A stretch of DNA of 64,000 bases from Actinomycetes bacterium (GCA_021844425.1 JAKBTL010000042.1:2133-66132), one strand, 5' to 3'. Shown: positions 1 through 64,000, counted from the first letter of the stretch. A program made the numbers and translations. The notes: generated from the letters alone by a model not told the origin.

Positions 1-151
1 CTTGGCGAGTCGGCGGAGGGCGTCACGAGAGGTCATCGGTCGGCGAGCATGCCCGCCGCGCCGGGGTGCTGTCGAATGGGAGGATTGAAGAGCTGTCAGA
101 GCTGCAGGAGCTTCGGGAGCTGCGGAAGGCCCAGAGAGGAGCACGCGCGCG

Positions 152-1768
152 ATGCGCATCATGATCACCGGCCACGCGGGTATGTTCGTGGAGGCCAACG
201 GGCGGACCCTGCTGTGCGACCCGTGGTTCAACGGGGCGTACTTCGGCTCCTGGTTCCCCTTCCCCGACAACGCCGACCTCGATCTCGACCGGATCTCGTC
301 GCCTGACTACCTCTACATCTCGCACCTGCACAAGGACCACTTCGACGCGCGCTTCCTGTCCGAGCACGTCGACAAGGCCACGACCGTGCTGCTTCCGGAC
401 TTCCCGCTCGACGACCTCCAGGACGCGCTCGAGGCGCTCGGCTTCTCGAAGTTCGTGGCCACCCACTCGGGACGCCGAGTGGACCTCGACGGCCTGCGCG
501 TCGCCATCGCCACCACCACCTCGGTGGCCGACGGGCCGATCGGCGACTCCGCGCTCGTCGTCGACGACGGGACGACGCGGATCCTCGACCAGAACGACTG
601 CCACCCGCGCGACCTGAGCGCGCTGCGCGCGCTCGGGCCTTACGACGTCCACTTCCTCCAGTACTCAGGCGCGATCTGGTACCCGATGGTGTACCGGTGG
701 GACGAGGCCAAGATGCGCGGGCTCGCCCACGAAAAGCGGGTGCGCCAGGGCCAGCGGGCCATGCACTACATCCGCGAGATCGACGCGGCCCATGTGGTGC
801 CGTTCGCCGGTCCACCCGCCTTCCTGGACGACCCCCTCTTCGCGCTCAACGACCTCGACGACGACCCGGCGAGCATCTTCCAGGACCAGCGCAGCTTCCT
901 GCGGGTGCTCGAGGAGCACGGGATCGGACGGGGGTGCCTCGCCGTGGCGGGGACCGAGATCGAGGTCTCCCCGGGCCGGTTCGAGGTCTTCGAGCACCCT
1001 GCGAACGCGGACGTCGAGTCGATCTTCCGCGACAAAGCCGGCTACCTCCGCCGCTACCAGGCGCGTCGCCGGGCAGAGATCGCAGCGGCGCTGCCGGCGC
1101 TGCCGGAGCCGTCGCCCGAGCCCGGCGTGACGGTGGCCCGGTTGGCCGAGTGGATCGAGCCGCTGCTCGCCGCGGCCCCCTCGGTGCGGGCCGCGCTGGG
1201 AGGCGTGATCCTCCTCGACGTCGGACGGTTCGGCGTCGTCATCGATCCCGGCGAGGGGCGGGTGCGCCGCGCGGGGCCCGATGACGCCGGGAGCGCCGGC
1301 CACGCGTTCTTCTTCGACGAGGCGCTCCTCCACTCGCTCGTGGAGCGCCGAGTCGAGGACTGGGTCAACGAGCTCTTCTTGTCGTGCCGTTTCGAGGCGA
1401 CCCGGCGAGGCGAGTACAACGAGACGGTGTTCAGCTTCTTCAAGTGCCTTTCCACACGGCGGATGGCGTACCTCGAGGCGACGCTCAGGCTTGCGACCCG
1501 CACGCACGAGAGCGGGGACGGCGCACCAGGGGAGCTGTGGCGAGCCGACGGCTACCTCGTGCAGCGCCGCTGCCCTCACCTGGGCGCGGACCTCTCGAAG
1601 TTCGGGCACGTCGAAGACGGGGTGCTGACGTGCTCGCTGCACGGGAACCGCTACGACCTCGCCACCGGCCGCTGTCTCACCGCGGAGGGCTTCGACCTCT
1701 TCACCATCCCGCTGGCTCGCGGTCCTTGGACGGGCACGACGGCGGACCCCGCCGTCACGACCGAGTAA
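152..1768 (+). CDS. Metallo-beta-lactamase-fold protein fused to a C-terminal Rieske [2Fe-2S] domain
   Basis: 538-aa ORF. MBL-type metal motif SHLHKDHFD near the N-terminus. C-terminal Rieske ligand pattern CPH-x17-CSLH. Purine-rich GAGAGGA lies about 11 nt upstream of ATG 152; ATG 161 is an alternative start. Confidence 0.8.
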   Translation: MRIMITGHAGMFVEANGRTLLCDPWFNGAYFGSWFPFPDNADLDLDRISSPDYLYISHLHKDHFDARFLSEHVDKATTVLLPDFPLDDLQDALEALGFSKFVATHSGRRVDLDGLRVAIATTTSVADGPIGDSALVVDDGTTRILDQNDCHPRDLSALRALGPYDVHFLQYSGAIWYPMVYRWDEAKMRGLAHEKRVRQGQRAMHYIREIDAAHVVPFAGPPAFLDDPLFALNDLDDDPASIFQDQRSFLRVLEEHGIGRGCLAVAGTEIEVSPGRFEVFEHPANADVESIFRDKAGYLRRYQARRRAEIAAALPALPEPSPEPGVTVARLAEWIEPLLAAAPSVRAALGGVILLDVGRFGVVIDPGEGRVRRAGPDDAGSAGHAFFFDEALLHSLVERRVEDWVNELFLSCRFEATRRGEYNETVFSFFKCLSTRRMAYLEATLRLATRTHESGDGAPGELWRADGYLVQRRCPHLGADLSKFGHVEDGVLTCSLHGNRYDLATGRCLTAEGFDLFTIPLARGPWTGTTADPAVTTE

Positions 1769-1779
1769 CCCTCGCCGTC

Positions 1780-2532
1780 CTACGCGACGCCGCGTGCCTC
1801 TTCGACGCGATGGCGCCAGACGATCAACCCTCCGAGCGCGAGGGTGTAGCCCCCGAGGACCAGCCAGTGCGAGGCCGCGAGCGTCCTGCCGCTCAGGACC
1901 TCGAGGCCGAGCGAGAGGTGGTGGAAGTTGGGGAGGAGGTGCGCGGCGACCTGCAGCGCCCCCGGCATGCTGGTCACGGGCGTGAAGAGCCCGCCGAAGT
2001 AGGCGAGCACGAAGAGGAGGCCGGTCACCACCGGGAAGACCGCCTCGGTGCTGACGGCGAAGCCGAGCAGGACGCCGAGCGCGGAGAACGGGAGCGCGGT
2101 CCCCCACAGCAGCGCGCTGAGGCCGACCCACGTCTCAGGAGAGAGCGACACGCCGCCGAACGTCGCGGCGACCAGCTCGACGAGGAGGACCACGGGGAGG
2201 ACCACGAGCATGCTCGCCGTCATCTTCACGGCGACGTACGACCAGGCGGGAAGCGGCGTCACCCGCAGCTGGCGGGCCCATCCCCCTGCGCGCTCGAGCG
2301 CCACACGGCTGCCCCCGGCGTTCAGCGCGGCGATCAAGGCCCCGAAGGAGCACATCGACACCATCAGGTACTCGCGCCAGGTGACGCCCGCGTAGACGAT
2401 CTTGCCCGACGAGTGATCTCGCAAGAAGAGCATGTAGAAGAGGACGGGGAACCCGACCGTGATGACGAGGAACTTCCAGCTGCGCAGCAGCCGCCCGACC
2501 TCGAACCGGCCGAACGCGACGAGCGCGCTCAT
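1780..2532 (-). CDS. ABC-2 type exporter permease
   Basis: 250-aa strongly hydrophobic ORF beginning MSALVAFGRFEV. Its ATG (2530-2532) overlaps the stop of the upstream ATPase gene (ATGA). The 1005-aa track ORF 1780..4797 is an artefactual upstream extension. Confidence 0.8.
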   Translation of the reverse strand: MSALVAFGRFEVGRLLRSWKFLVITVGFPVLFYMLFLRDHSSGKIVYAGVTWREYLMVSMCSFGALIAALNAGGSRVALERAGGWARQLRVTPLPAWSYVAVKMTASMLVVLPVVLLVELVAATFGGVSLSPETWVGLSALLWGTALPFSALGVLLGFAVSTEAVFPVVTGLLFVLAYFGGLFTPVTSMPGALQVAAHLLPNFHHLSLGLEVLSGRTLAASHWLVLGGYTLALGGLIVWRHRVEEARGVA

Positions 2533-3584
2533 GGCTGGCCCTTCTTCTCGGGGCGGCTCTTCTCGGGGCGGCTCTTCTCGGGGCGGCGGGCAGCGGAGGT
2601 GAGCGCGAGGAACGCCTCCTCCAGTCCGGCTCCGGTCACCTCGAGGTCGCGGAATTCGACTTCCGAGCGCACGAGCGCACGGATCGACGCGTCGGCGTCG
2701 AGGCAGCTCAGCGTGACCGTCGTGCCGCGTACCTCGACGTCGGTAACGCCCTCGAGCGAGTTCAGGACGTCGACGTCCGGCCGGCCCGAGACGAAACGCA
2801 CCTGGCGGCTCGCGACGGCAGCCTTCAGCGTCGCACCGGGGCCGTCGGCCACGACCTGCCCGTGGTGCAAGACGACGACGCGGTCGGCCACCTGGTCTGC
2901 TTCTGCGAGGTGGTGCGTGGCGAACACGGTCGTGCGGCCCTCGTCGCCGAGCGCCCGGATCATCTTCCAGAACGACCGGCGTGCCTCCACGTCCATCGCG
3001 GCGGTGGGCTCGTCGAGGAACACCACCTCGGGGTCGCCGGCGATGGCGAGCGCGAACCGGACGCGCTGGGCCTGGCCGCCCGAGAGGTGGTCGGTGCGGC
3101 GGTAGAGCAGCGTCGTGATGGCGGCGCGTTCGACCACCACGTCGAGCGGTGCAGGGTGGGAGTAGAGCCTGCGGACGAGCCTCACCACGTCGACGACGCG
3201 CACGCCCGGCGGCAGCCCCGTCCCAGAGCCGGTCTGGAGCATCGCCCCGACGCGCCCGGACTCGACTGCGTCCCTCGGAGCACGGCCGAGGACCTCGACG
3301 TGGCCGAAGCGGGGTCGGACGAGACCGAGCAGCACCGAGATCGTCGTGGACTTGCCTGCGCCGTTGGGGCCGAGGAGGGCGAGCGTCTGGCCGCGCCTCA
3401 CCTCGAGGTGCAGGTCGTCGAGCGCACGATGCTCGCCGTAGAAGTGGGTGACGCCCGAGAAGCGGAGGGCGGGCTCGCGCTCGGAGGAAAGGGCGCCCGA
3501 GGGCGGCACTGGCTCGTGCTGTGCTAGGCGGGCCGGCGCGTCCACCGGCGGGAGATCCCCGAAGCTGTGGGCTGCGGGTGCCAC
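2529..3584 (-). CDS. ABC transporter ATP-binding protein
   Basis: Walker A GPNGAGKST, signature LSGGQ, Walker B VVFLDEP. The C-terminal tail carries RPEKS x3 from a 15-bp repeat. The N-terminal about 40 aa and the exact start are uncertain. Confidence 0.85.
   Translation of the reverse strand: MAPAAHSFGDLPPVDAPARLAQHEPVPPSGALSSEREPALRFSGVTHFYGEHRALDDLHLEVRRGQTLALLGPNGAGKSTTISVLLGLVRPRFGHVEVLGRAPRDAVESGRVGAMLQTGSGTGLPPGVRVVDVVRLVRRLYSHPAPLDVVVERAAITTLLYRRTDHLSGGQAQRVRFALAIAGDPEVVFLDEPTAAMDVEARRSFWKMIRALGDEGRTTVFATHHLAEADQVADRVVVLHHGQVVADGPGATLKAAVASRQVRFVSGRPDVDVLNSLEGVTDVEVRGTTVTLSCLDADASIRALVRSEVEFRDLEVTGAGLEEAFLALTSAARRPEKSRPEKSRPEKKGQP
2544..2588. repeat. 15-bp tandem repeat x3 (cttctcggggcggct) in the ABC ATPase C-terminal tail
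   Basis: Read directly from the sequence. In-frame, encoding RPEKS RPEKS RPEK. Confidence 0.9.
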
Positions 3585-3780
3585 ATGCTGCCTCCTTGCT
3601 GCAGGCGCCGTCGTTGTCGGGCGCCTCGAACTTCCTGCCGCTCGCCGTGGCGTTGCGCCCGGCGATCGTGCCGGTGCGATGGTACGGGTGGACGGGGGGC
3701 GACAGCAGGTCGCAACGGCCCTTTTTCTCTGCGAGTTTTCTCTGCGAGCCGTTCCCGGCCCCGACCCCTACACTCGTGCA

Positions 3781-5193
3781 ATGCCCCGATCCTCCGACGA
3801 CCGGCAGGGTCGCGCACAGAGACCGCCCCGGGCGGGAGAACAGGGTCGTCGAAGGAGCGCGCCGCTTGCTGGCGCCTACGGCACCGGCAAGCCGGCGGGA
3901 CCGCGTCGTCCGCCGACGGCGAAGGCAGGCGTGACCAGGGGTGGGTCTCGTGGAGGCGGAACCGAGCACGGCGCGGCCGGCACTCCCCGCACTCCCCGCA
4001 CGCAGGGCGCCCGCCCGCGACCCCAGGGCACCGCCGACCGGCGGGGAGGGGCGCGCGAACCTCGCGGCGAACGGCGCGGCGGCGAACCTCGCGGCGAACG
4101 GCGCGGCGGCGAACCTCGCGGCGAACGGCGCGGCGGCGAACCTCGCGGCGAACGTGCGGGGCGCCAGCCGGATCGCGCCGATCGCGGAGCCGACCGGAGC
4201 CGCCGTGGAGACCTCCCGCCAGGCGCCCGCCGCTGGGGCGGGGTCGCGCGGCGGGGCGCGCACGAGGTCTCGAGGCCCGACGCGAGACCTGCTGGACCGA
4301 GTGGTCGCAGGCCCGAGGGGGGTCTGCACGACGAGGAGCGCGAGCACCGTCGGGGGTACCGCCTGCCTTCGGCGCCTCCCCCGCCACAGGACGAGTGGGT
4401 GCGCGTGGAAGACGCTCGAGCGACGGCCCCGCGTGCGAACGACGTGGTGCGGCGGCCGCCGGTGAGAACGCCCTCGCTGCCCGCAGACGTCGCGAGCGAG
4501 ATCCGCCGCGCAGCGGACGCTGCGACTGCCCACCACCGAGAGGCGCTGGTCAGCCGGATGGAGAAGGCGGTCGCCGCGTACGAGCGCGGGAGGTACCAGG
4601 AGGCGGCGCGCTACGGGACGGAGCTCGTGCGCGAGGTCAGGACAGTGCCCGCGGTGCGACGGATCGCCGGCTTCGCGGCCTACCGGCTGGGGCGCTGGCG
4701 CGACGCGGCCAGGCACCTCGAGGCGTACACGAAGCTGAGCGGCGACCCCGACGCGCTTCCCGCGCTGATGGACTCGCTGCGTGCGCTCGGACGCCACTCG
4801 AAGGTCGCTCAGGCATGGACGGAGCTCCGGCGCGCCGCAGCCGACGCCGACGTGCTCGCCGAGGCGCGCATCGTCGCGGCCGGGAGCCTCGCCGACCGAG
4901 GTCAGCTGCCCGAGGCGATCGAGCTATTGGCGTCGGCAGGGGCCGCACGCCCGCTGCGCAACCCGTCGGACCGCCACCTGCGCCAGTGGTACGCATTGGC
5001 GGATCTCTTCGAGCGTGCAGGCGACCTTCCCAGGGCTCGGGAGCTCTTCGGGCGGGTCGCGCAGGTGGACCCCGAGGCCTACGACGTCGCCGAGCGGCTC
5101 GACGCGCTCGGGCCCGCGAGGGCGCGCCGGTCTCGCCGTCCGAGGCGCGGGTCCTGGCAGGTCCCGAACGGACCGTTCCAGGGTGCGAAGTAG
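3781..5193 (+). CDS. Arg/Gly-rich disordered N-terminus + C-terminal TPR-like helical repeat protein
   Basis: ATG 3781 is the first Met after the divergent intergenic region, in frame with track ORF 3448..5193. The C-terminal half has TPR-like helices (YERGRYQEAARYG..., LADLFERAGDLPRARELF). The N-terminal half is low complexity with GERRGGEPR repeats. Confidence 0.6.
   Translation: MPRSSDDRQGRAQRPPRAGEQGRRRSAPLAGAYGTGKPAGPRRPPTAKAGVTRGGSRGGGTEHGAAGTPRTPRTQGARPRPQGTADRRGGAREPRGERRGGEPRGERRGGEPRGERRGGEPRGERAGRQPDRADRGADRSRRGDLPPGARRWGGVARRGAHEVSRPDARPAGPSGRRPEGGLHDEEREHRRGYRLPSAPPPPQDEWVRVEDARATAPRANDVVRRPPVRTPSLPADVASEIRRAADAATAHHREALVSRMEKAVAAYERGRYQEAARYGTELVREVRTVPAVRRIAGFAAYRLGRWRDAARHLEAYTKLSGDPDALPALMDSLRALGRHSKVAQAWTELRRAAADADVLAEARIVAAGSLADRGQLPEAIELLASAGAARPLRNPSDRHLRQWYALADLFERAGDLPRARELFGRVAQVDPEAYDVAERLDALGPARARRSRRPRRGSWQVPNGPFQGAK
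4055..4154. repeat. 27-bp tandem repeat, about 3.7 copies (gcgaacctcgcggcgaacggcgcggcg)
   Basis: Read directly. In-frame within 3781..5193. Confidence 0.9.
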
Positions 5194-5202
5194 GCTGCCG
5201 GC

Positions 5203-6258
5203 ATGGCCATCGATCTCCAGCAGCTGCTCGGCGACGACGCGGACTTCCTGTTGAACCACGAGGCGAAGGCGTTCCCGGCCGACGGCCTCGTCCTCCCCGG
5301 GCCAGACTTCCTCGAGCGCACCTTCCGGGACTCGGACCGGTCCTCCGCCGTCCTCCGGGCGCTCGGCACCCTCTATGCCCACGGGCGCCTCGGAGGCACC
5401 GGGTACCTCTCGATCCTCCCGGTCGACCAGGGGATCGAGCACTCTGCCGCGGCGAGCTTCGCCAAGAACCCGAAGTACTTCGACCCGGCGAACCTCTGCG
5501 AGCTCGCGCTGGCCGGGGAGTGCAGCGCGATCGCCACCACCCTCGGGGTGCTCGGCGCGGTGTCGCGGCGCTACGTGCACCGTATCCCGTTCATCGTGAA
5601 GCTGAACCACAACGATTTCCTTCACTACCCGAACACGTACGACCAGGTGCCGTTCGCCTCTCCGCGTCAGGCCTTCGAGCTCGGGGCGCTTGGGGTCGGC
5701 GCGACCGTGTACTTCGGGTCCGACCTCGCCGACCGCCAGCTCCACGAGGCGTCCGACGCGTTCGCGGAGGCGCACGAGCTCGGGATGTTCACGGTGCTGT
5801 GGTGCTACCTGCGGAACCCTGGGTTCACGAAGGACGGCGTCAACTACGAGGTGTCGGCGGACCTCACCGGCCAGGCCAACCACATCGGAGCCACCATCGA
5901 GGCGGACATCGTCAAGCAGAAGCAGCCGGAGAACAACGGCGGCTACAGCGTGCTCCAGTTCGGGAGGACCGACCCGCTCGTCTACGACCAGCTGACCACC
6001 GACCACCCGATCGACCTCACGCGCTGGCAGGTCGTGAACTGTTACGCCGGGCGGATCGCCCTCATCAACTCGGGGGGGGAGTCCCACGGGGCGAGCGACC
6101 TCGCGCAGGCAGTGCGCACCGCGGTGGTGAACAAGCGGGCCGGCGGTCAGGGGCTCATCGTCGGTCGCAAGTCCTTCCAGCGTCCCATGGACGAGGGGGC
6201 GGCGCTCATCCACGCGATCCAAGACGTCTACTTGGACTCCGACGTCACGATCGCCTGA
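5203..6258 (+). CDS. fbaB: Class I fructose-bisphosphate aldolase (FbaB/DhnA type)
   Basis: 351 aa, collinear by recall with E. coli FbaB: [57 protein letters not shown], and C-terminal [13 protein letters not shown]. Confidence 0.9.
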
Positions 6259-6336
6259 CCACCGCTTCGGGATCCCGGCCGCACGGACCGCGCGCACCAG
6301 CTGTGGACTGAAGTCGCACAACTAGACTCGAGCCGC

Positions 6337-8235
6337 GTGACCACCACCGAAGAGCAACGAACCGACGAGCACCAGAACGCCCAGCGCCAGCTGAGCCGGG
6401 TCGTCGTGCGCTTCGCCGGCGACTCGGGCGACGGGATGCAGCTGACCGGTGACCGGTTCACGGCGTCGAGCGCGCTCTTCGGCAACGACCTGTCGACCTT
6501 CCCCGACTTCCCGGCGGAGATCCGGGCACCGTCGGGCACCCTCGCAGGCGTGTCCGCGTTCCAGGTCCAGATCGCCGACGCCGACGTGACGACCCCGGGC
6601 GACGCGCCGAACGTGCTCGTGGCGATGAACCCTGCCGCGTTGAAGGCGAACGTCGGGATCCTCGAGAAGGGCGCGACCCTCGTGGTCAACGTGGACGCGT
6701 TCGACGAGCGGAGCCTGGCCAAGGCCGGCTACGAGTCGAACCCGCTCTCGGACGGCAGCCTGGCGGGCTTCACCGTCTACGAGGTCCCGATGACCTCGCT
6801 CACCCAGGAGGTCTGCAAGGACGCCGGGGTGAAGCCTCGCGACGCGGAGCGCTCCAAGAACTTCTTCGCACTGGGGCTCGTGAGCTGGCTGTACACCCGA
6901 CCGGTGGAACCGACGGTCGACTGGATCGAGAAGCGCTTCGCCGACAAGCCCCTCGTGCTCGAGGCGAACGCGAGGGCCTTTCGTGCCGGGTACCACTTCG
7001 GCGAGACGGCCGAGCTGTTCGAGGCGACCTACGAAGTCGGCCCCGCGCAGTTCCCGCCCGGCGAGTACACGCAGATCAGCGGCAACCAGGCCCTCGCGTG
7101 GGGGCTCATCGCAGCGTCGAAGCTCTCGGGACTGCCGCTCTTCCTCGGAAGCTATCCGATCACCCCCGCGTCCGACATCCTCCACGAGCTTTCTCGCCGT
7201 AAGGAGTTCGGCGTGCGGACGTTCCAGGCGGAGGACGAGATCGCCGGCATCGGCTCGGCGATCGGCGCGGCTTTCGGCGGCGCGCTCGGCGTGACGACGA
7301 CGAGCGGTCCCGGCGTCGACCTCAAGTCCGAGGCGATCGGGCTCGCGGTCAACCTCGAGCTGCCGCTCGTCGTGGTCGACGTCCAGCGCGGCGGGCCCTC
7401 GACCGGGCTGCCGACCAAGGCCGAGCAGGCCGACCTCTTGCACGCGATGTACGGGCGTCACGGCGAAGCGCCCGTCCCCATCGTGGCGGCGAAGACGCCC
7501 TCGCACTGCTTCGACGCTGCCATCGAGGCGGTCAGGATCGCGGTCAAGTACCGAACGCCGGTGATCTTGCTGTCCGACGCCTACCTTGCGAACGGGGCGG
7601 AGCCCTGGCGCCTGCCGGACGTCGACCTCCTCGAGCCGATCGACCCCGGGTTCGCCGCTGCGGCGAACCATCTCGACCCTGACGGTACGCCTGTCTTCTG
7701 GCCGTACCTTCGCGACCCAGAGACTCTCGCCCGTCCGTGGGCACCGCCGGGGATCCCGGGGCTCGAGCACCGCGTCGGCGGCCTCGAGAAGGCGGACGGG
7801 TCCGGCAACGTCTCCTACGACCCCGCCAACCACGAGCGCATGGTCCGCCTGCGAGCGGCCAAGGTCGACGGGATCGTCCGGGACGTCCCGTCGGTCGAGG
7901 TCGACGACGAGACGGGCGACGCGGAGCTGCTGGTGCTCGGCTGGGGCTCCACTTTCGGAGCCATCGTCGCCGCTGTGCGCCGTGTGCGCGCACGCGGGCA
8001 CAGGGTCGCCCACGCCCATCTGGTCCACCTGCACCCGTTCCCCGGGAACCTCGGCGAGGTGCTCGCCCGCTACCGGCTCGTGCTGGTCCCGGAGATGAAC
8101 CTCGGCCAGCTCTCGCGTCTCGTGCGGGCCGAGTACCTCGTGGACGCCCGCTCGCTGTCGAAGGTCCAAGGCGTCCCGTTCCGCGCGCGAGAGATCGAGG
8201 CGGCGATCGAAGCCGAGCTTGGAGGACTCGCATGA
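6337..8235 (+). CDS. korA: 2-oxoglutarate/2-oxoacid:ferredoxin oxidoreductase alpha subunit
   Basis: 632 aa. Motifs FAGDSGDGMQLTG and GSYPITPASDILHEL. GTG start. The stop overlaps the korB start (ATGA). Confidence 0.85.
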   Translation: MTTTEEQRTDEHQNAQRQLSRVVVRFAGDSGDGMQLTGDRFTASSALFGNDLSTFPDFPAEIRAPSGTLAGVSAFQVQIADADVTTPGDAPNVLVAMNPAALKANVGILEKGATLVVNVDAFDERSLAKAGYESNPLSDGSLAGFTVYEVPMTSLTQEVCKDAGVKPRDAERSKNFFALGLVSWLYTRPVEPTVDWIEKRFADKPLVLEANARAFRAGYHFGETAELFEATYEVGPAQFPPGEYTQISGNQALAWGLIAASKLSGLPLFLGSYPITPASDILHELSRRKEFGVRTFQAEDEIAGIGSAIGAAFGGALGVTTTSGPGVDLKSEAIGLAVNLELPLVVVDVQRGGPSTGLPTKAEQADLLHAMYGRHGEAPVPIVAAKTPSHCFDAAIEAVRIAVKYRTPVILLSDAYLANGAEPWRLPDVDLLEPIDPGFAAAANHLDPDGTPVFWPYLRDPETLARPWAPPGIPGLEHRVGGLEKADGSGNVSYDPANHERMVRLRAAKVDGIVRDVPSVEVDDETGDAELLVLGWGSTFGAIVAAVRRVRARGHRVAHAHLVHLHPFPGNLGEVLARYRLVLVPEMNLGQLSRLVRAEYLVDARSLSKVQGVPFRAREIEAAIEAELGGLA

Positions 8236-9254
8236 GCGCGACGGCCGTTGCGGCGACCACGAGGAAAGACTGGGCGAGCGACCAGGAGGTGCGCTGGTGC
8301 CCTGGGTGCGGCGACTACTCGATCCTCGCGGCGGTGCAGATGCTCCTCCCCGAGCTGGGCGTGCGACGTGAGAACACGGTGTTCCTTTCGGGGATCGGGT
8401 GCGCCGCGAGGTTCCCCTACTACATGTCCACCTACGGGATGCACTCGATCCACGGGCGTGCTCCGGCGATCGCGACGGGTCTCGCGACCACGCGCCCGGA
8501 CCTCGACGTGTGGGTCGTGACGGGCGACGGGGACGCCCTGTCCATCGGGGGGAACCACCTCATCCACGCCCTGCGGCGCAACGTGCGGATGACCATCCTC
8601 ATGTTCAACAACCAGATCTACGGTCTGACGAAGGGGCAGTACTCGCCGACGTCGGAGGTCGCGAAGGTCACGAAGTCCACGCCGTTCGGCTCCCTCGACA
8701 CGCCGTTCAACCCGGTCAGCCTCGCGCTCGGTGCCGAGGCCAGCTTCGTGGCGCGCACCCACGACATGGACCGCCAGCACATGCAGGAGACGTTCCGGCG
8801 GGCACACGAGCACGAGGGCGCGGCGTTCGTCGAGGTGTACCAGAACTGCAACGTGTTCAACGACGGCGCCTTCGAGAAGATCACCGGGCGAGAGGCCCGC
8901 AGCTCCATGCTGGTGCCGCTGGTGCACGGCGAGCCCATCCGCTTCGGAAAGGACTTGGACAAGGGCGTGGTCCAGCGACCCGACGGACGCCTCGAGGTCG
9001 TCGACGTGGCAGACGTCGGCGAGGACGCGCTCGTCGTCCACGACGAAGAGCGAGAGGATCCTGGGCTCGCGTTCGCCCTGTCGCGCCTTTCGAGGGGGCC
9101 GTACGAGCCGACGCCGATCGGGGTGTTCCGCGCGGTGCGCCGGCCCGAGTACGGCGCGTCCATGGCGGAGCAGCTGGCCGACGCCCAGGAGCGCCGCGGG
9201 GTCGGGGACCTGAAGGCGTTGCTGCGCTCCGGCGCGACCTGGACCGTCGCCTAA
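8232..9254 (+). CDS. korB: 2-oxoglutarate/2-oxoacid:ferredoxin oxidoreductase beta subunit (TPP-binding)
   Basis: ATG 8232 lies in frame inside track ORF 7737..9254. Motifs WCPGCGDYSIL and the TPP motif GDGDALSIGGNH. Confidence 0.85.
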   Translation: MSATAVAATTRKDWASDQEVRWCPGCGDYSILAAVQMLLPELGVRRENTVFLSGIGCAARFPYYMSTYGMHSIHGRAPAIATGLATTRPDLDVWVVTGDGDALSIGGNHLIHALRRNVRMTILMFNNQIYGLTKGQYSPTSEVAKVTKSTPFGSLDTPFNPVSLALGAEASFVARTHDMDRQHMQETFRRAHEHEGAAFVEVYQNCNVFNDGAFEKITGREARSSMLVPLVHGEPIRFGKDLDKGVVQRPDGRLEVVDVADVGEDALVVHDEEREDPGLAFALSRLSRGPYEPTPIGVFRAVRRPEYGASMAEQLADAQERRGVGDLKALLRSGATWTVA

Positions 9255-10480
9255 GGCCGGGCGACCTCGGAACTGGTGTCGCCCGAGAGGATGCGGAACA
9301 CCATGCCGGTGCGGGGCTTCGGCGAGAAGTAGGTGGTCTTCGGCGGCATGCGCCGGCGCGCGCGTGCCCATTCCGAGATCTGCGAGACGGTCACGGGACG
9401 AAGGAGGATCGCGAGCTGCGCGCTGCCTTCGCCGACCTCGCGCAACGCCTCCTGCCACGCCGCGGTGTAGGTGACCTGGGCCCCGGGCACCTCGCGCAGC
9501 GCCAGGTCGACCAAGCCGGCCTCGAGGTCCGTGCCCGCCTCCTCGAAGGCGCCGGGGCGGACGGTGAGGAGCCACGCGTCGAGCGGCGTCACCGCGGCGA
9601 GCGACCCGGACGACTCGAGCGCACCCACCACGCGCTCGGTCGCGGGGCCCGCGTGGACCGCGTCGAAGTACCGTCCGAGCAGCCCGTCGGGGTACGTCCC
9701 CGGCGAGAGTCCCCCGACCATCCGGTGGATCGCCTGGACGTGCAGCTGCGATTCGGCCAGCTCGACCATGAGCGCCATCACGAGGTCGTGGTCGCCCGGC
9801 CGATCCCCGTTCGCGCGTCGGACCTCGTCGCGGTACGCGCGGGCGGTCTCGTAGCGGTGATGGCCGTCGGCGATCACGACGGGCGACGCCGCCACCGCGG
9901 CGCGGACCTTCGCGATCGCCGCGGGGTCGTCGAGGACCCACATCTCGTGGCGCACGCCGTCGTCGTCGAACGCGACCTCTGCGGGAGGGCCGTCGGGAGC
10001 GAACGTCTCGGTCAGGCCCGGGGTGAGTGACAGGCCCCAGATCGGCGAGAGGTTCGCGCCCGTCGCGCGCAGCAGGTCGAGCCGGTCGCTCTTGGGCTTC
10101 GGCATCGTCTCTTCGTGAGGGAGCACGTCGTCGCCCATCGCCAGCGCGCCCACCACCCCGTTCGTGGTCGTGCCGTCCGGCGCCGTCATGCGGTAGGGGT
10201 AGAGGGCGGGTGCGGCGTCCTCGACGACGATCCGCCGCTCGAGCCAGGAGTCGAGGAGGTCGGCCGCCGCGACGTAGCGATCGCGGCCGGAGCCCAGCTC
10301 GGGCTCGGGAAGCTCGAGGTGGATCGCGTTGTAGGGGCTTCGGTGCGCGAGCACGTCCCGCTCGTGGGGCCCGACGACGTCGTAGGGCGGCGCGATCACC
10401 TGTCCGAGGTTCACCGCGCTGTTGTCGTAGCGCGCTCCTCTGAAAGCGTCGAAGCGTGGCACAGGCAAAGACTGGCACAT
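9251..10480 (-). CDS. DUF1015 family protein
   Basis: N-terminal FDAFRGARYD...VIAPPYDVV and DGHHRYE are typical of DUF1015. Start taken as ATG 10480 (MCQSLPVPRF); 10504 is possible. Its stop overlaps the korB stop (convergent). Confidence 0.75.
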   Translation of the reverse strand: MCQSLPVPRFDAFRGARYDNSAVNLGQVIAPPYDVVGPHERDVLAHRSPYNAIHLELPEPELGSGRDRYVAAADLLDSWLERRIVVEDAAPALYPYRMTAPDGTTTNGVVGALAMGDDVLPHEETMPKPKSDRLDLLRATGANLSPIWGLSLTPGLTETFAPDGPPAEVAFDDDGVRHEMWVLDDPAAIAKVRAAVAASPVVIADGHHRYETARAYRDEVRRANGDRPGDHDLVMALMVELAESQLHVQAIHRMVGGLSPGTYPDGLLGRYFDAVHAGPATERVVGALESSGSLAAVTPLDAWLLTVRPGAFEEAGTDLEAGLVDLALREVPGAQVTYTAAWQEALREVGEGSAQLAILLRPVTVSQISEWARARRRMPPKTTYFSPKPRTGMVFRILSGDTSSEVARP

Positions 10481-10503
10481 CGGCCGCCCGTAGACTGCAC
10501 TCA

Positions 10504-11205
10504 ATGGCGGACCCGGACCCTGTGCCCCACGCGCGACGCTCAGAGCCAGCCGGGGGGGAGCCGGGGCACAGCGCCGAAGACCGCGTCCTGACCCTCGCGA
10601 ACGTGGTCACCTCTATCCGGCTCCTCGGCGTCGGCGTGTTCCTGTGGCTGCTCTTCGGCCCTGGCGACCAGACCGCAGCGGCCGTCCTCCTCGCCGTCCT
10701 CGGCACCACCGACTGGGTGGACGGGCAGCTCGCCCGCCGCCTCCACCAGGTGTCGCGGATCGGCAAGGTGCTCGACCCGGCTGTCGACCGGGTGCTCGTC
10801 GGCGCTGCGGTCGTCGCCGTCATGGTGCACGGCGCGGTGCCCGTGTGGTTCGGCCTGCTCACGATCGCGCGGGAGGCGCTCGTCTCGGGCACGGTCGTCG
10901 TGCTGGCGGCGCTCGGGGCGCGGCGGATCGACGTACTGTGGATCGGCAAGGCCGGGACCTTCGGGCTGATGGTCGCCTATCCGGGGTTCCTCGTCAGCTA
11001 CGGCACCGCAGGGTGGCAGCAGCCGTTGCACGTCGCGGCCTGGGTCGCAGGGGCGGCGGGGATCGCGCTCGCCTGGGCAGCTGCCCTCGCGTACGTCGTG
11101 CCCGCCCGCCGCGCACTCGCAGAGGGCCGGGCGGGCCGCAGGCGGGACGGGGGAGCGCCCGGGGCGCGAGGATCGCTTCGAGAGCCCAGGGAGGTCGGCG
11201 CGTGA
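10504..11205 (+). CDS. CDP-alcohol phosphatidyltransferase family protein (phospholipid synthase)
   Basis: Complete family motif D-x2-DG-x2-AR-x8-G-x3-D-x3-D (DWVDGQLARRLHQVSRIGKVLDPAVD). Multiple TM stretches. Start at ATG 10504 is assumed. Confidence 0.8.
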   Translation: MADPDPVPHARRSEPAGGEPGHSAEDRVLTLANVVTSIRLLGVGVFLWLLFGPGDQTAAAVLLAVLGTTDWVDGQLARRLHQVSRIGKVLDPAVDRVLVGAAVVAVMVHGAVPVWFGLLTIAREALVSGTVVVLAALGARRIDVLWIGKAGTFGLMVAYPGFLVSYGTAGWQQPLHVAAWVAGAAGIALAWAAALAYVVPARRALAEGRAGRRRDGGAPGARGSLREPREVGA

Positions 11206-13688
11206 AGGCCGTCATCATGGCAGGGGGCGAGGGCACCCGGCTCCGCCCACTCACCTCCAACCAGCCGAAACCGATGCTGCCGATGGCCAACCGGCCGATG
11301 ATGGAGCACGTCGTCAACCTGCTCCGCCGCCACGGGATGACCGAGATCGTGGTGACTGTGGCGTTCATGGCCAACGCGGTGCGGACCTACTTCGGCGACG
11401 GGTCGGAGCTCGGCGTCCGCATGGTCTACGCCACGGAGGAGACCCCGCTCGGCACCGCCGGCTCGGTGCTGAACGCCCGCGACGAGCTCGACGAGCGCTT
11501 CCTCGTCATCTCCGGCGACGTGCTCACCGACATCGACCTCACCGCGGTGGTCGAGTTCCACGAGCGAAAGGAAGCGCTCGCGACCCTGGCGTTGTCCGCG
11601 GTCGAGAACCCCCTCGAGTTCGGGATCGTCATCACCCGCGAGGACGGGTCCATCGACCGGTTCCTCGAGAAGCCGACCTGGGGGCAGGTCTTCAGCGACA
11701 CCATCAACACCGGCATCTACGTCCTCGAGCCGGAGATCTTCGACCACATCCCCGCAGAGCGCCCCGTCGACTTCTCCGGTGAGGTCTTCCCCGAGGTGCT
11801 CGCACGCGGTCGTCCGATCTACGGCTACGTCGCCGAGGGCTACTGGGAGGACGTCGGCACGACCGAGGCGTACTTGCGCGCGCACCAAGACGTCCTCGAC
11901 GGCAAGGTGCAGGTCGACCTCGGCGGGTTCGAGATCCGGCCTGGGGTGTGGGTGGGCAAGGGCTGCACCATCGACCCTGCGGCGAGCATCGAGGGGCCGG
12001 CGCTCGTCGCAGACAACTGCACGATCGGCGCCGGTGTCGTCTTGGGCGAGTACTCGACGCTCGGCTCCAACGTCCGGGTGGCCGAGGGCGCAGAGGTGCG
12101 CCGCTCCGTGGTGCACGACAACGCCTACTTCGGACCAGGCTCCCGGGTGGCCGGCGCGGTGATCGGGCGCTCGTGCGACCTGCGCCGAGGAGCGACCTGC
12201 GAGCCCGGCTCGGTCCTCGGGGAGGGCTGCCTCATCGGTGCGCACGCGCACGTGCGGGGCGGCGTGAAGGTTTACCCCTTCAAGACGGTCGAGGCCGGAG
12301 CGGTGGTGAACTCGTCGATCGTCTGGGAGTCCCGGGGCGCGCGCACCCTCTTCGGGCGCGACGGCGTCCGCGGCATCGCGAACGTCGACATCATCCCGGA
12401 GCTCGTGGTGCGGCTCTCCATGGCGTGGGCCTCGACGCTGGACCGAGGGATGACCATCACCGCCTCGCGGGACACGAGCCGGGCTGCCCGTGTGCTCAAG
12501 CGCGCGGCGATGATCGGGTGCAATGCCGCCGGGGTGAACGTGGAGGACCTGGAGGTCGCGACGGTCCCCGTCACGCGGCACCACATCCGCGCGGCGGGGA
12601 ACCAGGGCGGTTTCACCGTCCGTCTGGCGCAGGACGATCCCCAGTCCGTCATCATCCGCCTCTTCGACGAGGAGGGACTGGACCTGGCCGAGAGCGGGCA
12701 GCGCAAGGTCGAGCGCCTGTACCACCGCGAGGACTTCCGCAGGGTCCTCGCGGGGCAGATCGGCGACATCGACTTCCCGGCGCGGGCGGTCGAGCAGTAC
12801 ACGAACGACATGGTCGGCGCAGTCGACCTCTCCGCCGCTCGCGCGGCCAACATGAAGATCGTCCTCGACCTCTCCTTCGGCTCGGCGAGCTTCGTGATGC
12901 CGTACCTGCTCGCGAAGCTCGATGCCGACGTGCTCGTGGTGAACCCCTACGCGCACACGACGGGGATGATGTCGGTCGACCGGGACGTGCACTCCCGTCG
13001 GGTCGCCGACCTCGTGCGCGCGTCGGGCGCGCAGCTCGGCGCGCTCGTCGACGCCGACTGCGAGCGGATCGTGATCGTCGACGACGCCGGGACCGTCCTC
13101 TCCGATGACCAGGCGCTGCTCGCGCTCTTGCGGCTCGTCGTCCAGACGCGCCGGGACCTGTCGGTCGCGCTCCCCGTCGGCGTCAGCCGATGGGCTGAGG
13201 CGATCTGCTCCGAGGCAGGTGTCCCGATCGTGTTCACCAAGGCCTCCGCGGCGAACGTCATGGAGGTTGCTTCGTCGGGGGAGGTCGGCTTCGCGGCCAG
13301 CCAGTCGGGCGGCTTCGCCTGGCCGGAGATCCTGCCGGCCTTCGACGCCGCGGCCACCCTGGTCGAGCTCGTCTCGATGCTCTCGCTCACGAGCCAACCG
13401 CTCTCGAAGATCGTCGACGATCTCCCCGCGGTGCACATCGTCCACGAGGCGGTGATGACCCCATGGGAGCAGAAGGGGATGGTCATGCGTACCCTGGTCG
13501 AGCAGCTCGACGGTCAGGACCTGGTGCTCATCGACGGAGTGAAGGTGCCCGCAGACGACGGATGGGCCCTCGTGCTGCCCGACCCCGACGACCCGGTGAC
13601 CCATGTCTGGGCGGAGGGGCCGAGCGAGGCGCGGGCCAGGGCACGTGCCCAGCAGTACGCCGTGCGATTGCGCCAGCTGCTCCGCTGA
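11202..13688 (+). CDS. Fusion: sugar-1-phosphate nucleotidyltransferase (mannose-1-P guanylyltransferase-like) + left-handed beta-helix + phosphomannomutase/phosphoglucomutase-like domain
   Basis: GTG 11202 overlaps the upstream stop (GTGA), with GGGAGG 9 nt upstream. N-terminus VIMAGGEGTRLRPLT. Hexapeptide-repeat middle section. PGM/PMM-like C-terminal half. The track ORF 10644.. is an upstream extension. Confidence 0.8.
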   Translation: MKAVIMAGGEGTRLRPLTSNQPKPMLPMANRPMMEHVVNLLRRHGMTEIVVTVAFMANAVRTYFGDGSELGVRMVYATEETPLGTAGSVLNARDELDERFLVISGDVLTDIDLTAVVEFHERKEALATLALSAVENPLEFGIVITREDGSIDRFLEKPTWGQVFSDTINTGIYVLEPEIFDHIPAERPVDFSGEVFPEVLARGRPIYGYVAEGYWEDVGTTEAYLRAHQDVLDGKVQVDLGGFEIRPGVWVGKGCTIDPAASIEGPALVADNCTIGAGVVLGEYSTLGSNVRVAEGAEVRRSVVHDNAYFGPGSRVAGAVIGRSCDLRRGATCEPGSVLGEGCLIGAHAHVRGGVKVYPFKTVEAGAVVNSSIVWESRGARTLFGRDGVRGIANVDIIPELVVRLSMAWASTLDRGMTITASRDTSRAARVLKRAAMIGCNAAGVNVEDLEVATVPVTRHHIRAAGNQGGFTVRLAQDDPQSVIIRLFDEEGLDLAESGQRKVERLYHREDFRRVLAGQIGDIDFPARAVEQYTNDMVGAVDLSAARAANMKIVLDLSFGSASFVMPYLLAKLDADVLVVNPYAHTTGMMSVDRDVHSRRVADLVRASGAQLGALVDADCERIVIVDDAGTVLSDDQALLALLRLVVQTRRDLSVALPVGVSRWAEAICSEAGVPIVFTKASAANVMEVASSGEVGFAASQSGGFAWPEILPAFDAAATLVELVSMLSLTSQPLSKIVDDLPAVHIVHEAVMTPWEQKGMVMRTLVEQLDGQDLVLIDGVKVPADDGWALVLPDPDDPVTHVWAEGPSEARARARAQQYAVRLRQLLR

Positions 13689-13751
13689 GCCAGCCGCGGC
13701 GGCTGCGGGATTGCGCCAGCTGCTCCGCTGAGCCAGCCGCGGCGGCTGCGG
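13666..13751. repeat. Perfect 43-bp tandem duplication spanning the last 7 codons plus stop of 11202..13688
   Basis: gattgcgccagctgctccgctgagccagccgcggcggctgcgg occurs twice back to back (13666-13708 and 13709-13751). Confidence 0.95.
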
Positions 13752-13775
13752 CGGCTGGCAGGATAGGGTTCCTCC

Positions 13776-14156
13776 GTGCTCGTTCCCGATGACCTCCGGT
13801 ACTCGACCGATCACGAATGGGCTCGCCCCGGCGAGGGGCGGGTACGCGTCGGGATCACCGACTACGCGCAGGACGCGCTGGGCGACGTCGTCTTCGTCGA
13901 CCTGCCCGAGGTGGGCAAGGCGGTGGCGGTGGGCGACGTCCTCGGAGAGGTCGAGTCCACGAAGTCCGTCTCGGAGGTGTACGCGCCGGTGGCCGGCAGG
14001 GTCGTCGCGGTGAACGACGCACTGTCGGGCGCACCCGAGAAGCTGAACCAGGACCCCTACGGCGAGGGATGGCTCTGCGAGATCGAGCTGGCTGGGACCG
14101 GCGACCTGGCCGGCCTGATGGACGCAGCCGGCTACCGGCAGCTCACCGAGGGTTGA
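13776..14156 (+). CDS. gcvH: Glycine cleavage system H protein
   Basis: 126 aa. Lipoyl-lysine motif EVESTKSVSEVYAP. HEW near the N-terminus. Confidence 0.92.
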   Translation: MLVPDDLRYSTDHEWARPGEGRVRVGITDYAQDALGDVVFVDLPEVGKAVAVGDVLGEVESTKSVSEVYAPVAGRVVAVNDALSGAPEKLNQDPYGEGWLCEIELAGTGDLAGLMDAAGYRQLTEG

Positions 14157-14173
14157 CCGCCGTCCCCGGCGGT
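14156..14173 (+). terminator. Small GC hairpin after gcvH (accgcc-gtcccc-ggcggt), possible terminator
   Basis: 6-bp stem read from the sequence. No U-tract. Confidence 0.2.
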
Positions 14174-14220
14174 CGAAAGAAGGCGCCCAACCCCGGAACC
14201 CCTCGTGCAAAGCGGCTACC

Positions 14221-14706
14221 GTGGTGGGCGTGTTCTGCCATAACTGCGGGCACCGCAACCCTGAAGGGGTGAACTTCTGCTCCTCATGCGGCGTCGCGCT
14301 TCCCTCGGAGCGGTCGGAGACGACGGTGGTGTTCATGCCCGTCGATGACCACGGCGAGAGCGCGGACGAAGAGCCTGCAGTCACCCTGGTCGAAGTGCCC
14401 CACGGCACGCCTGCCCTCGTGGTCAAGCGCGGCCCCGCGGTCGGGGCTCGTTACCTCTTGAAGTCGCAGGTGACCCGCGCCGGACGGCATCCGGAGAGCG
14501 ACATCTTCCTCGACGACATCACGGTTTCTCGTCGCCATGCGGAGATCGCGCGCGATGCGAGCGGCAGGATGATCGTGCGTGACGTCGGCTCGTTGAACGG
14601 GACGTACGTCAACCGCGAGCGGATCGAAGAGCACGTCCTCGCCGCCGGCGACGAAGTGCAGATCGGCAAGTTCAAGCTCGTGTACCTGGTGGCAGGCGAC
14701 GAGTGA
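14221..14706 (+). CDS. garA: FHA-domain regulator, GarA/OdhI-like, with an N-terminal zinc-ribbon
   Basis: [19 protein letters not shown] (CxxC-x10-CxxC), then SETTVVF resembling the GarA ETTS phospho-threonine motif. C-terminal FHA domain ([30 protein letters not shown]). Sits directly after gcvH, as in mycobacteria. Confidence 0.8.
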
Positions 14707-14722
14707 GCCGCAGCTCAGGGGG

Positions 14723-15985
14723 GTGGGCGCCACGACGGGGGCGCGGGCGGTGAGCGGCCGGTCGTACCTGTCGATCGGCGACGTGCTCAGCCTGCTGCGG
14801 GAGGAGTTCCCAGACGTCACGATCTCGAAGATCCGGTTCTTGGAGAGCCAGGGCTTGGTGGACCCTGAGCGGTCCCCCTCGGGCTACCGGAAGTTCTACG
14901 ACGACGACGTCGCACGCCTGCGCTGGGTGCTGCGCAAGCAGCGGGACCAATTCCTCCCGTTGAAGGTCATCCGGGACCGGCTCGCCGCAGCCGGCAACGG
15001 CGTGCCGGTCGACCCCGAGCCTGCCGACAGCGCGGGGGTTGCCGGGGCTGGGAGCGAGGAGGGTGCCGCCGCTGCTGCAGGTGGGAGCGAGGACGCGTAC
15101 GTGGTGGCCGGCTCCGACGGCCAGGCGAGCAACGGGACCGCTGAGACCTCGCCGGCAGACGGACGCGGCGACGACGTCCGAGGTATCGAGCTCGTCGACG
15201 AGCGGGAGGCGGCGACCGCGGCGGTGCATCCCGCCCAGCGACCGGAGGCGGCGACCGCGGCGGTGCATCCCGCCCAGCGACCGGAGGCGCCGAGCGCGGC
15301 GGTGCATCCCGCCCAGCGACCGGAGGCGGCGACCGCTGCGGTGCATCCCGCCCAGCGACCGGAGGCGCCGACCGCTGCGGTGCATCCCGCCCAGCGACCG
15401 GAGGCGCCGACCGCTGCGGTGCAAGGGCACCAGGGCGTCCTCTCGGCCGCGCCCCCTCCCGTCGGGCGGGGCGGGCCCTACCCTTCGTCGCGCCCTGCCC
15501 AACCGGCGGGAGCCGCGGACGAGTATTCGGCCCACGACGTCGGCCCTGCGCCTGCCAAGGCGAGCGCCGCCGACGCTGCAGGAGTGCTGGCGCCGTCGGT
15601 GTCAAGCGTCAGCCTCACGCTTGCCGAGCTGTGCGCCGCGACGGGGCTCAGCCCCGAGGCGGTGGCGTCGCTCGAGGGCTTCGGCCTCCTCGCCCCGATG
15701 GCGGTTGCCGGCGGGTCGTACTACGACGAGGAGGCGCTCACTGTGGGCAAGCTGGTCGTCGACTTCAGCCGCTACGGCGTCGAGCCGCGCCACTTGCGGA
15801 TGTACCGCAATGCAGCGGACCGGGAGATCGGACTGGTCGAGCAGATCATCACCCCGCTCCTTCGCCAGCGCAACCCGGAGGCGCGCCAGCGAGCCGTCGA
15901 TGCTGCAACGGACCTCGCTCGGCTCGGGCAGGCCATGCGTGCCTCGCTCGTGCGGGCGGAGCTCCGGCGGAAGCTCGGCGGCTGA
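14723..15985 (+). CDS. MerR-family transcriptional regulator (FtsR/Rv1828-like) with a repeat-expanded linker
   Basis: N-terminal MerR HTH ([10 protein letters not shown]...[25 protein letters not shown]). Second MerR-like C-terminal domain. A 39-bp repeat array lies between them. Confidence 0.8.
15206..15423. repeat. 39-bp tandem repeat, about 5.6 copies ([13 protein letters not shown] units)
   Basis: Copies start at 15206, 15245, 15284, 15323, 15362 and 15401, with a few substitutions. In-frame. Confidence 0.9.
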
Positions 15986-16030
15986 TCGAGTCGCCGCACA
16001 CCGCCTCCGGGGTCACGCTACATTGCTCGT

Positions 16031-16531
16031 ATGGTCGAAGTCCGCCTGCGGGCTGTCAGGGTGGACCTGCAGTCCAACACTCCTGTGCTGTTGCTCCAGG
16101 AGACCGAGGGGGAGGGACGTACTCTGCCGATCTTCATCGGCACCCCGGAGGCCGCCGCGATCGCGTATGCCGTGCAGGGTGTCGCGATGCCGCGCCCGAT
16201 GACCCACGACCTCATCCGTGACCTTCTCGCCACGCTCGACGTGTCGGTGGAGCGAGTGGTGATCACCGAGCTGCGGTCGTCGACGTACTTCGCCGAGTTG
16301 CAGCTGCGCCGAGGAGCGGAGCGATCAGTGGTGTCGAGCCGTCCTTCCGACGCGGTCGCCGTCGCGGTGCGTATGAACAGCCCGCTCTACGTGGCGGACG
16401 ACTTGATGGACGCCGAGGGCATCATCCTGGCGATCGAGCCCGCCGACGAGGACGACGAGAGCCCGGACGAGCTCGTCGGGCAGTTTCGTCAGTTCCTCGA
16501 CTCCGTCAAGCCCGAGGACTTCGGCGGCTAG
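16031..16531 (+). CDS. Bifunctional nuclease family protein (DUF151/BFN)
   Basis: 166 aa. PVLLLQE...LPIFIG..EA.AI and RPMTHDL are typical of BFN. Conserved position after the MerR gene. Confidence 0.8.
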   Translation: MVEVRLRAVRVDLQSNTPVLLLQETEGEGRTLPIFIGTPEAAAIAYAVQGVAMPRPMTHDLIRDLLATLDVSVERVVITELRSSTYFAELQLRRGAERSVVSSRPSDAVAVAVRMNSPLYVADDLMDAEGIILAIEPADEDDESPDELVGQFRQFLDSVKPEDFGG

Positions 16532-16547
16532 TCCCGGCTGGGCCGGT

Positions 16548-17561
16548 CTAGCTCGAGAGCGCTGGATGCACGAGGACGCGTCCCCTCACGCGCGCCCCCA
16601 GCACGTCGCCGAGCACCCCGCGCAGCTCGCCGAGACCGACTTCTCTCGCGACCATCGCGTCGACCGTAGATGCGGGGAGCCGCTCTTGGATGGTCGACCA
16701 GATGCGCCTGCGCTGTGTGATCGGCGTCTGGACGGAATCGACGCCGAGGAGGGAAACGCCCCGGATGATGAACGGGTAGACGGTCGAAGGGAGGTCCGTC
16801 CCCCCCGTGAGCCCGCTCGCGGCCACCGCTCCTCCGTAGCGAAGCGCGCGCAGCACGGAGGCGAGCGTCTCGCCACCCACGCAGTCGACCGCGCCGGTCC
16901 AGCGCTCGGAGGAGAGGGCTCGGCCTGTGTCTCCGAGCGCATCGCGCCCGATCACCTCGGCCGCGCCGAGCCCCCGCAGGTAGTCGTGCTCGGCGGCCTT
17001 GCCCGTGCTCGCAACGACCTCGTACCCCTGCCCTGCGAGCGCGGCGACCGCCATGCTGCCGACGCCGCCGGAGGCGCCGGTCACGAGCACGGGGCCGTCG
17101 CCGGGGTCCACGCCGGCGTGGCGGAGCTTGTCGAGCGAGAGGACTGCAGTGAACCCAGCGGTGCCGATCGCAGCGGCATGCCTGGTCGTGAGGGACTCGG
17201 GGAGCGGGACGACCCACGATGCGGGCACACGCGCCCGGGTCGCGAAGCCTCCGTGGTGCGCGACGCCGAGGTCGTAGCCGTGGACCAGGACCGCCGCGCC
17301 TGGCTCGAAGCTCGGGTCGGTGCTCTCGAGCACGCGCCCTGCGAGGTCCACTCCGGGGACGAGCGGCGAGCGGCGAGCGACCCGGTTGCCCGCCACCGTC
17401 ACCAGTGCGTCCTTGTAGTTGACCGCCGACCACTCGACAGCGACGAGCACCTCTCCTTCGGATCCTTCGGATCCTTCGGAGAGCTGGGCGTCGTCGAGCT
17501 CTTCGACGGCGGTGCGCACGTTGCCGTTGGTGCGGGTGGCGGTGAAGGCGAGCCAGGTCAC
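16548..17561 (-). CDS. NADPH:quinone/acrylyl-CoA reductase, YhdH/AcuI-type MDR oxidoreductase
   Basis: 337 aa. VNYKDAL, GASGGVGS nucleotide-binding loop, and overall YhdH-like layout. Confidence 0.8.
   Translation of the reverse strand: MTWLAFTATRTNGNVRTAVEELDDAQLSEGSEGSEGEVLVAVEWSAVNYKDALVTVAGNRVARRSPLVPGVDLAGRVLESTDPSFEPGAAVLVHGYDLGVAHHGGFATRARVPASWVVPLPESLTTRHAAAIGTAGFTAVLSLDKLRHAGVDPGDGPVLVTGASGGVGSMAVAALAGQGYEVVASTGKAAEHDYLRGLGAAEVIGRDALGDTGRALSSERWTGAVDCVGGETLASVLRALRYGGAVAASGLTGGTDLPSTVYPFIIRGVSLLGVDSVQTPITQRRRIWSTIQERLPASTVDAMVAREVGLGELRGVLGDVLGARVRGRVLVHPALSS
17454..17480. repeat. 9-bp tandem repeat x3 (SEG SEG SEG in the reductase)
   Basis: tccttcgga x3, read directly. Confidence 0.9.
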
Positions 17562-17748
17562 GGCGACACTGTACGGCCGCGCCCACAGGTCGGGGAGTAG
17601 GGTGGGTCGTGGTGGGCGTCTCCGTCACACCGGAGTGACCGCGACCGCGCGACGCAGCCACCACCTTGAGGGAGCCGCCGTGATCGCCTGGGCAACGTGC
17701 ACGACGCAGCGCGTGACGGCGCGCACGCACGGCGCCGTGAGGACGCTC

Positions 17749-19056
17749 ATGACGGCATGGGGCCCCGAGGGCGGCGACGCAGTGCTCTACGGCCTTGCCG
17801 CGCTCTTCGCAGTGCTGACCGGTCTTCTGGCCGGCCTTCCCGGTTACCGAGACTGGGCCTGGCTGGCGCTCGGTCCCTACGCTGCCGGGGCGCTCGTGTC
17901 CGCGTACGTGGGGCGACGGCGCTCGAGAGCAGCCTCGGCCGCCCGACGCGGCTCGGAGTGGGGACCGGCGCGCGTGTGGGTCCTGCTCTTCCTGCTCGTC
18001 GGTGCGACGCTCGCGCCCCTCGCCGCCGAAGTCGCGCTGCGCAACGACGGCCCCCCGGGCTCGCACGTGCAGCCCGAGGTGGTGGTGATCGCCCAGGCCG
18101 GGGAGCGCCTGTTCCACGGCAAGGACCTGTACGCGGCCACCGTCCGCGACGGCCACGTGCGCTCTGCCGTGCGCGGAGAGCCCACCTACGAGTCGTTCTT
18201 CCCCTACCTGCCGCTCATGGCGGTGTTCGGGCTGCAGAACGTCGGCAAGGGACCCGTCAAGGTGACCGACACGCGCGTGCTGTTCAGCATCGTCACGCTG
18301 GTCGTCGTCGGCGTGGCGCTCGTGCTCCTGCGCGCCCCGAAGGAGCGCAAGATGCGAGCGCTGCAGTTCTTGACCGTGCTGCCGACCGCCGCCCTCCCTC
18401 TTGCGACGGGCGGCGACGACATGCCGATCGTCGCATTCCTCTTGCTCGCCGTAGTCCTCGCACAGCGCCGCCGTCCCGGCTGGAGCGGGGTCGTGCTCGG
18501 GGTCGTCTCGGCGATGAAGTTCACGGCGTGGCCGTTCGCGGCCCTCGCGCTGTTCTGCGCGCGCGACCGCGACGGCCGCAGGGCGCCCGGGAGGATGCTG
18601 CTTGGGATCGTGGCGATCGCGGGCCCTGTGGTGGCGCCGTTCGCCGCTTCCGAGGCGCGGGCGTTCTTCGACAACGTGATCCTCTTTCCGCTCGGGCTCT
18701 CCGGGGTCGCCTCGCCTGCTGCGAGCAACCTCCCCGGCCACGTGCTCGTCACCGAGCTGCCCTGGCTGCACACCGCGCTGCCCGTCGTGGTGGCGCTGGT
18801 CGGCGGCGCGCTGGTGGTGCAGCGGCTGTGGCGGCGCCCCCCAGCCTCCCCGGCCGAGGTGGCGACGCTCGCCGGCTGGGTCATGCTCGTGGCGATCTTC
18901 TTCGCCCCGGCGACGCGCGTCGGCTACCTGCTCTATCCGGCCGACTTCTTCGTCTGGGGGTGGATGCTGTCCGCCGCGGAGAGCGGGGAGCCCGACACGG
19001 CTCCGGCGACGGTGCTCGAGCTCGAGCGCGCTCAGGTCGCGTCGGGCATCTCGTAG
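17749..19056 (+). CDS. Polytopic membrane protein, DUF2029/GT87-like putative glycosyltransferase
   Basis: About 435 aa with many hydrophobic segments. ATG 17749 is in frame in track ORF 17419..19056. The functional call is only by general resemblance. Confidence 0.55.
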   Translation: MTAWGPEGGDAVLYGLAALFAVLTGLLAGLPGYRDWAWLALGPYAAGALVSAYVGRRRSRAASAARRGSEWGPARVWVLLFLLVGATLAPLAAEVALRNDGPPGSHVQPEVVVIAQAGERLFHGKDLYAATVRDGHVRSAVRGEPTYESFFPYLPLMAVFGLQNVGKGPVKVTDTRVLFSIVTLVVVGVALVLLRAPKERKMRALQFLTVLPTAALPLATGGDDMPIVAFLLLAVVLAQRRRPGWSGVVLGVVSAMKFTAWPFAALALFCARDRDGRRAPGRMLLGIVAIAGPVVAPFAASEARAFFDNVILFPLGLSGVASPAASNLPGHVLVTELPWLHTALPVVVALVGGALVVQRLWRRPPASPAEVATLAGWVMLVAIFFAPATRVGYLLYPADFFVWGWMLSAAESGEPDTAPATVLELERAQVASGIS

Positions 19057-19679
19057 AGGTCGAGGCTGAACCTGGTCACGTCCGCGTCGGACGGCGCGTG
19101 GCGGAAAGTGGTGGGGAAGACCACCACGCCGGCCTCCCAGAACCACCCGTCGGCGCTCGCGCGCTGCGCGAGGACCTCCGTCGCCCCCTTCTCGGCGCGG
19201 GCCGGGCCGACGTTCACGATCGACCACCCCCTCGTGCGCAGCTCGGTGTGGAAGAAGCTGACGATCGTTGCCTGAGAGGACGCGAGTTGGAAGGTCATCT
19301 TGGCCGAGTACTGTGTCTCCCCGCTCCACGGCGACGCCGCCACCCTCTGGGCACCCCTGGGCACGACGAGAGCGTCGAGCACGTCTGCCGGGGGTGTTCC
19401 GAGGATCTCGATCGGGTGCAGCGCCGCGCCGGCCGGTACGGCGACGAGGCCGGTACCCCTGAGCGGTGCGTCCCTCGGCACGGTGGACGAGCGGGTCGTC
19501 GTGAGCGCGGCGCCGACGCCGAAGACGACGACGACCAGCAGCGCCACGCCCACGACGACGAGCGCCGGCCGGATGCTCGGCATTGGAGTGCGGCGAGGCG
19601 GGACCGGGTCCGCCGGCACGCCCGCGGGCGGCGGGGGTGGTGGGACGTGCGCAGCGCCGGGAGCTTCGAGCCGGGCCAT
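19032..19679 (-). CDS. Membrane-anchored hypothetical protein (Pro-rich N-terminus, single TM)
   Basis: 215-aa ORF with one TM (ALVVVGVALLVVVVFGVGAAL) and good coding-like composition. Overlaps the convergent upstream gene by 25 nt. Confidence 0.55.
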   Translation of the reverse strand: MARLEAPGAAHVPPPPPPAGVPADPVPPRRTPMPSIRPALVVVGVALLVVVVFGVGAALTTTRSSTVPRDAPLRGTGLVAVPAGAALHPIEILGTPPADVLDALVVPRGAQRVAASPWSGETQYSAKMTFQLASSQATIVSFFHTELRTRGWSIVNVGPARAEKGATEVLAQRASADGWFWEAGVVVFPTTFRHAPSDADVTRFSLDLYEMPDAT

Positions 19680-19782
19680 GACTGCCTCAGCCTAGGACCG
19701 CTCGAAGGGCGGTGGTCAGCGACCCGTCAGCGGCTCGGCGGGGGGCGGGTCAGCGACCCGTCAGCGACCCGGCGGGGGGTCG

Positions 19783-21515
<1,733 letters not shown>

Positions 21516-21554
21516 GGCCGGGCTGTCACCTGGGCCCGCGACATGTCGCGCGGC

Positions 21555-22391
21555 TCACGCCTGGGCAGCGGGAGGCGCGGGCTTGCGCTGGGCGCGACGG
21601 CCCTTCGAGAAGAGGCCGATCGTGACGGCGAGGTACACCACGTAGACGCCGAGCTGTGCCGCGGTCGGCCGGTCCGCATAGCCGAAGAACGTGTGGAACA
21701 CGTCGCCGATGGAGCTGCTCTCCGAGAGCGCGCCCGCGGTGCTCCACAGGTGCGGGCCGACGACGGGCAGCCAGTGCAGCTGCTGGAGGTTCTCGACGGC
21801 GTCGGCGAGGATCCCGGCTGCGAAGACCATGAGCAGCGCCCCGACCACGGTGAAGAACCGCCCGATGTCGATCCTCCTGCCCAGCCGGTACATCACGAAC
21901 GCGGTCGCCAGGGCGACGGCGAGGCCGCCGGCGCCGCCTGCGATCACGCCCTTGCCGCGCGAGGCGAACACGATGGCGAGGGTGAAGACCATCGTCTCGA
22001 GACCCTCGCGTCCGACAGCCTGGAAGGCGAGCAGCCCGAGACCCCATCTCGCTCGGCCGTCGAGAGCCTGCTCGGCCCTCGTGCGAAGCTCCGAAGAGAG
22101 GACGCGGGCATGATGCTGCATCCAAAAGGTCATGTAGGTGAGCACTGCCGCGGCGAGCAGGTAGGTCCCGGTCTCGAAGATGGTCTGGACGCGCGACCCC
22201 GCGTACGTCGTCAAGAGCAGGTACGCGGCCACGCCGCCGCCGAGCATCAGCACGACCGCGGCGCCGACGCCGAGGAGCACGTCGCGAAAGTGCCGCCGCT
22301 GGCCGATGCGGTCGAGGTAGGCGAGGAGGATCGCGACGATCATCGACGCCTCCACGCCCTCTCGGAGGAAGATGACGAAGGTCGCGAGCAT
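21555..22391 (-). CDS. efeU: FTR1/EfeU-family high-affinity iron permease
   Basis: 278 aa, polytopic. Two REGxE motifs (REGVE, REGLE). Confidence 0.85.
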   Translation of the reverse strand: MLATFVIFLREGVEASMIVAILLAYLDRIGQRRHFRDVLLGVGAAVVLMLGGGVAAYLLLTTYAGSRVQTIFETGTYLLAAAVLTYMTFWMQHHARVLSSELRTRAEQALDGRARWGLGLLAFQAVGREGLETMVFTLAIVFASRGKGVIAGGAGGLAVALATAFVMYRLGRRIDIGRFFTVVGALLMVFAAGILADAVENLQQLHWLPVVGPHLWSTAGALSESSSIGDVFHTFFGYADRPTAAQLGVYVVYLAVTIGLFSKGRRAQRKPAPPAAQA

Positions 22392-22546
22392 GATCTCAGG
22401 TCTCCCGAACTCGAGATGAACGGACAGCCTATCGTGCGACTGTGCCGAGCCGGTACCTTGCGGCTGGAGATCACTCCGGCGTAACTACCGCGATGTGACT
22501 TCTTGGGGTACGATGCGCGAGTCGGACGATCGCACGGGAGGGCCCG

Positions 22547-23098
22547 ATGACCGCGACGGAGACCGAACGGGATGGCGCCGAGCAGGGGAGCGGCGAGGGG
22601 TACCGCGGCCCGACGGTGTGCAAGCTGGTCGGCATCACCTACCGCCAGCTCGACTACTGGGCGCGTACGGGTCTGCTGCGGCCCTCTGTCGCGGACGCGC
22701 GGGGCAGCGGCAGCAAGCGTCTCTACTCCTACCGGGACCTCGTCGAGCTGAAGGTCATCAAGCAGCTGCTCGACGCCGGCGTCTCGCTGCAGTCCGCGCG
22801 AAGGGCCGTCGACTGCCTGCGCCAGAACCTCGGCGTGGACCTCGCGTCCGCCAAGCTCGTGCTGACGGAAGGGCGCTCGGTGCTCGCGCAGACCAACGGG
22901 GAGGTGGTCGACCTGCTGGCCGGCGGCCAGGGAGTGTTCAACATCGTGCCGCTCTCCGGGGTCGTCGGCGAGCTCGACGCCGCGATCGTGGAGCTCGGCG
23001 GCCGGCGTGACCCGTCACTGCCCCTCGGCTGGGATGCCACCGTTAGTGGCGCGGGGTCGGGCGTGGGGTCGGGCGTGGGCAAGGTGTCGGCGCGTTGA
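22547..23098 (+). CDS. MerR-family transcriptional regulator (Rv1830-like)
   Basis: HTH VCKLVGITYRQLDYWARTGLL...RLYSYRDLVELKVIKQLL. The tail has a GSGV repeat. Confidence 0.8.
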   Translation: MTATETERDGAEQGSGEGYRGPTVCKLVGITYRQLDYWARTGLLRPSVADARGSGSKRLYSYRDLVELKVIKQLLDAGVSLQSARRAVDCLRQNLGVDLASAKLVLTEGRSVLAQTNGEVVDLLAGGQGVFNIVPLSGVVGELDAAIVELGGRRDPSLPLGWDATVSGAGSGVGSGVGKVSAR

Positions 23099-23195
23099 CC
23101 AAGGTGCCGACGGCTGCTCCCGTCGACGGTTCGTTCCGCGGAGGGCTGCTCGCGCCGGGGCCGGCCGGCGGGGGGCCGACGGTGAGCCGCGTTTC

Positions 23196-23630
23196 GTGAG
23201 CCGGCACGACTCCGCCTGCACTGGCGCGTCGGCGCGGCGCGGGGATCAGGGCGCTGCCTACCGTCTTCGGCACCCCTCGGCGTCGCCGGCGGCGCGGATC
23301 CGCTTCGCGCACCCCTCCGAGCGGGTGTTCGCCGCGTTGCTGGAGCTGCACGGCATTCGTTGGGAGTACGAGCCCGTGGAGTTCACGCTGCGCTGGGACG
23401 AGGAGGGGACCCCGTCGGGCGGCTTCCGGCCGGACTTCTGGCTGCCGGACCTCGGATGCTTCGTCGAGCTCACGACCGCCGACCAGCGGCTGGTCACGCG
23501 CAAGAACGCGAAGGTACGCCGGATGCGGGAGCTCTATCCCGAGGTGGAGGTGCTGGTGCTCTACCAGCGGGACTTCCTCGAGCTGCTGGCCCGGCACGGC
23601 TTGGACCCCTCGTGCGCCGGTGCCGCGTGA
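23196..23630 (+). CDS. Hypothetical protein; conserved-looking C-terminal domain with a possible endonuclease-like (RPDF...VEL) core
   Basis: The C-terminal about 110 aa (FAHPSERVFAALLELHGIRWEYEPVEF...GGFRPDFWLPDLGCFVELT...YPEVEVLVLYQRDF) look coding. The start (GTG 23196) is a guess. The N-terminal part of track ORF 23007.. looks non-coding. Confidence 0.45.
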   Translation: MSRHDSACTGASARRGDQGAAYRLRHPSASPAARIRFAHPSERVFAALLELHGIRWEYEPVEFTLRWDEEGTPSGGFRPDFWLPDLGCFVELTTADQRLVTRKNAKVRRMRELYPEVEVLVLYQRDFLELLARHGLDPSCAGAA

Positions 23631-23690
23631 CGGCGCGGGCAGCCGCGCGGGCGACCGTCGAGGGCGAGGCCGAGACGTAGGCTGCTCCCG

Positions 23691-24773
23691 ATGAGCTCGA
23701 CGAGTGGCGCGCTCCGCCGGACGCCCCTCTACGACGTGCACCGGTCGCTCGGGGCGAAGCTCGTCGAGTTCGGCGGGTGGGAGATGCCGCTCGCGTACCC
23801 CTCGGGGACCTTGGCCGAGCACCGCGCCTGCCGGAGGGCCGCCGTCGCCTTCGACGTGAGCCACCTCGGAACCGTCCGCGTGGACGGACCGGGCGCGTTC
23901 GAGGTGCTGCAGGGGACGCTCACGAACGACCTCATGAAGATCGCGCCCGGTCGCGCGCAGTACACCCACCTCCTCGAGGAGGACGCTTCCGTGGCCGACG
24001 ACATCATCGTGTGGTGGGTCGCCGAGCAGGTCTTCGACGTGATGCCCAACGCGTCGAACACCTCACGGGTGGTCGCTGCGCTCGGAGGCACCGACACCAC
24101 TGCGCAGCGTGCGGTCGTGGCCGTCCAGGGCCCAAAGGCGCGCGAGCGCCTCGCCGACGTCGTACCCGAGGCGGCGGCGGTCCCCAGGTTCTGCGTGGCG
24201 CATTTCGAGTGGAAGGGGGCTCCGTGCACCGCGGCGGGGACGGGGTACACGGGTGAGGACGGCGTCGAGTGCGCGGTCCCTGCGCACGTCGCCCCGGGGT
24301 TCTTCGCCGCGGTGCTCGACGCAGGGGTCGTCCCTGCCGGGCTCGGCGCACGCGACACCCTTCGGCTCGAAGCCGGCCTCCCGCTCCACGGGCACGAGCT
24401 CGGGCCCGGCATCACGCCGCTGCAAGCTGGCCTCGGCTGGGTCGTCGGCTGGGACAAGGGCGAGTTCAGGGGCCGTGCGGCGCTCGAGCGAGAGCGCGCC
24501 GCCGGGCCGCGCCGGACGCTCCGCGGCCTCGTCGCCGAGGGCCGCCAGCCGCTACGCGACGGGGCGGAGGTCACGTCACGTGGCGAGAGGGTCGGCACCG
24601 TGACGAGCGGCAACTTCTCGCCGATGCTCGAGCGCGGGATCGCGCTCGCCTTCGTCGACACGGTGGCGGGGATCCCCGACGGTGCGCACCTCGTCGCGGT
24701 GGTCCGTGGCCGGGAGGTGCCTGTCACCGTCGGGAGGACCCGCTTCTGGCCGCCTCTGGGAGGGGCGCGCTGA
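23691..24773 (+). CDS. gcvT: Glycine cleavage system aminomethyltransferase T
   Basis: 360 aa. TPLYD.H..LGAK...FGGWEMP..Y and FDVSHLG motifs. Confidence 0.92.
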   Translation: MSSTSGALRRTPLYDVHRSLGAKLVEFGGWEMPLAYPSGTLAEHRACRRAAVAFDVSHLGTVRVDGPGAFEVLQGTLTNDLMKIAPGRAQYTHLLEEDASVADDIIVWWVAEQVFDVMPNASNTSRVVAALGGTDTTAQRAVVAVQGPKARERLADVVPEAAAVPRFCVAHFEWKGAPCTAAGTGYTGEDGVECAVPAHVAPGFFAAVLDAGVVPAGLGARDTLRLEAGLPLHGHELGPGITPLQAGLGWVVGWDKGEFRGRAALERERAAGPRRTLRGLVAEGRQPLRDGAEVTSRGERVGTVTSGNFSPMLERGIALAFVDTVAGIPDGAHLVAVVRGREVPVTVGRTRFWPPLGGAR

Positions 24774-26158
24774 TGCCCGACTACCTCCCGCACACCGACG
24801 CGGACGTCGCCACCATGCTGGCGTTCCTCGGGCTGTCCGACATCGACGAGCTGTTCTCTGCGGTGCCGCACGCGCTGCGCCTCGCCGGCGGCCTGGCGCT
24901 GGCGAGCGGGGAGCCCGAGCCCGACGTGCTCGCGCACATGGGCGCCCTCGCCGGAGCGAACCGGGCGGCGGACCTGGTGTGCTTCGCGGGCGCGGGGGCC
25001 TACGACCACGAGGTGCCGGCGGTCGTGCGCGCGCTCGCCGGGCGCTCGGAGTTCGTGACCGCGTACACGCCCTACCAGCCCGAGGTCGCCCAAGGGGTGC
25101 TCCAGGCGGTCTTCGAGTACCAGACGATGGTCTCGAGGCTTTCGGGGCTGCCGGTGGCCAACGCCTCGCTCTACGACGGCGCGAGCTCCCTGGTGGAGGC
25201 CGTGAACCTGGGGGCGGCTGCGAGCGGTCGGGGGACCGTCTGGGTGTCCTCAGGCGTCCATCCGCACTGGCGGGCGTGCCTGCGCACGTTCTCCCGGGGC
25301 TCGGGTCACCGGATCGTGGAGATCCCGCTCGTCGACGGGGTGAGCGCGTGGCCGCATGACCCCGCACTTCGGGGCGACCACGAACCGCCTGGCGTGGTCG
25401 TGGTCGCCTACCCGAACTACCTCGGCTGCCTCGAGGACCTCGCCGCCGTGCGTCGCATCGCCGACGCGCACGGCTCGACGATGGTCGTGGCGCAGGACCC
25501 CGTCGCCGCCGGGCTCCTGCGCTCGCCGGGCGACTGGGGCGCGGACGTCGTCGTCGGGGAGGGCCAGGCGTTCGGGATGCCGCTCTCCTTCGGCGGACCG
25601 TACCTCGGGCTGTTCTCCTGCACGATGGCCCAGGTGCGCCGCCTCCCTGGCCGTCTCGTCGGCGAGACCGTCGACGTCGCGGGCCGCCGGGCGTACGTCA
25701 CGACGTTGAGAGCGCGCGAGCAGGACATCCGGCGAGAGAAAGCGACGTCCAACGTCTGCACGAACCAGACGCTCATGGCGGTGACGGCCGCCATCCAGCT
25801 GGGATGGCTCGGCACGCAGGGGTTGGCGGAGGTCGCCCTGCGCTGTGCGAGGGGCACCCGGTACCTGCGCGACGGCGCGCTCGGCATGAGCGGTGTCTCG
25901 CCGCTCACCGGGGACACGCCGGTCGTCCGGGAGCTCGCGCTGCGCACGGCCGTGCCGGCGCGCACGGTGATCGACCGCATGGCGGCTGAAGGGTTCCTCG
26001 CCGGCGTCGCGCTCGACGAGCTGACCGGCGAAGGTGGCGACGGTTCCGCAGACGCCAGCGCGGCGGAGCACGGTCTGCTCGTCGCCGTCACCGAACGCAG
26101 GACGCTCGCCGAGTTGAACGCGTACCTCGTCGCCCTCGAGAAGGCGGTGCGGCCGTGA
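24773..26158 (+). CDS. gcvPA: Glycine dehydrogenase (decarboxylating) subunit 1
   Basis: ATG 24773 overlaps the gcvT stop (TGATG). MPDYLPHTDAD...ML, AYTPYQPE.SQG-like (TAYTPYQPEVAQG). Confidence 0.9.
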   Translation: MPDYLPHTDADVATMLAFLGLSDIDELFSAVPHALRLAGGLALASGEPEPDVLAHMGALAGANRAADLVCFAGAGAYDHEVPAVVRALAGRSEFVTAYTPYQPEVAQGVLQAVFEYQTMVSRLSGLPVANASLYDGASSLVEAVNLGAAASGRGTVWVSSGVHPHWRACLRTFSRGSGHRIVEIPLVDGVSAWPHDPALRGDHEPPGVVVVAYPNYLGCLEDLAAVRRIADAHGSTMVVAQDPVAAGLLRSPGDWGADVVVGEGQAFGMPLSFGGPYLGLFSCTMAQVRRLPGRLVGETVDVAGRRAYVTTLRAREQDIRREKATSNVCTNQTLMAVTAAIQLGWLGTQGLAEVALRCARGTRYLRDGALGMSGVSPLTGDTPVVRELALRTAVPARTVIDRMAAEGFLAGVALDELTGEGGDGSADASAAEHGLLVAVTERRTLAELNAYLVALEKAVRP

Positions 26159-27801
26159 CGACCGAGGTCCCGCCGGACGGGACGGCAGGCGGCCACGACC
26201 TGCCTGGTGGCCGGGAGCCCGGGGGCCGGGCCCCCGGGGGCCGCGCGTGGAGCGCCCCGCTCATGGGCCGTGCCGAGGAGCCGACGCTCTTCGAGCTCTC
26301 AGAGCCGGGTCGGCACAGCTGGCAGCTCCGCACGACGGGCGTTCCGGAGTGGAGCGCCGAAGAGCTCCTCCCCGCCGCGCACCGCCGGCACGAGCCTGTG
26401 CCGCTCGCCGAGGTGTCCGAACGGGACCTCGTCGCACATTTCACGCGCCTTTCGCACCGGCAGTTCTCGGTCGACCTCGGCGCCTACCCGCTCGGGTCGT
26501 GCACGATGAAGTACAACCCGAAGGTCTGCGACACGGTGGCCTCGTTGCCGGGGCTGGCCGGGGTGCACCCCGCCGCCCCCGCACAGATGAGCCAGGGGTG
26601 GCTCGCACTGCTCGTCGAGCTCGAGGAGGCGCTGTGCGCGGTCACCGGCATGGCCGCCGCGACCTTCCAGCCTGCTGCCGGCGCGGCGGGCGAGCTGACG
26701 GGGCTGCTTCTCATGCGGGCGTACCACGAGGCGAGGGACGACAGGCGCCGGCGCGTGATCATCCCGGACTCGGCCCACGGCACGAACCCGGCCTCGGTCA
26801 GGATCGGTGGCTACGAGGTGACCACGGTGCCGTCGGACGACCGGGGTTGCGTCGACCTGGCCGCGCTGCGCTCGGTGCTCGACCGCGACGTCGCGGGGAT
26901 CATGCTCACGAACCCGAACACGCTGGGGCTCTTCGAGGAGGGCATCGAGGAGATCGCAGCCGCCGTCCACGACGTGGGCGGTCTCCTCTACTACGACGGC
27001 GCGAACCTGAACGCGATCCTCGGCGTCGTGCGCCCTGGGGACATGGGGTTCGACATCGTCCACCTGAACCTGCACAAGACCTTCGCCACGCCGCACGGCG
27101 GCGGCGGCCCCGGCGCAGGGCCTGTCGCGGTCGGCGAGCACCTGGTGGACTTCCTCCCCGGACCTCGCCCGGTCCGGCTCCTCCACGAAGCACAGGAGAG
27201 CGCGGCGTCGAACGGCACGGGTGCCGCCGCGTACGGCTGGGCGATGCCGCCGCGCTCGATCGGGCGAGTCCACTCCTGGCACGGCAACGCGCTCGTGCTC
27301 GCCCGCGCGCTCACCTACATCCGCGTCCACGGCGGCGACGGGCTGCGCCGGGTCGCCGAGCGTGCGGTGTTGAACGCGAACTGGCTGCGCGCCCGGCTCT
27401 CGTCCGCCTACGACGTGCCGTTCGACCGGCCGTGCATGCACGAGGCGGTGCTCGCTGCCTCCACGCTGAAGCGCCGCTACGGCGTACGTGCGCTCGACGT
27501 GGCCAAGCGGCTGCTCGAAGAAGGGTTCCACGCGCCGACCGTCTACTTCCCTCTGGTGGTGGACGAGGCGCTCATGGTGGAGCCGACCGAGACCGAGAGC
27601 CTCCAGACGCTCGAAGCTCTCGCCGACGCGTTCGAGCGGATCGCCACCGACGCGGCTGAGCCGGCGGGCGCCGAGGCCGCGCACGCCGCACCCCGCACGA
27701 CGCCGGTCGGTCGTCTCGACGAGGCGCGTGCAGCCCGGGTGCTCGTACCGACCTTCGACGCACGCGCGGACGTCGGGAAGCAAGGAGCGTCAGGGCCCTA
27801 G
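26155..27801 (+). CDS. gcvPB: Glycine dehydrogenase (decarboxylating) subunit 2
   Basis: GSCTMKYNPK, SAHGTNPAS, and the PLP-lysine context NLHKTF. The start overlaps the gcvPA stop; internal Met MGRAEEP is an alternative. Confidence 0.9.
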   Translation: MTTEVPPDGTAGGHDLPGGREPGGRAPGGRAWSAPLMGRAEEPTLFELSEPGRHSWQLRTTGVPEWSAEELLPAAHRRHEPVPLAEVSERDLVAHFTRLSHRQFSVDLGAYPLGSCTMKYNPKVCDTVASLPGLAGVHPAAPAQMSQGWLALLVELEEALCAVTGMAAATFQPAAGAAGELTGLLLMRAYHEARDDRRRRVIIPDSAHGTNPASVRIGGYEVTTVPSDDRGCVDLAALRSVLDRDVAGIMLTNPNTLGLFEEGIEEIAAAVHDVGGLLYYDGANLNAILGVVRPGDMGFDIVHLNLHKTFATPHGGGGPGAGPVAVGEHLVDFLPGPRPVRLLHEAQESAASNGTGAAAYGWAMPPRSIGRVHSWHGNALVLARALTYIRVHGGDGLRRVAERAVLNANWLRARLSSAYDVPFDRPCMHEAVLAASTLKRRYGVRALDVAKRLLEEGFHAPTVYFPLVVDEALMVEPTETESLQTLEALADAFERIATDAAEPAGAEAAHAAPRTTPVGRLDEARAARVLVPTFDARADVGKQGASGP

Positions 27802-27802
27802 G

Positions 27803-27928
27803 GACTGCTCCACGTGCGGGTTGTGCGCCCTCGCCTGCCCTCCGACAGCGATTGCGTACGACCCGGGTGCTCAGGTGCTCGAGGTGCCGCTTGGCCGGCG
27901 CCCCGGCGCTGCGCAGGTTCGCTGCTGA
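27803..27928 (+). pseudogene. Orphan 4Fe-4S ferredoxin motif without a usable start codon (putative gene remnant)
   Basis: The frame +1 relative to gcvPB reads DCSTCGLCALACPPTAIAYDPGAQVLEV, a complete CxxCxxCxxxCP motif, then stops at 27926-27928. There is no ATG/GTG between the gcvPB stop and the motif, and no second Cys motif. Confidence 0.35.
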
Positions 27929-28064
27929 GCAGTTGCGGTTGTGTGTGCGGCGCGTGATGGCCGCTTCGATCGGGCAGACCGAGCGGCGACCCGAAGTGGG
28001 TGCTGCGACATGCGACCGGAGGTGGGCGGACCGTGGTGCGCCCGGAAGGGAATGGAGGTTCGCG

Positions 28065-28199
28065 ATGCTGGCGGAGATCTTCGGCTTGGACGGCGTGCTG
28101 GTGCTCGTCACCGTCCCGGGGGTGCTCTTCGCGGCACCGGCCATCCCGAAGCTGGCGCGGAACCTCGGGTCGGCGAGGAGCGAGCTCGCAAGGGCCTGA
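28065..28199 (+). CDS. TatA/E-like mini-protein (44 aa), possibly truncated by a frameshift
   Basis: GGAGG lies 7 nt upstream of ATG 28065. The product MLAEIFGLDGVLVLVTVPGVLFAAPAIPKLARNLGSARSELARA has a TM helix plus a (P)KLARNLG hinge/amphipathic start like TatA. See findings for the -1 frame continuation. Confidence 0.45.
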   Translation: MLAEIFGLDGVLVLVTVPGVLFAAPAIPKLARNLGSARSELARA

Positions 28200-28218
28200 A
28201 GGAGTCCGCCGCGGCCAC

Positions 28219-28290
28219 GGATGTGGCCAAGGATGTGGCCAAGGATGTGGCCAAGGATGTGGCCAAGGATGTGGCCAAGGATGTGGCCAA
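28219..28290. repeat. 12-bp perfect tandem repeat x6 (ggatgtggccaa)
   Basis: Read directly. Encodes (DVAK)6 in the frame that continues the TatA-like ORF after a -1 shift. Confidence 0.95.
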
Positions 28291-28370
28291 GGCTGCCGGC
28301 TGGAGCTCCACGCGCACGTCGACTGCAGGTTGGATGGTTCTCGACCTGGACCTCCGGCGTGACGGGAGGT

Positions 28371-28466
28371 GACCGGGCGCACCGGGCGCACCTGGAGCAC
28401 CGGGCGCACCTGGAGCACCGGGCGCACCTGGAGCACCGGGCGCACCTGGAGCACCGGGCGCACCGG
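28371..28466. repeat. 18-bp tandem repeat, about 4.5 copies plus flanking partials (caccgggcgcacctggag)
   Basis: Read directly. Intergenic, about 150 nt upstream of the hydrogenase-like operon. Confidence 0.95.
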
Positions 28467-28559
28467 GCCATCTGGCGCACTAGGACGGTGAGCCCATGCG
28501 ATAACGTGTGACCCGCCAGATGAGTCCCTGGTGGGCCGACGTGCCCGAACTGCTCGCAC

Positions 28560-28586
28560 GGGATGCGGCATCCCGCGCGCGCTAAT
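28560..28586 (+). promoter_or_regulatory. Palindrome gggatgc-g-gcatccc followed by a gctaat (-10-like) hexamer upstream of the operon
   Basis: 15-nt perfect palindrome at 28560-28574. GCTAAT at 28581-28586. GGAGG at 28606-28610, 5 nt before GTG 28616. Confidence 0.25.
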
Positions 28587-28615
28587 GGCCTCTACGCGAT
28601 TGCGTGGAGGCACAT

Positions 28616-29584
28616 GTGACCCCAGGGTTTGCCGTCGTCGCGCCGAAGGCCGTCCAGGCGCTTCAGGTGCTGACGATCGTCGTCGGCGCCCCGCTCGTGA
28701 GCGGGGTGATCTCGCATGTCGAAGCGCGCCTGCAGGGACGGCGTGGCCCTCGGATCCTCCAGCCCTACTACGACCTCGCGAAGCTCTTCCGCAAGGAGAC
28801 GCTCGTCACCGACGAGTCGAGCTGGGTCTTCCTGGCGGCGCCGGTCGTCGCGTTCAGCTGCTACCTGATCGTGCCGCTGCTCATCCCGGTCCTCACGACG
28901 TACCCCCTGCCGCTCGGCTACATGGGCGACATCCTCGGCGGGGGCTTCGTGCTCGCGCTCGGCGGGTTCTCGGTCGCGCTCGCGGCTGCAGAGTCCGGGG
29001 CTCCGTACGCGCAGCTGGGCGCCAGCAGAGCGATGACGTTCGGCGCGCTGGTGGAACCGACGATCCTCTTCGTCGTCTTCGTGGTGGGCCTGATCACCAG
29101 CACCGATCTTCCCTACGCGCTCGCCGGAACCGTCCGCTCGTCGTCGGAGATCGTGCGGCCGGGCCATGTCCTCGCAGCCGTTGCATTCTTCCTCGTGGTG
29201 CTCGTGGACACCGGGCGGATCCCCGTGGAGACCCATACCGGGACCCTTGAGCTCGGCATGATCGACGAGGCGCGCACCCTCGAGCACTCTGGGCCCGCCC
29301 TCGCCCTCTTGCAGTGGGGATCGGCGATGAAGCAGCTGGTCCTCTACACGATCCTCATCAACGTGTTCGTCGCTCCCTTCGGCCTCTCCTCGAACGGCGC
29401 GCCAGGGTCGGTGGTCGGAGCGATCGGCGCGCTCCTCGGCAAGGCCGTGCTCCTCGGGCTCGTCTTCGCGGTGATCGACAACCTGTTCGCCAAGCTGCGG
29501 CTGTACAAGATCCCCGAGTTCCTGGCGGCGGCCTTCGGCATCGCGGTGCTCGCCGTCGTCGTCTTCTACGTGGGTCCTGCGTGA
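28616..29584 (+). CDS. HycD/HyfC (NuoH-like) membrane subunit of a group-4-hydrogenase-related complex
   Basis: The N-terminus QALQVLTIVVGAPLVSGVISHVEARLQGRRGPRILQPYYDLAKLF is collinear with the recalled E. coli HycD N-terminus. GTG 28616 is preceded by GGAGG; GTG 28604 is an alternative. Confidence 0.85.
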   Translation: MTPGFAVVAPKAVQALQVLTIVVGAPLVSGVISHVEARLQGRRGPRILQPYYDLAKLFRKETLVTDESSWVFLAAPVVAFSCYLIVPLLIPVLTTYPLPLGYMGDILGGGFVLALGGFSVALAAAESGAPYAQLGASRAMTFGALVEPTILFVVFVVGLITSTDLPYALAGTVRSSSEIVRPGHVLAAVAFFLVVLVDTGRIPVETHTGTLELGMIDEARTLEHSGPALALLQWGSAMKQLVLYTILINVFVAPFGLSSNGAPGSVVGAIGALLGKAVLLGLVFAVIDNLFAKLRLYKIPEFLAAAFGIAVLAVVVFYVGPA

Positions 29585-30252
29585 TGCCCGTCCACGTCCC
29601 CTCCACCACCGCAGGCGTCGAGGACGTCGTCGCGGTGCTCGTCTTGCTCACCGAGTTCGCGATGCTGCGGGGTCCGCTCCTGCGCTCCCAGGTGCGCCTG
29701 TACGCGTTCCAGTCGCTCGCGGTGAGCGTGCTCGCCGTCGTCGTCGCCGCGACGAGGCACCTGGCGGACATCTACGCGCTCGCCGGGCTCTCCTTCGTCT
29801 TGAAGGTGGTGATCGTCCCCGCAGTCATGACGCGGCTGCTCCGAGACGTCGACGTCGACCTCGCCGGCAGCTCGAAGCTGGGCGTGGCCAGCTCCATGCT
29901 GGTGGCGCTGGCGGTGTCGGTCTTCGGCTTCTTCGCCGTCGGGTCTCTCCACGTCCACTCCTCGCTCCTGCCGTCGACGACGCTGGCGGTCGCGTCCGCG
30001 GTCGTGCTGGTCGCCTTCGTGCTGATCGTGCTGCGCTCCGACGTGGTCTCCCAGGCGATGGGGTTCTTCTCGCTCGAGAACGGCGTGTCGATCGCGGGCC
30101 TGGTGATCGCCGCGGGGCTGCCGCTCGTCGTCGAGACGACGTTCCTCTTCGACCTGCTCGTCGCGGTGGTGGCCTTCGGGATCATCATCCGCGTCCATCA
30201 CGGCCGATCGAGGACCCTGTCCACCGACGAGCTCGACAGGCTGCGCGGGTAG
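29584..30252 (+). CDS. HyfE/HycP-like small membrane subunit
   Basis: 222 aa, polytopic. ATG 29584 overlaps the upstream stop (TGATG). Size and position match HyfE/mycobacterial HycP. Confidence 0.75.
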   Translation: MPVHVPSTTAGVEDVVAVLVLLTEFAMLRGPLLRSQVRLYAFQSLAVSVLAVVVAATRHLADIYALAGLSFVLKVVIVPAVMTRLLRDVDVDLAGSSKLGVASSMLVALAVSVFGFFAVGSLHVHSSLLPSTTLAVASAVVLVAFVLIVLRSDVVSQAMGFFSLENGVSIAGLVIAAGLPLVVETTFLFDLLVAVVAFGIIIRVHHGRSRTLSTDELDRLRG

Positions 30253-30260
30253 GAGGAGAG

Positions 30261-31811
30261 ATGGCTGCCTTGCTCGTCGTGCTGCTCGCCTTCCCGTTCG
30301 CCGTGGGCGTGGTTTCCTACCTGGTGCCGGTGCGGGTCTCCAAGGTCCTCGCGCCCGTGTCAGGGGCAGTCGCGTTCGCCCTCTCGATTGCCCTCGTGCC
30401 GGCGGTCCTCACCCACGGCCACATCACCGCAGGAAGCGAGCTGCGGGTCGACTCGCTGTCCGTGGTGTTCTTGATCGCCACCTCGTTCCTCTACCTCGCG
30501 ACCGCGATCTTCTCGGCGGGGTACCTGCATCTCGACAGCGGCCCGGCAGGCGCCCGCTACGGCCGGCGCTTCTACGCCGGCCTGAACGTCTTCTGCTGGG
30601 CGATGCTCGCCGCGCCGCTCGTGAGCGGTCTCGCGCTGCTGTGGGTCGCGATCGAGGTCACGACGGTGGTCTCCGCGCTGCTCGTCGCGATCGACGACAC
30701 CGAGACGGCGACCGAGGCTGCGTGGAAGTACGTGCTGATCGCCTCGATGGGGCTCGGCATCAGCCTGCTCGCGACGATCGTGCTCTACTACGCGGGGACC
30801 TCCGTCTTCGGGGCGGGCTACGACCTCTCGTACGCGAAGATGCTCGCAGCGGGGCACCACCTTCCCCCTGAGGTGCTGCGGCTCGCGTTCGTGCTCGCAG
30901 TGCTCGGCTACGGGACGAAGATGGGCCTCGTACCGGTGCACACGTGGCTTCCCGACGCGCACTCCGAAGCCCCGACCCCGGTGTCCGCGCTGCTCTCGGG
31001 GGCGCTGCTTGCGACCAGCTTCTACGCGATCCTCCGGTACTACCAGATCACGGCCGCGGCGATCGGCTCCGTCTTCCCTCGCAACGTCCTGCTGGTCTTC
31101 GGCCTCGCCTCCCTTCTTCTCGCGGCGCTCTACCTGCTGCGTCAGCGCGACATCAAGCGGATGCTCGCCTACTCGAGCATCGAGCACATGGGCGTCCTCG
31201 CCATCGGGGTGAGCTTCGGGGTGACGCTCGCGTTCATCGGCGTCCTCCTCCACGTCCTCGCGCACGCCGCCGCGAAAGGCACCGCCTTCTTCGGGGCGGG
31301 CTCGGTCGTGCGCAAGTTCGGGACGAAGGACATGGCGCTCGTGCGTGGAGGGGTGGGCGCGCTGCCATGGAGCGGCTCGATGCTCGTTGCCGCGGTGCTC
31401 GCCCTCTCCGCCATGCCGCCGTTCGGCCTGTTCAGGAGCGAGTTCCTCATCGTCTCAGGTGGGCTCTCCGATCCGCGCTACGCGGTCGCGGCGGTGCTCG
31501 TGGTCCTCGTGACGCTCGCCTTCGTGGGCCTCGGGTGGTCGACCACGCAGACCATGCTCACGACGGGGCCCGCGGACGCCGCGCTCGCCGCGGCGCCGCA
31601 CGCGACCCCGCACACCCCGCACGCCCCGCACGCCCCGCACGCCCCGCACGCCGCTGTCGTGTCATCTCGCGTGCGAAAAGGCGAGGTGAGCCCGTGGATC
31701 GTCCTCGCGATGGCGCTCGGCATCGCGGCGTTGGTGCTTCTCGGTGTCCACCTGCCTGCCGACCTCAGCAGGCTGCTCGACCATGCGGCGCACGAGCTGA
31801 GGACACCGTGA
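30261..31811 (+). CDS. HyfF/HycQ-like antiporter-type (NuoM/N, MrpD family) subunit
   Basis: AGGAGGAGAG directly upstream. Canonical motifs VHTWLPDAHSEAPTPVSALLSG, AYSSIEHMG, HVLAHAAAKG. PHA repeat near the C-terminus. Confidence 0.88.
   Translation: MAALLVVLLAFPFAVGVVSYLVPVRVSKVLAPVSGAVAFALSIALVPAVLTHGHITAGSELRVDSLSVVFLIATSFLYLATAIFSAGYLHLDSGPAGARYGRRFYAGLNVFCWAMLAAPLVSGLALLWVAIEVTTVVSALLVAIDDTETATEAAWKYVLIASMGLGISLLATIVLYYAGTSVFGAGYDLSYAKMLAAGHHLPPEVLRLAFVLAVLGYGTKMGLVPVHTWLPDAHSEAPTPVSALLSGALLATSFYAILRYYQITAAAIGSVFPRNVLLVFGLASLLLAALYLLRQRDIKRMLAYSSIEHMGVLAIGVSFGVTLAFIGVLLHVLAHAAAKGTAFFGAGSVVRKFGTKDMALVRGGVGALPWSGSMLVAAVLALSAMPPFGLFRSEFLIVSGGLSDPRYAVAAVLVVLVTLAFVGLGWSTTQTMLTTGPADAALAAAPHATPHTPHAPHAPHAPHAAVVSSRVRKGEVSPWIVLAMALGIAALVLLGVHLPADLSRLLDHAAHELRTP
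31596..31652. repeat. 9-bp tandem repeat, about 5-6 copies (ccccgcacg; PHAPHAPHAPHA)
   Basis: Read directly. In-frame in the HyfF-like gene. Confidence 0.85.
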
Positions 31812-33388
31812 ACGACGCCATGAAGACGTTGTGGTCATCGGCGCACGCGCAGCCAGCAGACGCCGAGGATGCGGGGGATGTCGCGGTCTTCCCTTCCACG
31901 CGCCAGCGCGTCGCCGCCGGCGCGCGCTTCTGCGGGCTCTTCGAGGGCTTCCGAGGCGCGGGCTCCCCAGGCGAGGGATCCCCAGGCGAGGGCTTCCGAG
32001 GTGCCGCCGGCGCGGCGCTGCTCGCGGTGGTGTCGTCGGAGGGAACGCTGTTCGTCGAAGAGGCGCGTCTCGACGCGGGGCGGAGGCCCAGGTACGAGTC
32101 GCTCACCCCGGCGACCCCGGCCGCAGGCTGGTACGAGCGGCGCCTGCGCGACCTGTTCGGCATCGAGCCGCTCGGCCACCCGCGGCTCGACCCGCTCTCC
32201 TTCCCCGTGCCCGCAGGCAGCGCCGCGCCGCGGGGGATCGGAGGCGACCCGATGGTCCCGATGACCCCCGACCCGAGCCCCCTGCCGGCGCACGTCCACG
32301 GCGAGGGCGTGTTCACCCTTCCCTACGGCCCGGTCCGCTCGGGCGTGTTCGAGGCCGTCGAGTACCTGGTGGAGACGTCGGGCGAGGACATCTCGCACCT
32401 CCGGACGCGCATCTTCTACAAGCACCGGGGGATCGAGGCGCGCTTCTGCGGCCTGGGCGTCGCGGACGGCGTGCTGCTCGCCGAGCGCGTCGAGGGCGTG
32501 GCGTCCGTCGCGCACGCCGTCGCCTTCAGCCAGGCGATCGAGCAGATCGGCGACGTCGCGGTCCCGCTCGAGGCGCAGCTCGTCCGCGTCGTGCACGCCG
32601 AGCTCGAGCGTGTCGCGAACCACCTGGACACCATGGTCCGCCACACCGAGGCGGCGGGACAGGCGGTGGCCTACGCCGTGCTCTCGCACCACAAGGAGCG
32701 GGTCCAGCGGCTCCGGGCACGGCTTTCCGGCAGCCGCTTCGGAAGGGGGGTGGTCGTGCCGGGCGGTGTCATCAGGCCGCTGCGGCTCCGCCCGTCAGAG
32801 GTGCTGGCGACCCTGACCTCGCTCGAGCGGGAGATCGACGAGGACGTCCGCCGGCTGATGGACACCCCGTCCTTCGTGGACAGGCTGCGGGGGACCGGAG
32901 TGCTCGCGCATAGCGACGCGCGCCGGTTCGCGGTCGTCGGCCCGGTCGGGAGGGCCTCGGGGCAGTCGGAGGACGTCCGCACCAGCCGTCCCTACGGCGC
33001 CTACCAGCGTCTCGGGCAGCGGATCTTCGAACCCCACGAAGAGGGCGACGCCTTGGCGCGCCAACGCGTCCGCATCGCCGAGATCGCCGGCGCGTTCCAC
33101 CTGGTGCGCCAGGCGGTCGACCTGCTCGACGAGCTCGGGGAGCCGCAGCGCTGGCGTGCCGGTGTCCCTGCGGTGACCGGCCGGTCGATCGGGTGGGCGG
33201 AGGCGCCGCAAGGCGAGCTGCTCTACGTCGTCGAGGCGGCCGAGGGGCGCCTCGTGCAGGTGAGCCAGCGCTCCGCGTCGTTCCACAACCTCGCCGCGTA
33301 CCCGGCGGCCTTCCCGAAGGACATCTTCACCGACGTGGCCTTCATCGAGGCCAGCTTCGGGCTCTCGATCGCAGGGGCGGCCGGCTGA
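31808..33388 (+). CDS. HycE-like NuoC-NuoD fusion ('large subunit') lacking NiFe cysteine ligands
   Basis: GTG 31808 overlaps the upstream stop; ATG 31820 is an alternative. NuoC-like WYERRLRDLFGIEPLGHP. NuoD/HycE-like LPYGPVRSG...RIFYKHRGIE...ERVEGVASVAH. C-terminus FIEASFGLSIAGAAG. Confidence 0.85.
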   Translation: MNDAMKTLWSSAHAQPADAEDAGDVAVFPSTRQRVAAGARFCGLFEGFRGAGSPGEGSPGEGFRGAAGAALLAVVSSEGTLFVEEARLDAGRRPRYESLTPATPAAGWYERRLRDLFGIEPLGHPRLDPLSFPVPAGSAAPRGIGGDPMVPMTPDPSPLPAHVHGEGVFTLPYGPVRSGVFEAVEYLVETSGEDISHLRTRIFYKHRGIEARFCGLGVADGVLLAERVEGVASVAHAVAFSQAIEQIGDVAVPLEAQLVRVVHAELERVANHLDTMVRHTEAAGQAVAYAVLSHHKERVQRLRARLSGSRFGRGVVVPGGVIRPLRLRPSEVLATLTSLEREIDEDVRRLMDTPSFVDRLRGTGVLAHSDARRFAVVGPVGRASGQSEDVRTSRPYGAYQRLGQRIFEPHEEGDALARQRVRIAEIAGAFHLVRQAVDLLDELGEPQRWRAGVPAVTGRSIGWAEAPQGELLYVVEAAEGRLVQVSQRSASFHNLAAYPAAFPKDIFTDVAFIEASFGLSIAGAAG

Positions 33389-34239
33389 TGCCCTGGATCC
33401 CCCGCGGCCTGCGTCACGGCATCGTGACGAGCGGCTACCCGAAGCGTCCCGACGGGTACGGTCCCGGCTTCTTCGGGCACGTCGAGGTCGCGCCCGCCCG
33501 CGGCGACGGTCCCGAGGCGCTCGCCCGCGGCGACGGTCCCGAAGCGCTCGCCGCGGCGGTGGACGAGTGCCCCACCGGCGCGATCACGTTCGACGGCGAC
33601 GTGGTGCGGCTGGACCGCGGGCGGTGCATCCTGTGCGGCCGCTGCGTGGCGCTCGCCCCGTCGACGTTCCGTGCCGACCCGGGCTTCGAGACGGCTGGCC
33701 ACGGCCGGCGCGCGCTCGTGGTGCCGGCGGCCGAGGACGACGACGCGGCGCTGGCGGAGACCCGGGCGCGGCTCGCCCGGCGGGTCCGCGGGCTGCGCCG
33801 CTCCGTCCACGTCCGTCATGTCGACGCCGGATCGGACGGCGCAGAGGAGTGGGAGGTGGCGGCGCTGACCAATCCCGTCTACGACGTCCAGCGCCTCGGG
33901 GTCTTCTTCACCGCGAGCCCCAAGCACGCGGACGTGCTGCTCGTCACCGGCATCGGCACGGCGGGCATGGAGTCCCCGCTCCGCCAGACCTACGACCTGA
34001 TGCCCGAGCCCAAGGTGGTGGTCGCCGCCGGGGTCGACGCCGCGAGCGGCGGCATGGTGCATGCGGGCTACGCCGCGCGCGGCGGGGTTGCCGGGTTCAT
34101 CCCCGTGGACGTGTACGTCCCGGGCTCCCCGCCGAGTCCCTTCGGCATCCTCCACGGCATCTTGGAGGCTGTGGGGATCCTCGGCTCGCGCCGGCACATC
34201 GGCGCGGAGGGCCCGAAGGATGAGGCGGGCGCCCGATGA
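33388..34239 (+). CDS. Ferredoxin-like domain fused to a NuoB/HycG-like 'small subunit' lacking cluster cysteines
   Basis: ATG 33388 overlaps the upstream stop. N-terminal ECPTGAI...CILCGRCVALAP. The C-terminal part is collinear with HycG (PVYDVQRLGVFFTASPKHADVLLVTG, PEPKVVVAAG, PVDVYVPGSPPSP). Confidence 0.85.
   Translation: MPWIPRGLRHGIVTSGYPKRPDGYGPGFFGHVEVAPARGDGPEALARGDGPEALAAAVDECPTGAITFDGDVVRLDRGRCILCGRCVALAPSTFRADPGFETAGHGRRALVVPAAEDDDAALAETRARLARRVRGLRRSVHVRHVDAGSDGAEEWEVAALTNPVYDVQRLGVFFTASPKHADVLLVTGIGTAGMESPLRQTYDLMPEPKVVVAAGVDAASGGMVHAGYAARGGVAGFIPVDVYVPGSPPSPFGILHGILEAVGILGSRRHIGAEGPKDEAGAR
33497..33550. repeat. 27-bp tandem repeat x2 (ARGDGPEAL x2)
   Basis: Read directly. In-frame, with one substitution. 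Confidence 0.9.
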
Positions 34240-36392
34240 CCGCCGCGCTCATCGTGGCCGCGCTCGCCTGTCTGCTCGCCGGCGCTGCGGTCGACCTGGG
34301 TCTCGGGACGCGCTGGGCCATGGTGCGCGCGCTGCCATACCTGCTCGGCGCTGTAGGCAGCGCCTGTCTGCTCGCGGTCGGGATCCACGCGACGCTCTCT
34401 CGCACGCCGACCACCATCGGCATCGCGCCGCTCTTCGACGTGGCGCGCGGCGCGTTGCGAGTGGACCCGCTCGCCGGGCTCTTCCTGACGCTCATGTTCG
34501 GGATCGGCCTGGCGGTGTCCTTGTGCTTCGCCTCGTGGGCGTGGTCGGACGCCGGAAGGGCGCACCGCCGAGCGGTCGCGACCGGCTACCTCACGCTCCT
34601 CGCCTCGGTGGCGGTGGTGGTGTGCGCGGCCGACGCGTTCGTCTTCCTCTTCGCCTGGGAGGCGCTGACGGTCTCCTTCTACCTGCTGACGTCGGCGCAG
34701 CGGGGGAGCGAGCGCCAGGCGCGCGCCCCGTGGATCACGGCGGGCATCGGGAAGCTGAGCGGAGCGAGCCTGCTGTTCGGCTTCCTGCTCCTGGCGGGCC
34801 GCACCCACAGCTTGGCGATCGCGAGCTGGTCGCACGTCGGCCCCGGCGGGCTGCACGACGTCGCGTGGGTGCTCCTCCTGGTCGGCTTCGCCGCCAAGCT
34901 CGGCGTGGTGCCGTTGCAGGTCTGGATCCCGGTCGGCTACCCGGCCGCGCCGGGGCCGTCCCGTGCCGCGATGGCGGGGATCGCCGCCAACGTCGGCGTC
35001 TACGGCCTCTGGCGCTTCCTCGGCGTCCTCGGACGACCACCGGTGTGGCTGGTGATCGTCGTCTTGCTTGCCGGAGGGGTCACCGCGTTCCTCGGCATCC
35101 TCTTCGCGGGCGTGCAGTCGCGCCTCAGCCGCGTGGTGGCGTACTCGAGCGTCGAGCAGGCCGGGATCATCCTCGTCGCCTACGGCGTGGCGCTCACCGG
35201 GGTCACCGTCGGCTCGACGACTCTGGAGGTGGTCGGCCTCCTCGCCGCTTCGCTCCAGGTGGTGGCCCACGCCGTCGCGAAGTCCACGGTGTTCTGCTCG
35301 CTCGCGTTCGCCGAAGCCGAAGCGGGGACCGACGACCTCGACGCGCTGCGCGGCGCGGGTCGCCGCCTGCCGTGGAGCGGCGCGGCGTTCGGGGCTGGCG
35401 CCCTGGCGCTCGCGGGGCTCCCGCCGACGATCGGCTTCGTCTCGGAGTGGTTCGTGCTCGAGGCGCTCATGCAGCAGTTCCGTCTGGGGGGGCTCGCGTT
35501 GCGTCTCGGCCTCGCAGGGGCCGGGGCGCTCGTCGCGCTGACCACCGGGCTCGCCGCCCTCGCGTTCGTCCGCGTCCTCGGCCTCACGTTCCTGGGCCGC
35601 CGGATTGACTCGACTGCCTCGGTGTCGGTGTCGGTGTCGCCGTCGTCGGTGTCGCCGTCGTCGGTGTCGCCGGTGTCCGCGTCGGCTGCGCCGGCGTCGA
35701 GTGCGGCGACGCGAGCCGGGGACGCCGGCGTGCTCGGACGGGTCGGTCTCGTCGCGCTGACGCTCGGGTGCCTAGGGATCGCTGCGGCGAGCCCCTGGGA
35801 GGTCCGGTTCCTCGGGCACGGGCTCGCGCCGCTCGTGCCGCGAGCCGGCGTGCTGGGGGCGCTCAAGTCCCCATGGGTGCTCCAGCCCGTCTACCAGGGG
35901 TTCTCCATCCTCTCGCCGTCGTGGCTGTGGGTCGTCCTGCCGTTCGCGTGCGTGGGCGCCTTCGCGATGGCGATGCTCTTGTCGAGGGGGCGCTACGTGC
36001 GGGTCCGCCGGGTGCCGGCGTGGCGCTCCGCCACCGCGGGGGTGGCCGGCCGGTCGTCGTACACGGCGTTCGGTTTCGCGAACCCGCTGCGCCACGTGCT
36101 TGCCAACGTGCTCGCGACGGAGCGGATCCGTCGTGTCCGACCGGTGGTCGCAGGGATGTCCGTCGCGGGCGAGGCGGAGAGCCGTCTGCAAGAGGGAACG
36201 AGCGTCCACGTCGAGTCGGAGACGAGAGTCGTCGAGCCGGTCGAGGCGTACCTCTACCGGCCGGCGTGGAGGCTGGCCGTCGCGGTGGCCGACGCAGCAC
36301 GCCGGCTGCAGTCGGGGTCGCTCAACGCCTACGTTGCCTACATGCTGGTCGCGCTCCTCATCGCGCTCGCGGTCACGGCGGCACTGCGATGA
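34236..36392 (+). CDS. HycC/HyfB-like (NuoL-type) antiporter-like subunit
   Basis: 718 aa. ATG 34236 overlaps the upstream stop (ATGA). AYSSVEQAG, HAVAKS. The C-terminal SYTAFGFANPLRHV region is typical of HycC/HyfB. Confidence 0.85.
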   Translation: MTAALIVAALACLLAGAAVDLGLGTRWAMVRALPYLLGAVGSACLLAVGIHATLSRTPTTIGIAPLFDVARGALRVDPLAGLFLTLMFGIGLAVSLCFASWAWSDAGRAHRRAVATGYLTLLASVAVVVCAADAFVFLFAWEALTVSFYLLTSAQRGSERQARAPWITAGIGKLSGASLLFGFLLLAGRTHSLAIASWSHVGPGGLHDVAWVLLLVGFAAKLGVVPLQVWIPVGYPAAPGPSRAAMAGIAANVGVYGLWRFLGVLGRPPVWLVIVVLLAGGVTAFLGILFAGVQSRLSRVVAYSSVEQAGIILVAYGVALTGVTVGSTTLEVVGLLAASLQVVAHAVAKSTVFCSLAFAEAEAGTDDLDALRGAGRRLPWSGAAFGAGALALAGLPPTIGFVSEWFVLEALMQQFRLGGLALRLGLAGAGALVALTTGLAALAFVRVLGLTFLGRRIDSTASVSVSVSPSSVSPSSVSPVSASAAPASSAATRAGDAGVLGRVGLVALTLGCLGIAAASPWEVRFLGHGLAPLVPRAGVLGALKSPWVLQPVYQGFSILSPSWLWVVLPFACVGAFAMAMLLSRGRYVRVRRVPAWRSATAGVAGRSSYTAFGFANPLRHVLANVLATERIRRVRPVVAGMSVAGEAESRLQEGTSVHVESETRVVEPVEAYLYRPAWRLAVAVADAARRLQSGSLNAYVAYMLVALLIALAVTAALR
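35621..35680. repeat. 6/15-bp tandem repeats (SVSVSVSPSSVSPSSVSPVS)
   Basis: Read directly. In-frame in a loop of the HyfB-like subunit. Confidence 0.85.
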
Positions 36393-36838
36393 GCGCGGCC
36401 GGAGGAGGGCCGCCGCGCGCTCGTGCCTTCCGGCGCATCCTCGTGGGCTACGACGGGTCGAGGGAGGCGCAGGATGCGCTGCGAACCGCGGTCGCGCTGG
36501 CTGAGGAGGTCGACGGCGACGTGCGCGTGCTTCTCGTGGTCCGCCCGCCCGCGCACGTCGAGACGCCCGAGGAGCTCGCGAGTGCCGCGTCGGCCGAACG
36601 CGACAACCTGTCGCAGGGCCTCGAAGCCCTTCTCCGCCCGGGACTCGGGCGAGTGCCCGAGACGCGCGTAGTCTTCGCCGACGACCCCGCCCGCGCGATC
36701 GCGGAGCACGCGGAGGTCCACGGCTTCGACCTCGTCGTCGTGGGGTGCCACGGGCGGGAGCGGGCGACCCACCGCGGCATCGGCCAGGCGCTCGAGTCGC
36801 TGTTGCGGCACCATCCCTGCCCGGTGCTGGTGGTCTGA
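36389..36838 (+). CDS. Universal stress protein (UspA family)
   Basis: ATG 36389 overlaps the HyfB-like stop (ATGA). RILVGYDGSREAQDAL ... DLVVVGCHGR ... GIGQALESLLRHHPCPVLVV. Confidence 0.8.
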   Translation: MSAAGGGPPRARAFRRILVGYDGSREAQDALRTAVALAEEVDGDVRVLLVVRPPAHVETPEELASAASAERDNLSQGLEALLRPGLGRVPETRVVFADDPARAIAEHAEVHGFDLVVVGCHGRERATHRGIGQALESLLRHHPCPVLVV

Positions 36839-36844
36839 GCGCTC

Positions 36845-36907
36845 TCGTCGGGGCTCGTCGGGGGTCCCCGGGGCTCGTCGGGGCTCCGCGGGGCTCGTCG
36901 GGGGTCC
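36845..36907. repeat. Degenerate approximately 12-bp repeats (ggggctcgtcgg) in the convergent intergenic spacer
   Basis: Read directly. A 7-bp-stem hairpin ggggtcc/ggacccc at 36901-36924 encloses the dynamin-like stop codon. Confidence 0.7.
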
Positions 36908-38815
36908 TCAGCTGCGGGGACCCCGGCCCTGGGGTGCGCCCAGCTCGGTGCTCGAGAGCTGCTCGGCCTGGCGTGCGAGGCACATGGTTCGGGCGCGCTC
37001 GGCTTCTCTCGCCGCCTGCTCGGACTCGGTCGACTCGAGTGCGTGCTGCGCACTCGACGCCGCCGCGATGATGGAGGCCTCGGTCTCCTCGAGCTCTGCG
37101 GTCATCGCGGCGACGAACCGCCGTGACACCGTGTCGAGACGCTGCACGACGTCGAATCGGGCGCGTCCCGCGTGCTTGTCGAGCTCCGAGACGAGCCGTC
37201 GGTGCGCCCGGTCGAGCATCGCACGGCGGGACCGCTCCGTCGGAAGGACCGTCCGAACGGCGCGTGCGAGCGAGGAGCCGGGGCTCTCCACCTGCAAGAA
37301 CAGGTACGAGAAGCGCTCGCGTTGCTCGGCGACCGTCGGGAGGACCGCTTCGGGGAGGTGCACTTCGAAGAGGGCGCTCGCCGCCGTGCGCAGCGACTGG
37401 ACCTGCTGGCGCAGCTTGCCCGCGAACGCTTCCGCGGACCGCGCCCAGCCCTCGTCCGCCGTCTCCTCGACCGCATGGCGCAACGGGTCGAAGGCGTCGG
37501 TGACCGCGCGGTCCACAGCGTCGTCGAGCGCGCGGTCGAGGGCGCGGCCGCGAAGACCTGCCACGGACTCCTCGACGCTGGGCCAGGCACGTCGAGCCAC
37601 CTCGGCCGCGCCTGCGGCGAGCGCGGCGCCCACCGCCTCTGCGATCTGTGCGACGTCGTGGTCGAGCACGAGCCGGCTGGCTGCGAGCTCGCGCCGCACG
37701 TCGTCCGCAGCCGCGCGGAACCGCTCGAGCCGCTCTTTCAGCGCGGCGAGGTCGAAGGTGGCTGCCGCCCGCTCGATGGCGACGGTCTCCGAGAGGGCCG
37801 CGGCCAGCCGGCCGAGCTCCGCGGCGCCTGCCCGCTCTCGCTCGGCGGCGAGGTCGTCGCGCAGGAACGCCTCCAGGTCGCCCCTGAACGCGTCGAAGCC
37901 CGGGTCGCCTGGCGCGCCCGTCCCGCCCGCCTCGCCTGGCGCGCCCGTCCCGCCCGCCTCGCCTGGCGCGCCCGTCCCGCCCGCCTCGCCTGGCGCGCCC
38001 GTCCCGCCCGCCTCGCCTGGCGCGCCCGGAGCGTCGGTCCCGCCCGCCGGGAACAGCGCGTCGAGGGCTCGGCGCGCCGAGAGGAAGTAGACCTCAGCGT
38101 GCTCGCCGAGCAGCCGTGCGAGGTGGCCGCTCAAGTAGCTGCGAACCTCTGCGAGCTCGTGCGCGACGAGGTGGTCGCACTTGTTGACCGCGACGAACAC
38201 CCGTCCGCCGCGGTCGGCGAGATCGGCGAGAAGGCTCTCTTCCTGCTCGGAGAGTGGGGCGTCGACGGACAGGACCACGACCGCTCCGTCGCTGTCGGAG
38301 AGCGCCTCTTTAGCTGCAAGGGTGTGCTGCTCGCTCACCGACGCGACGCCGGGGGTGTCGACGAGCACCACGCCCTGGGCCCCGAGGGGCGTGTCGACGT
38401 GCACCTCGACGCGCCTGACGCCCAGCCGGTTGGCGGGGTTGTCCCGCTCGCTCACGTAGCGCGCGAGCTCGCTCAGAGGAAGCTCGCGGCTCGTGGCGTC
38501 GTCGAAGACCACGCGCAGTCCCGGGTGCGGGTGCGCGAAGTGGACCTCGGTTGCGACGGAGGTGACGGGGACGACGCCCGTGGGGAGGACCGGCGCGCCG
38601 ATCAGGGCGTTCACGAGCGTGGACTTGCCGCGTTTGAACTCGCCGAGCACCGCGATGTGGTAGCGCTGGGCCTCGGAGCGCTCCGCGAGCCGCAGTGCTC
38701 GCTCGGCGAACGCGGCTGGCTGGTCCCCGAGCGCAGCCATCTCACGGGCGAGCGACGCGACCGTCGTGCTCGGTCGTGGGCTGGCTGGCATAGGTTCCTC
38801 CCGCCGGTGCTGCAC
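36908..38815 (-). CDS. Bacterial dynamin-like GTPase
   Basis: G1 GEFKRGKST, G3 LVDTPG, G4 NKCD. Long alpha-helical Ala/Arg/Glu-rich stalk. ATG 38791 is an alternative start. Confidence 0.8.
   Translation of the reverse strand: MQHRREEPMPASPRPSTTVASLAREMAALGDQPAAFAERALRLAERSEAQRYHIAVLGEFKRGKSTLVNALIGAPVLPTGVVPVTSVATEVHFAHPHPGLRVVFDDATSRELPLSELARYVSERDNPANRLGVRRVEVHVDTPLGAQGVVLVDTPGVASVSEQHTLAAKEALSDSDGAVVVLSVDAPLSEQEESLLADLADRGGRVFVAVNKCDHLVAHELAEVRSYLSGHLARLLGEHAEVYFLSARRALDALFPAGGTDAPGAPGEAGGTGAPGEAGGTGAPGEAGGTGAPGEAGGTGAPGDPGFDAFRGDLEAFLRDDLAAERERAGAAELGRLAAALSETVAIERAAATFDLAALKERLERFRAAADDVRRELAASRLVLDHDVAQIAEAVGAALAAGAAEVARRAWPSVEESVAGLRGRALDRALDDAVDRAVTDAFDPLRHAVEETADEGWARSAEAFAGKLRQQVQSLRTAASALFEVHLPEAVLPTVAEQRERFSYLFLQVESPGSSLARAVRTVLPTERSRRAMLDRAHRRLVSELDKHAGRARFDVVQRLDTVSRRFVAAMTAELEETEASIIAAASSAQHALESTESEQAAREAERARTMCLARQAEQLSSTELGAPQGRGPRS
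37905..38027. repeat. 27-bp perfect tandem repeat, about 4.6 copies (GAPGEAGGT units) inside the dynamin-like gene
   Basis: tcgcctggcgcgcccgtcccgcccgcc repeated from 37905. In-frame. Confidence 0.95.
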
Positions 38816-38851
38816 CTCGACAGGAGCTATCAGCCGTGATGGCGGTCGGTG

Positions 38852-38982
38852 GCGAGCTCCATCGCCGACGTCAGTCTACGTCTTCGGCACCGCGCACCGG
38901 CGATGCAGGCAGGCTCCACAGGCCCGGCCCCGTGCGACGCGCGACTCGGTAGGATCATGCAAGGAACGGCGATGGAGCTCGC
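38852..38982. promoter_or_regulatory. Perfect 15-bp inverted repeat pair (gcgagctccatcgcc / ggcgatggagctcgc) in the divergent promoter region
   Basis: Arms at 38852-38866 and 38968-38982, 101 nt apart, between the dynamin-like and MutS-like genes. Confidence 0.5.
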
Positions 38983-39077
38983 TGCACCGCCCTCGGGCCG
39001 CACCGGCCTCGGGCTGATGGCTCCTACTGACCGCTGGCGGCCTTCGGCCGCGATGCCGGCGAGAAGGGGAGTGGTGC

Positions 39078-40664
39078 ATGGGACCAGAGCGTGGGGAGAG
39101 CTTGGCAGCGTTCGACCTTCTCGCCCCGGCGCCCGTCCAGCACGGCGATGCCCAGCACGGCGATGCCCAGCACGGCGATGCCCAGCACGGCGACGTCGAC
39201 CGGCGTGATCACGCGCGCGATCTCCACCTCGACCAGATCGTCTCGGCCATCACGCGCGACGACGACACGCTCGAGACGTGGTACTTCACGCGTACGCGTG
39301 ACGTCGCGACGGTGCAGCACCGCCACGAGGTGTTCGGGGACCTCGAGGACTCCGGCGTGTGGGCTGCGGTCGGGGAGCTCTGCGCGTCGCTGCGGGAGGT
39401 CGTCTCCCATCTTGCCCAGGCGCGCGCCATGCGAGTGGCGCAGCAGCGCCAGGCCTGGACGCTCGACGCCGCGGCGATCTACTGCGCCGCCGTCCGGAAG
39501 CTGACAAAGGAGCTCGGCGGGGCGCCGCTCGCCTCGCGAGGGCTGCAGGACTTCCGACGGTACCTCGAGGCCTACGCGGGCTCCGAGGCATTCGAGCGGC
39601 TCGAGGCCGAGACCACCGAGTGCAAGGACGCGCTGGCTGGGGTCTCGTACTGCGTGCAGATCGACGGCGGGCGGGTGACCGTCCGGCGAACTGCCGGAGA
39701 GGCGGACTACAGCGAGGAGATCCAGTCGGTGTTCGAGCGGTTCCGCCAAGGTGCCGTGCGCAGGTACCTCATCGACTACAGGATGTGGCCCGGCATGACG
39801 AGGGTGGGCGAGCAGATCCTGGCGCTCGTGGTGAGGCTGTTCCCCGACGAGTTCTCGCTCCTCGCGGTGCACTTCGAGCGGCACGGAGGCTTCCTCGACC
39901 CCGGCGTCCATCGCTTCTACCGCGAGCTGCAGTTCTACGTGTCCTACCGCGAGCACATCGACCCGATGCGAGCGGCGGGGCTCACCTTCTGCTACCCCGA
40001 GGTGGACGCGCAGTCCAAGGAGGAGCTCGCAGAGGACACCTTCGACCTCTCGCTCGCCTCGATGCTCCTCGCCGAGGGGGGAACGGTCGTCACGAACGAC
40101 CTCCGGCTCGATCCGGGCGAGCGGATCTTCGTCGTCTCCGGGCCGAACCAGGGTGGCAAGACCACCTTCGCCCGGACCTTCGGGCAGCTCCACCATCTCG
40201 CTGCCATCGGGGTGCCGGTGCCCGGTCGGCGTGCGAGGCTCTACCTGTGCGACCGGATCTTCACCCACTTCGAGCGTGAGGAGGAGCTCTCCACCCTGAC
40301 GGGGAAGCTCGAGACGGACCTGGTCGAGATGCAGCGGACCCTGCGCAGCGCGACCCCCAGAAGCGTCGTGATCATGAACGAGGTGTTCTCCTCCACGTCG
40401 CTCGAAGACGCCCGGTTCCTCGGCACCGAGGCCATGCGGTGCCTCGTCGACCTCGACTGTCTCGCCGTCTACGTGACCTTCATCGACGAGCTGGCGTCGT
40501 TCGCTCCCTCGGTGGTGTCCATGATCTCGACGATCGTGCCCGAGGACCCGGCGACCCGCACCTTCAAGGTGGTGCGCGCACCGGCGAACGGGCTCGCCTA
40601 CGCGCTCTCGCTCGCGCAGAAGCACCGGCTCACCTACCCCCAGCTCCTCGAGCGCATCTCGTGA
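39078..40664 (+). CDS. MutS-family ATPase (domain V only, no mismatch-binding domain), paralogue 1
   Basis: Walker A GPNQGGKTTF. Walker-B-equivalent VVIMNEVFSSTS. The MutS TH motif position reads TF. C-terminal GLAYALSLAQKHRL resembles MutS SYGIxVAxLAG. Confidence 0.8.
   Translation: MGPERGESLAAFDLLAPAPVQHGDAQHGDAQHGDAQHGDVDRRDHARDLHLDQIVSAITRDDDTLETWYFTRTRDVATVQHRHEVFGDLEDSGVWAAVGELCASLREVVSHLAQARAMRVAQQRQAWTLDAAAIYCAAVRKLTKELGGAPLASRGLQDFRRYLEAYAGSEAFERLEAETTECKDALAGVSYCVQIDGGRVTVRRTAGEADYSEEIQSVFERFRQGAVRRYLIDYRMWPGMTRVGEQILALVVRLFPDEFSLLAVHFERHGGFLDPGVHRFYRELQFYVSYREHIDPMRAAGLTFCYPEVDAQSKEELAEDTFDLSLASMLLAEGGTVVTNDLRLDPGERIFVVSGPNQGGKTTFARTFGQLHHLAAIGVPVPGRRARLYLCDRIFTHFEREEELSTLTGKLETDLVEMQRTLRSATPRSVVIMNEVFSSTSLEDARFLGTEAMRCLVDLDCLAVYVTFIDELASFAPSVVSMISTIVPEDPATRTFKVVRAPANGLAYALSLAQKHRLTYPQLLERIS
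39137..39194. repeat. 15-bp tandem repeat, about 3.9 copies (QHGDA units) at the N-terminus of MutS-like 1
   Basis: ccagcacggcgatgc repeated. In-frame. Confidence 0.9.
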
Positions 40665-42235
40665 AGGCGCACCTCCTTTACCCGGATCGGGACTTCGACG
40701 TCGCGGCCGAGCCGGTCTCCCAGCACGACGATCTCGAGCGCGATCTCGAGCTCGGCGTCGTCCTTCGGGCGATGGCCGGAGGCGACCGGTACCTCTTCGA
40801 CGTGTCGAGGAAGGTGATCCTCGAGGGCCTCGACGACGCTGCGGTGGTGCGCTATCGCCAGGCCGTGTTAGCAGACTGCATCGCCAATGAAGAGACGGTT
40901 CGCGAGCTCTACGCGCTCGTGATCGCGGCGCTCGAGGACAAGCGCGGCATCTGGGGCATTCGCTCGACCACCTCGACGTCGGTCCTCCTGCACGGCGCGG
41001 TCGCGCAGCTCGAAGCGTTCGCCGCTCGGCTGGCGCAGCTGCGAGCGCTCGCCGACGCGCACGCAGAAGATGTTCGCTCCGAAGGGTTCAAGAGCCTCTT
41101 CGACTCGGTGCGCCGTGACCTCGACGACGAGTACCTCGACGTCCTGCGCACGCACCTGCGCCAGCTCCAGTTCCGAGGCGGGGTGCTCCTCAGCGCACGT
41201 CTCGGCCGCGACGCGACGGGCGTCGACTACGTCTTGCGTTCCCCTTCGACCACGCGGACGCGCTGGCGCGAACGCGTGGGCCTCGCGCCGCGGACCTCCT
41301 ACTCGTTCACTATCCCGCCGCGCGACGAGGCGGCGGGCAACGAGCTGGCCGACCTCACGAACCGGGGGCTGAACCACGTGGCGAACGCGGCGGCCCAGTC
41401 GGCGGACCACGTGGAGAGCTACTTCACGATGCTCCGCCTGGAGCTCGCGTTCTACGTGTCGTGCCTGAACCTCCGGGCCGCGCTCGTAGAGCGGGGAGCG
41501 CCGTTGACCTTCCCCGAGCTCCGGGAGCGCGCGCCGGCGCACGACCCGACGCGCGAACCGACGCGCGAACCGGCACACGAGCCGGCGCGCGAGCCAGTGC
41601 ACTTCTCGTGCTCGGACCTGCGCGACGTGTCGCTCAGCCTCCAGACCTCCGAGCCGGTGGTGGGCAACGACGTCGAGGCGGACGGGCGGCCGCTGGTCGT
41701 CGTCACCGGGGCGAACTCGGGAGGCAAGACCACCTTCCTGCGCAGTGTGGGGCTCGCGCAGCTGATGGCGCAGTGCGGCATGTTCGTGACCGCCTCCTCG
41801 TTTCGGTCGAGCCTTCGAAGCGGCGTCTTCACCCACTTCGGCAGGGAGGAGGACGCCTCGATGCGCAGCGGGCGCCTGGACGACGAACTTCGCCGGATGG
41901 ACGCCATCGTGGACGCCGCGCGCCGCGGTGCCCTCGTCCTCTTCAACGAGTCGTTCTCGGGGACCAACGAGCGGGAGGGCTCGGAGATCGGCCGCCAGGT
42001 GGTCCAGGCCCTCTTGGAGCGTGACATGACCGTGTTCTTCGTGACGCACCTCTTCGATCTCGCAGACGGGTTCCGCAGGTCGAGGCCGGAGACCACCCGG
42101 TTCTTGCGCGCCGAGCGGGCCGCCGACGGCGCTCCGACCTACGCGCTGGTGCCTGCAGACCCCCTGCCGACCAGCTTCGCGGTCGATGTCTACCGCAGGA
42201 TCGGGAGCTTCGACTCCGCGGCTGCCCGACCCTGA
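40661..42235 (+). CDS. MutS-family ATPase (domain V only), paralogue 2
   Basis: GTG 40661 overlaps the upstream stop (GTGA). Walker A GANSGGKTTF. LVLFNESFSGTN. VTHLFDL retains the TH motif. Confidence 0.8.
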   Translation: MKAHLLYPDRDFDVAAEPVSQHDDLERDLELGVVLRAMAGGDRYLFDVSRKVILEGLDDAAVVRYRQAVLADCIANEETVRELYALVIAALEDKRGIWGIRSTTSTSVLLHGAVAQLEAFAARLAQLRALADAHAEDVRSEGFKSLFDSVRRDLDDEYLDVLRTHLRQLQFRGGVLLSARLGRDATGVDYVLRSPSTTRTRWRERVGLAPRTSYSFTIPPRDEAAGNELADLTNRGLNHVANAAAQSADHVESYFTMLRLELAFYVSCLNLRAALVERGAPLTFPELRERAPAHDPTREPTREPAHEPAREPVHFSCSDLRDVSLSLQTSEPVVGNDVEADGRPLVVVTGANSGGKTTFLRSVGLAQLMAQCGMFVTASSFRSSLRSGVFTHFGREEDASMRSGRLDDELRRMDAIVDAARRGALVLFNESFSGTNEREGSEIGRQVVQALLERDMTVFFVTHLFDLADGFRRSRPETTRFLRAERAADGAPTYALVPADPLPTSFAVDVYRRIGSFDSAAARP

Positions 42236-42298
42236 CCGCGGCTTGCCCGACCCTGACCGCGGCTTGCCCCACCCTGACCGCGGCTTGCCTGCGTCTGA
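42216..42298. repeat. 20/21-bp tandem repeat x4, each unit ending in TGA; the first unit contains the real stop of MutS-like 2
   Basis: ccgcggct(t)gcccgaccctga repeated. Units 2-4 are 21 nt, so the TGAs stay in the gene frame. Confidence 0.9.
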
Positions 42299-42334
42299 CC
42301 GCCGCGAGCCCGGAGCCGCCCGTACACTTCAGGC

Positions 42335-43147
42335 GTGAGCGACGACACCGCCGCCGGGGGCGCGCGCGCGTCGGGGATGGGCTCGCCAGCCGCGGGCGCG
42401 TCGGGGATGGGCGCGTCGGGGACGGGCCCGGTGCCCGCACACGTCGCGGTGATCATGGACGGCAACGGGCGGTGGGCGGAGTCGAAGGGCCTCCCGCGCA
42501 CCGAGGGCCACCGGCAGGGCGAGGTGACCCTCGCCGAGGTGGTGCGAGCGGCCGACGACCTCGGCATCCGGTGGTTCACCGCGTACGGCTTCTCCACTGA
42601 GAACTGGTCGCGCCCGAAGCTGGAGGTGGACTTCATCTTGAGCCTCCACAAGAACATCTTCGACAGGCGCCTCGAGATGCATCGCAACAACGTGCGCATC
42701 CGGTGCATCGGCCGTCCGGTCGCCGGCACGTCGAGGCTGCCCCGTCAGATCCTGAGAGAGATGGAGGAGTCGGTCGAGCTGACCAAGGCGAACACCGGGC
42801 TGAACTTCACCCTCGCCTTCGACTACGGCTCGCGTGAGGAGCTCGTCTACGCGGCCCGCAACCTCCTCGAGGCGCACCTGCGCGAAGGGACCGTGATCGA
42901 CGAGCGCTCCGTCGCGCAGTTCCTCTACGAGCCGGCGATGCCGCCGGTGGACCTCCTCGTGCGCACGTCGGGTGAGCAGCGCCTGTCGAACTTCCTCCTG
43001 TGGCAGTCGGTCGGCGCACCGTTCTACGTGACGTCGACCTACTGGCCCGATTTCGGTCGCGCCGAGCTCGAGGCGGCGGTGGACTGGTGGCGCGCCGTGC
43101 CGCAGGGTGATGGTGCACGCGGCCCAGCCTCGAGCGCGATTGCGTGA
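42335..43147 (+). CDS. uppS: Isoprenyl (undecaprenyl/decaprenyl) diphosphate synthase, cis-prenyltransferase
   Basis: HVAVIMDGNGRWA, FSTENW.RP, RTSGEQRLSNFLLWQ. The start is uncertain (GTG 42335, or ATG 42377 / 42407) because the N-terminus is repeat-derived (ASGMG). Confidence 0.88.
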   Translation: MSDDTAAGGARASGMGSPAAGASGMGASGTGPVPAHVAVIMDGNGRWAESKGLPRTEGHRQGEVTLAEVVRAADDLGIRWFTAYGFSTENWSRPKLEVDFILSLHKNIFDRRLEMHRNNVRIRCIGRPVAGTSRLPRQILREMEESVELTKANTGLNFTLAFDYGSREELVYAARNLLEAHLREGTVIDERSVAQFLYEPAMPPVDLLVRTSGEQRLSNFLLWQSVGAPFYVTSTYWPDFGRAELEAAVDWWRAVPQGDGARGPASSAIA

Positions 43148-43183
43148 AGGACGAAGGGTGCGTAACCTCGCGTTTCACCGCAG

Positions 43184-45028
43184 GTGCGATGCTGGGGGAG
43201 CGTCGGCGCAGGTGGGCGCCTGCACGTGGGTAGTCGGCAAGAGGGTGGTCCGACATTGGGGACGAGCGGAGGGTTGACAGGATGTGGCGGTCCTGCGCCC
43301 GAGATCGGTGTCGCGCTGCGGGACCGGGCAGAGGAGATCTGCGACCGCCTCGTGTCGTGGTGGCGCCGGCAGAGCGAGTCGACCGGCCAGCAGCGGACAC
43401 TGACACTGGAGACCGACATCCGCCATGCGAGCCGGGCAGGGATCTTCGCAGTGGCGGACTACCTCGTCACCGGCCAGGAGATCCCGAGGGACCGGTCCGA
43501 GGCGTGGGTGTGGGTGGGCGAGGCGCCGCTTGCCGGGCGTACCACGCTGTCGGGGCTCACGAAGCTCTACACCCACTGGCGCGCCGCGTGCGAGGACGTG
43601 CTGCGCGAGGAGGTACGGCGGCGCGGGGCCGGCGAGGATGCGCTCGAGCAGTGCCTGCGGGTCCTCCAGGTCGGCTTCGACGTGAGCCTCGTGCAGATGA
43701 CCCAGCGCTTCGAGAGGACCCGCAGCGGCCTCGAGGAGGAGGTGGCCGAGCAGCGCGCCAGGCTCGAGCACCAGGCGCTCCACGACCCGCTGACCGGTCT
43801 CGCCAACCGGGTCCTGCTGTTCGACCGCATCCAGCATGCAGCAGAGAGCGCCGCGCGGCGGCGCACGGGTGCCGTGGTGCTCTTCATGGACCTCGACTTC
43901 TTCAAGGCGGTCAACGACGCCTCAGGGCATTCGGCGGGCGACCGGCTGCTGCTCGACGTCGGCCGGCGGCTCCAGAGCGCGGTCCGGCCCGAGGACACGA
44001 TCGCCCGGCTGGGGGGCGACGAGTTCGTCGTCCTGTGCGAGGACGTTTCCGACCCGACGGCAGAGGGGCTCATGGTCGCCCGGCGCATCATCGAGCTGTT
44101 CGAAGAGCCGTTCACAGTCTCGGGTCACCCGGTCGTCGTCAGGGCCAGCATCGGCGTCGCGCCTGCCGGGGTACGTGACAGCGCCGATGCGCTCCTCGCG
44201 CGTGCGGACCACGCGATGTACCGCGCGAAGCAGCTCGGGCGCGGCCGCGTCGAGCTCTACGACCCCGCGATCGACGACCTCGAGACTCGGCATGGGAAGG
44301 TGGCGGCAGCGCTCAGTCGTGCCCTGGAAGACCAGCTCCTGCGGCTCGTCTACCAGCCGCTGTGCGACGTGGTCACCCGCCGGCTGCTCGCCCGAGAGGC
44401 GCTGGTGCGCTGGCACGACCCCGTGCTCGGGGACGTCGCGCCCTCCGAGATGATCCCCCTCGCCGAGTCGACGCGGCTCATCACAGGCATCGGGCGGTGG
44501 GTGCTGTCCGCCGCGTGCAGGGACTGCGCGGCCTGGCGCAGGGGCGGCGAGCCAGATGTGGGCGTCACGGTGAACGTCTCAGGGCTCCAGCTGGCGAGCG
44601 CGGCGTTCCCAGGGGAGGTCGAGGCGGCGCTCGGGGAGAACGGCCTGCCGCCGGACGCGCTCACCGTCGAGCTCACCGAGGCGCTGCTCGTGACAGATCG
44701 TGCCGACGCGCTGGAGCGCCTCCGGGCGCTCGGGGTGCGCATCGCCGTCGACGACTTCGGCACCGGGTACTCGTCGCTCTCCTGGCTTGCCAGGCTGCCC
44801 GTGGACGTGGTGAAGGTGGACCGCAGCTTCGTCGCTCAGCTCGGCACCGCCGACCGCTACGCGGCGATCGTCGACGCCATGATCCACCTCGCGCACGCGC
44901 TCGGCCTCGACGTCGTCGCAGAGGGAGTGGAGACGGACGCGCAGCTGGAGCATCTCGCCCGGCTCGGCTGCGACGCGGCGCAGGGGTTCTTGCTGGGCCA
45001 CGCGGCGCCGGTGGTGGGCGCGACGTAG
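43184..45028 (+). CDS. GGDEF-EAL dual-domain c-di-GMP turnover protein with a helical N-terminal domain
   Basis: LGGDEFVVL (GGDEF), EALVRW (EAL), DDFGTGYSSL, EGVETDAQ. The start is uncertain. Confidence 0.85.
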   Translation: MRCWGSVGAGGRLHVGSRQEGGPTLGTSGGLTGCGGPAPEIGVALRDRAEEICDRLVSWWRRQSESTGQQRTLTLETDIRHASRAGIFAVADYLVTGQEIPRDRSEAWVWVGEAPLAGRTTLSGLTKLYTHWRAACEDVLREEVRRRGAGEDALEQCLRVLQVGFDVSLVQMTQRFERTRSGLEEEVAEQRARLEHQALHDPLTGLANRVLLFDRIQHAAESAARRRTGAVVLFMDLDFFKAVNDASGHSAGDRLLLDVGRRLQSAVRPEDTIARLGGDEFVVLCEDVSDPTAEGLMVARRIIELFEEPFTVSGHPVVVRASIGVAPAGVRDSADALLARADHAMYRAKQLGRGRVELYDPAIDDLETRHGKVAAALSRALEDQLLRLVYQPLCDVVTRRLLAREALVRWHDPVLGDVAPSEMIPLAESTRLITGIGRWVLSAACRDCAAWRRGGEPDVGVTVNVSGLQLASAAFPGEVEAALGENGLPPDALTVELTEALLVTDRADALERLRALGVRIAVDDFGTGYSSLSWLARLPVDVVKVDRSFVAQLGTADRYAAIVDAMIHLAHALGLDVVAEGVETDAQLEHLARLGCDAAQGFLLGHAAPVVGAT

Positions 45029-45043
45029 GGCGCGGCCCGCGCC
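45029..45043. terminator. GC hairpin ggcgcg-gcc-cgcgcc between convergent genes
   Basis: 6-bp stem immediately after the stop at 45028. No U-tract. Confidence 0.2.
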
Positions 45044-45103
45044 AGGACGAAGGTCACCTGGGCGCCAGGACCGGCGCGCACCGCGACGATGGGCGCCTCG
45101 AGG

Positions 45104-47032
45104 TCAGGGCGGGGTCGCACCGGCGAGCTTCCAGACCCATGCCCGAAGGGTTCGGCGCGGCGGCCTCCCGATCGCGCGGGTGAGCAGGCGGAGCGCGAGC
45201 TGAGGGTCGCGCCCTTTTTCGACGACCACGACGACGTCCACGCGCCAGCGTGCGAGCGCGGCCCGCAACGCGTCGACCTCAGGGGCTCGGGCCGCGGGCA
45301 GGCGCCCGTCGGCTCGGGCGGTGAGCGGGGCGAGGAGGTCGTAGGGGGAGGACAAAGGACGGTCCGAGAGCGGCCGTCCGCCGTGGCCCGGCTCCTTCAC
45401 GTAGCCGCCTGCGAGGCGGAACTGCATCCCGTCGACGGCCTGCCACACCATCGGGGCCGAGCTGCCGTCGAGGGGGAAGGGAAACGGGTAGGACAAGACG
45501 ATCGTCTGCGGCGGGAGCCGAGGGGCTGCCACGCGGAACCATTCGGGCGCGGCGACAGCCCGGGTCTCGAACGGCACCTGGTAGGTCCGCCACGTCGATC
45601 CCACCGCTGCGGCGGACAGGATGATGACCGCCGCGACGGTGCACCAGGATCCGGCGCGGCGGCCCACGAACGGCGCGCGCCGCACGGAGTCGATGCCGAC
45701 GCAGATCACGAGGGCGAGGCACAAGTCGATGACCGCGCTGAAGCGCTGCGGGATCACGTCGTCGAGAAGGGGCCACGTGCCGAGGATCCGCCATGGGGCC
45801 CAGAGGTTCAGTGCGTGCCCAGGCGTCCACCAGACGAGGGCCCCGAGCGAGCACACGGCAGCGAGCACCGCCCCGAGCGCGAGCACCCATGCGCTCCGCC
45901 TGCGCCGCGCAGCGACGAGCGACGCGCCTCCGAGCGCGAGCAGCACGGGCCCGAGGTACGAGGACGGCGGTCCCGCTTGGCCTTCGTAGCCTCCGAACCG
46001 AAGGAGTGTGCCCGCAGCCGCCCTGTAGCGGCCGGCATCCCACAGCGCCGACACGGGATTGCCCTCGGCAGGGGCCCCGGGCCACAGCGGGCCGTGCAGG
46101 TGCTGAGGGCCCCACACGAAGAGCCACATCGGGAAGGCGAGGAGGCCGAGCGCGACCAGCCCGGCCGCCGCCAGCGCCCGGGCGAGCTCCGAGACGGAGC
46201 CGAGCGAGCGGCGGCCAACCACCGCGGCCACGAGCGCGCAGGGCGCGCCCACGACCACCGCGATCGCGAGCACCTCGCTCGAGATGAGGAACTGGAGGCC
46301 GAGAAGCGCCCCGAGGGCGACGCCCCAGCGCACGCGGCGCTCCGGGGCACCGAAGAGCACGTGACGCGTGGCGACCAGCAGCAGGGGAGGGACGACGAGG
46401 AGGGCCAGGCCGGCGTGGCCCATTGCGAGGTTGGTGACCACGAAGGGCGAGTAGGCGAACACGAGCCCCGCAAGCAACGCAGCCGGCTGCCAGCTGACCA
46501 GGCTGCGGGCAGCGACCCAGCACGACCATCCGCTGAGCGCCGGGCAGAGCGTGAGGGCGACGTTGGTGGCGGCGATCGGCCCGGCGGTGAGCGTGAGCGG
46601 CGCGACGAGGACGCCGATCGGAACCGCGCTGGCGTTGGCGAGCAGGTTCACTCCGTAGGGTGCTTGCACTGCTCCTGAATAGAATGGATCCAGACCGTGC
46701 GCGAGCGCGTAGGCAGGCCACGCGACGAACCACACGGTCTGTCCTGCGTCGCCGCACGTGCACGTGAGCGTCGAGGAGAGGTGGCCGTCCCACGCGTGCC
46801 ACCACAGGGCGACCCCAGGGAGCGCGAACGCCGCGACGACGAGCACGTGGACGCCGATCGCACGCAGCGCGTCGGTCACACGGCCGGCGCCCGTCGAAGC
46901 CCGTAGCAAGGCGCCCGGCTGGACGCCTGTCGAAGCCCGTAGCAAGGTGCCCGGCGACCCGTGCGGCGACCCATTCGGCGACCCATGCGAAGAGGACACC
47001 GCAAGAGCGTCTCCGACCGCATGCGTGCGCAT
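45104..47032 (-). CDS. Large polytopic membrane protein with a C-terminal extracytoplasmic domain (possible GT-C-type glycosyltransferase)
   Basis: 642-aa ORF with many TM stretches, then a soluble about 170-aa C-terminus. The N-terminal about 50 aa are repeat-derived, so the start is uncertain. The functional call is weak. Confidence 0.6.
   Translation of the reverse strand: MRTHAVGDALAVSSSHGSPNGSPHGSPGTLLRASTGVQPGALLRASTGAGRVTDALRAIGVHVLVVAAFALPGVALWWHAWDGHLSSTLTCTCGDAGQTVWFVAWPAYALAHGLDPFYSGAVQAPYGVNLLANASAVPIGVLVAPLTLTAGPIAATNVALTLCPALSGWSCWVAARSLVSWQPAALLAGLVFAYSPFVVTNLAMGHAGLALLVVPPLLLVATRHVLFGAPERRVRWGVALGALLGLQFLISSEVLAIAVVVGAPCALVAAVVGRRSLGSVSELARALAAAGLVALGLLAFPMWLFVWGPQHLHGPLWPGAPAEGNPVSALWDAGRYRAAAGTLLRFGGYEGQAGPPSSYLGPVLLALGGASLVAARRRRSAWVLALGAVLAAVCSLGALVWWTPGHALNLWAPWRILGTWPLLDDVIPQRFSAVIDLCLALVICVGIDSVRRAPFVGRRAGSWCTVAAVIILSAAAVGSTWRTYQVPFETRAVAAPEWFRVAAPRLPPQTIVLSYPFPFPLDGSSAPMVWQAVDGMQFRLAGGYVKEPGHGGRPLSDRPLSSPYDLLAPLTARADGRLPAARAPEVDALRAALARWRVDVVVVVEKGRDPQLALRLLTRAIGRPPRRTLRAWVWKLAGATPP
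46889..46990. repeat. 36-bp repeat x2 followed by 12-bp repeat x3 (LLRASTG x2; GSP(N/H) x3) at the 5' end of the membrane protein gene
   Basis: gtcgaagcccgtagcaagg recurs at 46893 and 46929. ggcgaccc-atkc units lie at 46953-46990. Confidence 0.85.
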
Positions 47033-47077
47033 GTCCCATCTTGCGCCGCGAGGTGCTCTCGGGGCGAGAGACGCGGC

Positions 47078-47124
47078 GTCGTGTGCCGGCTCCGGCGGCC
47101 TCGTCGTGTGCCGGCTCCGGCGGC
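47078..47124. repeat. 25-bp direct repeat x2 (gtcgtgtgccggctccggcggc)
   Basis: Read directly. Intergenic. Confidence 0.9.
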
Positions 47125-47235
47125 GTCGGGGAGCCCGGCCGGATGGCCGCGTCTGGACCCTCTAGGGCCCAGGCGACGGGCCGTCACATTCTGACATAAT
47201 GGCCCTTATCGGCGGTTTCGAGAGATCGCTCCGAG

Positions 47236-47320
47236 CTCCTCCGGGGCCTGCTCCTCCGGGGCCTGCTCCTCCGGGGCCTGCTCCGCCGGGGCCTGCTCCT
47301 CCGGGGCCTGCTCCGGCGGG
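47236..47320. repeat. 15-bp tandem repeat, about 5.5 copies (ctcctccggggcctg)
   Basis: Read directly. Intergenic, upstream of ppa. Confidence 0.95.
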
Positions 47321-47327
47321 CTTCGGC

Positions 47328-47437
47328 GGGCGGGCCTCTGCCGCCGGGCCTCCCCGGGCGGGCCTCTGCCGCCGGGCCTCCCCGGGCGGGCCTCTGCCGT
47401 CGGGCCTCCCCGGGCGGGCCTCTGCCGTTGGGCCTCC
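47328..47437. repeat. 28-bp tandem repeat, about 3.9 copies (gggcgggcctctgccgccgggcctcccc)
   Basis: Read directly. Intergenic; ends about 50 nt before the ppa start. Confidence 0.95.
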
Positions 47438-47485
47438 TTTCCAGCCCGCTCGAGGTGTGCGCCCCGGCGGGCGACGGGGAAAGAT

Positions 47486-48007
47486 GTGGAGGTGGCTACA
47501 GGCGGAACGAGTGAAGACGTCGTCGACGTGATCGTGGAGATCCCAGCGGGCAGCAGGAACAAGTACGAGTACGACCACGATCGGCACCTGATCCGTCTCG
47601 ACCGCAGGCTCGCGACCGCGACGAGCTACCCGACGGACTACGGCTTCGTGCCTGACACGCTGGCGCTCGACGGTGATCCGCTGGACGCGCTGGTGATCCT
47701 CGACGACCCGACCTTCCCGGGCTGCCTGGTGCGCGTCCGGGTCATCGGTGTCTTCCAGATGCGCGACGAGAAAGGAATGGACGCGAAGCTGCTGACCGTG
47801 CTCGAGCACGACCCGATCCGCGCCGACACCACCGACGTCTCGGACTTGGCACCCCAGTTGCTGGATGAGATCGCGCACTTCTTCAGCGTGTACAAGGCGC
47901 TGGAGCCTGGGAAGGAGACCCAGACGATGGGGTTCTTGGGGCGGGAGGCGGCGCTCGAGGAGCTGCGAGTGTCTCGTGAGCGGTTTCGCCGCCAGGCGGC
48001 GCACTGA
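47486..48007 (+). CDS. ppa: Inorganic pyrophosphatase (family I)
   Basis: VEIPAGSRNKYEYD, YPTDYGFVP.T...DGDPLDALV. Confidence 0.92.
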   Translation: MEVATGGTSEDVVDVIVEIPAGSRNKYEYDHDRHLIRLDRRLATATSYPTDYGFVPDTLALDGDPLDALVILDDPTFPGCLVRVRVIGVFQMRDEKGMDAKLLTVLEHDPIRADTTDVSDLAPQLLDEIAHFFSVYKALEPGKETQTMGFLGREAALEELRVSRERFRRQAAH

Positions 48008-48081
48008 GTTGCGGGGCGGCTCCTCGGACGCGGACGTGTGCAGCACGCGCCTCGTCGTAGAAGCGGTAGCGTGACCGCCGC

Positions 48082-49446
48082 ATGCCGCGCCGTATCGAGA
48101 TCGAACTGACGAGCCGGACCGGCGACGGGGTGTTCACCTGGCGTGCGGCCGGGGCGAAGCAACCCAAGGGCACCGTGGCCACGAACCTCGTCCCCGATGG
48201 CGTCGGGGTCGGCGACGTGGTGCGTGCGGAGGTGGAGACCGGCCTCGAGGGCCTCGAGATCGTGGCTGTGCTCCCCCGCCACGACAAGACCGAGGAGCGA
48301 CCGACCAACCGCATCGAGCTCCTCACCGCCGAGCGCCGCGGCCCCGACGTGGTGGTGAGCTACGCAGGAGGACGCCCGCGCCGGGACGACGCGGCGCGGT
48401 CTGCAGGGCGTGCGCCCCGCGGCGGTCGTCCGCCGTCAGGCGCGTCGAGGGCACCCAGGGAGGGTCGCGCACGGCGAGAGCACGCGGAAGAAGGCGGCAC
48501 GCATGCAGGCCCGAGGCCGGAGGGACGCAGGACGCAGGCGGGTGGGCAGGAGCGCGTCGAGCGGCGCAGGACGCAGGCGGGTGGGCAGGAGCGCGTCGAG
48601 GGACGCAGGACGCAGGCGGGTGGGCAGGAGCGCGTCGAGCGGCGCAGGGAGCGCCGACCGGCGATCTCGACCGCGCACCGCAACGCGATGCTGGCGAAGC
48701 TCGGCCCCCAAGAGCTCCCGATCGCCGAACAGCTGCTTCGTGGAGGCATCCCTGCGGTACGCCAGGCGCTCGAAGACCAGCACGCCGCACGCCCGGGCGA
48801 CGCCGCGACCGCGGCGAACCGCGATGCGGTCCTCGCGCTCGCCGAGCAGCTCCTGCCGCGGGTCAACCTCGCGAATTGGAAGGACCGTGCGGCGTCTGCG
48901 CAGGCGGCGGGCAAGGAGCTCCGACTGCGCGAGCTGCGAGCGGTGGTGACCGCTGCGCGAGCCGTGACCCTCGACGACGAGGCTCGGGCGATGTCTCGCG
49001 CCCTTCAGGAGTCCTTGGACCAGCGCGTGCGCTTGCTCAGCGAGGAGTGGGTCGGACGGGTCACGAAGGCGCTCGACGACGGCCGCGTGGTCGACGCGGT
49101 GCGCGCCGCCGCCCGGCCGCCCGAGCCCTCGACGCGCCTTCCTGCAGAGCTCGCGGTCCGCCTCGCCGAGGCGGCCAGCGAGGCCATGACCGCGGAGACC
49201 CCGCTTGCCCAGTGGATCACCCTGCTCGAGGCGGTCGTCGAGTCGCCGGTGCGCCGCAACGTGAAGCCTCGCGGCATCCCCGCGGACGAGCAGGCGAAGG
49301 ACGCCGCGCGCCGCGCTGCGGGCCTCGTGCCCGAGCTGGCGAAGCTGCTCGGGCTGCGGATCCCCCCTCCCCCGCCGCGCCGCCCGGCGCTGCGAGGCCC
49401 GAGCCTCATGGCAGCCGGCGGCGCAGGACCAGCAAGCGCGCGCTGA
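48082..49446 (+). CDS. Hypothetical protein (structured N-terminal about 70 aa, Arg-rich repeat linker, helical C-terminal domain)
   Basis: 454-aa ORF with coding-like N- and C-terminal parts. No family recognised. Confidence 0.55.
   Translation: MPRRIEIELTSRTGDGVFTWRAAGAKQPKGTVATNLVPDGVGVGDVVRAEVETGLEGLEIVAVLPRHDKTEERPTNRIELLTAERRGPDVVVSYAGGRPRRDDAARSAGRAPRGGRPPSGASRAPREGRARREHAEEGGTHAGPRPEGRRTQAGGQERVERRRTQAGGQERVEGRRTQAGGQERVERRRERRPAISTAHRNAMLAKLGPQELPIAEQLLRGGIPAVRQALEDQHAARPGDAATAANRDAVLALAEQLLPRVNLANWKDRAASAQAAGKELRLRELRAVVTAARAVTLDDEARAMSRALQESLDQRVRLLSEEWVGRVTKALDDGRVVDAVRAAARPPEPSTRLPAELAVRLAEAASEAMTAETPLAQWITLLEAVVESPVRRNVKPRGIPADEQAKDAARRAAGLVPELAKLLGLRIPPPPPRRPALRGPSLMAAGGAGPASAR
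48524..48648. repeat. 39-bp tandem repeat, about 3.2 copies (RRTQAGGQERVER units)
   Basis: Copies start at 48529, 48568 and 48607. In-frame. Confidence 0.9.
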
Positions 49447-49882
49447 GGCCCTGCGACTCGAAGAGCTGCTTGGTCTCGCGGTCACCGGGGAGCGCGGGCG
49501 CGTCGATCGCGACGCACGCGGCCGCCGTGAACCAGTCGACGAGGGCCTGGGCCAGCGCAGTGCCCACTCCCACTCCGCGGGCGGCCGCCTCCACGTAGCA
49601 GCAGTCGACCACGCCGACGCGCTCGCCGGCGTGCCGTGTCACGTGCCCCGCGCCGACGCCGACGGCGACTTGGTCGATCGTGCCCACGAGGAGCACCCGA
49701 TCGCCGCCGCTCCAGTGCTGCGTGAGCCACTGCTCGGTGATCTGGTCAGGCGCGGCAGGCAGCAGCCACACTGCAAGAAGCTCGGGGCCGCCGCGCAACG
49801 TCGTCGCACGGTCCCTCGCTTCTTCGAGGAGGCGGGCGCATGTCGAGAGCTCCTCGGGTCGCGCGGGACGGGCTCCCTCCAT
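49406..49882 (-). CDS. GNAT-family N-acetyltransferase
   Basis: 158 aa. Acetyl-CoA-binding-like V....RG.GVG.AL (YVEAAARGVGVGTALAQAL). Overlaps the convergent gene by 41 nt. Confidence 0.65.
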   Translation of the reverse strand: MEGARPARPEELSTCARLLEEARDRATTLRGGPELLAVWLLPAAPDQITEQWLTQHWSGGDRVLLVGTIDQVAVGVGAGHVTRHAGERVGVVDCCYVEAAARGVGVGTALAQALVDWFTAAACVAIDAPALPGDRETKQLFESQGLSARLLVLRRRLP

Positions 49883-49896
49883 GGCCGCGTCGATCC

Positions 49897-50730
49897 TCAG
49901 TCAGTGCTGCCGGTGTCCGTCGGCCTGTCACGCTCGCTGCCGGGTTGCCCGAGTAGCTCCTCGGCGCGCTGGACGATGGCGCGCCGGGCACGGGTGGCCT
50001 GCTCATGGCGCAGCACGACGCGCAGCTCGTCGTGGTCGAGCCCGTCGAGGCGACGGACGACCTGGGAAGCCGCCAGGATGTCGTAGTCGGGGATCGCCCG
50101 GTCGACCTCAGGGTCCCGAGGGGGCGCCGTGCCGTGCCGCTCCGCCCCCGGACGGGAGGTCCCCGGACGGGAGGTCCCTGGACGGGACTGATTCCGACGA
50201 GGCCGCTCTCGATGGGACTCTTCTCGATGTACGGACGTGACTGGACGCGAGTTCTCTGCAGGTGTGCGCGTGCCGGCGGCCCGCTCCCCCCTTCGCGACT
50301 GCTCCTTCGAGGCGGTCGCGCTGCGAGCCTCGCGAGCCTCGTGGGCCTCGCGAGCCTCGTGGGCCGCTCGAGCCTCGTGGGCCGCTCGAGCCTCGCGGAC
50401 CCCGCGGTCCGCTCGAGCCTCGCGGGCGAGGGACTCGATCTGCCATTTCAGCTGGCGCCATCCGAGATCTACGGCGAAGCGACCCACGAACTGCGCATTG
50501 CGGAGCTCTTGGTCGACGCGCGTCCGGCCCTTGGCCACCGCCTCGGAGGTGTCCTCCATCGCCGTGAGGAGCACGCCGGCGGGCAGGTACACGAAGAGGT
50601 CGAGCACCCGCTCAGTGACCGAGCGACTGCCGTCTCCTCGTCCACCCGACTGCTCGGTCGGCTCGGACGGCTCGGTCGGCTCGGTCGGCTCGGTCGGCTC
50701 GGACGGCTCGGACGGCTCAGACACAGTCAC
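49897..50730 (-). CDS. Hypothetical protein, repeat-rich, with a conserved-looking C-terminal helical domain (IPDYDILAASQVVRRLDGL...)
   Basis: 277-aa ORF. GTG 50730 overlaps the end of the DUF4193 gene by 14 nt. Contains three separate repeat arrays. Confidence 0.5.
   Translation of the reverse strand: MTVSEPSEPSEPTEPTEPTEPSEPTEQSGGRGDGSRSVTERVLDLFVYLPAGVLLTAMEDTSEAVAKGRTRVDQELRNAQFVGRFAVDLGWRQLKWQIESLAREARADRGVREARAAHEARAAHEAREAHEAREARSATASKEQSRRGERAAGTRTPAENSRPVTSVHREESHRERPRRNQSRPGTSRPGTSRPGAERHGTAPPRDPEVDRAIPDYDILAASQVVRRLDGLDHDELRVVLRHEQATRARRAIVQRAEELLGQPGSERDRPTDTGSTD
50146..50187. repeat. 15-bp tandem repeat, about 2.8 copies (SRPGT units)
   Basis: Read directly. In-frame. Confidence 0.85.
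50323..50430. repeat. 9/18-bp tandem repeats (EARAAH/EAREAH units)
   Basis: Read directly. In-frame. Confidence 0.8.
50652..50718. repeat. 9-bp tandem repeat, about 7.4 copies (gctcggtcg/gctcggacg; SEP/TEP units)
   Basis: Read directly. In-frame at the N-terminus of 49897..50730. Confidence 0.9.
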
Positions 50731-51217
50731 GGCACAGCATCAGCGTCTTGTCCGCGAGCTGGCTCGGGTGCTTCACGAGGAAGCAGGAGCGGCACACGAA
50801 TTCGTCGGGCTGCTTCGGCAGGACCCTCTCGCCAGCCTCGGTGCGGTCCTCGACGTCGCTCCCCTCCTCGTCGTCGTCCGGCTCGTCGTCGACGACGACG
50901 AGCCGCTCCTTCAAGATGACGTCGAGGCTAGCCTCCACGTCCTCCTCGTCGATGTCGTCCTCGTCCTCGTCTTCCAGCTCTGCCTCATCGGCGGATCGCT
51001 CCGCCGCGCCGGTCGGTCCCGCCTCCTCCTCCTCCTCTTCTTCCTCCTCTTCGTCGACATCCTCGTCGAGCTCGTCGTCGAGGTCCTCGTCGAGGTCCTC
51101 CACGAGCTCGTCGTCGAGCTCGTCCGCGCCGGTCTCGTCGATCTCGTCGATCTCGAGCTCGTCGTCCAGCCCGTCGAGGTCGTCAGGGATGGTGACGTCG
51201 TCAAGGTCGTCTGCCAT
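50717..51217 (-). CDS. DUF4193 family protein (highly acidic, C-terminal CxxC...CxxC zinc-ribbon)
   Basis: 166 aa. Long D/E tracts. C-terminus FVCRSCFLVKHPSQLAD...LCRDCV is typical of DUF4193. Confidence 0.8.
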   Translation of the reverse strand: MADDLDDVTIPDDLDGLDDELEIDEIDETGADELDDELVEDLDEDLDDELDEDVDEEEEEEEEEEAGPTGAAERSADEAELEDEDEDDIDEEDVEASLDVILKERLVVVDDEPDDDEEGSDVEDRTEAGERVLPKQPDEFVCRSCFLVKHPSQLADKTLMLCRDCV

Positions 51218-51247
51218 GGCCGCCTTTCGCCGCGAATGTGACGCGGC

Positions 51248-51275
51248 AGCATAGACGTTGGTCCCGCGCGATCAA
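51248..51275 (-). promoter_or_regulatory. Candidate sigma-70-type promoter for the DUF4193 gene (TTGATC-16 nt-TATGCT)
   Basis: On the minus strand, the -35 is at 51275-51270 and the -10 at 51253-51248, about 30 nt upstream of ATG 51217. AAAGG lies before the start. Confidence 0.3.
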
Positions 51276-51565
51276 GCAACGCGGAGCGGCTCGGAGGAGC
51301 GGCTCTCACCAGGGAAAACCTGACCCAGGTCGTGCTCAGGCGGCCGGGCCCGGGAGCCTTTGGGGCCGTCTCGTCGCCGATGGGGCCGTCCCCCCATGGA
51401 CAAGACGTTCTCTACTCGACCCCCTGGGCCTCGCTCCGCCTCTCACAGCATCCCCCCCGTCGCGGGCCTGGGCTCTGGCCAGCCTCGTCGCGGCGTCTGG
51501 GACTGCGCAGCACACTAGACAGTTCTCAGGTCGCGCTCAAGGGGTTTCATCGCGCCTGGTCAGGG

Positions 51566-53335
51566 TCACGCGAAACCGTCGGATCGCGCGACCCGCGAGC
51601 GCCTGGCCTCCGCCTGCCGCTCGGCGTCGAGACGCTCGAGGCCTGCAGGCGATCGGTCGAGGTGCACCATCGCCTCGGCGATGAGCCGGTGCCCCGCTTC
51701 CTCGGCGATGAGCCTGTGCATCTCCTGCGCGACGCTCCGGTAGGAGGGATGTCCCTGCGTCCCGGACCGCAGCTCGATGACATGCATTGCTTCGCGCGCG
51801 TTCATCTGCATCACGTAGCGCACCCGAAAGGCCAACGCGACCGCGTACTGCGCCTGCGCGGGGAACACCGGCGCAAGCGCGTCGTAGAGGGCGTGCGACC
51901 GCTCCATCGTCTCGGTGAAGGCTCGGGCCTCGCCCGCCTCGACGATCAGGTCGGGGACGTCGTAGCCCAGCCCGGTCGAGAGCGGCTGCCAGTCGACCGT
52001 GAGGATCCGATGACGCTGGAGGTCCCGGAACGCGCCGTAGTCGGTGACGATCTCGAAGCGGTACCCGGTCCGCTCGAAGGCGCGGCCGGGGCGGTGCCGG
52101 CGGTTCTTGCGCTCGCCGACGTAGGCCTCGAACAGCGCTCGCCGGTCCTCGGCGGACAGCGCGCGCACGCGCGCCAGCGCCTCGAGCTCTGAGACGGCGC
52201 CGTGGGGGAAGCAGATGGCCGCGAGCACTTTGTCCTCGGCATCCGAGTCGAAGTCGAGGAGCCGCACCTGCGGCCCGCCGTCCTCGGGTGCGCCGCCGCT
52301 ACCGGCCATCCCGGTGTCCTCGGCCATGCCGCCGTCCTCGGCCATGCCGGTGTCCTCGGCCATGCCGGTGTCCTCGGGTGCGCCGCCCCCGCCGGTTCGA
52401 CCGCCCACCACGATCGTGCCGCGGCCACCGGCGCGTTCCGACCACAGCCGCTCGACGACGCGGGCCGTGTCCTCGCGGGTAGCCGCCAGGTACGCGGCCC
52501 AATCGCCGCCGCGATCGGGGATGTCCACGCGCTGGAGGAAGGAGGGGATGACCTTGCGCAGCTCGGTCAGCATCATCGCCCCGTAGGCGCGCACCTCGGG
52601 GAGCGGGTGAGCCGCCATCCGCAGGAGGAGCCCCTCGTACGCCTGCCCGTCGCCATAGATGCCGACGTTCGAGAGGGACGCCGCGGGCAGGAGCCCGCGC
52701 GCCGCGTCGAGCGCCTTCGCCTTGATCGCCTGGCGGTGGACGAAGTCCGAGTCGCCTGGCTGGCGCGGGTAGCGCGTGCTCAGCCACGCGACGAGACGCA
52801 GGAGGAGGGCGCCGTAGCCGTCGAACATGCGGTCCATGTCCCCGACGTAGCGGGCGCCGAGGGGCGACTCGAGGATCTCGGGGGGACGGTGGTAGCGGTA
52901 GTGGCCGCTCGGCAGGCGCTGGTCGTAGGCGATGTAGCGCGTCGACTGCTCGAGGTACGACATGAGCCGTCCCCGCTCGAGCACCTTGGTGAGGACGTTC
53001 GACGACTGCTCGCAGGCGAGGTGGACCCCGCCGAGCTGCGCGACCGAGTCGTCGCCGTACTCGAAGAAGACCCGCTGGTACAGCTTCTCCGCGCGTCGCA
53101 AGCCGACCGTGGCGTCGATGGTCGCGTCGCCCGTGACGTCGAGCTCTCCTACGAACTCGTCGAGGAATAGGCGCCGCAGGCTCTTGGCGGAGCGCGAGTA
53201 GCGGGCGAACAGGGCGCCCTTCACGACCTCGGGAAGGTTCACTAGCGCAAAGACCGGCAGGTCGAGGTTCGTCACGTAGCGGCGGAGCACCGCTTGCTCG
53301 TCTTGGGTGAACTCCTCGGGGATGTAGGGCGCCAT
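51566..53335 (-). CDS. thyX: FAD-dependent thymidylate synthase, double-length (two ThyX-like halves)
   Basis: ATG 53335 (MAPYIPEEF) lies in frame inside track ORF 51566..53608. N-half LFARYSRS. C-half FRDLQRHR and REAMHVIELRS. 589 aa, versus roughly 230-250 aa for canonical ThyX. Confidence 0.8.
   Translation of the reverse strand: MAPYIPEEFTQDEQAVLRRYVTNLDLPVFALVNLPEVVKGALFARYSRSAKSLRRLFLDEFVGELDVTGDATIDATVGLRRAEKLYQRVFFEYGDDSVAQLGGVHLACEQSSNVLTKVLERGRLMSYLEQSTRYIAYDQRLPSGHYRYHRPPEILESPLGARYVGDMDRMFDGYGALLLRLVAWLSTRYPRQPGDSDFVHRQAIKAKALDAARGLLPAASLSNVGIYGDGQAYEGLLLRMAAHPLPEVRAYGAMMLTELRKVIPSFLQRVDIPDRGGDWAAYLAATREDTARVVERLWSERAGGRGTIVVGGRTGGGGAPEDTGMAEDTGMAEDGGMAEDTGMAGSGGAPEDGGPQVRLLDFDSDAEDKVLAAICFPHGAVSELEALARVRALSAEDRRALFEAYVGERKNRRHRPGRAFERTGYRFEIVTDYGAFRDLQRHRILTVDWQPLSTGLGYDVPDLIVEAGEARAFTETMERSHALYDALAPVFPAQAQYAVALAFRVRYVMQMNAREAMHVIELRSGTQGHPSYRSVAQEMHRLIAEEAGHRLIAEAMVHLDRSPAGLERLDAERQAEARRSRVARSDGFA
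52280..52387. repeat. 18-bp tandem repeat x4 (ggccatSccgSYgtcctc; EDTGMA units) flanked by an 18-bp direct repeat
   Basis: Read directly. In-frame between the two ThyX halves. Confidence 0.9.
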
Positions 53336-53379
53336 GGCCCGGCCAAGGTTATGCGTCCGCCCCGTCGCGGTGGCGGACC

Positions 53380-55629
53380 TCACTCGCCGAGGTCGGGGGA
53401 CCCTCCCGCAGCCACGACGTCGCGTCTGAGGAGCCGCAGCGCGCCGTCCGCGGCGGCAGCGACAGCAGGGTCGGCGGCCACCGACGCGACCTGCCCGACG
53501 AGGTCCACCAGCTGCTTGACCGTCCGTACGAAGTCCCCTGGGGCGATCTCTCCGACGTCGCGTGATGCGATCTCGAGCACCGTGCCGAAGGAGGCGCCCC
53601 GGGCCCACGCGGCCACCGCCCCCGCGAGGCCGGGCTCGGGCTGGCGGGTTCTCGGGACGAGGTGGACCTCCTCCACCCCTCGAAGATGCTCGCCGAGCTC
53701 GCCGAGCACGACGAGCCGGGACGCGAGCTCCTGGCGCCTGCGCTCGCCGATCCGGTCGCTCCCGCCCTTTCCCCGGCGCGGCGTGCGGGCAAGCTCCCTG
53801 GCGGCCCTACGCCGGCCGTGCGCCGGTCCCCCGGCGGGCCGGCGGGCACGGCGGCGCTCGAAGACGACCGACGACAGGACGCCGGCGAGCACCGCCGGCT
53901 CCGCGTCGGCGAGCACGTCGCCGGCGAGCGCTTCGGCGACGAGGAGGTCGCACTCGTGGTAGATCCGGGCGAGCAGCGCCCCGCGCGCGGTGAGCCGCCA
54001 CCCGTCGAGGTAGCCCAGCTCCTCGAGCACGGCGAGGCGGCGGCCGAGGTGTTCGACGAGGACGTCGCGCGGCGTGGTCCGTCGCTTCGGCTGAGCCGAC
54101 CTCGACGCTCCGGCCGCTGCGTCCGCCTGCCACTGCGCGAACGAGCGGCGCAGCACCGACACCGCGGTGGGCCGGTCGAAGCGGCGCACCAGGTTCACGG
54201 CGAGGTTGTAGGTCGGGCGGAACGCCGAGCGGAGGTCCGGCGGCGGGGCGACGGCGATCCTGGCCATCTCGGCGACAGGGACGTCGGGGGCCCACAGGAC
54301 TACCGCATGGCCGACGTCGTCGAGACCGCGCCGGCCCGCCCGTCCGGTCAGCTGGGCGTACTCGCCCGACGTGAGCGGCGCGCGTCCGGCGCTGCCGTAC
54401 TTGTCGAACCGTTCGATCGCGACGGTGCGCGCCGGCATGTTGATGCCGAGCGACAGCGTCTCGGTCGCGAACACGACCTGGAGGAGGCCGCGGGCGAAGC
54501 ACTCCTCCACCGTCTCGCGGAACGCTGGGACGAGGCCAGCGTGGTGGGCCGCGACGCCCGACGTCAATCCTTCGAGCCACTGGGTGTAGCCGAGCACGTC
54601 GAGCGCGTCGTCGCTCAGGTCCTCTGCGTGCGCCTCGGCGATGTAGCGGATCTCCGCACGCTGGTGGTGGTCGGTGAGGCGCATCCCCTCGCGAAGGCAC
54701 TGCGCGACGGCGTCGTCGCAGGACGCCCGGCTGAAGATGAACACGATCGCCGGCAGGAGGTCGCGCTCTTCGAGCGCCTCTACGAGCTCGATGCGTCTTG
54801 GCGCCCGGAAGGGCAGGCGCGGCCAGCGCCGGTCGCTCCCGCGCCAGCGCGGCGCAGGAGTCGACCTCGCCAGCCTGCGTGCGGTGTCGTCGAGGCGCAG
54901 CGCCTCGGCGCTCGGGCGCGAGTCGTGGAGGAGCGGGAGCAGATCGGTCTCCGGCGGCCCTCCCCCTTCGGGCTGGCGGCGATGGACGGCCAGGTGGTGG
55001 CGAAGGACCACAGGGCGTCGCCGCTCCACGACGACGGCCGTCGGGCCGCGCACCGAGGTCAGCCAGTCGCCGAGCTCGGAGGCGTTGGAGACCGTGGCCG
55101 ACAGGCACACGAAGGTCACCGTCGGTGGGCAGAGGACGAGGACTTCCTCCCACACCGCTCCCCGGTAGGGGTCTTGGAGGTAGTGGACCTCGTCGAGCAC
55201 CACGGTGCGCAGGCCGTCGAGGAGCTCCGAGCCGGCGAGGAGCATGTTGCGCAGGACCTCGGTCGTCATGACGACGACGGGCGCCTCTGCGCGTCTCGCG
55301 ATGTCGCCGGTGAGGAGGCCGACACGCTCGCTCCCGTGCGCCGCGGAGAGCTCGGCGAACTTCTGGTTCGAGAGCGCCTTGAGCGGCGTCGTGTAGAAAG
55401 CCTTGCCTCCCGTCGCCAGTGCGCGGTCGACCGCGTAGGCGGCGACGAGGGTCTTGCCGGAGCCGGTGGGCGCGGAGACGAGGACGGAGCAGCCGTCGTC
55501 GAGCGCGTCGAAGGCCTCCGTCTGGAAAGGGTCCGGCACGAAGCGGAGCGAGCGGAGAAAGCGTGCCCGCAGGGGGTGCGGGGTCCCGGCCGGCGCTGCC
55601 GCGGGCCGACCCGTAGACGGGGTGGTCAA
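53380..55629 (-). CDS. helY: Ski2-like DEAD/DEAH-box helicase HelY
   Basis: PDPFQ..A, SAPTGSGKT, DEVHY, SAT, C-terminal GDFVRTVKQLVDL. Start proposed at TTG 55629, overlapping the tatC stop (TTGA). The upstream 1124-aa track ORF extension overlaps tatC and is rejected. Confidence 0.8.
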   Translation of the reverse strand: MTTPSTGRPAAAPAGTPHPLRARFLRSLRFVPDPFQTEAFDALDDGCSVLVSAPTGSGKTLVAAYAVDRALATGGKAFYTTPLKALSNQKFAELSAAHGSERVGLLTGDIARRAEAPVVVMTTEVLRNMLLAGSELLDGLRTVVLDEVHYLQDPYRGAVWEEVLVLCPPTVTFVCLSATVSNASELGDWLTSVRGPTAVVVERRRPVVLRHHLAVHRRQPEGGGPPETDLLPLLHDSRPSAEALRLDDTARRLARSTPAPRWRGSDRRWPRLPFRAPRRIELVEALEERDLLPAIVFIFSRASCDDAVAQCLREGMRLTDHHQRAEIRYIAEAHAEDLSDDALDVLGYTQWLEGLTSGVAAHHAGLVPAFRETVEECFARGLLQVVFATETLSLGINMPARTVAIERFDKYGSAGRAPLTSGEYAQLTGRAGRRGLDDVGHAVVLWAPDVPVAEMARIAVAPPPDLRSAFRPTYNLAVNLVRRFDRPTAVSVLRRSFAQWQADAAAGASRSAQPKRRTTPRDVLVEHLGRRLAVLEELGYLDGWRLTARGALLARIYHECDLLVAEALAGDVLADAEPAVLAGVLSSVVFERRRARRPAGGPAHGRRRAARELARTPRRGKGGSDRIGERRRQELASRLVVLGELGEHLRGVEEVHLVPRTRQPEPGLAGAVAAWARGASFGTVLEIASRDVGEIAPGDFVRTVKQLVDLVGQVASVAADPAVAAAADGALRLLRRDVVAAGGSPDLGE

Positions 55630-56390
55630 CGTCGGAGGAGCTTGCCGACGCCGATGGACGCGAAGTAGAAGGCGATGAGGGGGACTGCGAGGGCGATCAT
55701 GGAAAAGGGATCGGAGCTCGGCGTGAAGACCGCGGCAGCGACGGTGATCCCGATCACCGCCCACCGCCAGTGACGGAGGAGTGCGGCGGGAGTGATCACG
55801 CGGGCGACCTGCAGCGCGACGAGCACGACCGGGAACTCGAAGGTGAGCCCGAAGAGCAGCATCAAGAGCAGCACCAGCGTGAGGTACGCGTTCGGGTTCA
55901 ACAGCGCGTGGATGCTCGGGCCGCCGATGTGGATCAGCCAGCCGAGGGTGTGGGGGAGCACGACGTAGACGACTGCGCAGCCGCACAGGAAGAGGACGAC
56001 CGAGGCGATCACGAACGGAACGGCGTAGCGCTTCTCGGAGGGGCGCAGTCCCGGGGTGATGAACCTCCACAGCTCCCACAGCGCCACAGGGGAGGTGAGG
56101 ACGAGCCCGCCGAACGCGGCGAACTTCACCCGAAGCCCGAGCGCATCGAGCGGGGCGGTCACGTAGAAGCGGCACGCGCCGGCGTGCTCGATCTCGCAGA
56201 AGGGATGGCGGAGCAGCGAGAACTCCCAGCTGTAGAAGAACACCGAGACGGTCGCGAGGACGACGAACGCCACCACGACGATGACGAGCCGGCGACGAAG
56301 CTCGCCCAGGTGCTCCCCGAGCGTCATCGCGTCGGGACGGGCGCGGAGGCGACGCAGCGCCGGGACGCGCTCGGAGAGGGGCATGGCCAT
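55626..56390 (-). CDS. tatC: Twin-arginine translocase subunit TatC
   Basis: 254 aa, 6-TM layout. HL.ELR.RL, and F.FP pattern (FEFPVV). Confidence 0.88.
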   Translation of the reverse strand: MAMPLSERVPALRRLRARPDAMTLGEHLGELRRRLVIVVVAFVVLATVSVFFYSWEFSLLRHPFCEIEHAGACRFYVTAPLDALGLRVKFAAFGGLVLTSPVALWELWRFITPGLRPSEKRYAVPFVIASVVLFLCGCAVVYVVLPHTLGWLIHIGGPSIHALLNPNAYLTLVLLLMLLFGLTFEFPVVLVALQVARVITPAALLRHWRWAVIGITVAAAVFTPSSDPFSMIALAVPLIAFYFASIGVGKLLRR

Positions 56391-56393
56391 CGG

Positions 56394-56858
56394 CTAGTTC
56401 AGGTTCGGGTCGTCGGTGTCGAGCCTCGCGAGCGCCGGAGCCACGAACCGCGCCGCTCCGGTGCCGGTCTCCTCGGCGGCTCGGGCGCCGTTGGCCGGCG
56501 TGGACGCCCCGGCGGCTCCGGCTCGGGCGCCGTTGGCCGGCGTGGACGCCCCGGCGGCTCGGGTGCCTGCGACCCCGTCGGCGTGCGCGTCCTCGTCCTG
56601 TGACGGCGACTCGCCGTGCACGTCCGCCAGCTGGTTCAAGAGGGTCACCGGCGAGCGGGCGAAGCGCACGATGTCCTGGCTGCTCGGGAGGTCCGGGACG
56701 GCCTGGCGGAGCTCGCTGTCGAGCCGCAGGTGCAGCTCGCGCACCTTGCGCCACCCCGCGCCGAGCTGGCGGGCGACCTCGGGCAGGCGCTTGGGCCCGA
56801 GGAGGACCACCACGACGACGAAGATGATGATGAGCTTTGTCGGGCTGAGGTCCAGCAC
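56394..56858 (-). CDS. tatA: Twin-arginine translocase TatA/TatB-family subunit
   Basis: GTG 56858. VLDLSPTKLIIIFVVVVVLLGPKRLPEVARQLG. The long tail has a 42-bp repeat. Confidence 0.8.
   Translation of the reverse strand: MLDLSPTKLIIIFVVVVVLLGPKRLPEVARQLGAGWRKVRELHLRLDSELRQAVPDLPSSQDIVRFARSPVTLLNQLADVHGESPSQDEDAHADGVAGTRAAGASTPANGARAGAAGASTPANGARAAEETGTGAARFVAPALARLDTDDPNLN
56475..56570. repeat. 42-bp tandem repeat, about 2.2 copies (AGASTPANGARA units)
   Basis: Read directly. In-frame in the TatA/B tail. Confidence 0.9.
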
Positions 56859-56887
56859 GCGCCGCCAGTTTACCTGGGGGCTCCGAT

Positions 56888-57691
56888 CTAGAAGTACCGG
56901 AACTGCGACGGCGGCCAGAGGATGAGGAAGACCTTCCCGACGACGTAGGACGCCTTGACGGGGCCCCACATCCTGCTGTCGCACGAGTTCACCCGATTGT
57001 CCCCCATGACGAAGTAGTCCCCCTTCGGCACGGTGAACGGCTTCGACATTCTCGTGTAGGTCTGGGGACCCTTCGGCAACCAGGGCTCCTTCAGGAGCTT
57101 CCCTGTGATGTACACCTGCCCGCCTTGGGCGGAGACCGTCTGGCCCGGGAGCCCGACGACGCGCTTGACGAGGTCTGGGACCGGCGGTCCGCCGCAGTCC
57201 TCTGCCGGCGGCCGCTTGAACACGATGATGTCGCCCACGTGGATCGTGCCGTAGAGCTTGTTCACGACGATCCGGTCCCCTGCCTTTAGCGTGGGCCACA
57301 TGGATGTCGACGGCACGTAGTAGGTCTGCGCGACGAACGTTCGGACTCCGAAGGCGACGCCGACCGCGACGAGGATGACGACGATCCACTCGACGATCCA
57401 GCGGTGTGAGCGGCGTCGGGGCCCGGCCCCGCCGCCGGTTCCGTTCTCGCCGCCGGCCGTGCCGCTCGGACCACCGCCTGTCGCGCTGGTCGGCTCGCCG
57501 CCGGCCGTGCCGCTCGGACCACCGCCTGTCGCGCTGGTCGGCTCGCCGCTCGGCCCACCGCTCAGCTCGCCGCCGGTCGTGGTCGCTGGTTGCCGGGCAT
57601 CGACCGCGTCGCCGGGCAGGACGGTGCCGGGGCTGCTGCCAACCGAAGGGCCGGCGTTGGGCACGGCGTGGGCAGGGAGTTCGTCGCTCAC
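56888..57691 (-). CDS. lepB: Signal peptidase I
   Basis: PSTSMWPTL (catalytic Ser), DLVKRVVG (Lys), GDNRVNSCDSR. The N-terminal repeat region makes the start uncertain. Confidence 0.88.
   Translation of the reverse strand: MSDELPAHAVPNAGPSVGSSPGTVLPGDAVDARQPATTTGGELSGGPSGEPTSATGGGPSGTAGGEPTSATGGGPSGTAGGENGTGGGAGPRRRSHRWIVEWIVVILVAVGVAFGVRTFVAQTYYVPSTSMWPTLKAGDRIVVNKLYGTIHVGDIIVFKRPPAEDCGGPPVPDLVKRVVGLPGQTVSAQGGQVYITGKLLKEPWLPKGPQTYTRMSKPFTVPKGDYFVMGDNRVNSCDSRMWGPVKASYVVGKVFLILWPPSQFRYF
57446..57555. repeat. 48-bp tandem repeat, about 2.3 copies (GGEPTSATGGGPSGTA units)
   Basis: Period is 48 nt, measured between 57446 and 57494. In-frame. Confidence 0.9.
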
Positions 57692-57774
57692 GGGGTCCCG
57701 AGGCTACAGGGTGTGCTCCTCCTTGGCAGGACGGGGGCCGGCAGAACGGGCCCTGCCGAGGGCTGGCAACGGCG

Positions 57775-59133
57775 TCAGAGCGAGGCGATGAGGCGCTCGA
57801 CGCGCTCGTCGTGCGAGCGGAACGGGTCCTTCAGCAGCACGGTGCGCTGGGCCTGGTCGTTCAGCTTCAGGTGGACCCAGTCGACGGTGAAGTCGCGCCG
57901 GCGCTCCTTCGCACGTCGCACGAAGGCGCCGCGGAGCCGCGCCCGGGTCGTCTGGGGGGGCTCCGTCATGGCCGTGACGATGTCGGCGTCGGCGCAGGTC
58001 CGCTCGACCTGGTCGCGGGCCTGGAGCTTGTAGAAGAGCCCGCGCTCTCGGTCGACGTCGTGGTACATGAGGTCGATCATCGCGACCTTGGGGTGCGAGA
58101 GCGCGACGCCCTGGCGCTTGCGCAGCTCGTCGATGAGCCGGTACTTGGCCACCCAGTCGCACTCCCGCCACAGGGACAGCGGGTCGGACTCGAGGCCCTT
58201 CAGACAGTGCTGCCACATCTCGAGCGCACGATCCCCCTCGGGCCCGAGCCCATGGCGGTCTCGGAAGCGCAACGCGCGCTCGAGATACTCGAACTGGATG
58301 TCGAGCGCGCGCATCTCGCGCCCGTTGGCAAGGCGGACCCGCCGCTGGCAGGTGATGTCGTGGCTGATCTCGCGGATCGCCCGGATCGGGTTCTCGAGCG
58401 TGAGGTCCCGCAGCACGGTGCCGCTGTCCTCGAGCATGGTGAGGAGGACGGCCGTGGTGCCGACCTTGAGGTACGTCGCGTACTCGCTCATGTTCGAGTC
58501 GCCGACGATCACGTGCAGCCTGCGGAAGCGCTCCGCGTCGGCGTGCGGCTCATCGCGCGTGTTGATGATCGGGCGACTGCGCGTGGTCGCCGACGAGACG
58601 CCCTCCCAGATGTGCTCGGCTCGCTGGCTCATGCAGTAGACGGCGCCGCGTGCCGTCTGGAGCACCTTGCCCGCCCCGGCGAAGATCTGCCGGCTCACGA
58701 GGAACGGGATGAGCACCTCGGTGTAGCGGCCGAAGTCGTCGTTGCGCTCGGTGAGGTAGTTCTCGTGGCAGCCGTAGGAGTTCCCGGCCGAGTCCGTGTT
58801 GTTCTTGAAGAGGTAGACGTCGCCGCGGATCCCCTCCTCGCGCAGGCGCGTCTGAGCTCCTGCCACGAGCTGCGAGAGGATCCACTCCCCCGCCTTGTCG
58901 TGCACCACGAGGTCGCTGACGCGGTCGCACTCTGGCGTGGCGTACTCCGGGTGGCTGCCGACGTCGAGGTACAGCCGGGCGCCGTTCTCCAAGAAGACAT
59001 TCGACGAGCGGCCCCAGCTGACCACGCGGCGGAAGAGGTAGCGCGCCACCTCGTCGGGGCTCAGCCGGCGCTGGCCGCGCAGGGTGAAGGTGACCCCGTA
59101 CTCGTTCTCGAGCCCGAAGATCCGCCTCTCCAC
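57775..59133 (-). CDS. pafA: Pup--protein ligase PafA
   Basis: GTG 59133 ([16 protein letters not shown]). [47 protein letters not shown] is nearly identical to the recalled mycobacterial PafA. Confidence 0.92.
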
Positions 59134-59265
59134 AGTGGTCACGGTAGTGCCGGGCACGCAGCCGGCGAGCGTCAGGCAGGAACGAGCGCCAGCCGCCACC
59201 GGCGAGCGCCAGCCGCCGGCGAGCGAGCGTCAGGCGGACAGAGGAGCTGCCAGGCTGCCTCCCGG

Positions 59266-60039
59266 CTACCCGCTGTTCTCGACGGCGGCCTGGTCGTCCG
59301 CTCCGCCGGAGGTCCGTGGAGTGGGCTCGCCCGCCTGCGCCGGCGCGGGGGGAGGCTCCACCCCTTCGAGGACCTGGGCGAGCTCGCCGTCGGTGACCCG
59401 CTTGAAGGAGCGGCGGCCGTTCTCCCTGCTCAGCACCGCAACTTCGAGGTCGTTCGGGCCGAGGGTGCGCTGCGGGCCGGCCAGGGCCTTCACCGCCGCC
59501 CTGATCGCCTCGGCCCGGTCACGATCCGGTCGCCAGTCGGCGGCGAACCGCTCGCTGATCGTCTCCGCTTCTCCGCCGAGGACGGCGAAACGGTCCTCGT
59601 CGGTGATCGTTCCCTCGTAGGCCACGTGGTACAGCTGGTCGGCCCTTCCGTTGGTCCCGAGCTCGGCGACGAGGATCTCCACCTCGAGCGGCTTCATCTC
59701 GTGCGTGAAGACGTTCCCGAGGTACTGCGCGTAGAGATTGGCGAGTGAGCGTGCGTCGACGTCCTCCCGGCTGAACGCGAAGCCCTTCGTGTCCGCGTGA
59801 CGCACGCCAGCCACGCGGAGCTGGTCGTACTCGTTGTACTTGCCGACCCCGGCGAACGCGATGCGGTCGTAGATCTCACTGATCTTGTGCAAAGAGCGCG
59901 AGGGGTTCTCCGCGACGATGAGGACCCCGTCGGCGTACGCGGTGGCGATGAGGGAGCGGCCGCGGGCGATCCCCTTCTGGGCGTACTCGGCCCGATCCTT
60001 CATCACCTGCTCGGGGGCGACGTAGAACGGCATCGTCAT
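59266..60039 (-). CDS. prcA: Proteasome alpha subunit
   Basis: MPFYVAPEQVMKDRAEYA.KGIARGRS. The start overlaps the prcB stop. Confidence 0.92.
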   Translation of the reverse strand: MTMPFYVAPEQVMKDRAEYAQKGIARGRSLIATAYADGVLIVAENPSRSLHKISEIYDRIAFAGVGKYNEYDQLRVAGVRHADTKGFAFSREDVDARSLANLYAQYLGNVFTHEMKPLEVEILVAELGTNGRADQLYHVAYEGTITDEDRFAVLGGEAETISERFAADWRPDRDRAEAIRAAVKALAGPQRTLGPNDLEVAVLSRENGRRSFKRVTDGELAQVLEGVEPPPAPAQAGEPTPRTSGGADDQAAVENSG

Positions 60040-60869
60040 GCCAGCTCACCTCCGCTCGAGGAGCCCCCAACGGCTTCGCGCTCGGTCCGCTTTCGCTCGA
60101 TGAGCGCCTGGAAGCGCTCCGCCACCTCCTCTTCGGGCACCTCTCGGTAGCCGTCGGCCGTGACGACGGCTACCGTCGGGTAGATCCCGCGCACCACGTC
60201 CGGCCCGCCCGTGCCCGAGTCCTCGTCCGCCGCCTCGTACAGCGCCTGGATGGCGAGCTCCACGCCCTCCGAGTGCGAGAGGCCTTCGCGAAAGCCCAGC
60301 TTGATCGTCGTCCTGGCATCCCGCCCGCCCGAGCCGGTCGCCTGGTAGTCGGCCTCCTCGTAGTGGCCGCCGGTCACGTCGTAGGTGAAGATCCGCCCGG
60401 CTCCCCGCGCCGTGTCGTAGCCGGCGAACAGTGGGACGACGGCGAGGCCCTGGAACGCGAGCGGCAGGTGCTGGCGGACCATCTGGGCGAGCTGGTTCGC
60501 CTTTCCCTCGAGGCTGAGGTGCACCCCCTCGACCTTCTCGTAGTGCTCGAGCTGGGTCTGGAAGAGACGGACCATCTCGACGGCGAACCCCGCAGCGCCC
60601 GCGATGGCCACCGCAGAGTACCGGTCGGCAGGGAACACCTTCTCCATCGCGCGGTGCGCGATCGCATGACCCTCGGTCGCGCGCCGGTCGCCCGCCATCA
60701 CGACGCCCTCGGCGAAACGCAGCGCGACGACGGTCGTGGCGTGGCGGACGGACGCGGCCACGTCAGCTCCCTGCGGCACGGCGGGCACGGCAGGCATGCC
60801 GCTTCGCCGCAGGAGGCTCGAGAAGTCCGGTCCAGGGTCGTCGGTCGGATGGAAGAGCGGGAGCGCCAC
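60036..60869 (-). CDS. prcB: Proteasome beta subunit (with propeptide)
   Basis: HATTVVALRF gives the catalytic Thr after propeptide cleavage. GSGG present. Confidence 0.92.
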   Translation of the reverse strand: MALPLFHPTDDPGPDFSSLLRRSGMPAVPAVPQGADVAASVRHATTVVALRFAEGVVMAGDRRATEGHAIAHRAMEKVFPADRYSAVAIAGAAGFAVEMVRLFQTQLEHYEKVEGVHLSLEGKANQLAQMVRQHLPLAFQGLAVVPLFAGYDTARGAGRIFTYDVTGGHYEEADYQATGSGGRDARTTIKLGFREGLSHSEGVELAIQALYEAADEDSGTGGPDVVRGIYPTVAVVTADGYREVPEEEVAERFQALIERKRTEREAVGGSSSGGELA

Positions 60870-60875
60870 CTCGGG

Positions 60876-61073
60876 CTACTGCCCGCCCTTCTGGACGTAA
60901 TTGCGGACGAACTCCTCGGCGTTGTCCTCGAGCACTTCGTCGATCTCGTCCATGAGATCGTCGAGCTCCGCTTTGATCTTCTCGCCGCGCTCGGAGGTCG
61001 CGGGGGTCTCTTCGACCACCTCGCTCTCGGTGCGAGCCGGCGCGCTCTTGCGCTTCAGTTCTCGCTCAGGCAT
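60876..61073 (-). CDS. pup: Prokaryotic ubiquitin-like protein Pup
   Basis: 65 aa, acidic. C-terminal FVRNYVQKGGQ. GAGGGGA lies upstream of the ATG. Confidence 0.95.
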   Translation of the reverse strand: MPERELKRKSAPARTESEVVEETPATSERGEKIKAELDDLMDEIDEVLEDNAEEFVRNYVQKGGQ

Positions 61074-61166
61074 CGCTTCGTCCCCTCTTGCACGTCACTG
61101 TCTTATCTCGCCAGCCACCGGTATGTGCGTCTTTTCCGATCGCGGGCCTGCGGTCCTCGAGGTTCG

Positions 61167-62657
61167 TCATGCGCTCAGCCGCTCCAGGAGCTGCGCCGGC
61201 GTCGCGCTCGCGTCCAGGAGGGCGGCCGTGTGCGCCGCCGTCCCCCGCAGGGGGTCCATCATAGGGACGCGGCGCAACGGGTCGGTCCCCAGGTCGAACA
61301 CGAGCGAGTCCCAGTTCGCCGTCACCACGGCCTCGGGCCACCGGGCGAGGCACTGCCCGCGGAACCACGCCCGCGTGTCGGCCGGCGGGGTTGTGACCGC
61401 TGCCGCGACCGCCGCGTCGTCGACCAGGCGCTCCATGCCGAGGCGGGCATAGAGGGAGCGCTCCGGGCGCAGGTCGTGGTACTGCAGGTCGAGGGCGAAG
61501 AGCCTGCTGTCCCCCCAGTCGCAGCCGTGACGCTCTCGGTAGGCCTCGACCACCCTGCGCTTGGCGACCCAGTCGAGCTGGCCGGCGAGCGTGGAAGGGT
61601 CCTGCTCCAGGCCGTGGAGGACGGCCTCCCAGCGTCCGAGGACGCGCTCGCCGACCTCGTCTCCTCCGAGCACCGACAGGCCGTGGTGGTCGGCGTACTT
61701 GCGGGCTGCCGTGTACAGCTCCCACTGGACGGCGAGCGCCGTGGCGGTCGAGCCGTCCGCCATGGTGAACGGGCGGCGCAAGGTGAGGTCGGTCGAGACC
61801 TCGTGCAGGGCTCGGACGGGATCGGCCGGGGTGAGGTCCCGGGGCGGGGCGAGGCCGTCTTCGACCATGGCGAGCACGAGCGCGGTGGTGCCGGCCTTGA
61901 GGAAGGTCGCGACCTCGGACAGGTTGGCGTCCCCGATGATGACGTGGAGGCGGCGGAAGCGCCTCGGGTCGGCGTGTGGCTCGTCCCTGGTGTTCACGAT
62001 CGGGCGCTTGAGCGTCGTCTCGAGGCCGATCACCTCTTCGAAGAACTCCGCGCGCTGGGAGATCTGGAAGGTCACCCCGGCCTTGTCGAGCGTGGGGGTC
62101 TCGGCGCCCACCTTGCCCGATCCGGTGTAGATCTGGCGGGTCACGAAGTGCGGGACCACCGCGGCGGCGACCTTGACGAAGGGGACGGCCCGGTCCACGA
62201 GGTAGTTCTCGTGGCAGCCGTAGGAGTTGCCCTTGCCGTCCGAGTTGTTCTTGTAGACGACGACTGGCGGCGTGCCCGGGTAGAGGTGCGCCGCCGCGCG
62301 CATCGAGCGGCGCAGCACCTCCTCTCCGGCCTTGTCGTAGAGGACGAGGGTCAGCGGGTCGGCGCACTCGGGCGAGGAGTACTCGGGGTGGGCGTGGTCC
62401 ACGTAGTAGCGCGCGCCGTTGGTGAGCACCGTGTTGGCCAGGTGCGTCTCGACGATCGGGGCGAGAGCCCCCTCCTTCGTGAACCCGCGCGCGTCGTTGG
62501 CCGGTGTCTCGTCCTCGAAGTCCCAGTCCGTTCGGCGCTCGGCCTCGGTCGCGTAGGCGTTGACGAGGAGCGAGGACGCGGTGATCGGATTGCCGTCGCC
62601 ACCGGGCACGCTGATGCCGTACTCGGTCTCGATCCCGCAGACCTTGGGAATGGCCAT
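61167..62657 (-). CDS. dop: Pup deamidase/depupylase Dop
   Basis: [38 protein letters not shown]. 496 aa. Confidence 0.92.
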   Translation of the reverse strand: MAIPKVCGIETEYGISVPGGDGNPITASSLLVNAYATEAERRTDWDFEDETPANDARGFTKEGALAPIVETHLANTVLTNGARYYVDHAHPEYSSPECADPLTLVLYDKAGEEVLRRSMRAAAHLYPGTPPVVVYKNNSDGKGNSYGCHENYLVDRAVPFVKVAAAVVPHFVTRQIYTGSGKVGAETPTLDKAGVTFQISQRAEFFEEVIGLETTLKRPIVNTRDEPHADPRRFRRLHVIIGDANLSEVATFLKAGTTALVLAMVEDGLAPPRDLTPADPVRALHEVSTDLTLRRPFTMADGSTATALAVQWELYTAARKYADHHGLSVLGGDEVGERVLGRWEAVLHGLEQDPSTLAGQLDWVAKRRVVEAYRERHGCDWGDSRLFALDLQYHDLRPERSLYARLGMERLVDDAAVAAAVTTPPADTRAWFRGQCLARWPEAVVTANWDSLVFDLGTDPLRRVPMMDPLRGTAAHTAALLDASATPAQLLERLSA

Positions 62658-62678
62658 GAGAGCGACCCTACCCGCTCG

Positions 62679-64000
62679 TCAGAGGTACTGGCCGGTCCCC
62701 ACCCGCTCGATCGCACGCCCGCCGCGCCCGTCGCGTTCCTCGCTCATGAGGGTGCGCACGTAGACGATCCGCTCCCCCTTCTTGCCCGAGATCCTCGCCC
62801 AGTCGTCGGGGTTGGTCGTGTTGGGCAGGTCCTCGTTCTCCTTGTACTCCTGACGGATGGAGGCGACGAGGTCCGAGGTGCGGATGCCCCTCCCCTCCCT
62901 CGCGATCTCGCGTTTGATCGCGAGCTTCTTGGCGCGTCGCACGATGTTCTCGATCATCGCCCCGGAGGCGAAATCCCGGTAGTAGAGGACCTCTTTGTCG
63001 CCGTTCTGGTAGGTGACCTCGAGGAAGCGGTTCTCGTCGTCGGCACGGTACATGTCTGCGACCGTCGCCTCGATCATCGCCTGGGCCGCCTTCTCGGGGT
63101 CGCCTCCGCCGAGGCGGTCGACTTCCTCGGCATCGAGAGGCAGGTCGGCGCGGAGGTACCTCGAGAAGATCTGGGCAGCGGCCTCGGCGTTGGGTCGCTC
63201 GATCTTGATCTTGACGTCCAGGCGTCCCGGTCGCAGGATCGCCGGGTCGATGAGGTCCTCCCGGTTGGAGGCGCCGATCACGATCACGTCCCGCAACGCC
63301 TCCACGCCGTCGATCTCCGCCAGCAGCTGCGGGACGATCGTCGACTCCATGTCCGAGCTGATCCCGGTGCCCCTCGTGCGGAAGAGAGAGTCCATCTCGT
63401 CGAAGAAGACGATGACGGGCACGCCTTCTTCCGCCTTCTCCCGGGCGCGCTGGAAGACGAGGCGGATCTGGCGCTCCGTCTCCCCGACGTACTTGTTCAG
63501 GAGCTCTGGCCCCTTGATGTTCAAGAAGTAGCTCCGCACGTTGGCGTTGCCGGTCGCCTCTGCGACCTTCTTGGCGAGGGAATTGGCGACGGCCTTGGCG
63601 ATGAGGGTCTTGCCGCACCCGGGCGGGCCGTAGAGGAGGATGCCCTTGGGCGCAGGCAGCCGGTAGTCGTTGAAGAGCGCGCGATGCAGGTACGGCAGCT
63701 CCACGGCGTCGGTGATCGCCTCGATCTGGGTGTCGAGGCCGCCGACGTCCGCGTACGTGATGTCCGGCACCTCTTCCAAGACGAGCTCTTCGACCTCGGG
63801 ACGCGGGAGCTTCTCGATGATGAGGCGGCTGCGAGCGTCCATGAGCAGCGTGTCGCCCGCGCGCAGGCGGACCTCGGCCATCGCGTCGGACAGCTCCACT
63901 ACCTGCTCTTCGTCGGCGCGGACGAAGACGGCCACGCGGCGTCCCGGGTCGAGCACCTCCTTCAGGGTGACCACATCGCCGGCGAGCTCGCCGGGGCGCG
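62679..64000 (-). CDS. mpa: Proteasome-associated AAA ATPase Mpa/ARC (5' end outside the window)
   Basis: Walker A GPPGCGKT, Walker [11 protein letters not shown]-terminal GTGQYL proteasome-docking motif. The reading frame is still open at 64000. Confidence 0.92.

Follow-up and report, generated by a model that had tools for sequence, protein, structure and literature searches.

MutS4A/MutS4B ATPase genes of an actinomycete, with predicted fluoride riboswitches and a neighbouring dynamin-like GTPase gene

In a stretch of 64,000 nucleotides from an Actinomycetes bacterium (GCA_021844425.1, JAKBTL010000042.1:2133-66132; here termed the window), two overlapping genes encode the paralogous MutS-type ATPases MutS4A and MutS4B, in an operon predicted to be governed by a fluoride riboswitch. 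The two proteins probably build an asymmetric clamp that works with a dynamin-like protein in fluoride stress, and the best reading of the locus is that the pair belongs to the fluoride-stress response and not to ordinary mismatch repair. The MutS4 subfamily was already named in 2007 and the link between 'mutS' and the crcB motif was already noted in 2010. Since then 'mutS' has been listed among the genes behind fluoride riboswitches, with no assigned function found in the searchable literature. We join here three threads: the MutS4 subfamily, a 'recombination' island of Mycobacterium yongonense and the fluoride regulon.

Gene pair and domain architecture

MutS4A (ORF A; 39078..40664, plus strand) begins with ATG and encodes 528 aa, while MutS4B (ORF B; 40661..42235, plus strand) begins with GTG and encodes 524 aa. 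The genes have four bases in common, GTGA at 40661-40664, in which the GTG start of B overlaps the TGA stop of A, so that the ORF calls confirm an earlier note on this DNA, which had described two MutS-type ATPase genes of ~525 aa with a GTGA overlap at 40661. As paralogues, A and B share 30% identity over 209 residues (E 2e-21).

In a Pfam scan, MutS_V alone was matched in A (E 8.6e-18) and in B (E 1e-20), leaving the ATPase (MutSac/MutS_V) as the sole recognisable MutS sequence domain of either protein; MutS_I, II, III (whose search, with that for MutS_V, the earlier note had proposed), IV, Smr and nuclease domains were found in neither. AlphaFold models (pLDDT 88.8 for A and 85.9 for B), read together with Pfam, resolve each protein into MutS core/lever, small clamp and ATPase. 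Both models begin at the core domain and have no mismatch-binding part, so that structure and Pfam agree with the earlier claim that domain I, Smr and nuclease domains are absent. The models align with MutS, MSH and MutS2 structures over ~480-590 columns, the T. thermophilus MutS2 core being among the matches with a TM of 0.62 by target length. Conserved basic residues are few in the clamp region.

Subfamily, phylogeny and gene order

By its sequence the pair is assigned to the MutS4A/MutS4B subfamily named by Lin, Nei and Ma (2007, NAR, PMC2190696), whose signature is an overlap between the stop codon of A and the start codon of B. That study described MutS4 as ATPase-domain-only MutS proteins, encoded by adjacent paralogues and patchily present in distant bacteria and archaea (then five bacterial and two archaeal species), and attributed this spread to horizontal transfer. 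The present pair shows no structural difference from MutS4 so described, with domain content, overlap and patchy spread alike; the N-E Walker B, the TF/TH asymmetry, the riboswitch and the dynamin linkage are not described there. The earlier note had treated the pair as unplaced, a view that gives way to this subfamily with the same overlap signature; of a characterised subfamily with an assigned function, which it had raised as a possibility, the name has existed since 2007 and the assigned function was not found.

Thermoanaerobacter, a genus in the 2007 study, carries a MutS4 pair 46% identical to A. In a tree of ATPase domains, MutS4 stands apart from MutS1 plus MutS2 with support of 100/99, the A clade is supported at 98/98 and the B clade at 94/96; the tree is tied to the subfamily of Lin et al. 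by the Thermoanaerobacter pair (L026). The phylogenetic placement that the earlier note had proposed therefore sets A and B in separate clades outside both MutS1 and MutS2. The two are ancient sister clades, nearly always encoded A then B: this order was seen in 80 of 82 sources, counting the window and a second pair in the same genome, and its recurrence is far beyond chance. A 4-nt stop/start overlap (ATGA or GTGA) is present in 69 of 74 intact pairs. Relatives from many phyla are 45-57% identical over ~480 residues and fall into 924 clusters at the 50% identity level (E <= 1e-30). The family is a patchy accessory found across phyla. A role as defence-system ATPase was considered and rejected, PADLOC giving B only weak matches of P-loop length (DndD, PbeC and PtuA; E at least 2.8e-4) and A none.

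Predicted fluoride riboswitches

The divergent spacer of 262 nt between MutS4A and the dynamin-like gene holds two predicted fluoride riboswitch aptamers (RF01734), one in the 5' leader of each gene. Both had been missed in the earlier note, and with them the decisive context of the pair. The aptamer of the MutS4A leader (38959..39033, plus strand) scores 38.5 bits against a gathering score of 34 and ends 44 nt 5' of the ATG, and its P3 stem bears a 16-nt duplication (38984-39014). The aptamer of the dynamin leader (38814..38875, minus strand) scores 39.4 bits against the same gathering score. With a purpose-built model the two reach 52.8 and 53.2 bits, respectively. An expression platform was sought in the leader of A, where the minimum free energy fold was no better in energy than shuffled sequence (z = -0.6); we infer that the 5' strand of P3 may pair with the SD/AUG region of A.

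Across 1.29 Mb of MutS4 loci, 144 aptamer matches were found. An aptamer lies immediately 5' of A at 48 of 80 loci, and at least one is present at 68 of them; many of the 32 loci with no aptamer directly 5' of A have A within a longer aptamer-bearing operon. In different phyla of bacteria and archaea, MutS4 loci repeatedly have the aptamer and the same fluoride-regulon neighbours. Five aptamers are present in the genome under study (3.0 Mb), every one of them at one of the two MutS4 loci, and a CrcB channel was not found; the module may therefore be central to the fluoride response of this organism.

The fluoride (crcB-motif) riboswitch regulon was reportedly the subject of Baker et al. in Science in 2012, where its 'mutS' is said not to be identified as MutS4A/B. 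Among the gene classes 3' of the crcB motif, Weinberg et al. (2010, PMC2864571) listed 'DNA repair (mutS)' and formate hydrogen lyase. The regulon described there resembles the present locus in having the aptamer in the 5' leader and mutS among the downstream genes, and its 'mutS' was likewise not identified as MutS4A/B. Further members of the regulon are enolase, pyrophosphatase and Na+/H+ antiporters. A 2024 review of fluoride resistance makes no mention of MutS, and among searchable papers none was found that combines fluoride, riboswitch and dynamin.

Dynamin-like GTPase and gene neighbourhood

The dynamin-like gene (36908..38791, minus strand) has a probable ATG start at 38791 behind GGGAGGA; its longest ORF (36908..38815, minus strand) would begin with a GTG at 38815 and overlap the aptamer. 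Its product matches Dynamin_N with 97.6 bits against a Pfam cut-off of 27 (E 1e-27), and a GTPase domain followed by a long helical stalk marks it as a probable bacterial dynamin-like protein, with canonical G motifs kept as judged by eye from the translation. The divergent dynamin-like neighbour reported in the earlier note thus stands, on the Dynamin_N match and on recurrence across loci. In the neighbourhood survey that the note had called for, A/B pairing proved conserved, and 32 of 82 sources have a dynamin-like gene no more than 8 kb from the pair, which it immediately adjoins in 19. Stop and start codons of the dynamin-like gene overlap A or B in four loci, and at locus L075 the gene sits between A and B. 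Within the genus, the GTPase gene is present in 12 of 13 MutS4-positive genomes, and all 27 related genomes in which a close MutS4A copy is missing lack it.

Upstream in the window, a USP-domain gene (35768..36838, plus strand; Pfam) ends a hydrogenase-like (Ehr-type) operon; a Proton_antipo_M gene is found at 34236-36392. Downstream, an inorganic pyrophosphatase, a classical fluoride target, is encoded at 47486..48007 (plus strand), with no aptamer detected 5' of it within the window. Recurrent neighbours of MutS4 include the dynamin-like GTPase, an Ehr-type module, an MFS transporter, enolase and USP, and further CBS-DUF190, CrcB, His_Phos_1 and a Na+/H+ exchanger. For the ~140-aa protein, DUF6062 and HEAT-repeat accessory proteins, NCBIfam and Pfam scans gave no functional name.

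A similar assembly has been described in Mycobacterium yongonense, where a Type I MutS4 operon lies in a 13-gene island acquired from non-mycobacterial actinobacteria (Kim et al. 2017, PMC5742357). As here, A and B overlap, and the order is enolase, 'NADH dehydrogenase complex', hydrogenase subunit and then MutS4A/B. That study reads the pair as a driver of recombination and leaves fluoride unmentioned, whereas we recognise in the island content a fluoride-riboswitch regulon.

ATP sites and proposed mechanism

In A, Walker A reads GPNQGGKTT (quoted earlier as GPNQGGKTTF), Walker B VVIMNE (N434-E435), the signature TGKLE in place of STF, and the His-loop TF (F468, within YVTFIDEL). The corresponding motifs of B are GANSGGKTT (quoted as GANSGGKTTF), LVLFNE (N429-E430), SGRLD and a retained TH (H463, within FVTHLFDL), so that every Walker A, Walker B and TF/TH motif given in the earlier note is present. 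Without exception, 74 A sequences have N434, E435 and F468 and 73 B sequences have N429 and H463, and the N-E Walker B is invariant or nearly so across both families. The contrast of TF in A with TH in B extends family-wide, with Phe in every A and His in every B. HMMER alignment sets N434 of A opposite D693 of E. coli MutS, and N429 and T462-H463 of B opposite the Walker B Asp and TH of Taq MutS; the Asn of the Walker B is no artefact of alignment.

The best PDB match for A in a sequence search is 3k0s, the engineered D693N mutant of E. coli MutS, which has the same Asp-to-Asn state of Walker B. In this mutant, Mg2+ affinity is reduced, ATP binding is Mg-independent, and the ATPase is kept and increases with Mg2+ concentration (Lebbink et al. 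2010, PMC2857095). D693N is, however, a single engineered change in a mismatch-binding homodimer, whereas the Asn of MutS4 is natural, invariant and accompanied by an altered signature (STF to GKL or GRL).

From synteny and motifs we infer that A and B form a heterodimer; the A-then-B order and the motif asymmetry support the earlier suggestion that the heterodimer is obligate and its ATP sites are not equivalent. Comparable cases, with paralogous subunits and non-equivalent composite ATP sites, are the MSH heterodimers of eukaryotes and those heterodimeric ABC proteins in which one site is degenerate. MSH proteins, though, have D-E and TH in both subunits and possess mismatch-binding domains, while the degeneracy of MutS4 is a change of His to Phe in one subunit alone. 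An A-B fusion protein (P0273, 1026 aa) was rejected as proof of the heterodimer, its residues ~417-500 being unlike the C-terminus of A and resembling the out-of-frame read-through in the long ORF 40439-42235 of the window; it is best explained by a frameshift in that assembly.

We propose that a rise in cytoplasmic fluoride would fold the aptamers and expose the Shine-Dalgarno regions, GGGGAG in front of A and GGGAGGA in front of the GTPase gene, so that A, B and the GTPase would be produced together. A and B would then join 1:1 into an asymmetric heterodimeric clamp, in which the P-loop site of B, with its His kept, could be the hydrolytic site and that of A, with Phe for His, a slow, regulatory site of ATP binding. 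If E. coli D693N is a guide, the replacement of the Mg2+-coordinating Asp of Walker B by Asn would weaken Mg2+ binding at both sites, making ATP binding largely Mg-independent and turnover strongly dependent on free Mg2+. Such a site may suit an NTPase that has to stay active when Mg2+ is complexed by fluoride and phosphate mimics (MgFx) arise, a rationale drawn by analogy from one E. coli mutant. The most likely job would be that of an ATP-gated clamp on a nucleic-acid or nucleoprotein substrate in fluoride stress, acting with the dynamin-like protein and not as an initiator of mismatch repair.

A more specific proposal, which we put forward tentatively as a possibility, is that MutS4A/B and the dynamin-like GTPase, perhaps with DUF6062, constitute a dedicated fluoride-stress NTPase machine outside DNA repair, in which Asn and GKL are adaptive. 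The Walker B Asn and the GKL signature would let an ABC-type ATPase cycle, or sense the condition, under Mg2+ sequestration or MgFx. The co-regulated GTPase keeps canonical G motifs, so metal-site rewiring is not general to the module; Asn as a fluoride-proofing of the whole module was thus discarded, and the hypothesis applies to MutS4 alone. If such a machine existed, it would give MutS paralogues a second non-repair role, after that of MutS2 in ribosome rescue, and the 'mutS' genes of the fluoride regulon a first function. Experimental handles are offered by the invariant Walker B Asn in both subunits, the one degenerate His-loop and the operon-level coupling to the dynamin-like gene.

Alternative functions

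Rather than an asymmetric clamp of the fluoride response, the pair could be a MutS2/RqcU-like sensor or splitter of stalled or collided ribosomes, induced because fluoride-metal complexes are poisons of translational GTPases, although we regard this as unlikely. MutS2/RqcU (B. subtilis, T. thermophilus) has the nearest domain architecture, with core, clamp and ATPase but neither domain I nor domain II, and by target coverage (target-normalised TM) it is the core of MutS2 that MutS4 matches best in structure. For B, the top Foldseek match is B. subtilis MutS2 on the collided disome (7qv3) and the top NCBIfam match is the MutS2 model TIGR01069. The scores of A and B with this model are nevertheless 56-77 bits against a cut-off of 400, and MutS2 differs in being a homodimer in which D-E and TH are canonical and which has the KOW and Smr domains that MutS4 lacks. 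Its place in the tree is with MutS1 and apart from MutS4, and no ribosome-associated gene is recurrent among the annotated neighbour clusters.

It is improbable, too, that A and B act as a clamp in DNA mismatch repair or recombination and replace missing canonical systems, with fluoride control reflecting DNA damage. The fold is that of a MutS core, clamp and ATPase, and a connection of the crcB motif with DNA damage was put forward by Weinberg et al. (2010). In the one published functional test of MutS4, homologous recombination increased, which again points towards DNA: M. smegmatis with the MutS4 operon gave 55 versus 22 colonies of rpoB recombinants, with 75% versus 31% confirmed (Kim et al. 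2017, PMC5742357), in a single small heterologous experiment without fluoride. Profile searches for the repair genes proposed in the earlier note (nucS, mutL and mutS1), extended to MutS2, showed none of the four in this genome, which is 92% complete, and for MutL (TIGR00585) returned just sub-threshold GHKL-type matches of 22.9 and 18.8 bits. The absence of NucS is not unusual and says little on the pair, given that, of 61 genomes in the order, no more than 35 have NucS_C, and it was set aside as lineage context.

Against a repair role, A and B are without domain I/II mismatch recognition, a MutL partner and a nuclease, and score 64-69 bits with the MutS1 model TIGR01070 against a cut-off of 641.7. 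Full-length MutS1 coexists with MutS4 in 7 of 8 other carrier genomes, so that the pair is not a replacement; the phylum's lack of MutS/MutL, which the earlier note had offered as context, loses its bearing for a family that crosses phyla and has MutS1 alongside. Unlike core repair genes, MutS4 is mostly confined to one genus in the order: 13 of 16 congeners carry it, against a single distant match (36% identity) among the 24 genomes outside the genus. No DNA-repair or DNA-metabolism family appears among the annotated recurrent neighbour clusters.

The gene neighbourhood itself could be read as that of a KamC-like reactivase or chaperone, or of a dynamin partner at the membrane, which would free fluoride-poisoned Mg2+ enzymes such as enolase or assemble or repair the Ehr complex; we consider this very unlikely. 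Enolase lies directly 5' of the pair in one operon at several loci (e.g. L068 and L047), an Ehr-type module lies within 8 kb in ~23 sources, and linkage is tight to a GTPase of the membrane-remodelling type. KamC also illustrates that a MutS_V ATPase need not target DNA, and B scores 77.3 bits with the KamC model, beside 77.2 with that of MutS2. With 37 and 77 bits, however, A and B stay far under the cut-off of 300 of the KamC model (NF052383), and the annotated neighbours of the pair include no aminomutase genes. Moreover, co-members of a riboswitch regulon need not interact, and the lever-and-clamp build is the MutS way of encircling a polymer.

That A and B are decaying or inactive pseudo-ATPases without present function, as their departures from the canonical Walker B and signature, that of A in the His-loop and the repeat insertions in both might suggest, has a negligible probability, with the residues invariant in 73-74 sequences from many phyla, the family as large as the clusters noted above show, Walker A and the catalytic Glu intact, the structure models confident and the repeats confined to non-conserved loops.

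Tandem repeats

The tandem-repeat instability emphasised in the earlier note is real as far as the repeats go, although they lie in non-conserved, low-confidence loops and are incidental. Those in A, in B, at the end of B and in the GTPase gene are perfect or near-perfect. Within A, a perfect 15-nt repeat of 3.8 copies (39137..39193, plus strand) encodes (QHGDA)n in the non-conserved, low-pLDDT N-terminus. Within B, a 12-nt repeat of 5.8 copies (41527..41595, plus strand) encodes a PTREP/AHEP insert that homologues lack, and a 21-nt repeat of 3.6 copies (42216..42289, plus strand) runs from the end of B past its stop codon. The dynamin-like protein has a (GAPGEAGGT)x4 repeat insert, the gene repeat lying at 37898-38028.

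The MutS4A/MutS4B pair

The two overlapping genes on the forward strand, A (39078-40664, ATG start, 528 aa), which is preceded by GAGAAGGGGAG, and B (40661-42235, GTG start, 524 aa), are translationally coupled through a GTGA at 40661-40664 common to the end of A and the start of B. The earlier note had described them as an overlapping pair of MutS-domain-V ATPases, and a PF00488 search confirms this, with MutS_V the sole Pfam domain of each protein (E 8.6e-18 for A, 1e-20 for B). NCBIfam matches of A and B to MutS1, MutS2 and KamC are partial and far below threshold, and the two proteins share 30% identity across their C-terminal 209 residues. AlphaFold models (A, pLDDT 88.8; B, pLDDT 85.9) predict, besides the ATPase, a helical core with levers and a small beta-hairpin 'clamp'. 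In Foldseek, about 480-590 columns of these models align with structures of MutS, MSH and MutS2. The core of T. thermophilus MutS2 reaches a TM-score of 0.62 by target length, and the top-ranked structure for B is that of B. subtilis MutS2 in complex with a collided disome. As had been proposed, the pair carries no mismatch-recognition domain or nuclease: domain I, domain II and nuclease domains were found in neither protein by domain scans or in the structure models.

Lin, Nei and Ma (2007) defined MutS4 by possession of the MutS ATPase domain alone and by adjacent MutS4A and MutS4B genes, the stop codon of the former overlapping the start codon of the latter; carriers at the time comprised a few distant bacteria, including Thermoanaerobacter, plus two archaea (PMC2190696). 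In an ATPase-domain tree, MutS4 splits from MutS1 plus MutS2 (support 100/99) and divides into two clades, A (98/98) and B (94/96), to which the window proteins belong. Domain content, the A/B overlap and tree placement therefore identify the pair as MutS4A/MutS4B. Branching inside the MutS4 clades disagrees with taxonomy.

Among the matches listed, each protein has more than 7,000 relatives, and 924 clusters at the 50% identity level have E <= 1e-30. The 80 named loci recovered among these matches derive from Actinomycetota, Chloroflexota, Dormibacterota, Pseudomonadota, Acidobacteriota, Thermoanaerobacter, Bathyarchaeota, Thaumarchaeota and others, with relatives showing 45-57% identity over about 480 residues. 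Across 82 sources (these loci, the window and a second pair in its own genome), A precedes B in 80, and an ATGA/GTGA overlap joins 69 of the 74 intact pairs. An apparent MutS4A-B 'fusion' of 1026 aa on a metagenome contig (L088 6001-9081, P0273) most likely reflects a frameshift from A into the B frame; this locus has no fluoride-type neighbours.

Family-wide motif changes

All of the motifs previously quoted are present in A and B. That the Walker B Asn might be an alignment artefact is contradicted by the alignments themselves: N434 of A pairs with D693 of E. coli MutS in the HMMER alignment, and N429-E430 and T462-H463 of B align with the Walker B Asp-Glu and the TH, respectively, of Taq MutS and T. 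thermophilus MutS2. The top PDB sequence match of A, 3k0s, is an engineered D693N mutant of E. coli MutS. The altered motifs are genuine and characterise the whole family: N434, E435 and F468 do not vary across 74 A sequences, and across 73 B sequences N429 and H463 are invariant and E430 and T462 at least 90% conserved. Furthermore, MutS4A has G-K-L, and MutS4B G-(K/R)-L, in place of the S-T-F signature of MutS. The fixed Phe in A and His in B are consistent with the asymmetric heterodimer suggested earlier.

Fluoride riboswitches

Overall, the earlier interpretation is partly supported: the proposed asymmetric heterodimer and the link to a dynamin-like gene stand. It was incomplete because it overlooked the fluoride riboswitches as well as the family to which the pair had already been assigned a name. 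Inside the 262-nt divergent spacer, two RF01734 aptamers score above the Rfam gathering threshold, one at each promoter: 38959-39033 on the plus strand, with its end 44 nt short of the ATG of A, and 38814-38875 on the minus strand, before the GTPase gene. A tandem duplication (16 nt x 1.9, 38984-39014) enlarges the P3 stem-loop of the MutS4A aptamer, which still passes the threshold.

A covariance model of our own, built from 16 RF01734 matches at MutS4 loci, detected 144 aptamers across 1.29 Mb of MutS4 loci, with at least one at 68/80 loci and one directly 5' of A at 48/80; at several other loci the aptamer lies 5' of a co-directional enolase or GTPase gene leading into A. In the window's own 3.0-Mb genome, every one of the five RF01734 matches above threshold falls at a MutS4 locus: two in the window and three on contig C133 (L007), the site of the second pair. 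There, a second MutS4A (9551-11251, minus strand; N-E and TF motifs) overlaps a second MutS4B (7995-9554, minus strand; N-E and TH motifs) by 4 nt and is preceded by an aptamer at 11274-11334 on the same strand. The two further aptamers (11491-11549 and 12814-12872) target a phosphoglycerate-mutase-like His_Phos_1 gene, followed by a gene that appears Nudix-like by eye, and a 147-aa ORF that appears USP-like by eye. The surroundings of this pair also include a weak DUF6062 gene downstream (7031-7756) and a convergent Ehr-type module.

Fluoride was reportedly identified as the ligand of the crcB motif by Baker et al. (2012). The window's own genome, which is 92% complete, yielded no CrcB/Fluc gene; a CLC-family gene lies on its contig C127 (L119, 4378-5379), with no aptamer nearby. 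Weinberg et al. (2010) had already listed formate hydrogen lyase genes, and genes 'involved in DNA repair (mutS)', downstream of the crcB motif (PMC2864571).

Genomic neighbourhood

The neighbourhood survey, in which all ORFs of the 82 sources were clustered and representatives annotated, recovered the conserved A-B pairing together with a recurrent set of neighbours: a dynamin-like GTPase (32 sources), an MFS transporter (24), a complex-I/hydrogenase-like module of NuoH, Proton_antipo_M, HycE-like and Oxidored_q6 proteins (about 23), enolase (18), USP (17), DUF6062 (17), CBS-DUF190 (16), CrcB (15), an unnamed protein of about 140 aa (13), His_Phos_1 (12), a Na+/H+ exchanger (9) and NUDIX (6). 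These are the classical fluoride-regulon classes, and DNA-metabolism families are absent from the annotated recurrent clusters of the 82 sources. The loci share gene content with the 'MutS4 island' of M. yongonense, which comprises enolase, an NADH-dehydrogenase complex, a hydrogenase subunit and MutS4A/B (Kim et al. 2017, PMC5742357).

DUF6062 occurs either free-standing or as a C-terminal fusion on the dynamin-like protein, and the ~140-aa protein, which has no family match, often lies between enolase and MutS4A; example sites of these two families are L029 7676-8497, L061 5076-7691 and L047 7272-7700. In the window, a hydrogenase-like (Ehr-type) operon with a USP gene (28616-36838) belongs to the same class as the modules at about 23 MutS4 loci; no aptamer was found 5' of it by Rfam at gathering score or by our own model.

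The dynamin-like GTPase

Divergently upstream of A lies the dynamin-like GTPase gene (36908-38815, minus strand; Dynamin_N, 1e-27). Its longest ORF opens at GTG 38815, inside the aptamer, and the likely start is ATG 38791, behind GGGAGGA, yielding 627 aa. The proposed dynamin link is upheld beyond the window. In 19 sources the GTPase gene is an immediate neighbour of A or B, with a gap of less than 400 nt. At L018, L041 and L087 it overlaps the 5' end of A or the 3' end of B, and DUF6062 is fused to the GTPase in several cases. In a Stellaceae MAG (L075 7938-15575), two dynamin-like genes, one with DUF6062, sit between MutS4A and MutS4B, with overlapping stop and start codons at both ends of the insert and an extra aptamer at 12280-12349.

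The two are also co-inherited within the genus. MutS4A occurs in 13/16 other genomes of the window's genus and is absent from 8/8 other genera of the same family; 16 other families of the order yielded one distant match (36% identity). The GTPase is found in 12 of the 13 MutS4A-positive congeners, mostly sharing a contig with MutS4A, and in none of the other genomes compared. No paper in the literature searched brings fluoride, riboswitch and dynamin together. The value of the MutS4 pair as a whole lies in joining three literatures and in providing testable handles.

Tandem repeats, in frame and perfect or nearly so, add low-complexity peptides to non-conserved loops of the GTPase ((GAPGEAGGT)x4, 37898-38028), A ((QHGDA)n, 39137-39193) and B (PTREP/AHEP, 41527-41595), and a 21-nt array continues after the B stop codon (42216-42289).

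Relation to mismatch repair

A search of the window's own genome (92% complete) for nucS, mutL and mutS1 found none: it has no MutS_V gene beyond MutS4, and MutS1, MutS2, MutL and NucS_C went undetected. NucS_C is present in 35/61 sampled genomes of the same order. Full-length MutS1 coexists with MutS4 in 7/8 other carriers, and MutS2 in 3/8; MutS4 is therefore an accessory module and no substitute for mismatch repair.

Possible mechanism

Upon binding fluoride, the aptamers would release the SD sites. The P3 5' strand of the A leader is complementary to GGGGAGUGGUGC, a segment that covers the SD and extends to the AUG; the fold energy is not significant. A and B would assemble as a 1:1 heterodimer with one hydrolytic ATP site, built on the P-loop of B with its His, and one degenerate site, built on the P-loop of A with its Phe. 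By analogy with E. coli MutS, the Walker B Asn may lower Mg2+ affinity. In Mg2+, the affinity of the D693N mutant for ATP is about 15-fold below that of wild type, and EDTA in place of Mg2+ leaves its ATP binding unchanged. The mutant retains an ATPase that climbs steeply with Mg2+ concentration and lacks DNA stimulation, and is only partially active in repair (PMC2857095). By the same analogy, such an Asn-tuned ATPase could plausibly suit a cell in which fluoride complexes Mg2+. Because of the predicted lever-and-clamp fold, we favour a nucleic acid or nucleoprotein as the MutS4 substrate. The sole published MutS4 assay suggests an effect on recombination (Kim et al. 2017, PMC5742357).
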